A DNA stretch of 64,000 nt from a virus (Duplodnaviria; Caudoviricetes): IMG/VR virus record IMGVR_UViG_3300031993_000006, positions 96,001 to 160,000 of that record. One strand, written 5' to 3'. The notes beneath the pieces are model-generated. The model had not been told where the DNA came from. It did no database searches and worked only from the letters and a program-made list of their open reading frames with translations. Positions within the stretch are counted from its first letter, which is position 1. Each line of letters begins with the position of its first letter. Of this stretch, positions 1 to 64,000 are shown one piece after another. The translations under genes and the position numbers were made by a program.

Positions 1-15
1 TTTTGCCAGAACGGC

Positions 16-696
16 TTGCTGGTCGATGCGACTGGAGACCCCGACCATAATATTGAGAAGGTTGTTACCGGCGTCAGCCTTAGGGATGCCTTGATTGAAA
101 AGGCTATCGAGGCCAAGGCGGATGCTATCGTGGTGCATCACCCGAATGGTTTCTGGAATTCTATCAAGGACCATCGGCTTGTCGACCGCCACGGCAATTA
201 TATGCGAAAGCTCATAAAGGCCGGAATCAGCCTGTACGGTTACCACTTGCCGCTTGATTTCCACGATACTATCGGGAATAATGCGGTCATTGCCGCCTTG
301 CTGAAAATGCAGGTCGCGTCTCGGTTCGGCTATGCCGACATAGGCGTTATCGGAAAGTGCAAGATTACCAAGGCTCGTCTCGAGTCGGTATTTCCTAAGG
401 GCGTTATTATTGTCGGTACGCTCGACCCTAATGCCCGATACGATGTCGCTGTTTGCAGTGGCGCCGGTGGTTCCGAAATCGAGGAATTTGGAATTGGGAA
501 GAAGCCGTGTGATGTATTCATTACGGGCGAAGTCCACGAATCTACGGTAATATATGCTCAGGAAAATAACATTACATTGGTAATTGCCGGGCACCACCGT
601 AGCGAAGTTTTCGGGGTACGGGCGCTTGCTGACTTGTTTAACAGAACGCGCGGCATTCGCCGTGGAACTTTTATTGATATAGACAACCCCATTTAG
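16..696 (+). CDS. Nif3-like dinuclear metal-centre protein (probably 5'-truncated by the window edge)
   Basis: Motifs VHHP, YGYHLPLD..GNN, VCSGAG, FITGE and AGHHRSE are typical of NIF3/YbgI. Confidence 0.85.
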   Translation: MLVDATGDPDHNIEKVVTGVSLRDALIEKAIEAKADAIVVHHPNGFWNSIKDHRLVDRHGNYMRKLIKAGISLYGYHLPLDFHDTIGNNAVIAALLKMQVASRFGYADIGVIGKCKITKARLESVFPKGVIIVGTLDPNARYDVAVCSGAGGSEIEEFGIGKKPCDVFITGEVHESTVIYAQENNITLVIAGHHRSEVFGVRALADLFNRTRGIRRGTFIDIDNPI

Positions 697-709
697 GAGG
701 AAGTATAAT

Positions 710-1153
710 ATGGCAAATCTTAAGATTCAAGTTAAGTATCTTAACGAAACGGTAAATAGAATCGGCTTCGACGCTGAAGGCAAAGGGGATTGGATTGACC
801 TCTACGCTGCTGAAGCAGTCGAATTGAAGGCTGGGGAACATAAGCTGGTTCATCTCGGGGTGGCGATGAAGCTACCGGATGATTATGAAGCTATCCTCGC
901 CGAACGTAGTTCTACATTTAAGAATTACGGCGTTCTCCAGACCAATGCTATCGGTGTTATCGATAACAGTTACAGCGGTCCGGAAGACTGGTGGAAGTTG
1001 TCGGTCTATGCTACCCGCGATGTGACTATCCCGGCTGGCGCAAAGATTGCTCAGTTCCGAATCCAGAAGCGTCAGGGGCGCGATATCGAAATTGCCGAAG
1101 TTGCTGACCTTGAAGGCAAGAACCGTGGTGGTTTTGGTTCTACCGGTAAGTAA
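710..1153 (+). CDS. dut: trimeric dUTPase
   Basis: DWIDL, ERSS, GVIDNSY, AQFRI and C-terminal RGGFGSTG motifs; SD AGGAGG upstream. Confidence 0.95.
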   Translation: MANLKIQVKYLNETVNRIGFDAEGKGDWIDLYAAEAVELKAGEHKLVHLGVAMKLPDDYEAILAERSSTFKNYGVLQTNAIGVIDNSYSGPEDWWKLSVYATRDVTIPAGAKIAQFRIQKRQGRDIEIAEVADLEGKNRGGFGSTGK

Positions 1154-1176
1154 TTCAACAATTTGGTGCATTGGAA

Positions 1177-1206
1177 AGGGGCGCGTACTAGTTACGCGCC
1201 CTTTTT
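1177..1206 (+). terminator. intrinsic terminator after dut
   Basis: GGGCGCGTA-ctagt-TACGCGCCC stem followed by a T tract. Confidence 0.8.
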
Positions 1207-1212
1207 GATATG

Positions 1213-1312
1213 GTGAACTACGCACCGCCTAGAGGCAATGAGCTTCGCGTTAGTCCCGAATGGATGCCCGCGCCTTTAACCCCGATTTCCCCGAGGCGAG
1301 TACCTTGCGATA
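1213..1312 (-). ncRNA. stand-alone TnpB omegaRNA-like scaffold
   Basis: Similar to the 3' end of tnpB (17813-17905). Upstream on the minus strand is TTGACA-17nt-TAAACT, which overlaps ATAAACT at 1320-1326. Confidence 0.65.
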
Positions 1313-1398
1313 CACTAATAGTTTATAAATTTTTACCCAATGTGTCAAGGGGCTTTCATATCACCGCCTAAAGATGGTGAGTTTTCCGCCTATACTCT
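1213..1398 (-). mobile_element. non-autonomous IS200/IS605-type miniature element (LE hairpin, promoter, omegaRNA-like scaffold, RE), no protein
   Basis: On the minus strand it ends in GTGCGTAGTTCAC, identical to the tnpB element end at 17813. It shares the scaffold CTCGCC..AAGGCGCGGGC..CGCGAAGC. A hairpin at ~1361-1381 resembles the one at 19039-19059, and both lie 17-18 nt from TTTAT. Confidence 0.75.
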
Positions 1399-1405
1399 AT
1401 AAACT
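1399..1405 (+). promoter_or_regulatory. putative late promoter ATAAACT
   Basis: Recurrent motif before structural genes; 7 nt before ATG 1413. Confidence 0.75.
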
Positions 1406-1412
1406 AGTCGAT

Positions 1413-4400
1413 ATGAATACGCTAGCTAATATCATCCTCGAATCTCATCTTGGCACCCGTATGCAGAACCTGCTGTACGAGGCCTGTTGCATTTTGGAAG
1501 CAACCAATATCAACAAGGACTACTTGTTGCATGTTGCCGGCTCGCCCGAGAAACTGGCTGATGCGAAAACCAAGGTCAACGAGGCTTGGGCGAATGCTTC
1601 CTTGGCAAATATTATTCCGGCGAAGCTGAACCAGAAGGTTCTTAATTTTACCTACCTGATGGAATTGTTGCAGCCCGGGTTTACCGATGGTGAGTATATT
1701 GCCCAGATTCACGATTTGGCTATCCAGCGTAGTCTGGAGCAGCGTTTTATTAACAAGGTTAATTCCGATACCGTACCTGAGCAGGCTAAGGCAATCCTTT
1801 ATTCGGCAAACGCCGATGCGGTGCAGGCTGCCAAGACATATCCTGAGCTTACTCCGGAGCAGGAGAGGATATGGAATCGCGTGAAGGTTTACCATGAGTT
1901 TCCCGATGGGTTCCGGTGGGTCTATGCCGTGGATGATAATGGTTGCAAGATTGGGTATATACCGTCTGCAATTACTGCGATTACGATGCATCATTGCGGT
2001 AACGAACCGTCCAAGAAGGAAGGAAATGAATATTGGGAATTGCGCGATGCTCGAGGTAAGGCTTATTTGACTGTTATCTTGAACGATGACGGGGGCATCG
2101 AGGAGTCCAAGTCTTGGGGAAACCAGCTTAACAAGTATACGGATATGATTCGGCCGCATGTAAAATGGTTGCTGAAGGACCGTCAGGTAACTGGCGTAGG
2201 TGACCGGTACAATGTCGGCTATGCACCCGATAGGAACTTTGGTGTTAAGGATTTCGTCGGAAAGGATGATGAATTCGTTGACTATGTGGTTGAAAATAAG
2301 CCTCAGCTCATTGGTAAGGCGGAAGCCCGTGTGTTGTTCTTGAAGGGTGCGATAGACAGCGGTGTGCTTTCTGTGCAGGATTTGAAGAATGCTTATGCGG
2401 AAGGAATGACTATCTCCGATTTGGAGGATATGGTTCCCGCATTGTCTGAATATGAGGAGCAAGCAAGGTTTAAGCTACCTACTGACGAAAAGGGCTGCTC
2501 TGCTGGTTCAATATTTGGATTTAACTCATTTGCTGTATTGTGTGCCGCGTGTGGGGGGAACCCGTTTAATAAAGAGGAACTTATATCCCTGATTATGGAG
2601 GATAAGATAAGCCTTGAAGTATTTGCGAACTATGATGTTCATTTGTTGACCGATGATATCCAGGCGGCTTTTGTTAAGGCTAACCCCACTCATAACTTAA
2701 ATGTCTTGCAGGAAATCGCGGCACAGGTTGCAAGTTTCACAATTTCTCCTACGACTATTGATGCTTTGTTTCCTGAAGCGAACGAGAATAGCAGCAAGGT
2801 AAATCTAGGTAATCGGTTGTATACTCTTTTGCGTTATGTGGAACAAGGTAATCCGCCGTCGAAGATGTATAAATATGCGGAGCGTTTATTTTTGACAGAA
2901 CCTTCCATTCGTGTATTGGAAGATGTTATTCGGAGTTCGGCTTACGAATATGGGTGGAATTTGGATTCTGTCGGGTGCTTGCAGCGATGCATTAACATAC
3001 TTCGTATTCACGATATCCCAAACCGTGTGGCCATTGTTACTCATTTAGCGGAAATCTTTAGTTCGGGTGACTTGGATAGCTTTAATGTTAATTCGAGCCA
3101 TGTAGCTGAAATGGTGGCATCATTTGATTTAATAGATAACGAAGAATTGATTAGTGGGCTTGGACGAGGATTGAGCACGGATGTTTTGCTTATGGCGTTG
3201 ACCGGATTGAGCGATAATACTGAATATGATGTTATACAGCATATGATTCATGTTATCGAGCGGATGAAAGGCCCTGAGTTCTTGCAGCAGCCGGAGATTT
3301 TAGGGAAGTTGACTGATTTTCGCCTAACTTGGGCTTTGATAAATATACATCCGGATAGCGAGGGTAGTGAGGATATTGCGATTAAAACTGCCAATCGCTG
3401 TTGTGCTATACTTTCATCAGGCCATAGTTCAAGCGACTTGAAAGGTTCGGCAAGAAGTATTCTCCTGCAGACTATGGGAAAGTTCCCCTCGATTATACCG
3501 GCGGTGTATGAAGAAGAAAAGGGTGACTTTATAAAGGCTATTGAAGCTGTAATGTCAAAGGAGAACTCCAAGGAAATAAAATCGGCTGGACTGTCTGAGC
3601 CGATGGTGGAAACTATAATCGATGCAATTGCAGGTATGGTCGAAATAAATACTGACCGCGACCGGAGCTGGGATTATGGGAACTCCCGGGAGATGTGTTG
3701 CGACGACTGGGAAAGGCTAGGAAAGTCATTGTGCTATATGGCAAGGCTGTACAGCATTCACCCAAAGGTACTTTGCGCGAAATGTCAGGAACGCTTGCCG
3801 GCTATGATAGAGTACAGGTGTAATGTTCCCGGCGCGTGGGATTTTTGTGAGGTTCCGTTTGAACAATGGGAAGCTGCATTTAGGAAATGGGGGTACAGAT
3901 TCCTGCGCTATTATGTTCTCCTTATGCCAGATGACCAGTTTAACGAAAGTAAGTTCATTAGTGACTTCGTTGTGAATAAGTTGGCTAATGCTGATGAAGC
4001 AAATGGTGATATTGTTGATGCGATTGAAAGAATGCGGAGTGGGATTGGACCCGGGAAGATGAGCCGCATCGCAAAGGTTATGTCATATAAGATTGTCCAC
4101 AATGAATTGCCGATGGATGAACAGCGGTTCAATGCGCTGTATCGGTTGCGTATGATTAATTCTGATGCTTATCGTGCATATATGAGCCGTATAAAGGAAG
4201 CTACTGGTTCCGACATTACGATTTCTTCGCTTGAAGATGCTGAAAACACGAACCGTATGATAAAGAGCATGACCAAGTACGACCGGATGCCGGATATTGT
4301 GTCGACAACAGTAAAATATCTGCTTGACTATATTTATGAACATCTCGGCGACGGAAGGCATACTTGGAGAGTTGACGAAGAGGCATACGAATATGTCGAT

Positions 4401-4709
4401 GTCCTTGACTCCATAATGGGCAAGATTCTTTCTAAGTATAAGACCGGAATGGTTCCTTATACTATCAAGCGTCTATTCGATGATGGTTCCTTTGCGCGCA
4501 TCGATGGTTTCAAGAAGGCTAACTGGGATGCTTGTAATACCCCGGGAAAGCCGTTGTCGAAATTTAAGTGCGATGCCGACGGTATTATGGAGGAGATTGC
4601 CGGTCAAATGCATGCTGTCCGCGATACTGTGGAAGAGATTGCGGCAAAGCCAATTAAGAAGCCGAGCGCCAAAAAGCGGGCTGTTAAGGCAACTCCTGTA
4701 CCTAATTAG
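1413..4709 (+). CDS. large hypothetical protein, possible capsid-internal protein with a PcfJ-like segment
   Basis: Start moved to ATG 1413, after the late promoter. N-terminal ILES/LYEA/ILEA motifs; MHHCG..WELRDARGKAYLTV..SWGN resembles PcfJ-like domains. Confidence 0.55.
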   Translation: MNTLANIILESHLGTRMQNLLYEACCILEATNINKDYLLHVAGSPEKLADAKTKVNEAWANASLANIIPAKLNQKVLNFTYLMELLQPGFTDGEYIAQIHDLAIQRSLEQRFINKVNSDTVPEQAKAILYSANADAVQAAKTYPELTPEQERIWNRVKVYHEFPDGFRWVYAVDDNGCKIGYIPSAITAITMHHCGNEPSKKEGNEYWELRDARGKAYLTVILNDDGGIEESKSWGNQLNKYTDMIRPHVKWLLKDRQVTGVGDRYNVGYAPDRNFGVKDFVGKDDEFVDYVVENKPQLIGKAEARVLFLKGAIDSGVLSVQDLKNAYAEGMTISDLEDMVPALSEYEEQARFKLPTDEKGCSAGSIFGFNSFAVLCAACGGNPFNKEELISLIMEDKISLEVFANYDVHLLTDDIQAAFVKANPTHNLNVLQEIAAQVASFTISPTTIDALFPEANENSSKVNLGNRLYTLLRYVEQGNPPSKMYKYAERLFLTEPSIRVLEDVIRSSAYEYGWNLDSVGCLQRCINILRIHDIPNRVAIVTHLAEIFSSGDLDSFNVNSSHVAEMVASFDLIDNEELISGLGRGLSTDVLLMALTGLSDNTEYDVIQHMIHVIERMKGPEFLQQPEILGKLTDFRLTWALINIHPDSEGSEDIAIKTANRCCAILSSGHSSSDLKGSARSILLQTMGKFPSIIPAVYEEEKGDFIKAIEAVMSKENSKEIKSAGLSEPMVETIIDAIAGMVEINTDRDRSWDYGNSREMCCDDWERLGKSLCYMARLYSIHPKVLCAKCQERLPAMIEYRCNVPGAWDFCEVPFEQWEAAFRKWGYRFLRYYVLLMPDDQFNESKFISDFVVNKLANADEANGDIVDAIERMRSGIGPGKMSRIAKVMSYKIVHNELPMDEQRFNALYRLRMINSDAYRAYMSRIKEATGSDITISSLEDAENTNRMIKSMTKYDRMPDIVSTTVKYLLDYIYEHLGDGRHTWRVDEEAYEYVDVLDSIMGKILSKYKTGMVPYTIKRLFDDGSFARIDGFKKANWDACNTPGKPLSKFKCDADGIMEEIAGQMHAVRDTVEEIAAKPIKKPSAKKRAVKATPVPN

Positions 4710-4719
4710 TTATTTTTTC

Positions 4720-4729
4720 GCTATATTTG
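4720..4729 (+). promoter_or_regulatory. putative early/host-type promoter GCTATATTTG
   Basis: Recurrent motif, 4 nt before ATG 4734. Confidence 0.7.
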
Positions 4730-4733
4730 TGAT

Positions 4734-6116
4734 ATGGCAAAAAAGAGTAACAGGGCTGCTAAGGCGTTCAAGACGTTGACCTCGGAGCCGCCGGTCACAA
4801 GTTACCCGTACAACAATAACAGGGTAATGATAGTTGACTGGGCCTCCCTGTCCTATCATATGTTTTATTCAATAGGTTCGGATAAAAACCGTGCCAAGTA
4901 CGGTTTGATGAGTTCCGAGGGTGAAATTGAACTGTGGCGTACCAAGATGGTCACTAAGTTGATGGATTATGTCGCCCTGTTCAACCCGAAGCACATCATT
5001 TTTGCCCTAGAAGGCAAGGCCGCTTGGCGAAAGAAGTTTGTCGAGCGTTACTACGACGAGCATGCGGTAATTTACTGGAACTCGAGTGAGTATTATGTGC
5101 AGGCGGACAACTACCTCTACATGGTACAGAAGGCTACGGTAGGCGATGGGTATGCCATTACCAAGCTGAAGGCGTCAGACCGTCTGAAACTCGGGGAACT
5201 TTCCCACAAGTTACTTGGAAAGATGCCCCAGAAGCAGCACGATATGTTCTGGAAGCTGAAGCTGCCGAAGGGTCAGCCAGTGCTGCCATCCTACAAGGGT
5301 CACCGCGCGTCGAAACCATGGACTTTTTTCACTGATAAGAAGGTATGGGCTGAGTATCGTGAGCAGTTTGCTCAGGAACTTGCCCCCTTGTTCCGCGCCC
5401 GCGCCATCCAGTGTCTCCATGCTGAAGGTGACGATATCATCTATGCGGCCGCAACACAGCTTGCTGTGGAGAGCGATGATATCATTGTCATCACGAAAGA
5501 CTCGGACATGACGCAGATTAAGTACTCCAATGTTAAGATTTTCAATCACCAGACCGATACATTCTCTACGCTGGATGACCCGGAGAAATATCTTGACCTT
5601 AAGGTCTTGATGGGGGATAGCTCCGATAACATCAACGGTATGGCGTTTGTCAACCCGAAGGATGGGTCATTTGCCGAAAAGCGGAATACCCAGCTTTCTG
5701 ATGTAGGCGCGGCAGACCTCCTTGCAAACTGCCCGAATGTCTACGAGGCTGCGAAGAAGTACGGTTGGGATGACCAGTATATGAGGAACCGTACGCTCAT
5801 CGACCTTTCCCGGGTTCCCCCTGATGTGACACAGGAAATCGATATACAGATGGACTTGACGCGCGAGCCTGACTTCGTTGCCGGATTCGAACGCCTGGAA
5901 TTCTGGAATATCCCCGAGCGCATCCAGTCGACCTACCGGATTATGCAGACGAGCGGGTTTTTCGCACTGAATAATGTCAATACGACGAATATTTTGGACA
6001 TCGCCGCATACAACAAGCAGAAGGAGGAATCCGCCCATGTACCTCTTGAAGTGGTTGATTCGGTGGCTACGGCGGAGAATTTCGGCCTCGAAGACGACCT
6101 TGATGTGAATTTCTGA
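4734..6116 (+). CDS. rnh: T4 RNase H-like / FEN 5'-3' exonuclease
   Basis: MIVD, WRKK..YKGHR, EGDDII, TKDSDMTQ, LMGDSSDNING and RNRTLIDL motifs. Confidence 0.88.
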   Translation: MAKKSNRAAKAFKTLTSEPPVTSYPYNNNRVMIVDWASLSYHMFYSIGSDKNRAKYGLMSSEGEIELWRTKMVTKLMDYVALFNPKHIIFALEGKAAWRKKFVERYYDEHAVIYWNSSEYYVQADNYLYMVQKATVGDGYAITKLKASDRLKLGELSHKLLGKMPQKQHDMFWKLKLPKGQPVLPSYKGHRASKPWTFFTDKKVWAEYREQFAQELAPLFRARAIQCLHAEGDDIIYAAATQLAVESDDIIVITKDSDMTQIKYSNVKIFNHQTDTFSTLDDPEKYLDLKVLMGDSSDNINGMAFVNPKDGSFAEKRNTQLSDVGAADLLANCPNVYEAAKKYGWDDQYMRNRTLIDLSRVPPDVTQEIDIQMDLTREPDFVAGFERLEFWNIPERIQSTYRIMQTSGFFALNNVNTTNILDIAAYNKQKEESAHVPLEVVDSVATAENFGLEDDLDVNF

Positions 6117-6145
6117 TATAGTTTCCTCGGTAAAGAGGAATTTCT

Positions 6146-7942
6146 ATGCAGAGAAATACTAGACTAGCAGTCAATTGTTTGTTACAGGTGAAGGACGGGA
6201 ACCGTCTGGATGTCGAGGAATGGTTGAAGTACCATATCGCCCTCGGCTTTGACACAATCTTCGTATGCGATTCCGGGAACCATACCTGGCTCGAGGAAGT
6301 ATGCGAAAAGCTCAAGGACAATGTAGTTCTTGCTCCCCGGAGCGAAAACTGGAAGTACAAGAGCGAAATTATCCGTGACTATGTGTCCCGCCGTGAATAT
6401 GAGGAATGGTGCATCTGTATGGATGAGCATGACTTCCTCTGGATTTCCCCGGGAAAAGCAAAGTCCATTCTCCAGTATGTTGAAAGCATCCCGAATTATC
6501 TCGCCGCGGTTACTTTCTATGTCAAGCATCTTTCTTCCAAGCAGCCGATGAGTTACCGTGTAGGTACGCAGATTGACTGCTTTACGCATGCCCGCCGTGA
6601 ACCGGAAGGCTTTTTGCCGAAATACAACTGCTTGCCGAATGACGGCGTGACCTTGTTCCGCGTGAGCAACCAGTCGATGCCGTTGCGCGACCCGGTGACT
6701 CCGGTGTTGACTAACCGTTGGGGCGACTCCGAGTTCCGCCAGATGACCCCGAAGCGTTTCGCCGAGGAAACGACCACAAAGGTATTCCGCCCGACTGCGT
6801 ATTCTGTCCGTATCTACCGGTACGGGATTCGCTCCGGTGTCGAAGTCGGTTTTGATGACAAGAAGGTCCCGGTCGGATTCGATATTGTTGACCTCAGCAT
6901 GCAGAAGGCCCGCGACCAGTACTGCCATATCCCTGTTAATCCCGAAACAGAAACATTGTTTGCCAAGTCCGAGCCTCCGCAGGAACTCGCCGAAGCGGCA
7001 CCTGTTCAGGTTGAATCCCAGGGGCTTCCGGCTGTAAAGACGCCGACCCCGGAAGAATACGAGGCTTTGGCTCTTCCGATTAGCCGTTCGACAATCGACA
7101 AGTTGATTTTCAAGGGCCAGTTCTTCGATGACATTCTCAAGCATGTGTCCCTCAGGAGCAAGGAATTCGACCGTGGTTTGCTTGAACGCGCATTCCAGGA
7201 AGAACGCCGGGCAATCATCGCATCTTCCTCTTTGTATACGGAAATGCAGGAACTGTACGACCAGGGCAAGACCGATGACGAGGTTAAGCGTACCTTGATG
7301 ATTACCAGTGATGCCACATTTGAGCGTATGCGTCGTGCATTGCCGGTACTTGACATCGAAACCCAGTACAGTGCAGCCAATCAGGAAGTTGTCGGCTCCG
7401 ATGTGGTATCTCCGGTACAGGTAGCCCCTGTTCAGGCTCAGCCGGAAAGCGCACCGGTGACACTCGCCGCTCCTAAGGTCGTCAAGACTAGCAAGAAGAC
7501 GGCTGCCGTCGCAACGCCTGATGTTCAGGAAGAAGGTACGGAAGATATGCCGGATGCCGGATTGGTTGATGAATTCGAGAAATCCGAGGCTGTCGCCGTC
7601 CCGACGGCTGAGGAACTTGCTGCCCGTGAGGAAGCCGTGAAGACGGTTGACAATAAGCGGAAGAACAAGGGTTCCAAGAAAGGCTCCAAGAAGGGTTCCA
7701 AGAAGTCGGCTGTTGTCGCCGTAGAATCCGATGATGTTGATGTGTCCGATATCGAAGTCGGTATGGTCGCCAGTGATGAACCGGAAGGCGCCGTTGCGCC
7801 GCCACCTCCGGTAGCTGAACCGGAAACTGAACCTGTGACCGACGATGAACTCAACCAGGCCTTTGCCGGCTTGGAAGATACCGGCGACGACAATGTTCTT
7901 GCCGATGTGTCCATCGATGCCGTAATCGGAAACAACAAGTAG
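6146..7942 (+). CDS. glycosyltransferase family 2/92-like N-terminal domain plus long acidic low-complexity tail
   Basis: EEWLKYHIALGFDTIFVCD..WCICMDEHDF; the C-terminal half is E/A/P/D-rich with KKGS repeats. Confidence 0.65.
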   Translation: MQRNTRLAVNCLLQVKDGNRLDVEEWLKYHIALGFDTIFVCDSGNHTWLEEVCEKLKDNVVLAPRSENWKYKSEIIRDYVSRREYEEWCICMDEHDFLWISPGKAKSILQYVESIPNYLAAVTFYVKHLSSKQPMSYRVGTQIDCFTHARREPEGFLPKYNCLPNDGVTLFRVSNQSMPLRDPVTPVLTNRWGDSEFRQMTPKRFAEETTTKVFRPTAYSVRIYRYGIRSGVEVGFDDKKVPVGFDIVDLSMQKARDQYCHIPVNPETETLFAKSEPPQELAEAAPVQVESQGLPAVKTPTPEEYEALALPISRSTIDKLIFKGQFFDDILKHVSLRSKEFDRGLLERAFQEERRAIIASSSLYTEMQELYDQGKTDDEVKRTLMITSDATFERMRRALPVLDIETQYSAANQEVVGSDVVSPVQVAPVQAQPESAPVTLAAPKVVKTSKKTAAVATPDVQEEGTEDMPDAGLVDEFEKSEAVAVPTAEELAAREEAVKTVDNKRKNKGSKKGSKKGSKKSAVVAVESDDVDVSDIEVGMVASDEPEGAVAPPPPVAEPETEPVTDDELNQAFAGLEDTGDDNVLADVSIDAVIGNNK

Positions 7943-7964
7943 TGCTTATACGCATATTCTACAG

Positions 7965-7992
7965 AAAGTCGGACGTGCTCGTCCGGCTTTTT
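7965..7992 (+). terminator. intrinsic terminator abutting the next promoter
   Basis: AAAGTCGGACG-tgct-CGTCCGGCTTT plus T tract; GCTATATTTA follows at 7993-8002. Confidence 0.7.
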
Positions 7993-8006
7993 GCTATATT
8001 TAGTAT

Positions 8007-10496
8007 ATGAATAATCTTACATTGAAGAGCTGTGTCTTTAACAACTTCATGTCCTACGGGAACAATGTAAATGAGTTTACATTCCCTCGTGGCGTGATTT
8101 TGATGACTGCGGATAATGGAAGCGGTAAGTCTACAGTTATCGAGGCTATTTCTTATGCCTTGTTTGGTGAATCTTACCGTGGCGGCAACAAGGGAGACCT
8201 TCGTAATACCCGAAATACCGAAGGTACTCTCCGCGTAATGCTGGAATTTGATTGCGAGCGGGTTCCGGGCGAAGTAGAATCTTACCGTGTTACTAGGACT
8301 ATTGCCCCGAAGGGTAGCGGACGGTTTGATGTTGATAAGTTTGAGGGGGAACGGTGGGTTCCCCAGAACAAGCGCGCCGGGTATGCCCAGAGGGATTTCG
8401 AGGAGAATATTCTTGGGTTCAATATGGTATTGTTCAAGAATACCATATCGATGAATACTCAGGAAAGTATCCCGTTCATGGAAATGAAGACGGCGGCCCG
8501 CCGTGAACTTCTTGAATCCATCATTATGTGCAACCACAAGCCTTGGAAGGAAGAGACTACCCGACGGGCATCGGCGGCTGCTATGGCATTCGACTTGGCG
8601 GCGAACGATATCGAGCGCTTCAATGGCGAACGCGGTCGTCTTGTGGATTTGCTCAAGACGATGAAGGAAGAGCAGGTTACTGCTATCGAGAATCTCAAGG
8701 CCGATATTCAGCAAAGAAAGGAATCGCTTGGTACGATTGCCGAGCGGATTCAGACACGCCGAAATGAATGCTCGACAATCGAACAGGGTATCACCGCTAA
8801 GCTGAACGAGATTGCTTCGCTCCGTGCACAACTCGATAATGCAAAGGTAGCTTCCGCTGCCGCCAAGTCAAAGTTTGACTCTGCGAACGCCGAGCTTGTG
8901 CAGAAGGCGACGGTTGTCCAGTCGTATGCTGACGAGTGTAATAAGGAATCCGGAATAGATAAAGAAATCCGGTCTATCCAGAATGCTTGCTCGGAAATCA
9001 ATATCCTTGCACAGTACCAGCAACAGCTGACTGCTGCCGAGGCGAAGTATTCCGAGGTTCTCGCTGAATACGAGAAGCTCGGCGTGGCTTCCCTCAATAT
9101 GACGGTTGCTAATCTCAAGGCCGCTATTGATGGGATGACCAATCAGATTCATTCCCATGAGACTCGCCGTAGTGTTTTGGCCAGTGAAATTAAACGGTGG
9201 GGCGATGAACGCGAGCGAGTTAAGCAGGAAGGTCTGTCTTTGGTACCGGGTAAGCTTTGCCCGACTTGCGGAAAACCGTATACCAAGGAGGACATGGAAC
9301 CTCATAAGGTCGAGTTGCGTCGTCAGTGGAGTGAACTGAACAAAAAGGTTGAGGCTTGCCAGACTGAAGACAAGGACATCGAGTTAAAGATTGCCGACTT
9401 GCTCCTTGAAAGAGCTAGGCAGGACGCCGACCTTGCAAAGGTGAACGAGGCGCTCGACGCTGCCGCTAAGTACAATGAAGCGTATGTTGCCCCGGCAAAG
9501 GCCGCCGTTGATAATTTCAATCAGTCCATCGCCGCATCCGAGAAGAAGATTTCCGATACCGGAATTAACCCGGCCGAGTTCTCTTCCCGTCTCAATACGC
9601 TCAATGCTGAAAAGGCTCGCTTGCAGGAAGTCCGTGCAAAGTGGCAGGCTTCTTCTGCAGACTACCAGACCACATCCCAGGGTGTCGCGGCAATACAGTT
9701 TGAATACAATAACGCTGTAAATGCCGAGACTAATCTTGGTTCCAAGATTGCTTTGGAGGAGAAGTCCGTCGAAAATGACCGTAAGTCGCTTGAGGATAAA
9801 CAACAGCGCATTCAGGATGACGAGCAGGAAATCGTTCGGGTTAACGAAAGTATCGCCAAGGATGAAGCTACGGTTGCCGCCGGTGTGACTAAGGAATCTG
9901 CTGCCGGTATGGCTAAGGTGGAACAGCAGATAAAGGATGTCGATGATAGTATCGCTGACGCTGAACGTCGGAAGCATGAGGCGAGTGACGATAAGCTTGC
10001 CTATGATTATATTGGTAAGGACATGTTTGCTGATGATGGTCTGAAGGAAATGATATTCAGCCAGTTCGTCCCGGAATTTAACAAGAGTGTCGAGATGAAC
10101 ATCCGCAAGATGAACTTGCCGTATACGGTCATCTTCAATACGGATATGTCGTTCCATTACCAGGCTGAACCCGGCTATGCACCGACTTACGATATGCTAT
10201 CCCAGGGTCAGAAGCGCAAGCTTGGATTTGCTATCTTGATGGCATTCCGTGATTTCGTGTCCTTGGTCGGCAACTTCCGTATCAACTTCCTCTCGATGGA
10301 CGAAGTTCTTGATATTTCTACTGACGATGCCGGTATGCGCGATATGCTCGATATCGTTCGCGATATGAATGAGGATATTGGCTGTACTCTTGTGATTACT
10401 CACAGGGGAAGCGTCGTCGCTGACAAGTTCGACTACCGCATAGTAGTGCAGAACGATGGCATGTACTCAACACTAGGAGAATTGGAGAAACTATGA
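8007..10496 (+). CDS. SbcC/Rad50-like recombination ATPase (T4 gp46-like)
   Basis: Walker A NGSGKST, long coiled coil with CPTC zinc hook, LSQGQ signature, Walker B LSMDE, ITH switch. Confidence 0.92.
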   Translation: MNNLTLKSCVFNNFMSYGNNVNEFTFPRGVILMTADNGSGKSTVIEAISYALFGESYRGGNKGDLRNTRNTEGTLRVMLEFDCERVPGEVESYRVTRTIAPKGSGRFDVDKFEGERWVPQNKRAGYAQRDFEENILGFNMVLFKNTISMNTQESIPFMEMKTAARRELLESIIMCNHKPWKEETTRRASAAAMAFDLAANDIERFNGERGRLVDLLKTMKEEQVTAIENLKADIQQRKESLGTIAERIQTRRNECSTIEQGITAKLNEIASLRAQLDNAKVASAAAKSKFDSANAELVQKATVVQSYADECNKESGIDKEIRSIQNACSEINILAQYQQQLTAAEAKYSEVLAEYEKLGVASLNMTVANLKAAIDGMTNQIHSHETRRSVLASEIKRWGDERERVKQEGLSLVPGKLCPTCGKPYTKEDMEPHKVELRRQWSELNKKVEACQTEDKDIELKIADLLLERARQDADLAKVNEALDAAAKYNEAYVAPAKAAVDNFNQSIAASEKKISDTGINPAEFSSRLNTLNAEKARLQEVRAKWQASSADYQTTSQGVAAIQFEYNNAVNAETNLGSKIALEEKSVENDRKSLEDKQQRIQDDEQEIVRVNESIAKDEATVAAGVTKESAAGMAKVEQQIKDVDDSIADAERRKHEASDDKLAYDYIGKDMFADDGLKEMIFSQFVPEFNKSVEMNIRKMNLPYTVIFNTDMSFHYQAEPGYAPTYDMLSQGQKRKLGFAILMAFRDFVSLVGNFRINFLSMDEVLDISTDDAGMRDMLDIVRDMNEDIGCTLVITHRGSVVADKFDYRIVVQNDGMYSTLGELEKL

Positions 10497-11653
10497 GTAT
10501 AAAGCAAGTTATCAATCCGCTGCCGATGGGTGGCATCTATGTGATATATTCTGCCGGCGCTATCTTCGAGAAGCCGGGTGAACGCGGAACGATGCATCTT
10601 ATGGAGCATTTACTTGCTCATCTCTGGGATGACCGCCGGGACCTTTTCATGGAAAAGGCTTTTAGGGCAAACGCCTATACTGCAGATGACCTTCTTGTTT
10701 GCCATCTTACTGGCCCGGCTGATGACCTTGAAAAGTATGCGAAGGAATTCGTGCGCCTTATCACGGGTGGTCACGAACGCATTACCGAACCAATGTTCGA
10801 TAATGAAAAGTCTACAGTACTTAATGAATATAGTGATGTGTTCGCTGACCCGATGCGTGGTGCTTTGCATAACGGATTCCGCAAGGCATACGGCATGTAT
10901 ACCGCTATCGGTGAAAAGAAGGATATCGAAGCCTTTACTTACGACAAATTTGCCGGTTATTACAAGGACCATTTCTCTGTACCTAACCTTGTGGTGTGGG
11001 TTGGTCCGCACGAAATTGACCTCGATGGTATCGTTACCGAAGCTCCGAAGTTCACCGCCGTTAGCGATGCGACTGATTTCGTTGAAAATCGTGATATTCC
11101 TACTGAGCCGGCTCCTATTATTGACAAGGTGATGGTGAACTGCTTCAGCAAGAAGGTGATTGCGAACGAAGACGCCAATGCCATGCTTCTTGCGACGCTG
11201 GCTTTGGGGAAGGGCTTGAATTCTCCGTTGTATCAGGAAATTCGCGAAAAACGCGGTCTTTCATATTACAGCTTTGCTGAATGTGAACGCATCGCGCAGA
11301 AGGCAACTGCATTCTTCTGTTCCGGTACCGATAAGCAGCGTATCGTCAAGAATCCGGATGGAACGGAAACGATAATCGATTGCCCGAAAGAACTTATCGG
11401 CGTCTACCATGATGTGTTCTCTAATATCGATAAGTATCTTACTAAGGAACGCTATGACTTGTCCATCAGTTTCTTGAAGAACCATCAAAAAGAAGAAGAA
11501 GCACTTCGCTTTATGAACTACGAAGACTTCGTTATCGACGAATTCAACTATGCGATTGACCCCCGCAAGGCAATCGAAGTTACCTATGAGCAGGTTCTCG
11601 AGGTCGCTCATAAGTATCTCGACGATGAAAACATGTTCTTCTATGTAGTGTAG
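10493..11653 (+). CDS. M16 family zinc peptidase
   Basis: Inverted zincin HLMEH, NAYT, and SPLYQEIREKRGLSY; ATGA overlap with the previous gene. Confidence 0.9.
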   Translation: MSIKQVINPLPMGGIYVIYSAGAIFEKPGERGTMHLMEHLLAHLWDDRRDLFMEKAFRANAYTADDLLVCHLTGPADDLEKYAKEFVRLITGGHERITEPMFDNEKSTVLNEYSDVFADPMRGALHNGFRKAYGMYTAIGEKKDIEAFTYDKFAGYYKDHFSVPNLVVWVGPHEIDLDGIVTEAPKFTAVSDATDFVENRDIPTEPAPIIDKVMVNCFSKKVIANEDANAMLLATLALGKGLNSPLYQEIREKRGLSYYSFAECERIAQKATAFFCSGTDKQRIVKNPDGTETIIDCPKELIGVYHDVFSNIDKYLTKERYDLSISFLKNHQKEEEALRFMNYEDFVIDEFNYAIDPRKAIEVTYEQVLEVAHKYLDDENMFFYVV

Positions 11654-11682
11654 TCTTTGCGGAAAGTTGGACCTGTGGAAGG

Positions 11683-11716
11683 GGCGGCTGGTGCAGCGAT
11701 GCGCCGGCCGTTTTTC
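11683..11716 (+). terminator. intrinsic terminator
   Basis: CGGCTGGTGCA..TGCGCCGGCCG stem plus TTTTT. Confidence 0.7.
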
Positions 11717-11776
11717 GTTGTTGGAAGTAGTTTCATAGGGTGCCGCTACATAAACTACCGAATTGCGAGGTGCTAT

Positions 11777-14700
11777 ATGGCCGAAGGATATGATTTCGAG
11801 AAATATTATGTGAACGAGAAGGTGAAGACCGAGGCGGCTATCAACCGTACCGGGGTAATCCTGCAGAATACTACCGAGCCTTCGGAAATTGCGACGAACA
11901 ATGTCGTTTACTATGTAGCCTCCCTCTATGTGAAGAATGTTGGAAGTTCGGAATTTATTCAGCTGACCGGCGAAAACTGGCGGATATGCATTATTGAGGA
12001 CCCGACTAAAGACGAATCCGAGCGCAGCTATTACTATCTCCGCCCGTGGCATCGGTTGGGGGAGGTAGCTAGCCTTGGAATTTCGGATACTTGGGACCCC
12101 AAGGGTTCGCGGGATGCGGTCTTTGAGTCTAACGATGCCGATACAGATTACCAGTATGCCGCCATAAATGATGCGGTTGGCGGAAATCCGGTACCGGTTA
12201 CCGCTTTCCGGGCAGTATTGTATCCTCGTTATGAAACCGAGGTAAACGAGGCAGAAACCGAGCAGTCCTTTATGTCTACCGGAGTGTCTACTAAGCCGAT
12301 AAATCAGGATGTCGTCCAGAATCCCAAGCTGATGCGGCTTATGTACGGGGCGCTCGGCCTACAGGGTGGTCGCTGGAAGGGTCTCCGTTGGCTCGAACGG
12401 ATATGGGATAAAAATGGCGGAATGACGGACAATGCGGTCATACCGTATGACCGGTTTGTCAAGTGCATGAATTACCTTGCCGATGTCTGTAAGGAGAATG
12501 ATGTCGGGTTCAGTGTTATCTATTATGACCAGACATTTGCCAAGGAAGTTACCGTAGAGGATGCTACCCGTGAGGAATACCGGGCTAATCGGGCCCGCGC
12601 TCGAGCCAAGCATAATAACTATAGAATTGCATTGGCAAATGCCGATATTACCCGCACTGATTTACCTACCCGGATGAGTTTTAACGAGGCGTATGGGAGT
12701 GGACTATCTAAGTTTCTTACCAAGATGAAGAATGAAGGGTACTTTGAACCTACAGGTAGTGCATTCGGTAATGCTACGGCACTGTTGCCTCCGGTGAAGA
12801 CTGCCGTGCAGGCATTCTTCTATGACCGGGAAGAACTCGAGACGAATTTCTCTTCCTTGTTCCGTACGGTGATGGAAGGGGTTACCAATATCCCCTATGT
12901 CTGGAGATTTGTTGATAAGGATATCAAGACGGCGATTGACAATGCAAAGAACAGGTATCAGGAAACACCGAAATCGTCCGGACGGATGCTGTTCGACTTG
13001 GATATTGCAGTTGCCCGTTTGACGAATACGCCCGAAGCCGATAAAGTGCCTTATGCAATTCCACGAGCGATTCAGGAAACCGGCAATGGCGATTCGGGCT
13101 ATAGCTTAATTGTCGGCATCCCGGGTGAAAGCTCTACCATGCTGACGGCTTGGTCTTCCGATGCGGGACACGATATCTATACCGGCTATAAGAATGGTAA
13201 CAATTCAAGGGAAAACTTGCGCAGAAAGAACTTTGTCACTACGAGCGCATCCGAAGTGGTGGATTACCTGGTAAATTCCTTTAACGACCAGGTAGATGCC
13301 GGGGCGATAACGGCACCTAAAGTCGACAAGATTTCCGCTGTCGATGGAAAAGTTACTATTCCTCAGGAGTTGCAGACTACCAATCCAATATTCTATAGCT
13401 GGGCTGCTTATACTGCTGCGTTCATGAATATCATACGATACTACGGTAATAATGGCGAGCAAATTGACGCTACAACCCTATTTGCAAATTGTTTTACTTC
13501 CAATGGTATATTCGGAACGAGTAATAATAGCGACTGGTCAAGCCGCTGGTTGGCGGTATCCCTTGGTATCATACCGGAGGCTGTAACTGAATTTAGCGGG
13601 GAGTATGACATTATCTCTTGGGAAAACGGGGTGGTTACCGGTAGCAAGGCATACAGCGATATGTTCGAGCCGCAACTGGCTGATATGTGGCGGGACATAA
13701 CCACATTGCCCTATGAAAGTTTCGGGATGGTGATGGATGCGGTGTCCGCAATGCGCCGTGCGTACAAGCAGATGAATCGCGCGGTAGCTACACGGATTCT
13801 GCAGATTGGGCCTGCGCGGGCGTTCAAGGCGGCCATGAAGCTGGATGACCTGTCCGATGATTTCAACGAGTTCGCCGATGTATGCGATAAGCTTGTTTGG
13901 TATCAGCGGCTGGTCGAGGAATCGCCGTTCACTAATAAGTCTACAATTCCTGTGGGGAATAACCCGACACTCACTTCTTCGTTCCCGGCGCACTTCATGT
14001 TCCCCGTACATATGTATAAGCGTGTGCGCGTGAAGTATAAGAATTTCTGGGGACGCACCCGTCACCGTATGCAGAAGCGGTCGATTGGTGTCAGGTGGGC
14101 TGAAGTGACCTTTACCGATGCATCGGTATTCAATGAATATCCGGTGATTAACGATTTCCACGGTGAATCGGTGGGGTATTCCGGTAGTTACAGTATCGAC
14201 GGGCAGAATATTTTACTGGATGAGCCATTGCCGTCGAAGGTGGTTGATGCAGGCGAGGGAATGGTGCAGTTTGCCTCGTGCAAGGTGCATGTCACAGTAA
14301 AGAATGATGTTCTGCTTGAGATGGACGAGGGCGCCGTTATCGCGGATATTCCGGGTGCAATCCAGTCCATCAAGATTCCTCTTCCTCCGTCACAGCCGGA
14401 TGGTTCTCGGGAATCGGTCGAGATTCAGTACAAGATGCCGGGTCTCCCATATGATTCCGAAATACGCAAGCGCGCTTTTGTCGAGTACGGTTCGCTGAGT
14501 CAGGCATCGTACTTCGAGGCGGTGCGAAATACCGGTTCGGATGATGAGAAGCACGAAGGGTGGAAGATTTTTTACCCGTCTTCTGCAGAAATTTCTGCAA
14601 TGCGCAACGGCATCGGGGTCCACGACAAGGTGGCAATGCTGTTGTCTATCCTGAAACACGAGTTTGGTGATAGCCGGGTCCAACTGACCGAAACCCGTCG

Positions 14701-16219
14701 TTCTATGGAAGACCAGGAGAACATGTGTACCGGTGGCCCGGAAAGCGCGTTCCTATCTTGGCACAACTATGGACTTGCCGCGCAGATTCTTATCCTCAAG
14801 TCGGACGGGAAGACTCCGCTCGAAAAGGATGATGAGGAAGTGAAGCGACTGTCTCAGGTTGCCCGGGCGTTTACCGAGGGTTGCCTTGATGGTAAGTTCG
14901 GGCCTCCGTGCAATGTGGTATGGTGTGCCCGTCTTGCCGTGGGACCGTCATTGTTCGACTGGGAGTTTCTCCCGATTGGAGTTGGCCACAAGGATGCCCC
15001 GAAGTTCCGCAATATTCTCATTTCGCAGTCCGACCCGGTACATGAACTGGGATATGTCGACGTGGATGGAGGAAATCTTGTAAAGAACACGGTTCCGTCC
15101 GGTAATGTCCCGTATGTTCTTGCTTCGTCTCCCGCGTTGGCTTCGGCGGAGAAGCACGGTGGGCACCGGTTCATGAATCCGAGGAATATCAGGAATTTCG
15201 AGCATATCGAGGATATCGTACTTTATGACGCTCGTGAATATGTCGACCTAATCAAGCTCAAGATGAACGCTAACGGTACTGCCCGACCGGAATCCGGAAG
15301 TATTTACGATTGGAAGGCGCTTAATCCGGTGGCGTGTGAACAGCTTATCCGTTATTACGCGATGGTCGGGAGTATTTCTGCATCGAAGGCTCTGCTTGCT
15401 GGCGATTTCGTCGAGCGTTACCTCCCGATAGAGGAACAGTACTACAATTCTAGCCCTGTTGATTATGTCAAGGGTATGCTTGGCGAGAATTATGCCGATG
15501 CCCGTATCTGTACTTCACGGGATGGACGGTCTTCATACATTACTTTGAGCGACGGCATTCTGCATGTGAAGTCCTTGGATGCATATCCGAACAATGCGCC
15601 AACTCGTCTGGATATTCACAAGCAGCAGAAGGTGGATGCATCCCATGTCACTTGGGGTATATGGGAAGACGGCGTGTTTTATTCGGAAGAAGAACTTGCT
15701 GAGATGGGTAGGGAAATCCCGTATATCGATTCCGAAGTGCCGGTAATTGCCGGATATGTCAACGGCGAGGCTACTGAGGGTGAGGCCGTGTACTTGCATC
15801 AGGTGGTCGCCGCGAAGATACATAAGCGCTTTGGTGAAATCCGTAAGCTATTCGAGGACTTCGGTGGTGCTCTTATGTACGACCGGGTTGAGGACGGGCC
15901 GAATGCGTCTATGGCCGATATGCTGGAAAACGAGTTCGGGCTGATTGCCGCTCAGGACCTCCTCCCGTTCGACGACCTCGACACTATGCTTGACGGGATA
16001 TTGAGGGATGCCGGAAAGACTACGGGTGTTCTTGGGGAGACCGGGACCATTTACGAAAAGGTCGTGGACAATGCCCAGATATCGGGTTTCCGCTATGCTT
16101 CCCTTAAGAAGGAACATCTGCATATCAGGGATTTGCCGACGGCGAACGACGGGAAGACACTGTATGACCTGATTCAGAAGGGTCACGGGTATACAGCGAA
16201 CGACATCGTATCTCGATAA
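11777..16219 (+). CDS. large virion protein with an M15-like peptidase domain
   Basis: ATG 11777 follows ATAAACT (11750-11756) and GAGG. ETRRSMEDQ..SWHNYGLAAQ resembles M15C L-Ala-D-Glu peptidases. Confidence 0.6.
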   Translation: MAEGYDFEKYYVNEKVKTEAAINRTGVILQNTTEPSEIATNNVVYYVASLYVKNVGSSEFIQLTGENWRICIIEDPTKDESERSYYYLRPWHRLGEVASLGISDTWDPKGSRDAVFESNDADTDYQYAAINDAVGGNPVPVTAFRAVLYPRYETEVNEAETEQSFMSTGVSTKPINQDVVQNPKLMRLMYGALGLQGGRWKGLRWLERIWDKNGGMTDNAVIPYDRFVKCMNYLADVCKENDVGFSVIYYDQTFAKEVTVEDATREEYRANRARARAKHNNYRIALANADITRTDLPTRMSFNEAYGSGLSKFLTKMKNEGYFEPTGSAFGNATALLPPVKTAVQAFFYDREELETNFSSLFRTVMEGVTNIPYVWRFVDKDIKTAIDNAKNRYQETPKSSGRMLFDLDIAVARLTNTPEADKVPYAIPRAIQETGNGDSGYSLIVGIPGESSTMLTAWSSDAGHDIYTGYKNGNNSRENLRRKNFVTTSASEVVDYLVNSFNDQVDAGAITAPKVDKISAVDGKVTIPQELQTTNPIFYSWAAYTAAFMNIIRYYGNNGEQIDATTLFANCFTSNGIFGTSNNSDWSSRWLAVSLGIIPEAVTEFSGEYDIISWENGVVTGSKAYSDMFEPQLADMWRDITTLPYESFGMVMDAVSAMRRAYKQMNRAVATRILQIGPARAFKAAMKLDDLSDDFNEFADVCDKLVWYQRLVEESPFTNKSTIPVGNNPTLTSSFPAHFMFPVHMYKRVRVKYKNFWGRTRHRMQKRSIGVRWAEVTFTDASVFNEYPVINDFHGESVGYSGSYSIDGQNILLDEPLPSKVVDAGEGMVQFASCKVHVTVKNDVLLEMDEGAVIADIPGAIQSIKIPLPPSQPDGSRESVEIQYKMPGLPYDSEIRKRAFVEYGSLSQASYFEAVRNTGSDDEKHEGWKIFYPSSAEISAMRNGIGVHDKVAMLLSILKHEFGDSRVQLTETRRSMEDQENMCTGGPESAFLSWHNYGLAAQILILKSDGKTPLEKDDEEVKRLSQVARAFTEGCLDGKFGPPCNVVWCARLAVGPSLFDWEFLPIGVGHKDAPKFRNILISQSDPVHELGYVDVDGGNLVKNTVPSGNVPYVLASSPALASAEKHGGHRFMNPRNIRNFEHIEDIVLYDAREYVDLIKLKMNANGTARPESGSIYDWKALNPVACEQLIRYYAMVGSISASKALLAGDFVERYLPIEEQYYNSSPVDYVKGMLGENYADARICTSRDGRSSYITLSDGILHVKSLDAYPNNAPTRLDIHKQQKVDASHVTWGIWEDGVFYSEEELAEMGREIPYIDSEVPVIAGYVNGEATEGEAVYLHQVVAAKIHKRFGEIRKLFEDFGGALMYDRVEDGPNASMADMLENEFGLIAAQDLLPFDDLDTMLDGILRDAGKTTGVLGETGTIYEKVVDNAQISGFRYASLKKEHLHIRDLPTANDGKTLYDLIQKGHGYTANDIVSR

Positions 16220-16249
16220 ACTATCGAAAAATGAGTTTAGGAGGCTGTG

Positions 16250-17785
16250 ATGTCCGCCCAGGTCATATTGAAGAAATACACCGGGCTCGATGGCGAGTTC
16301 GGTACCGTAGTGAAGAGCCTTGGTATCAAGAGGGTGGATACCGCTGTACCTTCCGTCTATAGTTCCAATAATTTGGGTGGACGCCCGATACCTTCCGATG
16401 ATGCGAGCGAGGCGAAGTATTACTCCATCTACCGCCCGGATGAACCGGATTGCTGGAACTACTCGATGGAGTGCGTGTTCAAGGTGCACTTGATTAAGGC
16501 GCCCGATATCCAGCTCAGTAACCTATGCATCTATCCAATCGGGGAACCTCCGAAGGACCGTTCCAAGGCGCCGCGACTGATGGTCGGCAACTCGATTTCC
16601 TATTCTAAGCCGACGAACGCGAAGAGTCTGAAGGCTGTTCATGACATTTGGGATTACAGTAAGGAACACCCGTTCTATCTTACGGTCAATGGCCTCTATG
16701 GTCAGGTCGTGAATCCGGCCGAGGGAAAGACTGAGTACACCGTTGAGTACAAGGACTGCGGGTACGGTAATGTCGTCTATCTGGATGGAGAACGCCAGCC
16801 GTCCGTTCCTGTTGCAGTCAGGAGCGATGCTTCTGATATCACCATCCGGTTCAAGGACCGTACATTCGCCGCAAAGACGGACGACCCGAAGCGTCGCCTG
16901 CTTGATTTTGTCGACCCGATTACTGGTAAGCTGATTGACTCCAAGTATACCCGGGTGATTCGTCAGGCCGACGCGCACGGCGATGGCGGTGCGATTGAGT
17001 TGCTCGTGAAGACTTCCGAGTGGAACCTTATGGAGATATTCCCGGGTGGTCTAATCTACAAGATTCAGGCGGACCAGGAATATGACTACGAGGGAAGCGG
17101 CTATATGGTCTACTGGCTGAATCTCTATGGGCAGAAGGCCGGGTGGAACGCTGTGTGCGATACCACGATGGCGACTGATGTCAGCTATGTTCCGAACCGT
17201 TGGTTTAAGAGCGTATATGATGCGACCGATGGCACGGTAGCCGAAGTTCCGGCAAGCCGTCCGTTCGACAAGGCGGCCGTTTATTCGACCGTCGAGGTGA
17301 AGTGTGGCGAAGATGGGATGCCGTGCTTCTATATCAATGGCGTCCGGCGTCCGACCCTTATGTTCGACCTGAACAAGGTGTACCATTTCATTAACAAGGA
17401 TGGTGACCGCTATCCGTTGCGCTTCATTGGAAATCGGTATGCTCCGCTCGCTAACAATGTCGACGATGTTATCACGGATGGCGTCGTGGTGCTACACGGC
17501 GGGACTGCTCTCGAGGAAATCTTCGTGAACCCGGAACTCGTGCTTAAGTCGGGCCGGTGCATCGGTGCATATCAGTGTGTCTGCCATCCGGGTTTGGGCA
17601 ATGTCGTCTACGAGCACCCGTTGGATATGTGCGGTAACTACAATATGTGCCGTGTTGGTGGCGGTATTTATAATCCGTTGCTTGCCGGCGAGAGTGACTA
17701 TGTGTATTTGCAGATGCAGGTAAGTGGGCTTTGTGAGCCTGGTTCGGCGGCTCCGGCTTTTGAAATTGGATATGATGAGACATAA
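16250..17785 (+). CDS. putative virion structural protein with cupredoxin-like C-terminal motif
   Basis: Late promoter 16216-16222, SD AGGAGG; YINGVRRPTLMF..YHF..YQCVCHPGLG. Confidence 0.55.
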   Translation: MSAQVILKKYTGLDGEFGTVVKSLGIKRVDTAVPSVYSSNNLGGRPIPSDDASEAKYYSIYRPDEPDCWNYSMECVFKVHLIKAPDIQLSNLCIYPIGEPPKDRSKAPRLMVGNSISYSKPTNAKSLKAVHDIWDYSKEHPFYLTVNGLYGQVVNPAEGKTEYTVEYKDCGYGNVVYLDGERQPSVPVAVRSDASDITIRFKDRTFAAKTDDPKRRLLDFVDPITGKLIDSKYTRVIRQADAHGDGGAIELLVKTSEWNLMEIFPGGLIYKIQADQEYDYEGSGYMVYWLNLYGQKAGWNAVCDTTMATDVSYVPNRWFKSVYDATDGTVAEVPASRPFDKAAVYSTVEVKCGEDGMPCFYINGVRRPTLMFDLNKVYHFINKDGDRYPLRFIGNRYAPLANNVDDVITDGVVVLHGGTALEEIFVNPELVLKSGRCIGAYQCVCHPGLGNVVYEHPLDMCGNYNMCRVGGGIYNPLLAGESDYVYLQMQVSGLCEPGSAAPAFEIGYDET

Positions 17786-17812
17786 TTTCCGAGAAAAAAC
17801 TCGGACGGCTAT

Positions 17813-19077
17813 GTGAACTACGCACAGCATGAAGGCTGCGCGCTTCGCGATAGCCCCGTAGGGGCGCCCGCGCCTTGGACCGCCGTTCCGGCGGCGAGAA
17901 TTCTTTTACCTTCGGCAAGAATGTTGATGGCGGCGTTGAAGTCCCTGTCGTGGGAAGTGCCGCATTGCGGGCACTTCCACTCCCGGACATTCAAGTCTTT
18001 AACAACTTCATTCCTGAAGCCGCAGTAGTGGCAGATTTGCGAGGAAGGGAACCATCGTCCGACACAGACGATGGTCCTTCCATACCATTCAGCCTTGTAT
18101 TTCAGCATATTCAGGAATATTCCCCATCCGGTGTCGTGCTCGGACTTGGCAAGGTCGCCTTCGGCGACCTGCCTTACATCCAGGTCTTCGACTGCAATCG
18201 TTTGGTTCTCGCGAATGAGTCGGGTTGATAGCTTGTGGAGGAAATCCTTGCGTTGGCTAGCAATGTGCTCGTGAAGGCGGGCGATGCGCTTGCGCAGCGC
18301 CTCGCGACGGGCAGACTTGCTCTTTTTCTTTGAAAACGCTTTCTGGAGGACCGCTAGGCGGTACTCGGCAAGTTTCATATAGCGCGGGTTGGCGACGGCC
18401 TCGCCGTCGCTCGTCACGCAGAAGTCCTTGAATCCGAGGTCGATACCTATGGCATAATCGGATTTTGGGAGCGCCTTCGGCGCTTCCTCCTCGACCAGTA
18501 TCGAGGCGTAGAACTTTCCGGAACGCGACCGGCTTACGGTCGCGTGCTTGATATCCTTCTCGCTCCAGTCGATATCCTTATAGTTCTTGAACTTGACGAA
18601 GCCGATTTTCGGCAGGCGCAGCCTGCCGTTCTCGATTCGGATATTTTCCTTTGTTCGATAAGTGGTATAGGAATCGCGGTCGTGATGTTTGGCTTTAAAC
18701 TTCGGAAGGCCGACACCATCGGCCTTCCTCTCGAAGAAGTTCTTGAACGCAGCGTTCAGGTTGAGGACTTCGCCCGTTAGGGCGTTGCTATCGACTTCCT
18801 TCAAGAACGGAAACTTGGCATAGTAGTCGGTAGGTTTCGTCCGGCACTGTGTGCCGGTAGCCTCATACGACTTCAAACGGGCGTCCAGCATGCAGTTGTA
18901 CACCTTGCGGCAGCAGCCGAAGGTCTTGCCTAGCAAGACCGCCTGCTGCCGGCTTGGATATAGCCGAATGTTGTATGCCCGTTGAAACATGTCTTAAATA
19001 TATACTATTCTAGCTGTTTATGGGAGTGGTTTTTTATCTAACTGCCTTAAGGCGATGAGAATTCTTGTGGCTATTAT
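17813..19077 (-). mobile_element. IS200/IS605-family element carrying only tnpB (IS1341-like)
   Basis: RE ends GCGTAGTTCAC at 17813; LE hairpin at 19039-19059; preceded on the minus strand by TTTAT (19082-19078); no tnpA. Confidence 0.85.
17818..18990 (-). CDS. tnpB: RNA-guided endonuclease TnpB
   Basis: N-terminal RAYNIRLYP, RuvC residues GIDLG / AVEDL / DRDFNAA intact, zinc finger CHYCG..CPQCG. Confidence 0.95.
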
Positions 19078-19084
19078 ATAAACT
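19078..19084 (+). promoter_or_regulatory. putative late promoter ATAAACT (its reverse complement supplies the putative TAM TTTAT)
   Basis: Same motif as before other structural genes; abuts the IS left end. Confidence 0.75.
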
Positions 19085-19102
19085 TGCTTTCAAATCACCC
19101 CG

Positions 19103-20833
19103 ATGGCGGGAATAAAAAAGGATGAATATACCATGGATGCGTCAGTAAAAGGGAATATGAGTGAATCTATTTTTGCTCTCGAAGATTCCAAGGACCTCTT
19201 TGAGGCCATCGGCGGCATGAACGATGACCAGAATTTTGGCAACAATGGCGGGCTTCCGCAACCGGACAATACGGAATATGGTGTCGATGACATGCTTACT
19301 GTTATTCCGGGAAGCACGGACCCGTATGCTGGACAGTCTGTTACGGCAAAGCAGGAACCGACCGCTGAACAGAAGCGTTTCGTTCTCGACAAGTTTGCCG
19401 AACAGATGGAAAAGAACCATTTGAACGAAGTCAACAAGGAAGCTATTGATACCTTGTCGCCTATCGTTCAGGATATGGCAGGCTCTTCTATCAATGTGAA
19501 CCAGTTCCTCAATGATTTGCAGGACCAGGCTTTCCAGCGCATTAGCGCACAGAATGTTTCTGAAGCTCAGCCGGGTGGCGCTGTTCCGGAAGACGACGGT
19601 TTGGCCGGTCAGGGCGATGTTGGCGCACAGCAGCCGGGTGCAATGGCTCCGGTGACTGACCCGACGGCTCTCGGTCCGGGCGCTCAGGAAGCTCCGGGTG
19701 GCATTCCGACGGAACCGTCCCTCGATGCCAATGTCGGTGACCCGAATGCTATGGGCGGGCCAGATGGTCTCGGTCTTGATGGCATTACGGATAATACTGA
19801 CCCTGCCGGTCTTGACAGCTTTGGCGCTGAACCGGGTGCTCCGGCAGGTGGTGACCTCGGTCTTGATGGCATTACGGATAATACTGACACTGCCGGTCTT
19901 GACGGCATTGGTGGTCAACCGGGCGCTCCGGCAGGTGGTGACCTCGGTCTTGATGGCATTACGGATAATACTGACACTGCCGGTCTTGACAGCATCGGTG
20001 GTGAACCGGGTGCCCCGGCAGGTGGAGACCTCGGTCTTGGAGGCCCCGGTGGTGGAAGCGCTCCTGCCGAAGGCGGCGATGTCGGTTCAGTTGAAGGTGG
20101 TGCAAGCGGCAAGGATGATGACATCCTCGGCGGCTCTAACCTCGACAAGATGAGTGATGACTCTTTTGGCGGCGATAGCGCAGATAAGAAGAGCGAAGAC
20201 AAGGGTCCGAGTACTTCCGAAGATGACGACGATGACGCCGCGTTCGAAGCTGAAATGGCTCAGAAGATGCCGATTCTTGAATCTCTCCGTGAAAAGTACA
20301 TGGACGATGTTGCTCAGGAACGCGCAAGCGCTGCTCTCTGTGAGTTCGTCCAGCGTCGGCAGATGGAGAAGAAGGCTAAGCTTGAAGCACAGTCAAAGGC
20401 TTTTGCTGCTGAACAGGTCAAGTTTGAAGCTGCTGCTGCTACGATGCGTAACGAACTTGGCAGCAAGGTTGGGAGTCTCATTGCTGAAGAGTCCAACAAG
20501 CGCGCCGAATCCATTTTGGAAAATGCTTCCCGTGCTTACGCAAATGCACAGAAGCGCAAGGCTGATGCCATGATGGTTCATCCGAAGCCGGTTCAGGTGG
20601 AAAGCGCAGCTATTCCTGATTCATTGAAGGCCCAGCTCGAATCCATCTCTAAGGATTACCACGCTACGGTCGCTCGCGAAAACAGCGCAAAGGCCGAAGC
20701 CGCCCGCGCAGCTGCTCCGGCTCCGAAGCTCGAATCTCAGCAGGTCGCCCCGAAGGCTGCTCCGAAAGCAATGACGGGCAAGCCGAAGACGATGCTTGAA
20801 TCCCAGCTCGCTGGAATCTTGGCCAGGCACTAA
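19103..20833 (+). CDS. acidic low-complexity protein, probable prohead core / internal head protein
   Basis: Late promoter; many (L/F)E(S/A) motifs; G/D/P-rich middle, helical C-terminus. Confidence 0.55.
   Translation: MAGIKKDEYTMDASVKGNMSESIFALEDSKDLFEAIGGMNDDQNFGNNGGLPQPDNTEYGVDDMLTVIPGSTDPYAGQSVTAKQEPTAEQKRFVLDKFAEQMEKNHLNEVNKEAIDTLSPIVQDMAGSSINVNQFLNDLQDQAFQRISAQNVSEAQPGGAVPEDDGLAGQGDVGAQQPGAMAPVTDPTALGPGAQEAPGGIPTEPSLDANVGDPNAMGGPDGLGLDGITDNTDPAGLDSFGAEPGAPAGGDLGLDGITDNTDTAGLDGIGGQPGAPAGGDLGLDGITDNTDTAGLDSIGGEPGAPAGGDLGLGGPGGGSAPAEGGDVGSVEGGASGKDDDILGGSNLDKMSDDSFGGDSADKKSEDKGPSTSEDDDDDAAFEAEMAQKMPILESLREKYMDDVAQERASAALCEFVQRRQMEKKAKLEAQSKAFAAEQVKFEAAAATMRNELGSKVGSLIAEESNKRAESILENASRAYANAQKRKADAMMVHPKPVQVESAAIPDSLKAQLESISKDYHATVARENSAKAEAARAAAPAPKLESQQVAPKAAPKAMTGKPKTMLESQLAGILARH
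19769..20038 (+). repeat. in-frame 87-bp (29-aa) tandem repeat, three copies plus a partial
   Basis: CTCGGTCTTG starts at 19769, 19856, 19943 and 20030; unit approximately LGLDGITDNTDTAGLDSIGGEPGAPAGGD. Confidence 0.95.
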
Positions 20834-20858
20834 TTAAGATTAACCTCCTATGTTGATA

Positions 20859-20887
20859 GAGGGAAGGTCGAAAGGCCTTCCCTTTTT
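20859..20887 (+). terminator. intrinsic terminator
   Basis: AGGGAAGGTC-gaaa-GGCCTTCCCT plus T tract. Confidence 0.85.
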
Positions 20888-20953
20888 CGTCGGTAATATA
20901 GTTTCTGGAGGGAAAACTGAATATAAACTCTGAAATAATAAGGAAGTTTGGCT

Positions 20954-23152
20954 ATGGGACATTTCGATGGCAGGCTCAAGGAAGCCATAACAAATGCTGT
21001 AGAAAAGGTAAAGGATAAGGTGTTTTACGAATGCCTTAAGGCTCATGGCTTTTATGATGTCGCCGACCCGGACAACGGATTGAAGGACTGGGAAAGGGCG
21101 AGTGTTCCTGACTATAATCAGAGCCGTATGACGGCCCTTGCGGAAGCTATAGCTGATATGTTTGCCAACATATTGGGAAACGATGAATACGGCATCTTGA
21201 CCGTTGCGATGGAAGGTATCGTGAACAAGTTGGACCTCCGTTCTTCCATGACGGCATCCGAAATGGATGTGGTTGGCGGTGCTGTTGGCGGCTTGACATT
21301 TGGAGCAAGTGAGGGCGCCCGTCAGTCGATATCTTCTGCGGTCGCTGCCGCGATGGGTGGCAACAAGTTTGACCCCGATGTGATACCTCCGATTTCCTTT
21401 GGTCTTAGCGGGCTTCCGTTTTCTCTTTCCAATATCTACAAGCCCGGGATGCTTTCTCCGAATTATGACTTCCTCTATGAATGGGAACCCGAGAAGCACG
21501 ATGGATTCTATGCGGTCGGAAACGAGTTGTATCTCGGTCCGGGAATCCCAATAGCGCTCGGGGGGACCGCGAAGATTTTGATTTTGCGTTCCGTGTTTGG
21601 TGTGCCTAATGTCGACAAGAAATGTCAGCCTGAAGGAGATATTGAGGGTGGGCTTACGCTTGAGCAGTTCGGCATCATCCAGAAGGTGATGGATATGAAT
21701 GCTAGCGAAGCGCTGGAACTCGATGAGGTCAAGGAGTTCAAGCTGAACGACAAGCAGATGCGGGCTTCTTATTATAGATACATCCATTTTATCCTTTGGG
21801 GTCCGCTCAGCAACCAGAACAACTGGGGCTACTTGCACTGGGGCGCGATTGTGAACAATGCCTGTCCTGAACCGGTGAAGACGGCGGTCGCATCTTACTT
21901 GCGTACCGAGGGTCTTGCTATTGACCCGAACATCAATCCGGAAGCGTTCGCGATTTGCCACTGCTTGAATGCGGGTATGGCATATCATATCGGTCGGGAT
22001 ACCCCGGTGACACTTGTCGGTCTGGACGGGCAGAAAGTGACTGCGTACAACAAGACTGAACGGCAGACCATTCCGTGTGTGAAGGGTGTCGCCGAGCAGT
22101 ATCCGGGCGTAAAGAAAGATTCGAAACTCGCTAATCTCCATTTCACTCTTATCGCCGATATTTTAGCTCACCTTACAAAGGGTTCTTCTGAGAACGACGA
22201 AGCGTTGCGCAAGCGCAGGGTGGCCGAGGCGAATCTCATCTATAATTATGTCGGACTACCAACGATTACCTACGGCGACCCGGTAGGTAAGTACAAGACC
22301 GAGTTGCTTGGGCGGGCTGCCGCGAAGCGCGGATTGGTTAGCCTGATGACTTCTAGGCTCTATGCCTACAAGAACGAGGTGGCTAACTTGGTTTCTGGCG
22401 CTGACATCAGGATTATTTATCAGAACAAGGATATTGACCCGAATAAGAACATCCTGCAGGAACGCACTAAGGATGTGCTCAAGTATGCCGGCGCTCTTGC
22501 TGGCGTGAAGACGATGCCGATTTCTTCCCTTTACCGTCCGCCCGAGAAACAGGGCGCTACTATGGCGGAGAACTGGCATTCGGGCAACCGTATTCATTAC
22601 GGCCCGGCAGGAACTCAGGTCAACAGTGTCTATGTGGATGACGCCCGTAAGCACCCGGGTAGCAAGCCGGGGTTTGTATCGGACGAGAGATTCCGGGCAG
22701 AGACGAAGGCCGCGATGGTGAAAAAGTGCAATGAATTGTGCGCGGCAGGGCAGGTCGTTTCTCGACACTGCTGGGATTATACTAAGGTACAGGCCGTCGA
22801 TATTTCGTCAAAGCAACTGAAGGTCGAATTCAAGTATTCCGAGGATACCCTTATCCGTCTTGGACAGGTGTTTCTGATGTTGAAACAGCAGGGCGTTCTC
22901 AAGAACTATATAGCTCCGGATGGACTGGGTTCCCCGGGAGCAAAGACGGGCGAACCGGCGTTCCACATCGAGGTGTGGACATCGGGAAGCGGAGCCGCAA
23001 TCAATTTGCCTCTCGCCAAGGAAGACCCGGCGGCAATGTCACCTACTGATGCCGACCAGGTTGCAGATATGGCCAATCCCAATTTCATGAGTATCCCTGC
23101 TCTGGATGCGGTTTTCACGAAGGATAGTGTAGCAAGGGGAAGGGAAGGATAA
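20954..23152 (+). CDS. putative virion peptidoglycan hydrolase: lysozyme-like region plus M15-type peptidase
   Basis: Late promoter 20923-20929; LRKRRVAEANLI (lysozyme-like C-terminal helix); SSLYRP..SRH..AVD..FHIE zinc-peptidase pattern. Confidence 0.55.
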   Translation: MGHFDGRLKEAITNAVEKVKDKVFYECLKAHGFYDVADPDNGLKDWERASVPDYNQSRMTALAEAIADMFANILGNDEYGILTVAMEGIVNKLDLRSSMTASEMDVVGGAVGGLTFGASEGARQSISSAVAAAMGGNKFDPDVIPPISFGLSGLPFSLSNIYKPGMLSPNYDFLYEWEPEKHDGFYAVGNELYLGPGIPIALGGTAKILILRSVFGVPNVDKKCQPEGDIEGGLTLEQFGIIQKVMDMNASEALELDEVKEFKLNDKQMRASYYRYIHFILWGPLSNQNNWGYLHWGAIVNNACPEPVKTAVASYLRTEGLAIDPNINPEAFAICHCLNAGMAYHIGRDTPVTLVGLDGQKVTAYNKTERQTIPCVKGVAEQYPGVKKDSKLANLHFTLIADILAHLTKGSSENDEALRKRRVAEANLIYNYVGLPTITYGDPVGKYKTELLGRAAAKRGLVSLMTSRLYAYKNEVANLVSGADIRIIYQNKDIDPNKNILQERTKDVLKYAGALAGVKTMPISSLYRPPEKQGATMAENWHSGNRIHYGPAGTQVNSVYVDDARKHPGSKPGFVSDERFRAETKAAMVKKCNELCAAGQVVSRHCWDYTKVQAVDISSKQLKVEFKYSEDTLIRLGQVFLMLKQQGVLKNYIAPDGLGSPGAKTGEPAFHIEVWTSGSGAAINLPLAKEDPAAMSPTDADQVADMANPNFMSIPALDAVFTKDSVARGREG

Positions 23153-23153
23153 T

Positions 23154-23891
23154 ATGGCTGAACTGTATCGCAAGAAAAAGGAACTTTTCGACAACATCGT
23201 GTATCAGGTACTCGTCAAGCGCCTTACCGAGCCGGTCCAGGAGACCGATGCGTTCGGTATGGGTCATGTCGACGAGGTTGGGAACGAGACCAATGACCAG
23301 GAGGATTGGTCTTATACCAAGCTGGATAAGCTCATTTTCGATATCCGTTCCCTTATTGGCAAGAATATCGGCTCCGTGGTTAAGGATTCGTTTGAAGGCG
23401 TCGACTTGATGAAGCTGATGAGTAAGCCGATTGTCAAGGATGAATACTTGAACAAGTTCGCGCCGGTTCTCAAGTTGGTTGAGGAAACCTCGTATCTTCC
23501 CGATGCATACCGCGGGCAGGTCGGCGGGCCGCAGAATGAAGTCGAAAGCGGTATGACGATGGAACAGCGAATTTCGTTCGCGCTTACCGTGGCGACTGCG
23601 ATAATGTCCAGTATGCTCAAGGACCGGATTGTTTCCGATAGCGAATTTGATGAAGAAGTTCTCTTGAAGACCGAGGGTACTTTCGGTGTGCGTTCCATCG
23701 GCGATTATAAGGAGGTAATCGGATACCTCCGTACGGCCGGCTTGTCCAACGGTAGGGAAATAACCAACGAGGGTTTGCGCTTGGCGGCCCGCTTGGCAAA
23801 GGTTTTCGTCGATAATGGGCTAGTCTCTAACCGAGGCGGTGGTATCAACAATCAGGGCGGAAGCTGGGTGGAGATATCGCATGTCGGTTAG
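23154..23891 (+). CDS. hypothetical protein upstream of the portal gene
   Basis: 245-aa ORF with phage-like codon usage, tightly packed in the operon. Confidence 0.7.
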   Translation: MAELYRKKKELFDNIVYQVLVKRLTEPVQETDAFGMGHVDEVGNETNDQEDWSYTKLDKLIFDIRSLIGKNIGSVVKDSFEGVDLMKLMSKPIVKDEYLNKFAPVLKLVEETSYLPDAYRGQVGGPQNEVESGMTMEQRISFALTVATAIMSSMLKDRIVSDSEFDEEVLLKTEGTFGVRSIGDYKEVIGYLRTAGLSNGREITNEGLRLAARLAKVFVDNGLVSNRGGGINNQGGSWVEISHVG

Positions 23892-24087
23892 AAGTTACAA
23901 TGGACAGCCGTTGTTTACGGTCGGGTTTGGCGATTTCGCTTCGGTAAGCGAGAGTGGGCTATTGAACAAACGCCTTCTTTCTCGAAATATCGAAAACCCT
24001 GAATTGAAGAAGTATTTCATAAACTCTCGGAAGCCATCGTTCGCCGTGGTATACGATGATGTAATAGTTTCTTATGGCGGAAGGTAA
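23881..24087 (+). CDS. small hypothetical protein
   Basis: ATG 23881 with GGAG SD; fills the gap before the portal gene. Confidence 0.6.
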   Translation: MSVRSYNGQPLFTVGFGDFASVSESGLLNKRLLSRNIENPELKKYFINSRKPSFAVVYDDVIVSYGGR

Positions 24088-24098
24088 GGTAGAGCATT

Positions 24099-25811
24099 AT
24101 GTTATGGCGACAGAACAAACACCCTGACACTGTAGGCGGACGGATTTTGACCCATCCGCGTAAGTATGGGATGGGCAATCCGAAGGGTGAATACTTTGAC
24201 CGTGCCTTTAACAGGCAGGAAACCGAGCGTCAGGTAGAGCTCGCGAGGAACTTGGTCGGGCAGGGCGTGAACCAGATGATGTTCCCCAACGGGATTTCCC
24301 CGGACGGGTACAGTTCGTTCACTCCGCTCGTAGGCATTTCGGACCGGAACTATGACCCGGATGCCGTGCATAATGCTATTGCAGAGAACCAGGCGAATCT
24401 TTACTGGAAGAAGAATGTCGAGCGCGCGCTGAAGTACAATACGGTCGCCGGGCGTTCCGAGGTGAACGAGAGCCTTATCCAGATTTGTAACGAGGCTGTG
24501 TACGAGGACGAGAACGACGAGATTTGCACACTGCAGATTTCAAAGGACGCCGATATTGGCGAGGCCACTCAGACTCGTATGCACCGTATGTTCCGCCGGA
24601 CTGTCTTGACGGAGTTTCTCAATTTCTATGACGACGGCGACAAGTATATGCACTACCTGTTGGTGCATGGCCGTATCTTCTTTGAAGTTTCCTATGACGA
24701 GAATACGGGCAGCATCAAGGGTGTCCAGATGTTGCCCGAAGAGAATATGATTGTGGTCGTGCAGGATAACCTCATTATCGGTTACCGGCAGATGCTTACG
24801 GGTGCTATCAGTATGCACACGGGCGGCAAGAACTATATCGATTACTCGCCGAATCAGATACTTTATTCTTCCCTTGGTATGAACGGTCCGGGTGGTATCA
24901 ACGACCCGCGTAGTATCCTAGAACCTGCGATTAAGCCGTATAACCAGTTGAACACTATTGAAGACAGCGTGGTTATGTACCGAATCCTCTGGGGTTCGGA
25001 GAAACTTGTCCTCAAGGTCGATACTTCCGGTATGCCCAAGGACAAGGCCGAGAAGTTCATGAAGGACCAGGCAAAGGTGTTCAGCCGCAAGATTGACTAT
25101 AACTCTATGACGGGCGAGGTGACGAACTTCGGCAAGGTTATCGGGTTGTCGGAACACTTCATCATCGGTCTTTCTCAGGGTCGTACGGGTTCATCTCTCG
25201 AAAGGATGGCCGGTGGCGACCAGCTTGGGAACATCGATGACCTCAAGTTCTTCAAGAGGAATCTTGTAAACTCCCTTATGGTGCCGCCGGGAAGAATTAC
25301 TTGCCTTGCTGGCGACAGCCAGACTTACTCTCAGGGTAAGATTGGCGAGGTTACCGTGGCGGAAATCTCGTTCGCACGATTGATTCAGAAGTATCAGCGC
25401 CCGATGCGCGCTATCTTGCTCAAGCTGTTCTTGATGGTTCTCGATACGGACCGGAAGATTGCCGACAGGTACAAGTTGCCAATCAATTTCCGCATCAAGT
25501 TCAAGCGAGCAAACGGCTTCAACGACTTCATTGGTGCCGAAGTGTGGAATACCCGTCTCGGTATCTTCACGCAGATGATGCAGCACACGAGGTCCAAGGA
25601 GAATCCGAACGGTGTGCTCGCCAAGGAATTTGCTCTCCGTCGTGGGCTTGGCCTCAACGATGCCGACTACTTGGAGAACAAGGAATATCTCCGCCGTGAA
25701 AAGGCCGAGGAGATGGGCGAAGGCAACGAAGGCGGCGAAGGTGGCGGCGATGCCGTTGCCGGTGGTGGCGGCATGGGCGGCGGCATGGGCGGTGGATTCC
25801 CTCCGATGTAA
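24099..25811 (+). CDS. gp20: portal protein, T4 gp20-like
   Basis: SILEPAIKPYNQLNTIEDSVVMYRI, VDTSGMPKDKAE, GNIDDLKFF, EISFARLI. Confidence 0.95.
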   Translation: MLWRQNKHPDTVGGRILTHPRKYGMGNPKGEYFDRAFNRQETERQVELARNLVGQGVNQMMFPNGISPDGYSSFTPLVGISDRNYDPDAVHNAIAENQANLYWKKNVERALKYNTVAGRSEVNESLIQICNEAVYEDENDEICTLQISKDADIGEATQTRMHRMFRRTVLTEFLNFYDDGDKYMHYLLVHGRIFFEVSYDENTGSIKGVQMLPEENMIVVVQDNLIIGYRQMLTGAISMHTGGKNYIDYSPNQILYSSLGMNGPGGINDPRSILEPAIKPYNQLNTIEDSVVMYRILWGSEKLVLKVDTSGMPKDKAEKFMKDQAKVFSRKIDYNSMTGEVTNFGKVIGLSEHFIIGLSQGRTGSSLERMAGGDQLGNIDDLKFFKRNLVNSLMVPPGRITCLAGDSQTYSQGKIGEVTVAEISFARLIQKYQRPMRAILLKLFLMVLDTDRKIADRYKLPINFRIKFKRANGFNDFIGAEVWNTRLGIFTQMMQHTRSKENPNGVLAKEFALRRGLGLNDADYLENKEYLRREKAEEMGEGNEGGEGGGDAVAGGGGMGGGMGGGFPPM

Positions 25812-25827
25812 CCGACTGGAAATATTG

Positions 25828-25853
25828 AAGGCTCCCGGGTTCGGGAGCCTTTC
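25828..25853 (+). terminator. intrinsic terminator
   Basis: AAGGCTCCCG-ggtt-CGGGAGCCTT. Confidence 0.75.
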
Positions 25854-26060
25854 TTGTACGGAAAATGGGCTGAAATCACCGTGAATGTTGTTGATTTTGG
25901 GTTAAAATCAATTTCAATGCACGTTTTTGCGTTTTTTAAAAACAGCTTTTCAACAGTCTATAAACAATATGTCAGAAGTCTAAGAGAGTTTGAGTCTCTC
26001 CCTGGCGGTAGGGTTACCGTACAGGTCAGACGGTAAACCCTATTTCAAAGGAATAAGAAA

Positions 26061-27548
26061 ATGACACCTAACCAGTCTACATCTTATACCCGCAAATGGT
26101 CTGCTGTTCTTAACAGCAACTTGGGTCGTAAGATTAATACTCGGACCGAGGCTTCTGTTCTTGCTACCTTGATGGAAACGCAGAACAAGCTCAACCACGG
26201 TCAGTTGTTCGAATCCGCCAATGTCAGCTCTGATGTTGCCCAATATCAGCAGTATGCATTGCCGCTCATTCGCCGGCAATTCCCTGAATTGTTGGCTATG
26301 AATACCGTTGCCGTTATCCCAACGACAACTCCACATGGGATTTATTTTGCGTTGCGTTATCTTTATGATAACGAACCGCTTAAATCCACAGCATTCCGCT
26401 TCGGCCAGAAGCAGGAAATTGGGTATGATTTGGTCGCAGACCATACCGGTTTCGCTACGACTTTCAATCCGTGGCGTACTGCCGCTGGTGAAATGTTGAG
26501 TAACTTCTCTGAAGGTACTCAGGAACGCACCGGTCTCGCTTACCCGTACGGTTCTTCTTACGGTCAGCTCTACAACAACTTTGGCGGCGACACGATGGAT
26601 GGCTCTGATGAACTCGGTGCTTATGCATACAACATCAAGAAGGCCAGCATCAAGGTGATTTCCGGCGCTATCCGCGTTGGTACTCGCGCTATCAAGAGCC
26701 ATTACACGCTCGAACTCCAGCAGGATATGGCTGCTGCTCACGGTCAGGACGTTGAAGCTCTCTTGCTTGAAGGTCTCCAGTTCGAAATCCAGCAGGAAAT
26801 CGACCGTGAAATCCTCATGGCTATGGTGATGGTCGCTCAGAACGAAAAGCTCGGCGGTGAACGCGTTATCACTGTTGACCTTTCCAAGACTGAATCCGGT
26901 CCGGCTAAGGGTCGTTGGTCTGCTGAAAGCATCGCTTCCGGCATCGTCAACACGCTTATCGCTGTGTCCCGTAAGATTTCCTTGACAACCCGTATGGGTT
27001 GCGGTAACTTCGCGATTGTGTCTCCGGATGTCGCTGCTGCTATCGCTACTGTCAACACCGGTATCTACAACCCGGGTGGCTACCTCGGCACGAATGTCGA
27101 CTTCCAGCCGGCCGGCGGTGTCGCTGACGCTGGTACGCTCCTCAACGGTCAGATTAAGCTCTACCAGGATATCTACGCAAATGCCTCCTACGCTCTCGTG
27201 GGCTTCAAGGGTGGCCGCCAAGGTGAATCAGGCATCATCTTCATGCCTTACATCCCTTATATTTTCACGAAGACTGCGGGGCAGGAAGATGGTTCTCCGC
27301 GCCTCATCGTCAAGAGCCGCTACGCTATCGTGGCTAACCTCTTGGGTGCCGGCCAGTTCTACCGTCTCGTCCAGTTCCTCAACGTCAACAACCTCATTAC
27401 GGGTATCGACCTCAACGAAACTCCGTGGCAGAGCAATGGCTCCTTCAGTGGCGACAGCCTTGAACCGGGTCTTGAATATGTTGTTGACCAGAACGACCCG
27501 ATGGTCAATGCTCCGGGTGGCTTGAGCTTCGAAAACAAGCGCTGGTAA
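26061..27548 (+). CDS. gp23: major capsid protein, T4 gp23-like
   Basis: LIRRQFP, FALRYLY, YTLELQQDMAAAHGQD, EIDREI, GIIFMPYIP, KSRY; ATAAACA at 25960. Confidence 0.96.
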   Translation: MTPNQSTSYTRKWSAVLNSNLGRKINTRTEASVLATLMETQNKLNHGQLFESANVSSDVAQYQQYALPLIRRQFPELLAMNTVAVIPTTTPHGIYFALRYLYDNEPLKSTAFRFGQKQEIGYDLVADHTGFATTFNPWRTAAGEMLSNFSEGTQERTGLAYPYGSSYGQLYNNFGGDTMDGSDELGAYAYNIKKASIKVISGAIRVGTRAIKSHYTLELQQDMAAAHGQDVEALLLEGLQFEIQQEIDREILMAMVMVAQNEKLGGERVITVDLSKTESGPAKGRWSAESIASGIVNTLIAVSRKISLTTRMGCGNFAIVSPDVAAAIATVNTGIYNPGGYLGTNVDFQPAGGVADAGTLLNGQIKLYQDIYANASYALVGFKGGRQGESGIIFMPYIPYIFTKTAGQEDGSPRLIVKSRYAIVANLLGAGQFYRLVQFLNVNNLITGIDLNETPWQSNGSFSGDSLEPGLEYVVDQNDPMVNAPGGLSFENKRW

Positions 27549-27582
27549 TCAATCCAGTCTTGAAATAGAAGACCTATTAACG

Positions 27583-27615
27583 CAAGGTGCAGAGAAATCT
27601 GCACCTTGTTTTTTA
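27583..27615 (+). terminator. intrinsic terminator after gp23
   Basis: AAGGTGCAGA-gaaa-TCTGCACCTT plus T tract. Confidence 0.88.
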
Positions 27616-27781
27616 TTTATGACCGCTGACCTGCTATCTTTGTGAATATTATACCACAATATACTAATATATTCTGGCCTGCTATTTTGGTAAGGATGTC
27701 TATATAATTGAAAAATATTTATTTTTCTATTGACTTTTTGATTTACACATACTATATTTGTAAAAAAAAGGAAGTTAAATT

Positions 27782-29389
27782 ATGAAATGTTTAATATGTG
27801 AATCTAACGGAAAAAACGTTGAATACGAAAAAACAAGTTCATTGGGTACCCATTTGTGGAAAACGCATAATATGAAACCGAAAGAATATTATGATAAGTA
27901 TCTTGCAGGTCCAAATGACGGAAAATGCGCTGAATGCGGGAAACCTACATTGTTTAGAACTATTGGGCAGGGATATTTGGAATTTTGTTCTAAACGTTGT
28001 TCCGCCAAGCATATTGCATCTGATTCTGATAGAAATGCACACAAAATTGCTGCATACAATAATACAATGCGGGAACAATATAATGTAGATAATTGCGCTC
28101 AATTGGTAGAAGTAAAGGAAAAACGGAAGAATACCATGCTTGAGCGTTACGATGTCGAATATTATTCGCAGACGACTGAATTCGTTGATAAGTATCACCG
28201 AACTAACATGGAGCGAAGGGGGGTGCCGAGTGTACTGTCGTTGCCCGAGGTTCGTGCAAAACTGCGTGAAGCTAACATGAAAACTCTTGGGGTTCCTTAT
28301 CGGTTTTGCACTAGCAAGGCAGCCGCAATTAAGGTATATACTGAATTTCTTGGAAATAAAAACTGTGATTTGGTTGAGTTCAAGGATAAGAAACACATCG
28401 TTTATCGTTGCCGTAAGTGTGGGTTTGTAAATACTGAACAGGATTTGTTCCTTAAGGTGAGGGATGGCGCAAACGTCCCTATATGTACCAGATGTTTCCC
28501 GAAAAGTTCACCTGTTTCTGGCGAAGAATCTGAGGTGAGTCGATTTATTGAGTCACTCGGGTTTAACGTACAGCACTATGACCGGGATTTTTTGGACAAG
28601 TATGGTGCTGATATGGTTATCGAAGATAGAAAATTGATTATTGAATTTGACGGTATTCGCTGGCATAATGAGATGTATAGGCCTGATGATTATCATGTCA
28701 CCAAAAGTGATATTGCTGAACGGATGGGCTATCGGATGATTCATTTATTTTCCGATGAATGGGAGGAAAAACGTTCTATTGTGGAAAGCCGATTAAGGTA
28801 TGCACTAGGCATTGCGGGTTTGCCGGTTAATGCGCGTAAATGCACTGTTAGTGTAATCACAGCGGATGAAGCCAAACGGTTCAATGAAGCGTATCACATA
28901 CAGGGTGATGCAGTTTCGTCGGTTCGCTACGGATTATATAAGGATGGCGAATTGGTTGCTGTTATGACTTTTGGCAAGGCTAGGTTTATGCTGGATTCAT
29001 GGGAGCTAATTCGTTATTGTGTGAAGCCTGGATATTCTGTTAGGGGAGGAGCCGGTAGGTTGTTCAGACATTTCATTGACGATGTTCACCCGACTGCCGT
29101 CGTGACGTATGCCGACCGAAGGTGGTCTAATGGACATGGCTTCTATGAAAAGATTGGATTTAAATATGACGGTATTACGGCTCCCGGGTATACCTATGTG
29201 GTGGGGAACCATCGGGAAAGCCGAATGACATATCAGCGTCATAAGATGGTTGGCGATGATGTTGTCGAGGGGAAGAGCGAACATGAAATCATGTATGGTA
29301 GGGGAATATATCGAATATACGATTGTGGAAACTATAGATATTACTGGATGAATGGAAACAACAATATCTTAAATAATAAGGAAATGTAA
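27782..29389 (+). CDS. Hef-like putative homing endonuclease (zinc fingers, Vsr/DUF559-like nuclease, GNAT/Mom-like C-terminal domain)
   Basis: CxxC..HxxxxH, ERYxV repeats, GADMVI..IEFDGIRWH, ELIRYC..TYADRRWS..YEKIGF. Confidence 0.75.
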   Translation: MKCLICESNGKNVEYEKTSSLGTHLWKTHNMKPKEYYDKYLAGPNDGKCAECGKPTLFRTIGQGYLEFCSKRCSAKHIASDSDRNAHKIAAYNNTMREQYNVDNCAQLVEVKEKRKNTMLERYDVEYYSQTTEFVDKYHRTNMERRGVPSVLSLPEVRAKLREANMKTLGVPYRFCTSKAAAIKVYTEFLGNKNCDLVEFKDKKHIVYRCRKCGFVNTEQDLFLKVRDGANVPICTRCFPKSSPVSGEESEVSRFIESLGFNVQHYDRDFLDKYGADMVIEDRKLIIEFDGIRWHNEMYRPDDYHVTKSDIAERMGYRMIHLFSDEWEEKRSIVESRLRYALGIAGLPVNARKCTVSVITADEAKRFNEAYHIQGDAVSSVRYGLYKDGELVAVMTFGKARFMLDSWELIRYCVKPGYSVRGGAGRLFRHFIDDVHPTAVVTYADRRWSNGHGFYEKIGFKYDGITAPGYTYVVGNHRESRMTYQRHKMVGDDVVEGKSEHEIMYGRGIYRIYDCGNYRYYWMNGNNNILNNKEM

Positions 29390-29390
29390 A

Positions 29391-31619
29391 ATGCTTAAAA
29401 AGACCCCCGAGAACACCTATCTATGCTCCAAGTGTCCGTTTCCGAACCCGTTTGCAACTGTGCGCCTCCTGGGCATGCACATCGCGTTCACCCACAAGAT
29501 GCCTACGAAGGAATACTACGACGAGTTTCTCAGGGAACCCGGCGAGGGGACTTGCCGCGTGTGCGGCAAGCCCACCAAGTTCAGGTCGTTGGGCGAAGGG
29601 TACAAGGAGACATGTTCCCACAAGTGCGGTTCCGAGTTGATGAAGAGCGACCCGTCCAAGATGGCAGCCAAGAAGGCTAAGACCGAGGCTACCTGCATGG
29701 CCAGGTACGGCGTGTCGAACGGGGGCGCTTCCGCGGCGGCGCTGGAGAAGGCGCAGAAGACCAACATGGAGCGACGCGGGGTCGCCTGGAATATGCAGTC
29801 CCGCGAAGTCGTGGAAAAGTCCAAGAATACCTGCAAGGAAAAGTACGGCACGACCACCTATGTCCACAGTTCGGAAGGTGCCGCCCGTGTGGAGAGCAAG
29901 GTTATGGAGCGGTACGGACGCTCGAATTTCTTTTCCGGTAAGGAAGGGTATGATGCAGCCTCGCGCGGGATGATGGAGAAGCACGGGGTGGACAACGTGA
30001 TGCACGACCCGGCTGTACTCGATAAGAAGCTGGCCGACGACCGGGCGAAGCACGGCGGCAAGCTGTTCGTGGAGACCGAGGAGTTCAAGAGGAAATCCAG
30101 GGACACTCAGTTTGCCGAATACGGCACTTGGTATAGCGCTTCCGAGGAGGGGCGTGCCCGCTACCGTGAAAGCATGATGGGGAAGCACGGGGTTCCCGAG
30201 TATTTCCAGAGTGATGAATTCAAGGGGAAGTCCATGGCAACCATGCTTGACACCCGCGGGGTGGAGAACATTTCGCAGACACAGGAATGGCGGGACAAGG
30301 TCGCCTGGACTTCGATGGAAAAATATGGGGTCGCCCACTTTATGCAGTCGCCGGAAGTCAAGGCGAAGGCGGTTGCCACCAATCTCGAACGGTACGGGGT
30401 GAGTAATTTTGCGCAGACCCTTGCCTGGTATGGGAAGTTTACCGAGACATCGATGGCAAATTGGGGAGTGCCCCATCCTGCACAGAGTAAGGAAGTACAG
30501 GAAAAGAAGGATGCCACCAATCTAGAACGGTATGGCGCACTTAGCTACATGCAGAGTGATGAATACCGTAACCGTATGATGGAAAAGTATTTTAAGATGT
30601 TGGACCTGTACGGCTGTGAACTTGTCGGGCGTCCGTCGAGCGAATCGGTCACTTACCGTTGCTCGAAGTGCGGGCAGGAAATGACCGAACAGATTCAGCT
30701 GGTGAAGGACAGGATTGCGCATGAGGTCACCCCGTGTACATGCTGCCACCCGAAGGATGCCATCGTATCTCTCGAGGAAAGTGAACTGTGCAAGTTTGTC
30801 GAATCCCTTGGTGTCAAGGTTGACCATTACGACCGGGATTTCCTCGGGAAATACGGTGCGGACATCGTAGTGGAGTCTGTAAAGGTGATTATCGAGTACG
30901 ACGGGGTGTACTGGCATTCGGAGCTGTACAAGGACAGCGGGTACCACCTGGAAAAGAAGTTGCTTGCCGAGGACAAGGGTTACCGCCTCGTCCACATCTT
31001 TTCGGACGAGTGGGTGTACAGCAGGAAGATTGTGGAGGCAAGGCTGCGCTACCTGTTCGGGTGTCCTGGGATGGAGAAGGTGTACGCCCGTGACTGCGAG
31101 GTGAAGGAAATCGCCCCCGCGGTCTACCGCGATTTCCTTGACGGCAATCACATACAGGGTTCGGTGAACTCCAGGTGGGCGTACGGGTTGTACCATGGGG
31201 AGCGCCTGGTGTCGGTGATGACTTTCGGCATGGGCAGGTTCGATTCCGGGAAGGTGGAACTGCTTAGGTTCTGTTCGGAGAACGGCGTGTCTGTCCCGGG
31301 TGCGGCAGGGAAGCTGTTCAGACATTTCGTGGACGGGCATCCCGAGGTCGGCGAGATACTGACCTATGCCGACATGAGGTGGAGCGTTGGTGACGCGTTC
31401 TATACGAAGCTCGGGTTTACTTTGGATTCCATGAGTGCCCCCGGGTACTACATAGTGGACGGCGACCGTCGTTACAACCGTATGAACTACCAGCGCCACA
31501 AGATTGCCGGGCCTGGCGACGAGGGGAAGACCGAGCATGACATTACATTGGAGAGAGGGCTGTACCGTATTTATGACTGTGGGCAGTACAAGTATGTGTG
31601 GAAGAGGGGGCTGGTATGA
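29391..31619 (+). CDS. second Hef-like putative homing endonuclease, paralog with expanded (E/K)(R/K)YG repeats
   Basis: Same architecture as 27782-29389: GADIVV..IEYDGVYWH, ELLRFC..TYADMRWS, RIYDCG. Confidence 0.75.
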   Translation: MLKKTPENTYLCSKCPFPNPFATVRLLGMHIAFTHKMPTKEYYDEFLREPGEGTCRVCGKPTKFRSLGEGYKETCSHKCGSELMKSDPSKMAAKKAKTEATCMARYGVSNGGASAAALEKAQKTNMERRGVAWNMQSREVVEKSKNTCKEKYGTTTYVHSSEGAARVESKVMERYGRSNFFSGKEGYDAASRGMMEKHGVDNVMHDPAVLDKKLADDRAKHGGKLFVETEEFKRKSRDTQFAEYGTWYSASEEGRARYRESMMGKHGVPEYFQSDEFKGKSMATMLDTRGVENISQTQEWRDKVAWTSMEKYGVAHFMQSPEVKAKAVATNLERYGVSNFAQTLAWYGKFTETSMANWGVPHPAQSKEVQEKKDATNLERYGALSYMQSDEYRNRMMEKYFKMLDLYGCELVGRPSSESVTYRCSKCGQEMTEQIQLVKDRIAHEVTPCTCCHPKDAIVSLEESELCKFVESLGVKVDHYDRDFLGKYGADIVVESVKVIIEYDGVYWHSELYKDSGYHLEKKLLAEDKGYRLVHIFSDEWVYSRKIVEARLRYLFGCPGMEKVYARDCEVKEIAPAVYRDFLDGNHIQGSVNSRWAYGLYHGERLVSVMTFGMGRFDSGKVELLRFCSENGVSVPGAAGKLFRHFVDGHPEVGEILTYADMRWSVGDAFYTKLGFTLDSMSAPGYYIVDGDRRYNRMNYQRHKIAGPGDEGKTEHDITLERGLYRIYDCGQYKYVWKRGLV

Positions 31620-32671
31620 CGGAGAAGAACGGAAAGGAAGAAATCGTCATCGATTCTAGCGTGGCCGGGATGGGATGCGGCGAGCCGAATTTCATTGCTT
31701 GTTATAAGAAGGTGGCCGCCAAGGTGGGCGAGGAAGCGGCTATTGGGTTGTACTCGGGGATGACTCCGGGAAAATCCGCGTTCATCCTGGCGTCCGATAC
31801 GAAGCTGGACAATTTCAGTGTGAGGTGGACGTTGCCGAGGCTGATTGAGATTGTCGATAACGGGTACCGGACCAGGAACCAGGTTCTGCATTGCCAGCAA
31901 CATGATAAGCCGGATACCGGTTATTGGTATGACGACTATGACCGCGACGAGTTCTTCGGCACTACCGATACGGTCACATATGCGAGGTGGCTATATAACC
32001 GGTTCGGTGCGGGGAAGGTTGCCAAGGTGTTCGGGGTGTCGGTGGAGTTTGCTGAGTGCCTGGGGAACAGTTCGATACCCGGGCGTACCCCGGTGGCGTC
32101 GTTGGACGGCGATATCGGAAAGGTGAAGGAACTCGAGGAAGCTGCAGAACTGAGACACGAGGCTGCCTATCGGAATGCCGAGAACCTCCGGGAGTTCCGC
32201 GACGGCGGTTCTAGGAAGCTCAAGGTTAGGATGAACCGGCTACTGGAGGTGCCCGGCATGTTTGTCCTCAAGAGGCTGATAGAGGCGGAAGAGTTCAACA
32301 TCGCGGCGAAGAACTGTGCATGGAAATATGTCGACTACAACTACGACAAGAAGCGCGAGAAGTTGTTGGAGGCTATAGGGAAACTGCCTGAAGCCGGATG
32401 GAAACGCTGGTGGCAGAAGGATGCGGGCGGACATGCAGCCTATATCTTCTATGTCGAGCTTCCCGGAGGTGTCCAGGTGAGCTGGCACGGTATGGATGTC
32501 GGGGACATGAGGGATGTCCCGGAGGACCCTGATGGGAAGTGGGACGGACGCTTGGCGTCGACGTTGCCGAAGCTTGTAGACTGTGTGCTGCGGATGTGCC
32601 CGTCGATAACGGATACGAAGTTCGACCGTGCAAGGTGCCTTGTGGAAATCAAGGCGAACATGAATAGCTAG
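31616..32671 (+). CDS. hypothetical protein
   Basis: ATGA overlap with the upstream gene; long ORF; no family recognised. Confidence 0.7.
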   Translation: MTEKNGKEEIVIDSSVAGMGCGEPNFIACYKKVAAKVGEEAAIGLYSGMTPGKSAFILASDTKLDNFSVRWTLPRLIEIVDNGYRTRNQVLHCQQHDKPDTGYWYDDYDRDEFFGTTDTVTYARWLYNRFGAGKVAKVFGVSVEFAECLGNSSIPGRTPVASLDGDIGKVKELEEAAELRHEAAYRNAENLREFRDGGSRKLKVRMNRLLEVPGMFVLKRLIEAEEFNIAAKNCAWKYVDYNYDKKREKLLEAIGKLPEAGWKRWWQKDAGGHAAYIFYVELPGGVQVSWHGMDVGDMRDVPEDPDGKWDGRLASTLPKLVDCVLRMCPSITDTKFDRARCLVEIKANMNS

Positions 32672-32719
32672 AAGGCGGACCCTTTCCTGCTTTGTGAACT
32701 ACGCGGGCTGGCCGGGATA

Positions 32720-32753
32720 GCCCCGGGAATTCTCGACGGATTCCCGGGGTTTC
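32720..32753 (+). terminator. hairpin / terminator
   Basis: CCCCGGGAAT..ATTCCCGGGG followed by TTT. Confidence 0.65.
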
Positions 32754-32825
32754 TCGTATTTGGTATAGTTTACAAAATGCGACGATATATAAACTATGGG
32801 GTATGTTTAACCGGGGATAACTGAT

Positions 32826-33023
32826 ATGCTCGAGAACAAGGCATCGATTGACTCCAAGACAATAAAGGCTCTGATGAGTGGCGTTATTAATGGTAACACT
32901 GCCGAAGTGTCCCGTATTGTCGGGGCATGTGTCGAGTCTGAGTATCGTAAGCGGATAGACAAGGCCACCAAGGCTGTATTCGAGTCTATAGCCGCGAATG
33001 TCAAACCGGTCATTTTAGGATAA
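32826..33023 (+). CDS. small putative prohead core protein
   Basis: Late promoter 32789-32795; directly before gp21, as T4 67/68 are; VES/FES motifs. Confidence 0.55.
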   Translation: MLENKASIDSKTIKALMSGVINGNTAEVSRIVGACVESEYRKRIDKATKAVFESIAANVKPVILG

Positions 33024-33033
33024 GGGGTGTCTG

Positions 33034-33747
33034 ATGATTCTGGTTGAAGACATAAATCCTGGCGTAGCCCAGTCTAAGATTCGCTACGAGGACCGTATTG
33101 GTCTTGATGGCAAGCCGGTTAAGAGGCTTATTATTGAAGGCTATGCGTTGGTCTGCGATATCTCCGGTATTAACGGGCGTGAGTATCCGAGGGATATTAT
33201 CGCGCGAGAAGTTGAACGGTTGAACCGTGAAGCTGTTCCTTATGGCCGTCTGGCTGCGGAACTTAACCATCCCCGCCTTGACCCGGACGGAAACTCCAGG
33301 GATTACCCGATATGCGAGCTTGACTTGTCTAAGATGTGCGCAGTCGTCGAGGAGCTCCGCATGGAAGGGAACAAGGTGTACTGCCGGATGGTGGTTGCCG
33401 AGGATATGGATGCCGGGCACAACCTTGCGGGCGCTTTGAAGGCCGGGTATCATCCGGGGTATTCAATCCGTGGTGCTGGCGATACCATCCCGAAGGGGGA
33501 CCACGAGGTTATTACCGACAATTACACCCTTATCACTATTGATGTTGTCGGCAATCCTTCCTTTGGAAAGTCGGCTATTGTAAATTCACGATATGAAAGC
33601 CAGGCAATGCCCAAGAATATGAAGGCGCTTACCGAGTCCGCCAACAATCTCAGACGGGAGGTGGCGGTCAACCATAGGCTCCGTGACTTGGGCTATCGGC
33701 AGTTCGAGGTTTCTGGTTTCATGCAGTTTGCTTACTCTCAGGTGTAA
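33034..33747 (+). CDS. gp21: prohead protease, T4 gp21-like
   Basis: INGREYP, AELNHP, GYSIRGAG, TIDVVGNPS catalytic motifs. Confidence 0.93.
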   Translation: MILVEDINPGVAQSKIRYEDRIGLDGKPVKRLIIEGYALVCDISGINGREYPRDIIAREVERLNREAVPYGRLAAELNHPRLDPDGNSRDYPICELDLSKMCAVVEELRMEGNKVYCRMVVAEDMDAGHNLAGALKAGYHPGYSIRGAGDTIPKGDHEVITDNYTLITIDVVGNPSFGKSAIVNSRYESQAMPKNMKALTESANNLRREVAVNHRLRDLGYRQFEVSGFMQFAYSQV

Positions 33748-33749
33748 AG

Positions 33750-34655
33750 ATGGAACTCAATAAGATATTGACAGAAGAAGAACTTAAGGGATTAAATCCC
33801 GATGCGGTGGCAAAGTTGGAATCCGCACATAAGGCTGAACTGGAGCAGGTGGCCAAGAATGCTGATGCCAAGAGTGCGGCCAAGTTTGAGTCGCTTGCAA
33901 ATGCGCTTGGGCAGAAGTTCAATGAACTGGTCAACAAGGCGGTCACCGAGAGTGTCGGCAAGATGCAGAACGATGCTATCAAGAGTAGGATGGCGGTAGC
34001 GCTTACTCAGATGGCTGGAATCCTTGAGAGTATCGGCATCCCGGCGACCGAGGAAACCAAGCGTCTTAAGAAGGAACTCGAGCTCAGTACTGAGAAGATG
34101 CAGAATGCCTATGCCGAGGTCGAGAGCATCAAGAAGCAGTTGAATCAGCAGGCGAAGATTACCCGCATCTATGAGTTGACCAAGGGTTGCGACAGCGATA
34201 CGGTCAACCGATGCATCGAGCGCTTCAAGAAGGAAGACCTCCGCGCTATTGACAAGGTTGCGATTGCCAACTTCATGGACAATATGGATACCGGCGACGG
34301 AAATACCTATTCAGTCGATGTGGATATTACCAAGGTTCGCCCGGGTGAACGCCCGAATTCCGCTATCATGGATAAGGTCGAGCTTGCCCTTAGCGACATC
34401 AAGGATGATGCCGATATGGATATGCCGGGGTTCCTCGCCGAGGATAATCCGGATGTTAAGCAGCCTGTTCGCCGTAGGAATATGCTTGGTGAGGCCAGTA
34501 GGCGTCCGTTCAAGCCGGAACGGGTTATGTTCCCGGCTACCGGAAGCGCGATGATGGAAGCTCAGCAGAATAACTCCCCGATGGACGAGGATGTGCGCCG
34601 CGCGATGGAAGCCGGTGCAGCCTTCGAGGGTCTCGGGTTTGGGAGATTTGGCTAA
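33750..34655 (+). CDS. prohead core/scaffold protein, gp22-like
   Basis: Helical protein right after gp21 with many xES motifs. Confidence 0.7.
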   Translation: MELNKILTEEELKGLNPDAVAKLESAHKAELEQVAKNADAKSAAKFESLANALGQKFNELVNKAVTESVGKMQNDAIKSRMAVALTQMAGILESIGIPATEETKRLKKELELSTEKMQNAYAEVESIKKQLNQQAKITRIYELTKGCDSDTVNRCIERFKKEDLRAIDKVAIANFMDNMDTGDGNTYSVDVDITKVRPGERPNSAIMDKVELALSDIKDDADMDMPGFLAEDNPDVKQPVRRRNMLGEASRRPFKPERVMFPATGSAMMEAQQNNSPMDEDVRRAMEAGAAFEGLGFGRFG

Positions 34656-34685
34656 CCGGGAATTTCGTCTCCTTGGTTCCCGGTG

Positions 34686-34716
34686 CGGCGGGGCAGTGAT
34701 GCCCCGCCGTTTTTTA
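34686..34716. terminator. intrinsic terminator after the gp22-like gene
   Basis: CGGCGGGGCA-gtga-TGCCCCGCCG plus T tract. Confidence 0.85.
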
Positions 34717-34734
34717 ATCTAGTTTAAGGCGTAG

Positions 34735-34825
34735 ATGACCTGCTGTATAATGTCAGCTTCGCGTTAATCCTAGTGGGACGCTCGCGCCTTTAACCCCCGT
34801 GTCGAGAGGCGAGTACATTACTGTA
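34735..34825 (-). ncRNA. second stand-alone omegaRNA-like scaffold with an altered 3' end
   Basis: The minus strand reads GTACTCGCCTC..GGGGTTAAAGGCGCG..TAACGCGAAGCT, shared with 1213-1312; GCTATATTA promoter-like motif at ~34832-34840. Confidence 0.6.
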
Positions 34826-34917
34826 CATATATAATATAGCATCATTCGAATTGACGGTCAACGGTATGAATTAGTTTAATATATGCAAGATAAACTGTGA
34901 AAGACGGAGACTCCCGC

Positions 34918-35841
34918 ATGAATCAGATGGATTTTAACTCAAGACCACAGAACTTTAGCCGGCGTATGCCCGGCACGATGGCAATGCCTAATCAGCAGGC
35001 ACAGCCTCAACCGGGTGGCATTTATGTCAGGCCGCTCAATAACGGTGGCGCTCGCCCGATGGGTGGTGGCAATTTTGCTCCCCGTCCCGGCATAAACCCC
35101 GGGATGAATCCGGGTATGAATCCGGGTATGGGTCCTGGGCAGGGTGGATATGCCAATGGGATGAATGGTTCCTATAATCCCGGAATGAACGGTGGCTACA
35201 ATAATGGGATGGCTCAGGTGCAAGGCGGCTATGGCCGTAGGCGCAATTTCCGCACCGAAAATATTAATGCCGGTGAAACTATTGTTGGCATGGACCGGAT
35301 GACTCCTAATGGCGAACGCTGGGACCAGGTTCGTCTAGGCGATGTTCGCGATAATCTCTCCAAGGAAGAAGCCGATGCTCGTCTTGACCAGCTCGACGAC
35401 TTTATGGAACAGATGAAGGGTACGGTTGACCTCGGTGTTGCTTCTCCGGGGAACGTGGACCAGATTCAGTCATCCATCAGGCTTCTCGTCCAGCTTTTGC
35501 TTGACCCGAATTGCTGGCTCCCGACCGATGTTATCCAGAATCATCGTGACATCATTACGAAGAAAGGTGCCATCGTCGCAAAGAATTTGTGGCAATTTGG
35601 CAATGCTATTGCGATTGCTACTAGGACTAACCAGTTGCCTCCTATCGAGGAATTAATGCCGCAGGCTCGTGACCAGCGTCGTGCCGCTGCACAACAGCAG
35701 GGTGCCGGTTCTCAACAGCAACAGGTGCAACAGCAGGTACAGCAGCAGGTCCAGCCGCAGTATCAGCAGCAACAGCAGTATCAGCAGCAACAGTATCAGC
35801 AGCAGCAGTATCAGCAGCAACAGCAGGCATATCGCCGATAG
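34918..35841 (+). CDS. protein with N/G/M/P/Y-rich N-terminus and polyQ C-terminus (prion-like composition)
   Basis: NPGM repeats and QQQQY repeats flank a ~125-aa complex core; late promoter 34890-34896. Confidence 0.75.
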   Translation: MNQMDFNSRPQNFSRRMPGTMAMPNQQAQPQPGGIYVRPLNNGGARPMGGGNFAPRPGINPGMNPGMNPGMGPGQGGYANGMNGSYNPGMNGGYNNGMAQVQGGYGRRRNFRTENINAGETIVGMDRMTPNGERWDQVRLGDVRDNLSKEEADARLDQLDDFMEQMKGTVDLGVASPGNVDQIQSSIRLLVQLLLDPNCWLPTDVIQNHRDIITKKGAIVAKNLWQFGNAIAIATRTNQLPPIEELMPQARDQRRAAAQQQGAGSQQQQVQQQVQQQVQPQYQQQQQYQQQQYQQQQYQQQQQAYRR

Positions 35842-35850
35842 AAAGTTATT

Positions 35851-38800
35851 ATGAATACGATTAGCCTTATACATCGCAAGTACAAGGAGAGTACTGAGAT
35901 AAAGGCCGCTTGGGATTCCGGGCGGGCTTATTGGGTTGAGTGGCTTTCGACGGATTCCGAGAGGAAACCGGCGTACCACTTATGTCCTCCTGTGTACGGG
36001 TGGTACACCGAAGCGTTGAAGGTCGGTAAGATACCGGAACTCGACAATGCGGTGTATTTGGCTACTCTGACTTTCGGCCCGGAATTTCCGTATGCTATTG
36101 AGCATATATGGGCTATCCCGGAACATAGGGATGTTGTCGATACGAGCGATTATGTCAATGGTGAATTGCCGGAATTTGTCGGCAATTTGTTCTTCGTGAA
36201 TGACGGCAAAAACTGGGAATTGTACACAACTTCAAATGTTGTTCCTGATGTGGTGTGGTTCTTGGTCGATTACAAGACGGCTGAGGGAACTACGAATCGG
36301 TTTGAATACTCGATGCCCATTGCGTTTCCTACGGAATCGCGCGAGGCAGGATTCTCGTTGAAAGGTTCGACTTACCATTTTAAGAATAACACGGCTGAAG
36401 ACTGCATCTTTATCGGTGAGTTGGTTTATGATAGCGCAGTTGGCGAAATCCTAGAAGTAAACTATGATGCCGATTGCGAAGAAGGCGTTGAATGTCCGTT
36501 CTATGTTGTTCAGGACGGTAACCGGTTTTCGCTTTGGACTCGCTATACCGTAAGCGATAAGCCGCATGTAGCCTTTGATGTTCCTTTGTACATAAAGTAT
36601 GTCGATGTCGTTACTGGTGATGTTAAGGAAATTGTCAAGCACTTTACGATACACGGCATAAGCATCGATATGGTCGCCGAACCGTTTGTGAAGTATGTAA
36701 GGAATCTTGCGAGCAAGATAGATTCCACTGTACAGGTCGATATACTTGGTGGAAACTTCACCGATGATATGTCGGTACGGATTGCGTTTTCAGATGAATG
36801 GGTGGATGTTATACCGTCGAGCGAAATTTTGTTCAGCAATGAAGGTACCTGGGACAAGATGAGCTTCATTATGGACGGTAACCACGCTTATAAGGTGAAT
36901 GGCGAGGAAGTATGCGCCGTATATGACCTTCAGGTCGGATATGGCGATGCACAGGGATTTGATGGTCGTGGCGGCACGGGCGATGCCAAGATGGCGCTCG
37001 AGAATAACATCGGGCTGATTCGCTATAAGTTTGACGAATCGAATGAGGAAGCTAAGAAGATTGCATCGGCCGGTACGCTCGTGACTACGGATAAGCCGTG
37101 CTTCTATAGTTCGGAAATTTCGATGGTCTATGATGCGACTGATTCTGATGGCAATATGCAGCTCAATGGAGGTGCGGCCGGAAAGTACGGGAAGACAATC
37201 TACTGGAAAGTCAATCCGAAGGTCGATTGCGAAAAGGTAAGGTTTGTAAAGGTCAAGCTTAAGTACAACAAGCGCCTTGATTATCGCCACGGCGAGATGG
37301 TTCTTGACGGAATATATCTCAGCGACGGCGATATAGTGTGGCTCGATGGCCAGCTTGACGGAACGGGTGGCCTTTGGGTCGTGCGCGCGGGGGCTGACTG
37401 GGAAGGCTTGGCGGACTATATCAACTATCCTGACGAAGCGGCTGAATTTAGCGACCCGTGTACAAGTCCGAAGCGCACCCCGCTGGCTGTGGATGATAAT
37501 GTCTTTGTCGACCTTGGTGCCCGGGTGGGTGATTCGGTCAGTTACAGGTGCGCACAGGACGTGCCGAATAAGTATGGGATGCAGTATGTCTGCGGTCATA
37601 CAACTGAACCGGGTGACCTATTGCTCCTTACTAACCAGTCCGACGGAATGAACGGGGTGTGGGAAGTTACTTGCGTCGAATGGATTTACCGTGGCGAAGT
37701 CAATGATGACGGAAGTACTGGGTTTGATGCGAGCGATGCTATTCTTTATCAGAACAACATTGATTTCTGTGCTTGCCGTGACGCGGTTCCAAATCCGATT
37801 TTCAATATCGAGTATTACTACCTGAATGCAGGTTGCTACTTGGCGAAAGCTACTCGTAAGGTGAAGATGATTTGCGCCCGTGCGGGTGCCATCGTGCCTA
37901 ATGCGAAGGTCGTGATAACTGACTACTCGATTACCGCCGGCGCAAATGATGAACTCGTTGTGGATACCCATCGGACGGCTGGGGATGGCGAGGTTGAAGA
38001 TTGCGTAAAGCCGAATGATAATTTTGAAAAGACCAGCGGCGTTGAGACAACCGTGGTTGAACGCGGTTGCGGTGTGGATGGGACATACCTTGTAGCTCCG
38101 GACTGTAACGAGATTTGCGATTGCCCGCGTTATTATACTCTCCCGAATAATTTCAGTAATTCGTCGGTGAACTCCGGGTTTACTATCGTGTTCTGGCAGT
38201 TTGGTGAAGGTGGCTGGCACTTGTATGCGTATATCTGCCGCAAGGCGTCGGGCTCCGGCGTGGAATACCTTGTGTACCATTTGCGGATATGCGGCATTGC
38301 TACTGAGCGTATGGTCGACGAGAATACCGAGGTGTTCGTTGTTGAGGAAGATGGTTCCAGTTACCGCACGAAGGATGCTTGGTTTGTCGAGCACGGGGGC
38401 GTATTGGCTGATGGGTTCTCCATGTACGACCCGGCCTGGGTATTCGTGGTTCCTGTTTTGGGTGAAGACGGTAATCCTGTCGTTGACGAATCTGGTGAAC
38501 CGGTTACCGAGGAAACTCATTATCTCGATGCTCGCACTCTGTATCAGGTATGGGCGTTGCATGGAACGGATACTTTGCACGGAGTGGAGGGGACGAAGAT
38601 TCTTGCTCACAGGGGAATGGTGGGTACTTCCGAGGTTCCCGTTGGGATGCCCCATGTGTATGGCTTCAAGTTCTTCAATGTGCCGATAACCAAGGAGCGC
38701 TTCTGCAAGCTGTATAACGAGGGGCAGGGCGGTTGCATCTGTCAGGATACTTGGAGTGGCTTGGCTACTGACCAGTGCTATGATTCTGAAGGTGAAGTCA

Positions 38801-38922
38801 TTGACTGCGACCAGATGGCATCGGTCGGACCGGCGTTCATTACTACGGATGATGGCGAGATTTTCTTGGCTGAGCGCAACTGCTATGACGAGAGCGGACA
38901 CAAGGTCGAGTGCGAAGAATAG
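35851..38922 (+). CDS. putative virion structural protein (acidic, Cys-rich, beta-rich)
   Basis: Two copies of a GD(I/L)xxLxxQxDGxxGxWxV motif, like those in phage fibre and baseplate proteins. Confidence 0.55.
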   Translation: MNTISLIHRKYKESTEIKAAWDSGRAYWVEWLSTDSERKPAYHLCPPVYGWYTEALKVGKIPELDNAVYLATLTFGPEFPYAIEHIWAIPEHRDVVDTSDYVNGELPEFVGNLFFVNDGKNWELYTTSNVVPDVVWFLVDYKTAEGTTNRFEYSMPIAFPTESREAGFSLKGSTYHFKNNTAEDCIFIGELVYDSAVGEILEVNYDADCEEGVECPFYVVQDGNRFSLWTRYTVSDKPHVAFDVPLYIKYVDVVTGDVKEIVKHFTIHGISIDMVAEPFVKYVRNLASKIDSTVQVDILGGNFTDDMSVRIAFSDEWVDVIPSSEILFSNEGTWDKMSFIMDGNHAYKVNGEEVCAVYDLQVGYGDAQGFDGRGGTGDAKMALENNIGLIRYKFDESNEEAKKIASAGTLVTTDKPCFYSSEISMVYDATDSDGNMQLNGGAAGKYGKTIYWKVNPKVDCEKVRFVKVKLKYNKRLDYRHGEMVLDGIYLSDGDIVWLDGQLDGTGGLWVVRAGADWEGLADYINYPDEAAEFSDPCTSPKRTPLAVDDNVFVDLGARVGDSVSYRCAQDVPNKYGMQYVCGHTTEPGDLLLLTNQSDGMNGVWEVTCVEWIYRGEVNDDGSTGFDASDAILYQNNIDFCACRDAVPNPIFNIEYYYLNAGCYLAKATRKVKMICARAGAIVPNAKVVITDYSITAGANDELVVDTHRTAGDGEVEDCVKPNDNFEKTSGVETTVVERGCGVDGTYLVAPDCNEICDCPRYYTLPNNFSNSSVNSGFTIVFWQFGEGGWHLYAYICRKASGSGVEYLVYHLRICGIATERMVDENTEVFVVEEDGSSYRTKDAWFVEHGGVLADGFSMYDPAWVFVVPVLGEDGNPVVDESGEPVTEETHYLDARTLYQVWALHGTDTLHGVEGTKILAHRGMVGTSEVPVGMPHVYGFKFFNVPITKERFCKLYNEGQGGCICQDTWSGLATDQCYDSEGEVIDCDQMASVGPAFITTDDGEIFLAERNCYDESGHKVECEE

Positions 38923-38945
38923 ATTTTCAATGAGGAAAGAAACTT

Positions 38946-39749
38946 ATGGCTTCTCAAGATTCAATAGGAATTCAGAAGAAAATTATCGACCTTGACCCGT
39001 ACAAGGCATCGGTTGTGGAAACTGTCGCTGAAGACAGTGAAACGGGTAAAACCGTTGTGGTCGGGCAGGAAACCGTATTCGAACCGGATGAAAATCCGAA
39101 CGAGAATGCTGCGTGGGTCCCGGCTACGGTAAAGCAGGGCGGTAATACAAGGTACACGGTTCGCCTTCCTCTCCCTGTTGCCGGCGATGGCCTCTCTCAG
39201 GATTCCGACGGTAACCTCAAGGTCGATGTCGACCCGAACACGATGGAGATTCTTCCTGACGGCAAGCTCGCGGCAAAGACTGCAGTTCCGGCTGGCATAG
39301 TGTTCTCCAGTACGATTGACCCGCTGACTGAAAGTTTCCAGCCATTTGATATGACTACCGTGTCGGCTAAGGACAATGTATTGAACAAGGATGATGCGGC
39401 AAAGTTTGCATCTGGGCTTGCACCTGCTGAGGGCGAAGTCGAATTTCCGGGTTCTTGTACCTGGATTAAGGTTGATACCCTGATGCATTTCACTGTCGAA
39501 CAATACGAGCGCAGCATCTGGTCGTACCGGTGCATTTACCGGGTGGAAGTTTCTGACCGTGCCGAGCCGATTGATGTTGAATTTTCGCTGGATACGACGG
39601 AGCCTGATAGTACCATTTCAATCCCGGTTTCAATCAAGAACAACGGGAATTCTCCTATTCGTGTGAAGGCTAGCCTCAAGTGGGACAAGGCTGGTGAGGG
39701 TGAATTGGGAGTCGCGTGTATCGCCAAGATATCTATGACCGCCGTCTAG
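38946..39749 (+). CDS. hypothetical, probably structural protein
   Basis: In a late operon; beta-rich C-terminus. Confidence 0.6.
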   Translation: MASQDSIGIQKKIIDLDPYKASVVETVAEDSETGKTVVVGQETVFEPDENPNENAAWVPATVKQGGNTRYTVRLPLPVAGDGLSQDSDGNLKVDVDPNTMEILPDGKLAAKTAVPAGIVFSSTIDPLTESFQPFDMTTVSAKDNVLNKDDAAKFASGLAPAEGEVEFPGSCTWIKVDTLMHFTVEQYERSIWSYRCIYRVEVSDRAEPIDVEFSLDTTEPDSTISIPVSIKNNGNSPIRVKASLKWDKAGEGELGVACIAKISMTAV

Positions 39750-39797
39750 TCAACGAAAGAACTAGTTTACGGTAAAAGTAGATATAGGTGGTATCGC

Positions 39798-40697
39798 ATG
39801 GCATCAAGTGCAAAGGAAAAGAAATACCGTCGTCCTCGTCAGAAGAAAGTTCCGGCTATGGCCGCCGAGTTCGACGAGAACGGTCACCAGACCGTCCAGT
39901 CGATGATGTATGGACGCATCGACCCGAATTACCTTACCCGTTTGATTATGGAATATAAGGCGTATATGGACCCGTTCGTTGCCGAGCGGGAAGCCATTGC
40001 CGCCATTGACAAGGAAAAGGCTGCGAAGATGGTCCCGCCGGAAATGGGCTGGCATCTTGGGCGCTGCGTGGATATTATCATCAAGAAGACCCTCGGTCTT
40101 CCCCGTTGGCGCGACTATAGCTCCGGGTGGCACGAGGAAATGTACGCACACGCATTGCTGTTGGTTCTTCGTTATCTCCACCGGTTCGACCCGGCGAAGG
40201 TGACTTCCGACCCGTTCTTCTATGCCGGTATGATTGTGTGGAATGCATGTAACCAGGTGTGGAATGTCCTTGACCGGCAGAATCGCCGAATCAAGTTCAT
40301 CCCGTTGGTCGACGGCATCTATCATTCTGTCGTAGCTATGGACCAGTATGCCGGTGTTCTCGAGAAGGAAGAGAAGAAGCGGGCTGAACGCGCCAAGGCT
40401 GAAGTGGTCAACTCCGGTAGCATAACTATCGACAGCGCCGTTGACATCATCAAGGAAATCGACGAGGCTGCAGGTATTCATATCGAGGAAGACTGGCTTG
40501 CTCAGCTCAATATCAACCGCGCGATGAAGAAGATTGTCAACGGTAAGGTGATAACATTGAAGCCGTTGCCTGCTCTGGAAGCCGCATATTTGGCTAATAA
40601 GGTGGAAGAGGAAAAAGCAGCAGCCGCTCCTGAAGCCAATACGGAAGAACTTGCACCCGAAAAGGAAGAACCCGAGGTTAAAACCGAAACTGCATAA
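39798..40697 (+). CDS. gp55: late-transcription sigma factor, T4 gp55-like
   Basis: LGRCVDII, WRDYSSGWHEEM, RFDPAK..DPFFYAGMIVWNA match gp55 conserved blocks. Confidence 0.82.
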   Translation: MASSAKEKKYRRPRQKKVPAMAAEFDENGHQTVQSMMYGRIDPNYLTRLIMEYKAYMDPFVAEREAIAAIDKEKAAKMVPPEMGWHLGRCVDIIIKKTLGLPRWRDYSSGWHEEMYAHALLLVLRYLHRFDPAKVTSDPFFYAGMIVWNACNQVWNVLDRQNRRIKFIPLVDGIYHSVVAMDQYAGVLEKEEKKRAERAKAEVVNSGSITIDSAVDIIKEIDEAAGIHIEEDWLAQLNINRAMKKIVNGKVITLKPLPALEAAYLANKVEEEKAAAAPEANTEELAPEKEEPEVKTETA

Positions 40698-40741
40698 TAT
40701 ATAAACTTGCGTTTGTTACCAGACAGACGGGGTTTAATACT

Positions 40742-41212
40742 ATGGGAATCGAAATGGGTGCCGTTGGACTGTACGGCCAGAACTTTGATACGCATCCGGA
40801 CTACCGGCATGATATGTTCTATATGGTGCAGAATGTAGCCCGCGGTATCGGCGACATTCGTAGCGGAAAGGCTAACGATTTCCTGAACCGCGCCTACGAG
40901 CAGAACTGGATGCATACTGAAGATGAGCTTGCAAGGCTTCAGGACAAGTTCCTTGAGGATGATATGATTAACAATACTCCGGGTCGCGGTCAGCGCAACT
41001 ACCGCAGGATGGAGTACGATATCGAGAAGAATCCGAACGGGAAGGGTGCCGCGGAAGACCGCAAGCTTGCCGAGGAGCGCAAGGTGCTTCCGGCAGAAAA
41101 GGTTCTCGGTTTGATGAGGCAGCATCTTTATGCGATGTGCACGACCGCATCCGCCGTGAAGAGTACACCAATCAAGCAGAAGGACTACGACGGCCAGATA
41201 AAGCTCAGGTAG
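40742..41212 (+). CDS. hypothetical late protein
   Basis: ATAAACT at 40701-40707; followed by a terminator. Confidence 0.7.
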   Translation: MGIEMGAVGLYGQNFDTHPDYRHDMFYMVQNVARGIGDIRSGKANDFLNRAYEQNWMHTEDELARLQDKFLEDDMINNTPGRGQRNYRRMEYDIEKNPNGKGAAEDRKLAEERKVLPAEKVLGLMRQHLYAMCTTASAVKSTPIKQKDYDGQIKLR

Positions 41213-41244
41213 TTCATTCTTAATCGTCCGATGGGTAAAATTTG

Positions 41245-41276
41245 AGACGGAAATTGTTTAATTTCCGTCTTTTTTG
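41245..41276 (+). terminator. intrinsic terminator
   Basis: AGACGGAAATT..AATTTCCGTCT plus T tract. Confidence 0.85.
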
Positions 41277-41301
41277 TTGGATTTTCCTGGAAAAGTAAAG
41301 T

Positions 41302-41317
41302 TGGCACGGTTTTTGCT
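41302..41317 (+). promoter_or_regulatory. sigma54 (-24/-12) promoter
   Basis: TGGCACG-gttt-TTGCT is an exact match to TGGCACG-N4-TTGCW. Confidence 0.7.
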
Positions 41318-41354
41318 ATATGACGGCGGAAACAATTAAGCAAAGGAGCTTAAA

Positions 41355-41741
41355 ATGAATGATATGTTGAATAGGGTTGTGCCTGGTTTTGGTTTTCTCT
41401 TTGGTGACCAGGGTATCCGTGATATGTTGAACCGTCTTGACAATACTGCACAGGCGGTGAAGCAGCCGGCTTACGAGTTGAGTGAGGATGGCAAGGAAAT
41501 CTTCGTGGACCTACCGGGTTGCAAGAAGGAAGATATTTCTATTGAACTTGGTGAAGGTGGCCGGCTATCAATATCGGCAAAACGTGTTCTCGGTGGGAAT
41601 GAGAAGGAATATGGTGTCGTCCTTACATTGACCGACCGGAACTACGCGGTCGATACCGAAAAACTCAAGTATGAGGATGGCGTGTTGCATATTCCTGTCA
41701 AGGAAATCAGGCCGGAGGTAAAAAAGTTGGTAATTCGGTAA
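41355..41741 (+). CDS. small heat-shock protein (Hsp20 / alpha-crystallin domain)
   Basis: VDLPGCKKEDISI, LSISAKR, YEDGVLHIP. Confidence 0.9.
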   Translation: MNDMLNRVVPGFGFLFGDQGIRDMLNRLDNTAQAVKQPAYELSEDGKEIFVDLPGCKKEDISIELGEGGRLSISAKRVLGGNEKEYGVVLTLTDRNYAVDTEKLKYEDGVLHIPVKEIRPEVKKLVIR

Positions 41742-41809
41742 TTCGGGTGTAGTTTTTGCTATATTTGAAATTGCCAGAGATGGTATTCTTCTTAGAAGAG
41801 GTTAAACAA

Positions 41810-41838
41810 GAATTCCCGGGATTCGCCCCGGGAATTTT
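41810..41838. terminator. terminator hairpin between convergent genes
   Basis: AATTCCCGGG-attcgc-CCCGGGAATT. Confidence 0.75.
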
Positions 41839-41861
41839 CCGTTATGGTATCTGAGATACAA

Positions 41862-42203
41862 TTACCGTTGCCGCTGACCCTGAGCTGATTTGGTGAGGTA
41901 ATTGCTGTAGTCGCTCAGCTTGTTCATCAGTTTCTGTTTGACTTCATCCGGGTGGTTGGACTTGATGATTACGTTACCGACACCTTCTAGGAAGGCCCGG
42001 TCGCTGAGACCGGAATGCTTGCGGAAGTCGTCGAGCTCGGCGAAACCCTGGGCTTCGGTAATTGCCTTGGTTTCGGCAGCCTTGCGCCTGCGGTATTCGT
42101 TGGCCATCAGAGTGATGCCTTCGGTAAGCTTTTTGATGGTCTCCGTGTTCTCGGGTGTTTCAAGGTCCTCGATACCGTTTATAAGAGCTTCTAAGCGTGT
42201 CAT
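41862..42203 (-). CDS. small late protein, possible internal head protein
   Basis: Minus-strand ATAAACT at 42236-42242; LEA/TEA/LEG motifs. Confidence 0.65.
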   Translation of the reverse strand: MTRLEALINGIEDLETPENTETIKKLTEGITLMANEYRRRKAAETKAITEAQGFAELDDFRKHSGLSDRAFLEGVGNVIIKSNHPDEVKQKLMNKLSDYSNYLTKSAQGQRQR

Positions 42204-42265
42204 GATAGCCTCATTGTAAATACTTGTTTGACTCTAGTTTATCATTTTGCTATAAACTGTGTGAT

Positions 42266-43945
42266 ATGCGGCAGTATTATTATGTCAGGGAAGTAGAGAA
42301 GATACTTATCGCCATCTACGATATGTTCGACAACATGCGGGTGAATAAGTATACGGACCCACAGAGGAAGACCATCGATAAGACGGTCGAGATTCCTCTG
42401 GTTACTCACTATTCGAAGAGTTTTGCTAATTACCTGTCTTCCACGACATCCAAGCAGATTCTCCCGATTCTCCCGGTTGCCGGTCTACGCTACATGGGCG
42501 ACTCCCGGGATAATCCCAATATGCCGCAGCCGACCTATGCAAGGGAGCTGTACTGCAAAGAACACGACTTCTGGATTCGTGACATCCAGCCGAGGGCGCA
42601 TGTGTTCCGCTTCGAGCTGACCGTGCTTACCAGTAATACCTCCGATATGTGGCAGATTAAGGAGAATATCCAGTCTACTTTTGCAGAATATCGCAGTGTG
42701 CGGATTAAGGAATTCGATTTCTGTCCTGAACACGGGATAACCATCCCGGTCCATCTAGTAAATTGGAATGACGATGTTCATGATGAGACCGAGTTGACCT
42801 CGAACGAGTCGCAGTATTTCCAGACGACCTTCACGATAGAGGCGCACGGGTGGATACACAAGGCGTACATGATTCCTGCAGAAATCCGCTATGCCCAGAT
42901 GGACTTCAATGTGGGTAACAAGATGTTAGACAGCGAGCAGATTCTTGTCTATCCCGACGAGATTGCCAAGCAGAAGCGTCGTCTGTGGGAAACGGTGACC
43001 CCTTCCCGTCGCAAGGGATTCTCCCTGCTTAAAACATTTACCAGAACCCTTATGCGCCGCTCTACGGTGGATGGCGAGGAATACTGGAGTGATGAAACTC
43101 TCAGGTATGCGATGCTTACCTATAATGAGATTACCGGGTATGACAGCAACGGTGACCCGAAGGGATTCAACCCGATAGCCGTCGGTGATGGGGAGAACGG
43201 CTATGTGGAGGAATATGTCCGCAATCCGGATGGCTCATATGCAAGAAACGAGGATGGCTCGTTGAAGACTCAGCGCGTTCCGAAGTACAGCTGGGAACAG
43301 GTAGTCGTCGATGATGTCGAACGCCCGACCGAGGTGCCGTCATTTGACCTGTTGCACCTTACCTTTGATGAGGACAGTCCGTTTGCGAAGGATGCAAGCG
43401 GGATGGGCCGTGATTTTGTGGCAATCAATGACGAAAACCGTAAGTTCGTCCCGAATATTGCTCCTGGTAACGGTACTGATGCCCCGGAAGGATACGAGGC
43501 GCTTGGTATTCAGGCTGATTCGAGCAGTGAGAGTGGTATCAGTGACTGGGGGCAGATTATCGAGTGGTTCGGCGATAATAAGGAAGGGAAAATTGACAAC
43601 CCGTTCACCTTCAAGGCTACCCTGCAGTTCAAGGAATCTACTCCGGGTGATACCGTGTTCCAGTACCTGTATAACCCTGCCGATGTCACCCTTGAAGACG
43701 GTACCGTGATTCCGGCTGGAGAAGTATGGTTTGATTGGGGCGTGATGGATTCCAAGCTCTACTTTACTTATAAGACCACCACGCAGTATCATACATTCGA
43801 GACTGATACATTTGAATTTGACAACAAGACGATTTACTCATTCTACTTTGTCTTGTATAACAGCGGCGCGTCGGGTATGTTTGGCGTAAAGACTAACCTG
43901 AACGATACGATGGTCGCGTTGATTACACACGAAGTAAAGGAATAG
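42266..43945 (+). CDS. gp15: tail sheath stabiliser/terminator, T4 gp15-like, with C-terminal extension
   Basis: YYY..KILIAIYDMFDN, IPL, LP, FELTV..DMWQIKENI, FTIEAHGWI; ATG 42266 follows ATAAACT 42252-42258. Confidence 0.72.
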   Translation: MRQYYYVREVEKILIAIYDMFDNMRVNKYTDPQRKTIDKTVEIPLVTHYSKSFANYLSSTTSKQILPILPVAGLRYMGDSRDNPNMPQPTYARELYCKEHDFWIRDIQPRAHVFRFELTVLTSNTSDMWQIKENIQSTFAEYRSVRIKEFDFCPEHGITIPVHLVNWNDDVHDETELTSNESQYFQTTFTIEAHGWIHKAYMIPAEIRYAQMDFNVGNKMLDSEQILVYPDEIAKQKRRLWETVTPSRRKGFSLLKTFTRTLMRRSTVDGEEYWSDETLRYAMLTYNEITGYDSNGDPKGFNPIAVGDGENGYVEEYVRNPDGSYARNEDGSLKTQRVPKYSWEQVVVDDVERPTEVPSFDLLHLTFDEDSPFAKDASGMGRDFVAINDENRKFVPNIAPGNGTDAPEGYEALGIQADSSSESGISDWGQIIEWFGDNKEGKIDNPFTFKATLQFKESTPGDTVFQYLYNPADVTLEDGTVIPAGEVWFDWGVMDSKLYFTYKTTTQYHTFETDTFEFDNKTIYSFYFVLYNSGASGMFGVKTNLNDTMVALITHEVKE

Positions 43946-43947
43946 CT

Positions 43948-44604
43948 ATGGATATCAAGGAGAGAATGGCTAGGCAGATGCATCGGGTGAAGGTGGAGGC
44001 CGCAATTGCTGCGATGAAGACTCCGCCACCTGATTATGTGTTCAAGGAACCGCAGATGCCGAAGCCGATGTCTGAACAGCAGAAGGTGCAGGCGTTTATC
44101 GAGGACCGTACCTATGACGACATTCCGATGGAGCGGAGTAAGATTGACCCGAAGCGGGTTACATCTATGGCCGATGTTCATCGTATCGTCATATCGGAAC
44201 AGCCGAGGGAATTTGTAATTGGTCCGAAGGAACAGCTGGACCACAAGGCGCCGAACTTCCGCAATATAGGTCAGGAAGCGATAGAGGGACCGGGATACTC
44301 GGCAATCAAGGCAAATAATAGGGATGACGAGGAAGACCGGATGATTCAGATGTCCGATGGTGATAATAGCGCCCCGGCACTTCATGGAATTAAGATTGAC
44401 CTTAGCGGTAGCATCGGAAAGATGGCGGCTGCCCAGCAGGCGACCGCTCCGAGTGAACCACCCCCTCCGCCCCCGCAGTCTCAGCCGAAAGCGGCTCAGC
44501 CCAACGTAGGTACGAATGTCCCTCCAGGTACCATTGAAATGACCGATATGCAGCGGCAGATGCTTGCTGCGATGCGCGCACAGAGGGGCGCGAAGGTTTT
44601 GTAA
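43948..44604 (+). CDS. Pro/Gln-rich hypothetical protein
   Basis: In operon with SD; low complexity. Confidence 0.7.
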   Translation: MDIKERMARQMHRVKVEAAIAAMKTPPPDYVFKEPQMPKPMSEQQKVQAFIEDRTYDDIPMERSKIDPKRVTSMADVHRIVISEQPREFVIGPKEQLDHKAPNFRNIGQEAIEGPGYSAIKANNRDDEEDRMIQMSDGDNSAPALHGIKIDLSGSIGKMAAAQQATAPSEPPPPPPQSQPKAAQPNVGTNVPPGTIEMTDMQRQMLAAMRAQRGAKVL

Positions 44605-44625
44605 TTAACTAAAGGAGAATGCATT

Positions 44626-45330
44626 ATGAGCATGTCAATTCAGGAAAGAATGGCTCTGCAGGCGAGACTATCCGTAGCTTCGCATCGTCAGCCCATTCCG
44701 ACGCCACCCAAGGCAGCAGCGCCGGCATCCAGTGCCGTAGAGCGTATGGCAAAGCAGGCTGCTGTCGCCGCACAGAACAAGGCTTCAGCAAATTCACTTC
44801 CTCCTCCACCGGAACCGAAGTCCGCGCCGTCGATGAGCGCCGCCGAACGCATTCAGCGCCAGGCAATTACGGCTGCCGCACAGAAGGGCTTTAACGGAAA
44901 GGCCGAGGTGAACGCTCAGGTAATCGACTACTGGCACAAGCGCTACGCCGACTTCCAGAAGAATGTTACCGAAAAGCTCGCACTCGACCCACTCTACTTC
45001 GAGAAATTCGATGCAATTACCGGGCTGCCTCTTGATGGTTCCGGTGCGGAGACCTCGGAAACGAAGGAAGGCGCCCCGGTTGAATCTGAAGCGCCTGTAG
45101 TGGGTGTTGCTACGGCCGAAGGCGAAGTCGCAATCACTGCGCCGGCATCTGAACCGGTCAAGGATATGCCGTTCCAGGCTACCCCGGTGATTAAGCCGAA
45201 GCGCGTAGCGAGTCGTAAGAAGAAGCCTGCCACCAAGCCGATTGACCCTGAAAACGATGGAGTCGAGGAACCGGTGACAAGCAATCCGTTCGGTGTTACC
45301 GCAAGTGGAGAATCTGTAGGAATCCAGTAA
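44626..45330 (+). CDS. Ala/Pro-rich hypothetical protein
   Basis: SD AAGGAG; low complexity. Confidence 0.7.
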   Translation: MSMSIQERMALQARLSVASHRQPIPTPPKAAAPASSAVERMAKQAAVAAQNKASANSLPPPPEPKSAPSMSAAERIQRQAITAAAQKGFNGKAEVNAQVIDYWHKRYADFQKNVTEKLALDPLYFEKFDAITGLPLDGSGAETSETKEGAPVESEAPVVGVATAEGEVAITAPASEPVKDMPFQATPVIKPKRVASRKKKPATKPIDPENDGVEEPVTSNPFGVTASGESVGIQ

Positions 45331-46222
45331 TGGCTTCCCAGATGGAATCCAGTATGTTTCGGCTGCTGGCCTTCGGGCTGGCAGCCTTTTTCGTAGTTGC
45401 CTTTGGGGTTGCTTTCTTGGCCGGGTCTTCGCACCTTGCATGTTCTCCCTCGGGTTCCGCTGGAGTATTCTTGGGTGTTTCCTTTGGTTTTTCGGTGCAG
45501 GCATCGGCGATGCTCTTCATTGACAGGGATAGCGGCCAGTCGAACTTGTCTTTTCGTACATTGCTGTGGAAGAATACGCCGTTGAAATTCAGTGCGGTAC
45601 TTGCGTCGTCGAATGGTTCATCGTCCTTGACGAAATCGAGTCTGATTGAGTGCTTTGCCGCGAGGTACTTTACGAGGGAAGCTGTGGCGGCAATCTGGAT
45701 TGGACTCATCAGAGCGTAGTGCTTGTTCCCACGGTACTCGTGTTCCTCGTAGAACTCGGTTTCCTTTGCCGTGCAGTATACGCTTCCGTAGGCGTCGTAG
45801 AGCTTGCTGTTCTTCATGGTGAGTGGGCCATAGTTGGAAATTTCGATTCCGATTGACTGCTTGGAGAGGGCGGTGTTCCCCCCGATGGTTCCCGAGCCGA
45901 GATGATAGCTCCAGTTGTTGTCCGGGAAAAGCTCGTAGATGCGCCCTGTACGGTCGACTACATAGGATACCGATACATGGTTGCCCGGCTTGGATAGCGC
46001 CTCGATGTCGGACATGATGTACCCGACCGTGAAATGGAGGCAGATACTTTTCTTTGTCGTGTCGGCTGGATAGTAGTAGGTTGGGTCTGTTGGACGGATT
46101 GATGTGATTTCGAACCCGCCGGGGATGGTTACCGTTCCGACTCTCTTGAATGTACGCCCGCTCGGAAGCTTCAATGTATCCGCAAAACGGTCTTCTTTTT
46201 CGGAAATTTTGGATGGATGCAT
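45296..46222 (-). CDS. N-acetylmuramoyl-L-alanine amidase (Amidase_2), probable endolysin
   Basis: ICLHFT, VSYVVDRTG, WSYHLG, SIGIEI, FHSNVRKDKFD; minus-strand late promoter 46252-46258. Confidence 0.88.
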   Translation of the reverse strand: MHPSKISEKEDRFADTLKLPSGRTFKRVGTVTIPGGFEITSIRPTDPTYYYPADTTKKSICLHFTVGYIMSDIEALSKPGNHVSVSYVVDRTGRIYELFPDNNWSYHLGSGTIGGNTALSKQSIGIEISNYGPLTMKNSKLYDAYGSVYCTAKETEFYEEHEYRGNKHYALMSPIQIAATASLVKYLAAKHSIRLDFVKDDEPFDDASTALNFNGVFFHSNVRKDKFDWPLSLSMKSIADACTEKPKETPKNTPAEPEGEHARCEDPAKKATPKATTKKAASPKASSRNILDSIWEAITGFLQILHLR

Positions 46223-46293
46223 ACTGAAGTCTCCTTTTTTCTGCTGGTCGAAGTTTATGCAACGATAAACTTGCGGAAAATAACAGTGAAGGT

Positions 46294-46848
46294 ATGATTA
46301 TGGCAGTCGATATGGCTCAGGCTCAGGCTCTTAAGTTTAGGGAGATTCTCAGGGAAAATATCGAAAAACTCGTTGGTGATAGCGAGACGACCGATGCGAT
46401 TATGAACATGTGTGAAACGGTTAGTAAAATGGCTGCGGTGAACGAGAAAAGCCGGGCTATCTTGATGGAAGCTGCCGACCAGAAGGGCAATAGTTACGAT
46501 ACGCTCAAGGATATGGCGAAGTGGCTCCTTAACGAAGGTAATGACCTTAATGTGTTTCACTGGAATGTGGATAAGAATTCTAAGCATGAATTGCTTGACG
46601 AAGCTTACAAACTTTGCCGGGATAGCGGCGATAAGCTAGCCGAGGCTTACATAGCGATTATGGACAAGCCGACTGACACGCCGCCTAGCGATGAAGAGGT
46701 GCTGAATCGTCTGAAGACTTTGCAGAGCCGTATGCAGGAGGCTGTATCCAAGAATCCGAAGTTCAGCGAAGGTGTCAAGAATTACTTTGCTGATTTCGAC
46801 GAGAAGATTACGACCATTATCTACAAGTGGTCACGGTTCAGCGCCTAA
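46294..46848 (+). CDS. Dps/ferritin-like domain protein
   Basis: FHWNV..KHELLDEAY..DKLAE resembles the Dps ferroxidase pattern; late promoter 46265-46271. Confidence 0.6.
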   Translation: MIMAVDMAQAQALKFREILRENIEKLVGDSETTDAIMNMCETVSKMAAVNEKSRAILMEAADQKGNSYDTLKDMAKWLLNEGNDLNVFHWNVDKNSKHELLDEAYKLCRDSGDKLAEAYIAIMDKPTDTPPSDEEVLNRLKTLQSRMQEAVSKNPKFSEGVKNYFADFDEKITTIIYKWSRFSA

Positions 46849-46897
46849 TCGGCATAATTGCTATATTTGTATTACTGTCACTATACGGAGGTTCACA

Positions 46898-47488
46898 ATG
46901 GATATGGCCAAGATGCTTGCCGAGGAAAGGGAAGATATGCTTAAGCATAAGTATATCGAATCGGAGAAGGCTGGTCGCGACCTGGGTGAGCCGTCTATGG
47001 TGAAGTGGGCGAAGGAATTCGGGGAAGCGTGGCGTTTTAACTACAACAAGACGCATATGATGGACCTCGGCGATGGCACTAAGCCCGTATATTTCGGTAT
47101 TTTTCTGGACCAGAAGTCCAGGGAATATCTCCAGAATGAACTCTTTGAATATGTTCCGTCCGGGTGGCGCATGTTGTGCCACCATTGCACGATAGCATTT
47201 GGCAGCCCGGAGAAACACCCTGATGTACTCGACTTCCTTGCATTGAAACTGGCAAAGAATGTCGAACTGGAAATAGTATCCCTTGGCATCTCTGATGATG
47301 CGATTGCGGTAGGGGTTGCCGGTGATTTCAAGTCTATAAACCCGATACCGCATATCACTGTCGGTATACCGTTCGATGGAAAGCCGAAAAACTCGAATTT
47401 CATTAAGGAATGGAAAGAATTTAAAATGGACCGGAAGGTAGTCGGTGTAGTCGATGCTTACCCGAGTCACTTTGGGTGGAAACACTAG
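46898..47488 (+). CDS. 2H phosphoesterase with a small N-terminal domain
   Basis: Two HxT motifs (HHCTI, PHITV); ATG 46898 with GGAGG SD after GCTATATTTG (46860-46869). Confidence 0.7.
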   Translation: MDMAKMLAEEREDMLKHKYIESEKAGRDLGEPSMVKWAKEFGEAWRFNYNKTHMMDLGDGTKPVYFGIFLDQKSREYLQNELFEYVPSGWRMLCHHCTIAFGSPEKHPDVLDFLALKLAKNVELEIVSLGISDDAIAVGVAGDFKSINPIPHITVGIPFDGKPKNSNFIKEWKEFKMDRKVVGVVDAYPSHFGWKH

Positions 47489-47489
47489 T

Positions 47490-48488
47490 ATGGATAATCA
47501 GTTACAGGATATCATGCCGCAGGACGAGAACTTGTCCAACGCGCTTATGGCGGGATACAATGCCGCTAGACAGATGAATTTCAAGGATACATCTAAAAAG
47601 GTGCTTAATTTCACCCACAACGACCTGGATGGCGTCGTTGCCGGAATCGTGGTCAAGAATGTGTTCCCTGATGTCGATGTCTATCCGGTTAACTACAAGG
47701 GTAGCCCGATGTATGATACTGCGGTGGCTCGTATTGCGCAGACCGGCGCAAACTATGACTTTATCCTGTTTACCGACTGGTGTCCGGGCGTGAACGATAC
47801 GGAAATGTATGACGCGCTTCATCAGGCGCGTGTGCCGTTCCTCGTGATTGACCATCACCAGAAAGCGGAGAAGCATCCGGACGACCCGCAGGGTACATTT
47901 GTGATTGATACTTCGAAGTGCGGCGCATATAACTGCTATGAGTTTTTCGGGGATATCAAGGACTTGTCCTATCTTGATACCTTATGCGATGTTACTAACG
48001 ACCACGATATGTGGATTCGTAAGAAAGTTCCGCTTTCCGACCATCTGAATTCTTTGCTGTACCTTATCGGTACCGAGGAATTTGACCGTAAGTACCGTCA
48101 CGGTATGGATGGCTACAATTTGCTTCCTGACGATGCGGAATTAATGCGTAACCACGATGCTGAGGTGGATGCCTATCTCAATTCGTTGAAATTGACTCCG
48201 CTTCCGGGTAATGGCGTATATACTACGGTCGGCAAGTTTAATAGCGAGATTGTTCTCCGCTTGGAAGATAAGTACGACTGGATTGTTCTTAGGTCCGGGC
48301 AGCAGGATGTTCCGGGAATGATAAAACTATCCTTCCGCGCACGGAGAAAGGACCTTAATCTCGGCAAGATTTTGGATAGCCTTGGACGAGGCGGTGGCGG
48401 ACATCCGGGTGCTGCTGGTCAGGTTCTTCCTGAGGCGGATGTGGCTCCATTCATCATGGAAGTCGCAAAGATAATTACTTCAATGTAA
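47490..48488 (+). CDS. DHH/DHHA1 family phosphoesterase
   Basis: THNDLDG, FTD, IDHH, SFR, GGGHPGAAG. Confidence 0.9.
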   Translation: MDNQLQDIMPQDENLSNALMAGYNAARQMNFKDTSKKVLNFTHNDLDGVVAGIVVKNVFPDVDVYPVNYKGSPMYDTAVARIAQTGANYDFILFTDWCPGVNDTEMYDALHQARVPFLVIDHHQKAEKHPDDPQGTFVIDTSKCGAYNCYEFFGDIKDLSYLDTLCDVTNDHDMWIRKKVPLSDHLNSLLYLIGTEEFDRKYRHGMDGYNLLPDDAELMRNHDAEVDAYLNSLKLTPLPGNGVYTTVGKFNSEIVLRLEDKYDWIVLRSGQQDVPGMIKLSFRARRKDLNLGKILDSLGRGGGGHPGAAGQVLPEADVAPFIMEVAKIITSM

Positions 48489-48894
48489 TGGCGATTGCGA
48501 TAACAAAAAGCAAAAGTAGACATACGGTGAACTTTTCACCGAAACTGAACCCGACCGTATCGGGTTCAGTTTTGTTTTTAGGAGGATTGATTGAACCGTT
48601 GTTGGAAATAAAATCTACACAACATATGTTGTATATTTCTGGAATGTTGTCAATCGGCCCGTTGGTAGGTGCGAAAAAGTCGAATGGGGCGTACCCGGGG
48701 TAACTCGTGAGACGGAATATTACATAACCGTCGTTGAATTGGTATTCCCGGATTGAATACTTGATAAACAGCGATTCAGCATCAAATTCGCGGTTTACCG
48801 TGCTGATTAATTTGGCGTATTGTTTGAGGAAATCTTCGGTGTCGATATTTCGGTCGCCGTGGTATGTTACTTTTATTGTATCTAGGTTTAGCAT
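48475..48894 (-). CDS. hypothetical protein with C-terminal transmembrane helix
   Basis: Hydrophobic tail FTVCLLLLFVIAIAITLK; GCTATATTTG 4 nt before ATG. Confidence 0.65.
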   Translation of the reverse strand: MLNLDTIKVTYHGDRNIDTEDFLKQYAKLISTVNREFDAESLFIKYSIREYQFNDGYVIFRLTSYPGYAPFDFFAPTNGPIDNIPEIYNICCVDFISNNGSINPPKNKTEPDTVGFSFGEKFTVCLLLLFVIAIAITLK

Positions 48895-48959
48895 AAAACA
48901 AATATAGCAAAGAAATGCAGCCGGTTGGCTGCCTTTGCTGATTGTTGCGATTAGAATAT

Positions 48960-49376
48960 TTAGTTTGCCGGTGTAGTGGCCGGTATGGCGACCGGCTTGG
49001 CAAAGGAGTTTCGTGTCCAGGTAACACGGAGCTCTTCATAGGCGAATCCCTTCCTGGCTTCCTTGTTTTTGAGGATGATTTGTCCGCGGAACAGGATGCT
49101 GGAACGGGTTTCCGGCGGCAAGCTCATCAGCTCATTGAATGCGCCCAAAAGCTGATTCCATTTCTTGTACATCGGATTGTGCTTAAAGCGACTCATTCTT
49201 TGCACGATGCGGTAGAAGTTTCCCTTGTAGTTCGGGTGGTCGTCGTCCTGCGGGACGACAGATGGCGTTTCTTCGTCGAGGTTGGCGGTTTCTTCAGCGA
49301 TAGCCTGCACTTCGGCGGCGTCCTTTTCCTGGGCGGCCGTTACTTCTTGCATATTTTCTTCGGAAGTCATGTTCAT
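48960..49376 (-). CDS. hypothetical protein
   Basis: ATG 49376 lies downstream of the promoter motif at ~49410-49419. Confidence 0.65.
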   Translation of the reverse strand: MNMTSEENMQEVTAAQEKDAAEVQAIAEETANLDEETPSVVPQDDDHPNYKGNFYRIVQRMSRFKHNPMYKKWNQLLGAFNELMSLPPETRSSILFRGQIILKNKEARKGFAYEELRVTWTRNSFAKPVAIPATTPAN

Positions 49377-49655
49377 AGAAAGTTTCCTGTGGTTAGTTTT
49401 GCTATAACACAAATATAGCAAAATTACCATCGGTCGTAGCAGGGATGTTTCTCCACGGGAGTGATTGCAAGCTTGTCGAGTTCATTGAGGTTGTTGTACC
49501 AGTTTTCCTGATACTGTTTCATCGGGTTACTAACAGCTAACCTAAAATCTACCTAAGCTTACTCAAATATAGCAAAATCTACGAGAAATATGTGTATTTT
49601 TAGGTTGCAAATCGGCATAAAATTTTGTATATTGTTATAAACTTGATGTATAGAG

Positions 49656-49755
49656 GTTCGATGAATTAGTGGCTTTCTTCATTGAACGACAATAAGAGAC
49701 CATTTATGATGGCTCGTTTGATGCTGAAAGCCACAAAAAGTATCGAACGAGCCAT
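49656..49755 (+). ncRNA. structured RNA leader: two hairpins with complementary loops
   Basis: 10-bp and 17-bp stems; loops GTGGCTTTC (49669-49677) and GAAAGCCAC (49726-49734) are exact complements. Confidence 0.65.
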
Positions 49756-49766
49756 TTCTGTATTGT

Positions 49767-51500
49767 ATGAGCAAGCACTGTTGGACATTGAAGGATAGGT
49801 ACGAATCGCAGTTCTCCGCTGCGTTCTATCCTATCATGCTGTCCGACACTAAGCGAGCCGAAATTATCCATAGGGCAGAAGAAATCCGTGCGGTAAGGAA
49901 CGACATATCGGAAGTGTTCTTCTCGGATATGCTCGGCTTCCAGGACATGAGCAAGTTCGAGGCGTTCAACTTCTTCAATCCTACGTTCAACACCCGGCTT
50001 TCCAGCCATTACTTGAAGAAGGCTATCGAAGAAGTATGGAAAGCATACCAGCTAAGGTTTGGTGCAATCCGCAAGAAGATTGAGTTTGTAAAAGTAGAAA
50101 AGCTTGTGCCGTCATTCTATAAGATAAATTCTCATGGACATAAGAAGGGCGAGCTGAAATCTATCGAAGTACATACCAAGAAGACCGAACTAACGAAAGT
50201 ATTGACCTGGCTTGCACGATATGGAAAGGACGAATCCGTTTACTGGCTAGAATCCGTTATCCCTACTGTTGTAGAAACCAAGCAGAAATTCTACCGAACC
50301 ATTCTTGAAAAGATACACAAGTTCGGTTTCGACCGCCTTATGCGATTGGCCTTATCCCGTAGAGAAGCTGTATATGCGAAATATATCGAACGTGGAAAGA
50401 TTACCTTTGATTCGCTCACTTTCAGCGGGCGAAGCCGTATCACGCGTCCTATAGTGGATGCCCGTAGGAACGAGACCGGAAAGTTCGACTATTTCATCGA
50501 GATTTCCTGGGACTGGTCCAGCCAGGCATACCATGGACCTAGTGAGCATACACTGTGCATCCCGTTCAAGTACAACAAGGCATACCACAAGTCACTGCAA
50601 AGATACTGCAATGGTGGAGACACTTCCTATACAATCGTAATCCGAGGAAAGGACATCCACGTAGTCCTGGCAAGGGACGGCTACCGCTACAAGAGCGATG
50701 CAGAAATTACCGAGGAGAATACGGTCGGCATAGATGTCAATTCCAAGCATAACATGTTCGCATTGAGCACCGGAGAGTTCATTCCCCATGACGAGAAGCT
50801 GATTGCCGAACTTGAAGACGAGCTGTTTAAAATCGACAACAAGCAGAAGAACTACGATGCCCGGTTCAAGGAATACGAGGAACATGATGCCTTCAAGATT
50901 TCCAGTAAGGACAAGAAGCGGATAGAAGCCATTACCTTGAAGCTGAACGAATCCAACAAGCGTAGAATTGCCACCATGTGCAAGGACCTTGCCGACCGTG
51001 GATTCAAGCACATTGTAATGGAAAATCTTACAGGATTTCAAGGAAGCAGACTAAATGCCGATGACAAGAAAGGTTTCAACTTAGGACGGTTGCATCTACG
51101 AATTGGACTGTCATCGTTAAAGGATGACGTAGAACATATATCGGCACATTATGGACTGGGCTTCTCGCTCATACAGCCAGAGTATACCTCGAAGATGTGT
51201 CCGGTATGCGGCGGTATAGACGACCGGAACCGCCAGACTCAAGAAGAATTTAAGTGTGTGGACTGCTTGCATGCCGACAATGCAGACTGCAATAGTTCAA
51301 TAAACATCAAGTTCCGCCTTACCTCGACCGTGTTAAGAGGGTACCTACTTGAAGTAGGGGATAGCGGATATAGGTGCTTCCAGCCAAAGAGCTTGTTCGG
51401 GTGGCAAGTAAGGAAGTGCCTAGAAAAGTGCCGTTGCGATGGTCTGTTCAAACGGTCCATAGGAAATCACGAAAAACTTACGATGAGTAAGTTTGAGTAG
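49767..51500 (+). CDS. tnpB: large (577 aa) TnpB/Cas12f-like RuvC nuclease
   Basis: VGIDVN, IVMENL, YTSKMCPVCG..FKCVDC..NADCNSSINI; RuvC D/E/D intact. Confidence 0.88.
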   Translation: MSKHCWTLKDRYESQFSAAFYPIMLSDTKRAEIIHRAEEIRAVRNDISEVFFSDMLGFQDMSKFEAFNFFNPTFNTRLSSHYLKKAIEEVWKAYQLRFGAIRKKIEFVKVEKLVPSFYKINSHGHKKGELKSIEVHTKKTELTKVLTWLARYGKDESVYWLESVIPTVVETKQKFYRTILEKIHKFGFDRLMRLALSRREAVYAKYIERGKITFDSLTFSGRSRITRPIVDARRNETGKFDYFIEISWDWSSQAYHGPSEHTLCIPFKYNKAYHKSLQRYCNGGDTSYTIVIRGKDIHVVLARDGYRYKSDAEITEENTVGIDVNSKHNMFALSTGEFIPHDEKLIAELEDELFKIDNKQKNYDARFKEYEEHDAFKISSKDKKRIEAITLKLNESNKRRIATMCKDLADRGFKHIVMENLTGFQGSRLNADDKKGFNLGRLHLRIGLSSLKDDVEHISAHYGLGFSLIQPEYTSKMCPVCGGIDDRNRQTQEEFKCVDCLHADNADCNSSINIKFRLTSTVLRGYLLEVGDSGYRCFQPKSLFGWQVRKCLEKCRCDGLFKRSIGNHEKLTMSKFE

Positions 51501-51683
51501 ATTTCAGTCAACGGTTGAACTTGAGGTCGTGCATACGCTGGAAGCTAGCGTGTAGGTCGCCCGCTAGGTCGCCGGCCGGTTTCACCGCCTGGAACCACAT
51601 CAGGGTCTGGTTCTTGGGACGGGCTTCCTGTTCTACGGTAGCGTCATTGTAGGTAGGGTCGATGTCGAGCTTGCGGGAGTTTA

Positions 51684-52349
51684 TCAAAGTTCCAACAATC
51701 TGTCGAGTTCTTCCTTGGTCGCTCGCTTGGCTCTGGTGATTGCCGGACGGGTAAGCATCTCTTGTCCCGGTACGGCAAGCGGGTCGGGGTCCTTCTTTTT
51801 GGCTAGATGGGGGAAGTTGGCATCTTTGAATATGTCAATCGGGGTTTTCGGGTCGTCCACATCGGAAAGGTCAGGTTCATCCGGTTGTTCTTGCTTTTCC
51901 TCTTCAGCATGGCGTTTAGCTTCGGCAGCCGCCTGCTCCTGTTCTTTTTTCCAACGGTCGTGGTGCTCACAGTTGACTGATGAGTTCGAAATGTGGTCCA
52001 TTTCGGATGTGTCGTCGAGGTTGCTGAAATTCCATTTGAACCTGATGTCGGCAGCCGTCAGCTTATATTTATGGATTAGGCCGGGAGAAACCTGCCGACG
52101 AAGGAATTCGGTCAGTCGAGGGGATATCGGGCGTGGGTTTTTGGGTGGCTGGATTTTCAGGACTGCGAGATAGAATTCGTCGCATATGTCCTCGTCACCG
52201 CCTAGTTCTCGCAATATTTCTCGGGCGATGCCCGTTATTTGCATTTCGCCCATTGCGGTTGCCGGGATACGATGTTTTTTCGCGTTGATTTTCAGAAGGG
52301 TGCTTATGAACGCCTGATTGTTGATTATGAGTCTATCGATATCTGCCAT
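51684..52349 (-). CDS. hypothetical protein
   Basis: GCTATATTTG 5 nt before ATG. Confidence 0.7.
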   Translation of the reverse strand: MADIDRLIINNQAFISTLLKINAKKHRIPATAMGEMQITGIAREILRELGGDEDICDEFYLAVLKIQPPKNPRPISPRLTEFLRRQVSPGLIHKYKLTAADIRFKWNFSNLDDTSEMDHISNSSVNCEHHDRWKKEQEQAAAEAKRHAEEEKQEQPDEPDLSDVDDPKTPIDIFKDANFPHLAKKKDPDPLAVPGQEMLTRPAITRAKRATKEELDRLLEL

Positions 52350-52402
52350 AATCTCAAATATAGCAAAGAAATACCATAAACTATGAATACCGAGGTGTTC
52401 AA

Positions 52403-53164
52403 ATGAATGTGCATTTTATAACTACTGATGATATGGCCCGCTACATCATATCCCGCATGGGTGGGCAGGTCAATGAGATTGAGATGGTCGTCGAGGAGCA
52501 TCACGGTCTTGGCCATGTGTATATGGCTATCAATGATACTGCCGACTACTTCTACCGCTACTGCTTCGACGAGGCGGCTTATGTGGACTATATGCTCATC
52601 CGGTTGCAGCCGGGTGTCATCGAGTACCATGTCCCTGACGAGGTGATGAATGTGGTCGAGCTTATGCCTAGTTACGGCAATACCTTTAGCCCGATGATGG
52701 CTTGGGATGTCGGGCCGGGTGAATCGCTAATTGGTGTCGGTGGTGCCGGTATGGGCGGCCTTGGACAGTTTGACCTAGTGACTATGGCCGGCGCAATGCG
52801 GTATCTTGCAGATGTCCAGAAGTTCGCTGGTACCCAGTATAACATCAAGCTGCACCCGGTCGACCATATCTTGCGCGTATTCCCGACCCCGAAGACCTGT
52901 CGTAATGCGCTTGCTTGCGTATATACGAAGGCAAAAAAATCTGAACTTTACAATAATGTCATTTTCCGCGATATGGCGGTGGCCCGTGCGCAGATTCAGC
53001 TTGGCGATATCCTGAAGAGGGACGACTACGCAATTCCGGGTGGCGGCAAGATTAACGGTTCGCTGATTTATACCGATGCGATGACCCGGTGGAAGGACCT
53101 ATTCGACCTGATGAAGCAGGAAGCTCCGGGTCCGCTGATGATGACTGACTTGAGCGGTCTCTAA
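52403..53164 (+). CDS. gp13: neck protein, T4 gp13-like
   Basis: YIISRMGG.VNEIE, AQIQLGDILKR..IPGGGKING; late promoter 52376-52382. Confidence 0.82.
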   Translation: MNVHFITTDDMARYIISRMGGQVNEIEMVVEEHHGLGHVYMAINDTADYFYRYCFDEAAYVDYMLIRLQPGVIEYHVPDEVMNVVELMPSYGNTFSPMMAWDVGPGESLIGVGGAGMGGLGQFDLVTMAGAMRYLADVQKFAGTQYNIKLHPVDHILRVFPTPKTCRNALACVYTKAKKSELYNNVIFRDMAVARAQIQLGDILKRDDYAIPGGGKINGSLIYTDAMTRWKDLFDLMKQEAPGPLMMTDLSGL

Positions 53165-53171
53165 AATACAA

Positions 53172-53195
53172 GAGCCTCGGGAAATCCCGGGGCTC
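53172..53195. terminator. hairpin between convergent genes
   Basis: GAGCCTCGGG-aaat-CCCGGGGCTC. Confidence 0.65.
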
Positions 53196-53225
53196 CTGGC
53201 GTTTAATGTGCTCATTTGGAGCAGT

Positions 53226-53909
53226 CTATTTGAATTTCAGTGATTCCGCACACTGGGTAACTGCATTGACGCTTGCTTTGCTGTAGCGGATGGCTTGCAT
53301 GGCACAGCCAACTTCGCGCAACTTCTTACGGATACCTACATATACGAGGAAGGTCGCCTTGGCGTCGGATAGTGCGGTATGGGCCTTGTCGTTGGTTACG
53401 CCGAGGATTTCACACACTGTGTTTAACCTGCGGTCCGGCCAATTATCGGGCTCAAGTCCACTAGCCTCATAAAGCAGGTCGAGTAGTTGAATGGTGTCAT
53501 CAACTCTGAAGCTATCCAGTTGGTGACGGTAGAAGTCCTTCATGTATATTTGAATGAACTTCTTGTCAAATTTGAAGTTGTGAGCGATGAGTGTAGTCCA
53601 GAACCCTTTGTTGGCGTGTTCTGCGAGCATAGCGGTCATTTTTTCTTCGACTTCTGATACAAGGAGTCCAGTTGTTTCTAGTTCTTCTAGATTGAGGTGG
53701 TTAATATCTTCGACTGCATGTTTGTCGATTGTTTTGTCGGCGAATTGGCTCGGCTTGAAGTTCCATTCCCCTTCAGCCAGAGTTTCGTACTGCAGTGTTT
53801 CGGCGTCAAGTTCATAAATACCCATGCCGATTTGGAGGATGGGATTTTTACTAGCGTAAAGACCTGCAGTTTCGGTATCTATTGAGATGATGATTCGTTT
53901 GTCGTTCAT
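53226..53909 (-). CDS. DEDDh 3'-5' exonuclease (DnaQ-like)
   Basis: IDTETAG, AHNFKFD, HTALSD. Confidence 0.92.
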   Translation of the reverse strand: MNDKRIIISIDTETAGLYASKNPILQIGMGIYELDAETLQYETLAEGEWNFKPSQFADKTIDKHAVEDINHLNLEELETTGLLVSEVEEKMTAMLAEHANKGFWTTLIAHNFKFDKKFIQIYMKDFYRHQLDSFRVDDTIQLLDLLYEASGLEPDNWPDRRLNTVCEILGVTNDKAHTALSDAKATFLVYVGIRKKLREVGCAMQAIRYSKASVNAVTQCAESLKFK

Positions 53910-53927
53910 ACGACAAATATAGCAAAA

Positions 53928-54944
53928 TTACCACTTGCCGATGAGGTCGCCGCACGGGAAGTATCCCGGGTCGTTCGTGACATCCTTGACACACTGGTCG
54001 ACTTCAGCCGGTGTAAACAGGACATCCTGCTTGAGTTGCAGCAGGGTTTCTTTGTCGAGTGCGAGCGGGTTCCCCGTGCTGGTCGGGTTAGTAGCGACGG
54101 CGGAACCGTCTGTAGCGTTCCCGAGGGATGTCGAACCGAACAGGTTGTCGATGAAGTGCTGCTGGAGCGGGTTGTCCTTGACTTCCTGCGCGACATTCTG
54201 CCCGTCGTCTGTTGCGGTGTCGATGTATGCCTTCCACCAGTACTTGTGCCACATGTACTCGTACTCCGGCCAGTTGTCGGTTATCGAGTTTACCGAGAAG
54301 AGAATATTGTTGTACTCCGGCTTGAGAAGGTCGCCTGCCTTGGGGAATATCTGCTGTGCGGTATACCCGTGGTATACGAATGTGTCGTAGCCGCGCTGCC
54401 AATATTCATCGTTGTGAAGCCCGACATCGCAAAGGGGCTTGATTCCGGCATCCATAAGGCTACGGTAGTTGCGCTCGAGGAACAGGCCCATGTGGATGGC
54501 GACTTCTGTCTTGTCGGTGAACTGTATGCCGAAGCGCTTGTAGAATTCGTTCTGAGGGTTGAAGGTAATTTGGAGCGGCATCTCGAACACACGGTCAATC
54601 GTACGGGAGTTGTCTTCCTTGGTAAGCGGGTTGGCCGAGGTGTCGAATGTCGTGGTGTAGTACAGGAAGGATGTGCCGTGGTTCTCCATGAAGTCACGGG
54701 TGAGGTCCTTGTACTTCTGCTGTGCGTGGAAAGCGTTCTGCCTGCGGTAGAAGCTGCCGTAACCGTGCCGGGTGTGTGACTCGAAGTCTGGCTTGGAATA
54801 ATGTGAGCGCGGACTGCGCTGGACGAACCCGGCAGACTTGTCTTCCCAGAAGGGCTTCGATACATTGGCCTGTACACTGAACTCCGGCACTAGGACATGA
54901 CGGGCGCGCACATAGCCTTCAATGATAAGCGGTATACTTGGCAA
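53928..54944 (-). CDS. gp14: neck/head-completion protein, T4 gp14-like
   Basis: FYKRFGIQFTD and PKAGDLL; minus-strand late promoter 54963-54969. Confidence 0.65.
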   Translation of the reverse strand: MPSIPLIIEGYVRARHVLVPEFSVQANVSKPFWEDKSAGFVQRSPRSHYSKPDFESHTRHGYGSFYRRQNAFHAQQKYKDLTRDFMENHGTSFLYYTTTFDTSANPLTKEDNSRTIDRVFEMPLQITFNPQNEFYKRFGIQFTDKTEVAIHMGLFLERNYRSLMDAGIKPLCDVGLHNDEYWQRGYDTFVYHGYTAQQIFPKAGDLLKPEYNNILFSVNSITDNWPEYEYMWHKYWWKAYIDTATDDGQNVAQEVKDNPLQQHFIDNLFGSTSLGNATDGSAVATNPTSTGNPLALDKETLLQLKQDVLFTPAEVDQCVKDVTNDPGYFPCGDLIGKW

Positions 54945-54962
54945 CTTGTTACCTCGGGATAC

Positions 54963-55000
54963 AGTTTATATCCTGTGGGGGTTCCCGGGGTATATAAACT
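54963..55000. promoter_or_regulatory. divergent pair of late promoters (AGTTTAT..ATAAACT)
   Basis: Lies between the gp14-like and gp6-like genes; the same arrangement occurs at 42236-42258 and 46252-46271. Confidence 0.75.
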
Positions 55001-55026
55001 ACCGATAATTGAAGAGGAATGGGAAA

Positions 55027-57681
55027 ATGGCTTCAACATCAGTCGCAAGAAAGTATACGAACATATCGTTTGATGACATAAGGGCTCATCTCGTCGAAAT
55101 TGTGAAGGCCAAGGAAGGCGCCCTTGCCGATATGGGGGACAGCTCGTTTGGCAAGACAATGATTGAGCTTTTCTCCGGTTTTGGCGACCTTGCGGCTAAC
55201 TGGACAGAGGCTGCCTTTGGTAATATATTCCTTGAGACGGCGACAGCCAAGCCGGCCGCTTATTCGGGTGCTCGCTCGATTGGTTACAGTGTCCGCCGCC
55301 CGGTGCCGGCAAAGTGCTCAATCGGCATCCAGGTGACATCAATCAGGGAACACGGGACACTCAAGGTATTTATCCCGAAGGGTACCGTCTTTACGATGTC
55401 CGGTGCGACGCTCACTTCGATGGACGATATGGAGTTCATATACGACTATGATTCCGATGCCGACCAGACGGGTCTTATGGAACTTTCCCGTGGCCTCAAT
55501 GTGCTTGCCGAAGGTCAGTTCCGTACTGAAGTTCTCATTTCGAATGGCCGACAGAATCAGGAATTCCACATCAATGATGCCTCTTTCTCTGATTATTTTG
55601 GTGACAGCGACCCGAACTTCTCCGATGATGGCAATATGGCTCACCGTCCGGCCTGCTTCACGCGGGTTACCTCCGATGCGACCCTGATGGACAACATCGA
55701 CCCGGATATCGTTATCGACGACAAGTTGTACTGGCGCATTTCCCGTCGCGGATTGGAGGACCCTGCTCTTGACACGAAGTCGACTACTGGGCTTGAGTTC
55801 TCTACCGAGCAGGGTAACTACAGTACGAACTATACGGCTCTCATCGAGACCGCGAATGACGGTTCTGTTGCGATTAGGTTCGGCGATGGTCTTAAGGCAG
55901 CCATTCCGTTTGGCAATATCGAGGTCACCTACTTCTCTACTAACGGTGAATCGGGTAATATGCTTGGTGTGTTCGGTACGGCGCTCTCGACGACTGGCGG
56001 GAACATTACCATTACCACAAAGGATGGGCAGGAGACCGATGTCACCCTGAACGACCTCAATATCTGCTTGGTGACCGACATTAGGGGCGGTCTGGATATA
56101 GAATCGATAGAGTCTATCCGTAACAATGCGTCTGTTATTTTCAATACGCTTGACAGGTTGGTTACTCGTGAGGCATACAAGGTATTCCTCCGGCGCTATG
56201 CCGATGTGAAGTATGCGTCTGCCTATGGCGAAGATGTTCTTAACACGAAGCTCCTCAATGGGGGTATCAATGTGAAGTACATGAACCAGGTGCGCTTTAC
56301 GGCGCTAAAGGACCTGTACCGTAAGAAGGATGGCAAGTATTACCCGACGAACGAGGACGAGTATATGTTGGCTGGGTATAAGGTCAACGGGTTGATGTAC
56401 AACTGGCTGTATGATTTCCAGGACCCGAACAAGGAGAGCGTTGTTGAGGATGGTGCTGCAATAATTGACGGCATCCGGGGAGAACTTGATGCTACCGTGG
56501 AGAAAGCTTTGGTAGCTGCCGGAATAGAAACTCCGAGCGATGAACAGATTGCCGCGATTTCGGCTGACTTGATGAAGCTTGTGAACAAGCATGTCCCGAA
56601 AATCAAGTTGGATGATTCAGTATTCTCCGCGTTCCTTACTCCGATGGATTTCGTGGTGGAAGGCTCCGAACTCCACAATATTATGCTGGCACTGAACAGG
56701 CGCGGGATGCTTACGGTCGGCGATGGTTTCCACAACTATGTGTACCCGTCCGTCCACAATATGGAAATCAAGATGGATGTCGTGCTTTACAAGGGTAACA
56801 ACTTTACTGACATCCGCGAGCGCATCAAGAATGTGGTGTACCGGTACCTCAAGGAGAATACCGAGTTCTGCACCCCGATTTTCCGCTCGAAGATTGCATC
56901 CCTTGTCCACAGCATGAAGGAAGTTGCCGGTGTCGATGTGTATTTCCAGCCGGCGGATAGCGCTTTCGCCGAGCTTGACCTTGAGAACTATCCGTGGATG
57001 GGCGATTCGACCTCCACATTCTGCGACCCGGGCACTACGGCGTTTACCGGGATGAGCTTTACCTTGCAGGGAAGCTACCGGGGTGGTCCGCGTGTTTCCG
57101 ATGTATTCACTATGCGTGACCAGGGTAAGATTCAGTCCCAGATTGCCGAATACTACGCCCAATATGTCAAGCCGTATGTCGGTACCCGGACTACAGACGG
57201 GTGCGGCAATGTCAAGGTCGAGAACTCGATTACCGACAAGCTTATTGACCGCTTTGTTGCCTATATTTGGGAGCGCGTGATGCAGGAAATCTATGCTCCT
57301 ATCACGGAAGCGCTCGATAACGAGTACAAGTCTGGGGGTACGGATACATTGCGGTACAAGGCTATTCGAGATTCAATCAAGACTTGGGAAATGGGCAAGG
57401 ATTCACTGAAGTTCAAGAACATTTCCGGGATTACCGATATGGTCGAAATCAACGGGGTGAGGCTGTTCGACTATATGCGCTATGGTATGGACTACATCAA
57501 GCTGGTGCGCCGCGTACTTGGAGCCAAGTCTACCGAAACCCTTATCAATAGCGATACGGGCAATATCACCGAATATTCCAATGACAACGAGATTGTTCAG
57601 TTCACTATCCCGAATGAACTTATCAATCTTACTGTCGCGCAGACATCTTCACTTCTTACGGGAACAGGCAGTAGCGTATAA
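55027..57681 (+). CDS. gp6: baseplate wedge protein, T4 gp6-like
   Basis: SFDDIRAHL, FLETA, ARSIGY, IRFGDG, STNGESGN, ESIESIR, RLVTREAY. Confidence 0.88.
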   Translation: MASTSVARKYTNISFDDIRAHLVEIVKAKEGALADMGDSSFGKTMIELFSGFGDLAANWTEAAFGNIFLETATAKPAAYSGARSIGYSVRRPVPAKCSIGIQVTSIREHGTLKVFIPKGTVFTMSGATLTSMDDMEFIYDYDSDADQTGLMELSRGLNVLAEGQFRTEVLISNGRQNQEFHINDASFSDYFGDSDPNFSDDGNMAHRPACFTRVTSDATLMDNIDPDIVIDDKLYWRISRRGLEDPALDTKSTTGLEFSTEQGNYSTNYTALIETANDGSVAIRFGDGLKAAIPFGNIEVTYFSTNGESGNMLGVFGTALSTTGGNITITTKDGQETDVTLNDLNICLVTDIRGGLDIESIESIRNNASVIFNTLDRLVTREAYKVFLRRYADVKYASAYGEDVLNTKLLNGGINVKYMNQVRFTALKDLYRKKDGKYYPTNEDEYMLAGYKVNGLMYNWLYDFQDPNKESVVEDGAAIIDGIRGELDATVEKALVAAGIETPSDEQIAAISADLMKLVNKHVPKIKLDDSVFSAFLTPMDFVVEGSELHNIMLALNRRGMLTVGDGFHNYVYPSVHNMEIKMDVVLYKGNNFTDIRERIKNVVYRYLKENTEFCTPIFRSKIASLVHSMKEVAGVDVYFQPADSAFAELDLENYPWMGDSTSTFCDPGTTAFTGMSFTLQGSYRGGPRVSDVFTMRDQGKIQSQIAEYYAQYVKPYVGTRTTDGCGNVKVENSITDKLIDRFVAYIWERVMQEIYAPITEALDNEYKSGGTDTLRYKAIRDSIKTWEMGKDSLKFKNISGITDMVEINGVRLFDYMRYGMDYIKLVRRVLGAKSTETLINSDTGNITEYSNDNEIVQFTIPNELINLTVAQTSSLLTGTGSSV

Positions 57682-60600
57682 TGAATCCGATTCCACTTAA
57701 TGACCGGGGCCAGTTCAGGTACCTTGACTTTGTTGCTTATCTTCCGGAATTTCTCCGTGAGGAGCCCGATGTGGTCGAGCTTGTTCAGGTAATGAGCGAC
57801 TATATCAATGACGGCTACCGAAACATCGAGGATGTCGAGGAGTTTGAGTTCAAGCTGTGTGTAGCCGAGCCGAAAGTCGAACGGGCGAAGGAAGCGCTCG
57901 CTAAGCTGCGCTCTATGTTCGACCTCGCGTCGGGTCGAAGCGACCGGGTATACTACCTATCGGTCCCCCGAGCAAATGTGAAATCCAACGAGGTGTTCGG
58001 GAAGAAGACCGGCTATACCCCGTATTATGTGGATGTTCCGCTGAGGGAAGTTGTTGACGAAATTACTGGTATACAGACTATCGATTCTAAGCTGGTCGAT
58101 ATGGAAGATGGAGATGTGGTATTCGTCAGGTATACCGCAGTTGAACCGCCTGTAACCAAGGCGTACTATCTTTCCAAGGATACAAATACTCATACAAATA
58201 CTCTCTTGGCCGACCCGGAAGGTACTAGTCAGGACCCGTTTACGGACACGAACAATACGGGTTCCCGGATGATATCGTTCAATGTCAGCGATATATCCAG
58301 CATCGGTACCAGGTATGGCGGCCTCCGGAACGGAAATACATACTTCGAGGTATTCTTCAATGCCCGGGTCAGCGATGTCAAGAGTGAGCCCGCCCGTATG
58401 CAGGTATCCTTCGATGCTGACCGTATCGATGAATCCAAGGATGATATCGTGGTCGACTACTACGGGATGAGCTATGTCGGCAATGATAAGTACTACACTA
58501 CCTTTACATTTCACGATACCAATGGGTGGGCTTGGAAGTCGGGTATTCCGGCTGGTATGTTCTATCTGAAGGATAGCAGTGGAGCAAAGCTTTCTGCTGT
58601 CGGTGAGGCGCTCAAGACGAATGAGGAGATGGCGGAGGACCCGTCGCTGTCGTATTCGTCCGAGAGGTATGCCCTTTCTAAGGATGCTACATACGATATC
58701 TATGGCGGTACTTGGACATTTGTTACCGAGACTGCGATTCCACAGGTTGATGACGGAAGGTTCTATGCGGTAAATACCCGTACTGGAAAGTGCGTCGGTG
58801 AGTTCATTTGCAGTTCGTCTAAGTCTGCCGATGGCGAGTTTGCGACATCAATGAATGCCGTATGGGTGGATGGGTATACTTCTACTATCCCGAAGGACGA
58901 AGTTATCCTTATCCAGTTCCCCCTGTTTTATAGCAAGGGTGTTCCGAATTACCGCAGCGCTGTTCCGATTGCGAACTGGGAAGTGCAAGCGTCTATTGGT
59001 GCCGTCAAGGTGGATAGCGCAGTCATTTACCGTGCGAAGAATGTCGGAACGGTTCCGGTGGACTATGGGACTTTTGAATATGATGCGCTCGATGTGAACG
59101 ACCCGATGCACTCGGTTTACATTCCGCGTGAGGTATTCTCTAAATTGTCAGCTGATATTGCTATCGGACTTCCGTTGTTCTGTGAAAATGTTCTATGGAG
59201 AGGTATTGCCACTGTAGCAAAGTGGAAGAAGGATTCTCGTGGTGGCGCTGTCGTCACGATGGCGGTTACTCTGGATACTTCTAGGGTAGGCAATACGGTT
59301 CATCTTCATAGCGGGATGCTGGGTATGATTTCAGTTACCGGCGAAACTGAGGGGACTGTCGATAACTTGTTTACAACTCCCGACCTTCTTAATGTAGCTA
59401 TTGGTTCAGGTTCTTTGTCTGGTGCGAAAGGATATGTCGTATGCCTCCTCAATGGTATCCCACACTATCCACGCTATCTCATTATCCGTGAAGTCGACCA
59501 GACTACCGGCAAGGTAACCTTTGATAGTCCGAATATCGAACCTGGGTACTATGCGTTCTATGTAATGCAGCTTGACAAGGAAACCGGCTATGTGAAGGAA
59601 TTTGGGTCGGTTAACCGTATTGGCGATAATAAGTGGAGTGGTTCCTGCAAGAGATATCGCGGCGATGTGTACACCGGCGGGCCGGCATATATGTATGACG
59701 GACAGGGGAACTGCGCTTTCATTGAAATGGGAAGCGAGGAGAATCCGGTCAGCCTGTTTACCGAGGAAACTTGGTACGAGAAGGGTGATATCGTGTATAA
59801 TCCGGGAGACGGCAAACTCTATCGCTGCCTCGTGAAAATCTATGCCGATGTCGGTGATACGCCGGACGGGATGCACGAGTTCCGCATAGAGCGGCTGGCC
59901 AATACTCATATAGAGTATTCCGAGGTATACAACAAGTTCGTACCGTACTATGGGCCGGTGAAGAGTATGGAATTTGGCGGCAAGGTGGACTACACCGGCG
60001 ATATGGATATCGCTACTCTTCCGCTTTATATTACGAAGGTGGTCGAAAACCGCTTGAAGTATGGTTGGGAGCACCGTGATTTCCTCAATTACGGCACGAT
60101 GATGAATATGAATGGCCGTGACCGTAACGGTTCGGTCGATATATTCAGTTCCGCAAGGTCAACCGGTGGCCGTGAGTTTGAGACCGCGAAGGATGCCGTG
60201 ACGGCCACTCTCAAGAGCAAGGCTAGGTGGAACATTACCTATCCTGTTGTGAAGCAGGGGGTTGCTACTGACCTGAAGGTGGATATCGATAATCAGGTAT
60301 ATGTCACGGCTGAATATGTGGAAGGCGCATGGGTTGTCTCGGTGGCATCGGCTGCCCACGGATTGGTCGAAGGTGCTCTTATCAGGGTTACTGGGTTTGC
60401 CGAGACATCGGGCCTGAATATCAATGGGTATTACCCGGTCCATGTTGTGGATGGGGATAATATCAGCTTCTCGATAACTGACTCCAGGATGATGAGTACC
60501 CGCCGCGTGATTAACTTTGAGGTAAGCGAGAATACCAGCATTGACTATATCGGCGAATATTGGGCTGACTTGGTTACTGTTGAGAAGGTTGCCGGTGAAT

Positions 60601-62756
60601 CATCGGTATATCAGGTAGCTGCTGCTAATCCGCTTGTTGGAATCACCGAAGGCGATGTTCTTACACTGGTTGACATTGATGCCGATACCGGAAAGAGCAA
60701 CGCTCCGGCCAAGGTAGAAGTTACTGTACTATCTGATAGTGTTCCGGGCGATGGGGTTATTCGATTTACTTGCGGTGCGGATATTTCTGCTTATCTTTCG
60801 GATTCGTTCCAGTTGAGACGGGCTGCCGAGGAAGGCGACTATGTGATGGTCGACGATTTGGTGTATCTTGTTGGCAATGGCTTGTGGGGATTGCGTGATG
60901 AGCACGACTTGGCGATTCCGTCGGTTCTTGTGTCCAAGCAGAACTTGATGGATGTAAGCAATACTAATCCGGAACTTGCGCTTGGCGAAGATATCGTAGT
61001 CGAGCGAATCATTCCGGAAAGCGCTGATGTCGCGATTGTCCGTATCAAACAGCCATTGCTTCACTTTACCGCGGAGAATCGTTCGATAATCGCCGGAAGG
61101 ACGATGGTCAAGATAACCAATGCTTCCCCGAGCCAGTACAACGGGTGGCATACTGTTACCGATGTTGTTGGTCCAAAGGCGTTCAGGATATCGGTTCGGC
61201 TTCCAGAAGATGATGTCATCGAGGCACAGGGTCTCAACGGGATGCCGATTCGGTTGAACGAGGGTAGATGGTATGCGTTTGCCTTGAATGGTATCGATTG
61301 GGAAAAGGTGAGCAATCGCGTGACCTATTCGCTCGACAACAAGATAACCTCGGTCAGCGACGGGCTGGTGATTACTGACCGCGACCACGGCTTTGCCGAG
61401 GGCGACTATGTGGTTGTAGGCAGTCTTTCCGATATCGTGTCGGTCGATGCATATAACAAGGATGAATTGACCGGGATATCGTGTTACCGGGTGGCCAAGC
61501 TCAATGGTACCCGTGGGGCTACTTTGGTTAATATAGATGGTACGCCGGCTACTGCCGTCGCTGAAGGCGCTGCAATCGCTCGGGGCGTCCTGCTGACTGC
61601 CCGTAGGGACGATATCGGTTCCCTCACTGGGGAATACAGCCGCAAGCTTGAATCCCTTGGAGGTAAACGCTATCGGTTCACGGTGGGGGATATCGTGATT
61701 GCGCTTGCTCAGCAGAATCCATCCGAAATTAAGTCTTGGCGCGTCAATAAGGATGGTGATTGGCTACCTGTTAGGGCCAAGCGAAGCTTGAAGGTTTCCG
61801 CATTGGGAGTCTACAGCTACGATAATGCCGCGTTTGACGGTACTGATGTCGATTCCGGTGAGGCCGCCGAGAAGTACGAGACATATAGCGATGTGGATGT
61901 GGAATCGTTTGATGCCGATGTTTATGTAGCTGGCTACCGCTGTGTTTCCCGTCCGAACTTCGCGGCTCCTGCATTGGAAGATATGGATACGACACGGACG
62001 GCTTCGCTTGAATATTCTTCTGCTGAGGACTTTTCTACGGTTTCTCCGAGGACCAATATGAAGCCCGGCTTCAAGGGCATTCCTTCGATGAAGTACCCGC
62101 TTGTCGAGAAGATTGAGCGTCTTTGCTACCTCAGGGATGCACATGTCATCGATTTCGAGCTAATCGAGTACCTCGCCCGGTTCCTCGGGTATGATATTAC
62201 GGCTCTTGGGCAGGATATCGGCGAAAGCAGTATGTACAGCACCAAGGCCGAGAGGGAACTTGCGGTTAGGGAAACCATTGCTAATCTCCCGCAGTACTAT
62301 TCATTGGGCGGTACCAAGCCGGGTATCCGTATGTTGCTTGCAACATTCGGGGTGATTGCCGATGTACTGACCCTTTGGACTGATGCGAATCGTCCGTATT
62401 CCGATATGATTCACCGCGATGAGGTTATCGAGAAGGTCGAATCCGGCAAGGGTGGTAAGTGGGTTCCGACGCCGTACATCGATGTGGTAGTCACTAACGA
62501 TAGTCGGTTGCCTCAGTTTACCGCTCGTCAGGGCGATATCGAGCGCATCAAGGAGCAGATTCGGGTATTCAAGCCGATAAATGTGGTGTTCAGGGATTTC
62601 ATCATCAAGATGGTCGATACATTGAAGCTGGACCCCATGATTTACCTGTGTGGCTCCGAGGTGAAGACTACTGCCGGAGTGGTCGTCGCCACTAATGATG
62701 ATACCCCGATAACGGTCGACTATAGCGACGATGAACTGAATAATTGTGCTTTCTAG
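57681..62756 (+). CDS. large baseplate wedge protein, gp7-like
   Basis: Follows gp6; N-terminal YLPEFL and C-terminal YLARFLGY..YYSLGGTKPGI..IRVFKP resemble gp7/P2 gpI-type wedge segments. Confidence 0.65.
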   Translation: MNPIPLNDRGQFRYLDFVAYLPEFLREEPDVVELVQVMSDYINDGYRNIEDVEEFEFKLCVAEPKVERAKEALAKLRSMFDLASGRSDRVYYLSVPRANVKSNEVFGKKTGYTPYYVDVPLREVVDEITGIQTIDSKLVDMEDGDVVFVRYTAVEPPVTKAYYLSKDTNTHTNTLLADPEGTSQDPFTDTNNTGSRMISFNVSDISSIGTRYGGLRNGNTYFEVFFNARVSDVKSEPARMQVSFDADRIDESKDDIVVDYYGMSYVGNDKYYTTFTFHDTNGWAWKSGIPAGMFYLKDSSGAKLSAVGEALKTNEEMAEDPSLSYSSERYALSKDATYDIYGGTWTFVTETAIPQVDDGRFYAVNTRTGKCVGEFICSSSKSADGEFATSMNAVWVDGYTSTIPKDEVILIQFPLFYSKGVPNYRSAVPIANWEVQASIGAVKVDSAVIYRAKNVGTVPVDYGTFEYDALDVNDPMHSVYIPREVFSKLSADIAIGLPLFCENVLWRGIATVAKWKKDSRGGAVVTMAVTLDTSRVGNTVHLHSGMLGMISVTGETEGTVDNLFTTPDLLNVAIGSGSLSGAKGYVVCLLNGIPHYPRYLIIREVDQTTGKVTFDSPNIEPGYYAFYVMQLDKETGYVKEFGSVNRIGDNKWSGSCKRYRGDVYTGGPAYMYDGQGNCAFIEMGSEENPVSLFTEETWYEKGDIVYNPGDGKLYRCLVKIYADVGDTPDGMHEFRIERLANTHIEYSEVYNKFVPYYGPVKSMEFGGKVDYTGDMDIATLPLYITKVVENRLKYGWEHRDFLNYGTMMNMNGRDRNGSVDIFSSARSTGGREFETAKDAVTATLKSKARWNITYPVVKQGVATDLKVDIDNQVYVTAEYVEGAWVVSVASAAHGLVEGALIRVTGFAETSGLNINGYYPVHVVDGDNISFSITDSRMMSTRRVINFEVSENTSIDYIGEYWADLVTVEKVAGESSVYQVAAANPLVGITEGDVLTLVDIDADTGKSNAPAKVEVTVLSDSVPGDGVIRFTCGADISAYLSDSFQLRRAAEEGDYVMVDDLVYLVGNGLWGLRDEHDLAIPSVLVSKQNLMDVSNTNPELALGEDIVVERIIPESADVAIVRIKQPLLHFTAENRSIIAGRTMVKITNASPSQYNGWHTVTDVVGPKAFRISVRLPEDDVIEAQGLNGMPIRLNEGRWYAFALNGIDWEKVSNRVTYSLDNKITSVSDGLVITDRDHGFAEGDYVVVGSLSDIVSVDAYNKDELTGISCYRVAKLNGTRGATLVNIDGTPATAVAEGAAIARGVLLTARRDDIGSLTGEYSRKLESLGGKRYRFTVGDIVIALAQQNPSEIKSWRVNKDGDWLPVRAKRSLKVSALGVYSYDNAAFDGTDVDSGEAAEKYETYSDVDVESFDADVYVAGYRCVSRPNFAAPALEDMDTTRTASLEYSSAEDFSTVSPRTNMKPGFKGIPSMKYPLVEKIERLCYLRDAHVIDFELIEYLARFLGYDITALGQDIGESSMYSTKAERELAVRETIANLPQYYSLGGTKPGIRMLLATFGVIADVLTLWTDANRPYSDMIHRDEVIEKVESGKGGKWVPTPYIDVVVTNDSRLPQFTARQGDIERIKEQIRVFKPINVVFRDFIIKMVDTLKLDPMIYLCGSEVKTTAGVVVATNDDTPITVDYSDDELNNCAF

Positions 62757-62781
62757 CCGGTATTAGGAGGATAAAATACGG

Positions 62782-62808
62782 GCTACCGGGGTTACCCGGT
62801 AGCTTTTT
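62782..62808 (+). terminator. intrinsic terminator
   Basis: GCTACCGGG-gtta-CCCGGTAGC plus TTTTT. Confidence 0.85.
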
Positions 62809-62853
62809 GCGGATATAAACTAGATTCTTGATAGAATTATCCAGGATGACCCA

Positions 62854-64000
62854 ATGAATGATATTAAATTGACCGAACAAGGCAGGGCCCTTTTGCTTCA
62901 GGCTAATACTAATGCCGGGGGCGTAACATATTGGATTGGGTATTTTGGTTTGGCTTATGTGCCTGACCAGAGTAATTTTAACCCTAATGGTTCAACGCTT
63001 ATTGGGGCCAACGAAAAAGGCGACTACATCTACAATATTTGGCAGGGCGATTTATTTTCCGAAGGCCATATGATTGACAGTGGTAGGGCGATTACACTCT
63101 ATGACCGCAATATATCATCTAACTTCAAGTATGTCTACAACAGGGAAAAGGGTTGCAATCAGCTGGTTACCTGGACTTGCGACGGGAATGCTGATGGGTC
63201 TAATGGTGAAGAGACACCGACATATATCAGGACTGGGTTTAAGGTATATGAAGGTGTCAAGTCGGGTGATGGGAATAATGTCGGCGATGTAACTGACAGT
63301 GAGATTCCGTGCCCGGCCCCGTTGGTTTATCTTGGGAAGAATAAGAGTTATACCGATGCAGGTGAAATTAGTACTTGGGATATATTGATGAATAATATCA
63401 TCGGATATGACTGGCCGCTCAGTGGTACAGTGGGTGGTACAGGCCGACATCCGATGGTCACCCCGGATATGCGTTTTTATGACGGCAATGTGGAACTTGT
63501 AAACGATACCGAGTTTGATGCGCAGCCGGATGGCACGGTTGACCCGTTCGGTGTTATTGCTTCTCCGAATACGAGAAGTGAATACACTCTTAATCAGTTT
63601 GGTGAATTTGTAAGTGTGTCTAATTTCAACAAGGGACATGGCCATGTGTCATCCGAGGGTTACGAGATGTACACTCAGGATTCCTGCCACAATATGTCCC
63701 AGGTTACTCGGTTGTTCCCTATTGCGAAGTACGAAATCGAATCGACTCAGCCATCTACTGATGATTCTAACACTAAGACTGATGAAGCGACGACACTTAA
63801 GTACCATATTGAATTGAACCTGAATGCCGCTTATGCCGCTGAACAGGAGTACGAAAAATCTCTGCAGTATCAGGCGCCGCAGAGTTCAGATACAGTTTCT
63901 GAGGAGGAGCAGGCTGACGAGGAAATCTTTGTCGGACATCATCCTAATTCATTCAAGTTTAACCGTATTGGTATTTATGCCGTGCAGGCTACTTTGCGCC
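62854..64000 (+). CDS. partial tail/baseplate protein running off the window end (not in the ORF track)
   Basis: ATAAACT 62815-62821, ATG 62854 MNDIKLTEQGRALL.. and in-frame FNRIGIYA at the window end, reminiscent of tail-fibre N-terminal domains. Confidence 0.65.
   Translation, partial: MNDIKLTEQGRALLLQANTNAGGVTYWIGYFGLAYVPDQSNFNPNGSTLIGANEKGDYIYNIWQGDLFSEGHMIDSGRAITLYDRNISSNFKYVYNREKGCNQLVTWTCDGNADGSNGEETPTYIRTGFKVYEGVKSGDGNNVGDVTDSEIPCPAPLVYLGKNKSYTDAGEISTWDILMNNIIGYDWPLSGTVGGTGRHPMVTPDMRFYDGNVELVNDTEFDAQPDGTVDPFGVIASPNTRSEYTLNQFGEFVSVSNFNKGHGHVSSEGYEMYTQDSCHNMSQVTRLFPIAKYEIESTQPSTDDSNTKTDEATTLKYHIELNLNAAYAAEQEYEKSLQYQAPQSSDTVSEEEQADEEIFVGHHPNSFKFNRIGIYAVQATLR

What the first reader, a model, noticed from the sequence alone, without database searches (positions are those of the whole stretch)
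49600..51514. Large TnpB with a kissing-loop RNA upstream and a phage late promoter
Seen: TTGCAA-17-TATATT and ATAAACT (49637) precede a 100-nt element with two long stems whose loops are 9-nt perfect complements, ending 11 nt before the ATG. The ORF runs to within 14 nt of RE, which has only a short hairpin (AAACTTAC/GTAAGTTT). The inter-stem AGACCAT could pair with ATGGTCT near the 3' end. Known: TnpB scaffolds normally lie at the 3' end, and typical TnpB is ~400 aa. Inference: a split tracr-like plus guide RNA architecture, or an autoregulatory leader, in a 577-aa TnpB/Cas12f-like protein.
Basis: partly seen in the sequence, partly recalled or inferred. Interest (0 to 1): 0.85.

Follow-up and report, generated by a model that had tools for sequence, protein, structure and literature searches.

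The report
Kissing-loop leader RNA before phage tnpB
A transposase-less IS607-type element in a 260-kb phage carries a large TnpB nuclease gene behind a new, strongly conserved 5' leader RNA whose two hairpin loops pair with each other; the guide RNA itself sits in the usual place at the 3' end.

Summary
The 100-nt element at 49656-49755 has two hairpins whose loops share a perfect 9-nt complement. In 46 distinct relatives that loop-loop helix is 99.5% paired. Eight of its nine pairs show changes on both sides, and no G-U pair occurs in it. G-U pairs in the stems put the structure on the + strand, as RNA.

The split tracr-like reading is not supported. The last 203 nt of the element (51313-51515) form a covarying multi-helix scaffold that closes on the right end, which is the normal omega-RNA position. 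The proposed AGACCAT/ATGGTCT pairing does not covary.

The leader is a separate module. It occurs only in copies that lack the transposase TnpA. It also precedes a second TnpB in the same phage, a canonical 438-aa one only 28% identical over its C-terminal part. Relatives that keep an IS607-type TnpA have no leader.

Hairpin 2 sequesters a conserved AUG/GUG that has a purine tract upstream, and it ends 11 nt before the tnpB start codon. My best reading is a cis-acting gate on tnpB translation or expression, driven from a phage late-type promoter.

The protein belongs to a ~550-600-aa TnpB clade with an intact catalytic triad. Its nearest solved fold is CasLambda.

Rfam and the literature searched hold no match. 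The scan noted this same stretch before in an overlapping window, not on other DNA.

The parts
49524..49565 (+). Left end of the element. It starts GGGTTAC and carries AAATCTAC-type repeats. The inner 24 nt (49542-49565) form an imperfect inverted repeat with 51484-51507.
   Evidence: Homology among independent insertions begins here. The inverted repeat is 83% complementary over 24 nt.
49605..49633 (+). Sigma-70-like hexamers TTGCAA-17-TATATT.
   Evidence: Consensus scan, 9 of 12 matches. Conserved as TTGAAA/TTGACA plus TATATT/TACATT in relatives.
49636..49642 (+). TATAAAC(TT), the phage's own promoter-like motif, probably late-type.
   Evidence: The genome has 38 sites, most of them 15-45 nt before an ORF start. 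Two of those ORFs encode a tail sheath stabilizer and a baseplate wedge subunit. The motif is kept in L009, in type-2 elements and in TnpA-bearing L007.
49656..49687 (+). Leader hairpin 1: a 10-bp stem and a 12-nt loop. The loop has 3 free nt followed by 9 nt that pair with loop 2.
   Evidence: 97% of cells paired, and all 10 pairs show compensatory change in the wide alignment.
49669..49677 (+). Loop 1 strand of the loop-loop helix (GTGGCTTTC).
   Evidence: Pairs with 49726-49734. 99.5% of cells paired, and 8 of 9 pairs show double-sided change.
49688..49708 (+). Linker between the hairpins. It holds the purine tract AAGAGA (49694-49699), AGACCAT (49697-49703) and the first ATG (49706-49708).
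   Evidence: Read from the sequence. The purine tract lies 8-13 nt before the start codon at the base of hairpin 2 in relatives. The AGACCAT long-range pairing is not supported.
49709..49755 (+). Leader hairpin 2: a 17-bp stem and a 13-nt loop (9 paired nt plus 4 free). Its 5' base is an ATG. It ends 11 nt before the tnpB ATG and is followed by a U-rich tail.
   Evidence: 97% of cells paired, and 14 of 17 pairs show compensatory change. ATG or GTG stands at the stem base in 46 of 46 TnpB-linked leaders.
49726..49734 (+). Loop 2 strand of the loop-loop helix (GAAAGCCAC).
49767..51500 (+). tnpB, 577 aa. RuvC triad D323/E419/D507 and a CxxC...CxxC zinc ribbon.
51313..51515 (+). Predicted omega-RNA scaffold overprinted on the last ~60 codons. 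It has nine helices, including a closing helix 51430-51436 with 51509-51515.
   Evidence: RNAalifold on 25 relatives gives 59 pairs, 16 of them with compensatory changes. The highest-depth RNA contigs lie here, but that signal is confounded.
51484..51515 (+). Right end. It holds the inverted-repeat arm and the terminal ...TCAACGGT.
   Evidence: Homology among independent insertions ends at 51515. Inverted repeat.
51516..51535 (+). Flank that would be read as the guide. This is inferred, not shown.
   Evidence: By analogy with TnpB omega-RNAs (PMC8612924, PMC11061315). The flank differs in every independent insertion.

Best explanation
The stretch 49524-51515 is a non-autonomous IS607-family element that lacks the tnpA transposase gene. 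It sits in a jumbo phage and carries one gene, a 577-aa TnpB-superfamily RNA-guided nuclease. The guide RNA scaffold lies in the normal place, the last 203 nt of the element.

The 5' element is a separate module. It is the ~125-nt leader of the tnpB mRNA, transcribed from the phage's own TATAAAC promoter. It folds into two hairpins locked together by a 9-bp loop-loop helix.

I infer that this compact fold gates tnpB expression in cis. Hairpin 2 buries a conserved AUG/GUG that has a purine-rich, Shine-Dalgarno-like tract upstream. It ends 11 nt before the SD-less tnpB start, inside the space a ribosome would occupy. The leader thereby replaces the translational coupling to an upstream ORF that tnpB has in TnpA-bearing relatives.

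Shown here: the fold, its strand, its distribution and the 3' scaffold. Inferred: that the fold controls translation or mRNA fate.
For: **The fold is real**
- Two hairpins plus the loop-loop helix have 97.7% of cells paired.
- 32 of 36 pairs show compensatory change.
- Every measure exceeds all 500 shuffles and all slid controls.
- The one imperfect case (L018/L071, a U-U mismatch) is a one-step intermediate between two loop types.

**It is + strand RNA**
- The stems hold 112 G-U pairs against 3 A-C pairs.

**The geometry is fixed across lineages**
- Loop 1 is always 3 free plus 9 paired nt, and loop 2 is 9 paired plus 4 free.

**It is a module, not part of the guide RNA**
- A covariance model finds exactly two copies in the 260-kb genome. 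Both stand directly before a tnpB, and the two proteins are 28% identical over the C-terminal region that aligns.
- A 47%-identical relative has a leader with entirely different loops, UUGGUCGGC/GCCGACCAA.
- Relatives with an IS607-type TnpA upstream lack the leader, and tnpB there abuts or overlaps the upstream ORF. TnpA domains (MerR HTH plus Resolvase) were checked for L007, L008, L295 and L299; L022, L036, L051, L057, L061, L064 and L070 show upstream coding sequence like L008's; L174 was judged by eye.

**The 3' scaffold is in the normal place**.

**Hints toward translation control**
- ATG or GTG stands at the 5' base of hairpin 2 in 46 of 46 TnpB-linked leaders.
- An AAGAG-like tract lies 8-13 nt upstream of it.
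- The annotated tnpB ATG has no purine tract.

**Promoter**
- Other genes with TATAAAC have 15-45-nt leaders, while the two tnpB genes have 112-131 nt.
Against: - No experiment or raw-read RNA end data exist. The RNA contigs cannot show starts, ends or relative levels.
- The upstream ORF that starts in hairpin 2 varies from 2 to 55 codons. It is in frame with tnpB in 16 of 46 leaders, so no single coupling mechanism fits all.
- The four variable loop positions are the most variable in the whole leader, at 1.38 bits against 0.62 for the unpaired linker. They change by transversions and never through G-U. A purely structural cis role does not predict that pattern. It suggests selection on loop identity, which fits a trans or self-recognition role better.
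- By my own geometric estimate (no 3D modelling was run), a 14-22-nt linker is tight for an intramolecular stack of hairpin 1, the kissing helix and hairpin 2, unless the complex bends.
Confidence: 0.5

Rival explanations
1. The loops are specificity determinants that act between molecules. The other is a processed or terminated short leader RNA that pairs with loop 2 of tnpB mRNAs of the same loop type. Either would give type-specific cross-regulation among co-resident elements.
For: - The paired loop positions are hypervariable yet always complementary (1.38 bits against 0.62 for the linker).
- There are at least 12 discrete loop types.
- The loop-loop helix shows no G-U pairs and no one-sided changes.
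- By geometric reasoning alone (nothing modelled), a symmetric dimer would give two stacks of equal length without strain.
- The two leaders in this genome have loops that would mismatch at 3 of 9 positions.
Against: - Two type-1 copies on one contig (L039 and L069) share the same loops.
- No third site matching the loops exists in the elements.
- No data show dimerisation or processing.
- The number of independent loop changes is small, and recombination between leaders is evident: L010 has the window's leader but a 78%-identical protein.
Confidence: 0.2
2. The leader is a transcription attenuator. Hairpin 2 plus the U-rich tail terminates most transcripts before tnpB, giving a short RNA and low read-through.
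For: - Every lineage has a U-rich tract right after hairpin 2: UUUCUGUAUU, UUUCCUAUAU and UUUCCUUUUUU.
- A weak, non-TnpB match in a provirus (L294) has hairpin 2 followed by U8.
Against: - The terminator scan finds none. That scan allows loops of 3-8 nt only, and loop 2 has 13 nt.
- The U tract in this window is interrupted.
- RNA contigs bridge the leader into the ORF (records 7 and 22).
- No alternative anti-terminator pairing is conserved. The extended pairing 49666-49689 with 49714-49737 is absent in L003.
Confidence: 0.12
3. The leader is a second RNA component of the nuclease, a tracr-like or accessory scaffold. It would join the 3' RNA through AGACCAT/ATGGTCT or would bind TnpB directly.
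For: - The 7-nt complement exists in the window.
- At least 6 of 7 positions can pair in 19 of 25 relatives.
- Some apparent compensations occur (L012, L017, L046).
Against: - The pairing is hardly above shuffled partners (6.12 against 5.99). It is lost in L032 and L040, while the local 3' hairpin stays compensated at 6.72 of 7.
- The type-2 leader linker lacks the motif.
- TnpA-bearing relatives of the same protein have no leader.
- The same leader serves two TnpBs that are 28% identical over the C-terminal region that aligns.
- A complete scaffold lies at the 3' end.
Confidence: 0.08
4. The structure acts at the DNA level, as a cruciform or recombinase site at the left end, or it is a self-cleaving ribozyme.
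For: - It is an inverted-repeat-rich segment inside a transposon end region.
- Hammerhead-type ribozymes can have loop-loop pseudoknots (from my own knowledge).
Against: - 112 G-U pairs against 3 A-C pairs argues for RNA of one strand.
- L009 and L013 keep the leader but have lost the outer left end.
- IS607 serine recombinases act on double-stranded DNA.
- No Rfam family, ribozymes included, matches at E <= 1.
- A closing third helix is not supported, at 67% of cells paired.
Confidence: 0.05

Closest known systems
IS607-family TnpB elements with a right-end guide RNA (ISFba1 TnpB-reRNA, RAGATH-18; PMC11061315)
   Same: - Relatives carry the MerR-HTH plus serine-recombinase TnpA directly upstream of tnpB.
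- The ends carry GG and subterminal repeats.
- A structured RNA scaffold overlaps the 3' end of tnpB and runs to the right end.
   Different: - The protein has 577 aa rather than about 390.
- It scores below the NCBIfam TnpB cut-offs.
- The 3' RNA matches no Rfam family, RAGATH-18 included.
- This copy lacks TnpA and has a structured 5' leader that has not been described for IS607.
CasLambda, the phage-encoded type V effector (PDB 8dc2, 9izr)
   Same: - It is the best structural match: Z 20.5 over 479 residues, TM 0.59 by query.
- It is phage-borne.
- It has an enlarged recognition lobe compared with TnpB or Cas12f.
   Different: - Sequence identity is only about 15%.
- No CRISPR array lies within about 6 kb.
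- The gene sits between transposon ends, with TnpA in relatives.
- It is about 150-170 aa shorter.
IscB/IsrB omega-RNA (HEARO), which lies upstream of its ORF
   Same: A structured RNA lies directly 5' of the gene for a transposon-encoded RNA-guided nuclease.
   Different: - HEARO is the guide scaffold itself and carries the guide at its 5' end.
- Here the RNA starts inside the element, so it cannot read a flank.
- Here a separate scaffold exists at the 3' end.
- No Rfam match was found.
phi29-family packaging RNA and the P1/P7 c4 antisense RNA (from my own knowledge, not tested here)
   Same: Short loop sequences covary between lineages while staying complementary, which gives lineage-specific RNA-RNA recognition.
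   Different: - There is no sequence or fold relation to either.
- Intermolecular pairing is not shown here.
- The genetic context differs.
Translational control of selfish nuclease genes in T4 (the I-TevI hairpin with a late promoter) and the 5' UTR hairpin of IS200 tnpA (from my own knowledge)
   Same: A selfish nuclease or transposase gene is held in check by 5' RNA structure. In T4 it is expressed from a late promoter.
   Different: - In T4 the late transcript starts inside the hairpin and so escapes repression.
- Here the promoter lies upstream of both hairpins.
- The loop-loop lock has no counterpart in either system.

Membership tests
TnpB / Cas12 superfamily (RuvC nuclease with zinc ribbon) | Split RuvC domain with a D-E-D triad and a CxxC...CxxC target-nucleic-acid-binding (TNB) domain. 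| tested here: met
   - Pfam PF07282 scores 47.2 bits against a cut-off of 26.3.
- D323, E419, D507, C478, C481 and C497 are invariant, and C500 is nearly invariant (at least 90%), in 60 homologs.
- Fold Z is 14.5-20.5 against TnpB, Cas12f and CasLambda.
TnpB / Cas12 superfamily (RuvC nuclease with zinc ribbon) | A curated whole-protein TnpB model is matched above its cut-off. | tested here: not met
   NCBIfam guided_TnpB scores 85.7 bits against a cut-off of 100. IS607_TnpB scores 18.9 against 350. Only residues 280-520 align, so the N-terminal half is divergent.
IS607 family transposon | A serine-recombinase TnpA with an N-terminal MerR-like HTH lies directly upstream of tnpB. | tested here: met
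   Met in relatives: L007, L008, L295 and L299. Absent from this copy, which is therefore non-autonomous.
IS607 family transposon | Defined ends with GG at the crossover, subterminal repeats and no long target duplication. | tested here: inconclusive
   The ends were mapped by comparing independent insertions: GGGTT... at 49524 and ...AACGGT at 51515. AAATCTAC-type repeats lie in both ends. The GG rule is recalled from the literature and was not verified here. No empty site was found.
TnpB omega-RNA (right-end guide RNA) | A conserved structured RNA overlaps the 3' end of tnpB, ends at the right end, and is followed by a variable flank. | tested here: met
   59 predicted pairs, 16 of them compensatory, with a closing helix onto the last 7 nt of the element. 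The flanks differ between insertions. RNA-guided cleavage itself is not testable here.
CasLambda / type V CRISPR effector | An adjacent CRISPR array supplies the crRNAs. | tested here: not met
   No tandem or interspaced direct repeats were found in 42000-59000.
Any Rfam RNA family, including RAGATH-18, the IS605-orfB motifs, HEARO and the ribozymes | A covariance-model match. | tested here: not met
   cmscan of 48500-52500 at E <= 1 gave 0 matches.

The most novel reading that the evidence does not exclude
The hypervariable but always complementary loops form a self-recognition code. Leader RNAs would pair loop-to-loop between molecules, either as closed dimers or as a short leader RNA acting on tnpB mRNAs of the same type. 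Each TnpB element in a phage population would then sense or limit only its own kind, in the manner of an incompatibility or immunity system for RNA-guided nucleases.
Probability: 0.2. Interest if true: 0.8.

Novelty: new variant of a known kind. Interest (0 to 1): 0.62.

Why it matters
TnpB elements are the ancestors of Cas12. Until now, the RNA described for them has been the 3' guide RNA (plus introns in IStrons).

This finding adds three things:
- **A second RNA module.** It is sharply defined, tied to the loss of the transposase, and shared by two unrelated TnpB lineages in ruminant-gut jumbo phages. Its covariation is as clear as any curated RNA family. It gives a testable handle on how phages, or the elements themselves, throttle a genome-cutting enzyme.
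- **A possible evolutionary link.** The protein clade is transposon-borne, phage-resident and closest in fold to CasLambda. It is a candidate link between TnpB and a phage type V effector.
- **A practical case for RNA tools.** The leader is a compact natural example of a programmable 9-bp kissing interaction.

Tried and rejected
- **Rfam.** A scan of 48500-52500 at E <= 1 gave nothing.
- **Phage database.** Megablast of the region found no match.
- **Third closing helix.** GUAUAGA with UCUGUAU has only 67% of cells paired and no convincing covariation.
- **Long-range linker pairing.** Linker with the 3' hairpin is not above shuffled partners in any useful way.
- **Third site for the loops.** I looked inside each element for a further match to the loop sequences and found none.
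- **Origin of the leader.** It shows no significant similarity to the inner sequence of TnpA-bearing relatives; the best E-value is 0.27.
- **Pattern scans of viral contigs.** The leader start and the loop-1 motif gave mostly chance hits. The model confirmed only known loci, one further type-1 locus (L140), and one weak provirus hit, L179/L294. That hit had been selected by my own pattern, so it is weak evidence.
- **Distant homologs.** L298, L301 and L302 (about 33-46% identity) have no leader. P0126 returned no DNA.
- **Species-representative genome collection.** It holds only one relative, a contig in a water-buffalo 'Clostridia' MAG, and that one has the leader.
- **Metatranscriptome contigs (bovine gut, one study).** They cover relatives of the whole element. 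Depth is 10-30 times higher over 51312-51514. That region is the most conserved among copies, so collapse of many copies explains it as well as an abundant 3' RNA does. The contigs show no ends or strands.
- **Upstream ORF.** Its frame and length vary, so I do not claim it as a conserved leader peptide.
- **Literature.** Five full-text searches found no description of a 5' leader or kissing loop for tnpB.
Full report
**What is there**

The window is part of a 260-kb virus record, G000:C1:96001-160000. The ORF at 49767-51500 (+) encodes 577 aa. It matches Pfam Cas12f1-like_TNB above the cut-off and PHROG 'transposase' families. It scores below NCBIfam's TnpB cut-offs, and only residues 280-520 align. 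In an alignment of 60 homologs at 22-90% identity, D323, E419 and D507 are invariant. So are three of the four zinc-ribbon cysteines, and the fourth is nearly invariant. The nuclease therefore looks intact.

More than 900 close homologs of about 578 aa exist, mostly on large phage contigs. About 100 clusters at 50% identity reach E < 1e-30, typically with 510-600 aa. The length is normal for this clade.

**Element ends and family**

Comparing independent insertions places the left end at 49524 (GGGTTAC...) and the right end at 51515 (...TCAACGGT). A 24-nt imperfect inverted repeat (49542-49565 with 51484-51507) and AAATCTAC-type repeats lie in both ends.

Several relatives have an ORF with a MerR-type HTH plus a Resolvase domain directly upstream of tnpB. 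These are L007 and L008, L295 at 59% identity and L299 at about 33%. That is the IS607 arrangement, so the window copy is a TnpA-less derivative. No CRISPR array lies within about 6 kb.

**The 5' element**

- Hairpin 1 is 49656-49665 paired with 49678-49687.
- Hairpin 2 is 49709-49725 paired with 49739-49755.
- Loop 1 GTGGCTTTC (49669-49677) and loop 2 GAAAGCCAC (49726-49734) are exact complements.

Across 38 distinct relatives from viral and metagenome contigs, the loop-loop helix is 99.7% paired, and 5 of 9 pairs change on both sides. A covariance model brought in more distant leaders: a 66%-identical relative, a 47%-identical relative with loops UUGGUCGGC/GCCGACCAA, and four leaders of a second TnpB type. 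That gives 46 distinct sequences with these results:
- 32 of 36 pairs show compensatory change.
- The loop-loop helix is 99.5% paired.
- 8 of its 9 pairs change on both sides.
- It holds no G-U pair and no one-sided change.
- All measures for the whole fold exceed all 500 shuffles and all slid controls.

One sequence pair (L018/L071) shows a single U-U mismatch. That mismatch is exactly a one-step intermediate between two loop types.

The stems hold 112 G-U pairs against 3 A-C pairs, so the structure belongs to + strand RNA. The geometry is constant: loop 1 is 3 free plus 9 paired nt, and loop 2 is 9 paired plus 4 free. The four variable loop positions are the most variable columns of the whole leader, at 1.38 bits against 0.62 for the unpaired linker.

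**Where the leader occurs**

The model finds exactly two copies in the phage genome. One is the window copy. The other, at G000:C1:226562-226675 (-), stands directly before a different tnpB. That gene encodes a canonical 438-aa TnpB (NCBIfam guided_TnpB 262 bits), 28% identical to P0001 over the C-terminal region that aligns. Its loops are GUAGGAUUU/AAAUCCUAC. Relatives of that gene have GUGGUAUUU/AAAUACCAC.

In both TnpB lineages, copies that keep a TnpA upstream have no leader. There, tnpB abuts or overlaps the upstream ORF. The leader is therefore a module of about 125 nt, running from TATAAACTT to the ATG. It goes with TnpA-less tnpB genes and not with one protein lineage. More distant homologs (L298, L301, L302) lack it. 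It shows no similarity to the inner sequence of TnpA-bearing relatives or to any Rfam family.

**The guide RNA**

The last 203 nt of the element (51313-51515) fold into nine helices in 25 relatives. Sixteen pairs are compensatory. A closing helix joins 51430-51436 to the last 7 nt of the element. The flank beyond it differs in each insertion. This is the usual TnpB arrangement (PMC8612924, PMC11061315).

The proposed pairing of linker AGACCAT with ATGGTCT exists in the window. Across 25 relatives, however, it scores 6.12 of 7 against 5.99 for shuffled partners. It is lost in L032 and L040, where the 3' hairpin changed and was compensated locally. The type-2 leader lacks the motif altogether. 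The split tracr-like reading is therefore not supported.

**Promoter**

TTGCAA-17-TATATT is present and conserved, but by count such sites are no more frequent than chance. TATAAAC occurs 38 times in the genome. Most sites lie 15-45 nt before an ORF start. Two of the seven downstream ORFs that I scanned encode a tail sheath stabilizer and a baseplate wedge subunit. This fits a late-type phage promoter, although the timing itself is not shown. The two tnpB genes stand out with leaders of 112-131 nt.

**How it most likely works**

What is shown is a compact, conserved RNA fold directly before the start codon, specific to tnpB genes that have lost their upstream partner ORF.

What is inferred is that it gates tnpB expression in cis. 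The hints are these:
- An ATG (42 cases) or GTG (4 cases) stands at the 5' base of hairpin 2 in all 46 TnpB-linked leaders.
- An AAGAG-like purine tract lies 8-13 nt upstream of that codon.
- The annotated tnpB ATG lies 11 nt after the hairpin and has no purine tract.

Hairpin 2 would hide the one well-equipped start site, and the loop-loop helix would lock it. The reading frame from that upstream codon runs for 2-55 codons, or is in frame with tnpB in 16 of 46 leaders. I therefore do not claim a fixed coupling mechanism.

A U-rich tail follows hairpin 2 in all lineages, which keeps an attenuator reading alive. The hypervariable, never-wobble loops are not predicted by a purely structural role. 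They keep open a reading in which the loops recognise each other between molecules.

**RNA data**

Four bovine-gut metatranscriptome runs from one study hold contigs of relatives that cover the whole element, and some bridge the leader into the ORF. Depth is highest over 51312-51514. That is also the most conserved stretch among copies, so the figure is confounded.

**The protein**

The AlphaFold2 model has a mean pLDDT of 85. Against solved structures the order of matches is:

| Match | Z | Aligned residues |
|---|---|---|
| CasLambda (8dc2) | 20.5 | 479 |
| Cas12f | about 16 | about 360-380 |
| ISFba1 IS607 TnpB | 15.3 | 359 |
| ISDra2 TnpB | 14.6 | 340 |

Foldseek gives the same order, with TM by query of 0.59 for CasLambda against 0.32-0.40 for the other three families. 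Sequence search of the PDB finds only the C-terminal 70 residues. The protein is thus a large, divergent, transposon-borne TnpB whose enlarged N-terminal half most resembles a phage type V effector. Common descent with CasLambda was not tested.

**Novelty**

I found no Rfam family and no paper describing a 5' leader or loop-loop RNA for tnpB. Other first-stage notes from an overlapping window of the same genome saw the same loop complement and the 3' scaffold. I tested both here.

Noticed in passing
window 49424-49523 and 51516-51687 (- strand): The element sits at the junction of two minus-strand genes. The joined flanks would read ...TTC AAC CGA TGA AAC..., an ATGA stop/start overlap. With the element present, the right end supplies AAC CGT TGA, so the upstream ORF keeps the same ...F N R stop. 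The downstream 32-aa ORF keeps its ATG at 49522-49520.
   Followed up: partly
window 49561-49578 versus 49407-49424: Inside the left end, this copy alone has ACTCAAATATAGCAAAAT. That is a 94% repeat of the promoter-like sequence in front of the next minus-strand gene (TATATTTG on the - strand). Relatives have AAATCTACCGAAAT there instead. It looks like an outward promoter that evolved in the transposon end to drive the gene cut off from its upstream partner.
   Followed up: partly
G000:C1:225270-226700 (- strand), locus L020 1270-2697; outside the window: A second, canonical 438-aa TnpB element lies in the same phage. It has a different left end (GGAGATGGTATCTAGT...) but the same TATAAACTT promoter and the same kissing-loop leader.
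   Followed up: yes
L008 2480-3008; also L022, L036, L057, L064: TnpA-bearing relatives carry one or two extra small ORFs between tnpA and tnpB (121 aa and 71 aa in L008). These have no Pfam match. L007 has a small ORF before tnpA.
   Followed up: no
L294 1501-1616 (provirus record G001): A weak model match (40 bits) has the same loop geometry and 8 of 9 complementary loop bases. It is followed by U8 and an unrelated small gene behind a TTGACA-17-TATAAT promoter. It may be a distant, TnpB-free relative of the motif, or it may be chance, because my own pattern search selected it.
   Followed up: partly
L301 about 230-300: A distant homolog (about 33% identity) has about five tandem copies of an 11-nt unit, AACCTATAAAA, before its gene instead of the leader.
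   Followed up: no
whole genome G000: TATAAAC(T) occurs at 38 sites, most of them 15-45 nt upstream of ORF starts. Two of those ORFs are tail genes. It is a candidate late-promoter consensus for this phage group, comparable to TATAAATA in T4.
   Followed up: partly
L010 versus window: L010 has a leader almost identical to the window's, but its TnpB is only 78% identical. Leaders therefore seem to be exchanged between elements by recombination.
   Followed up: no
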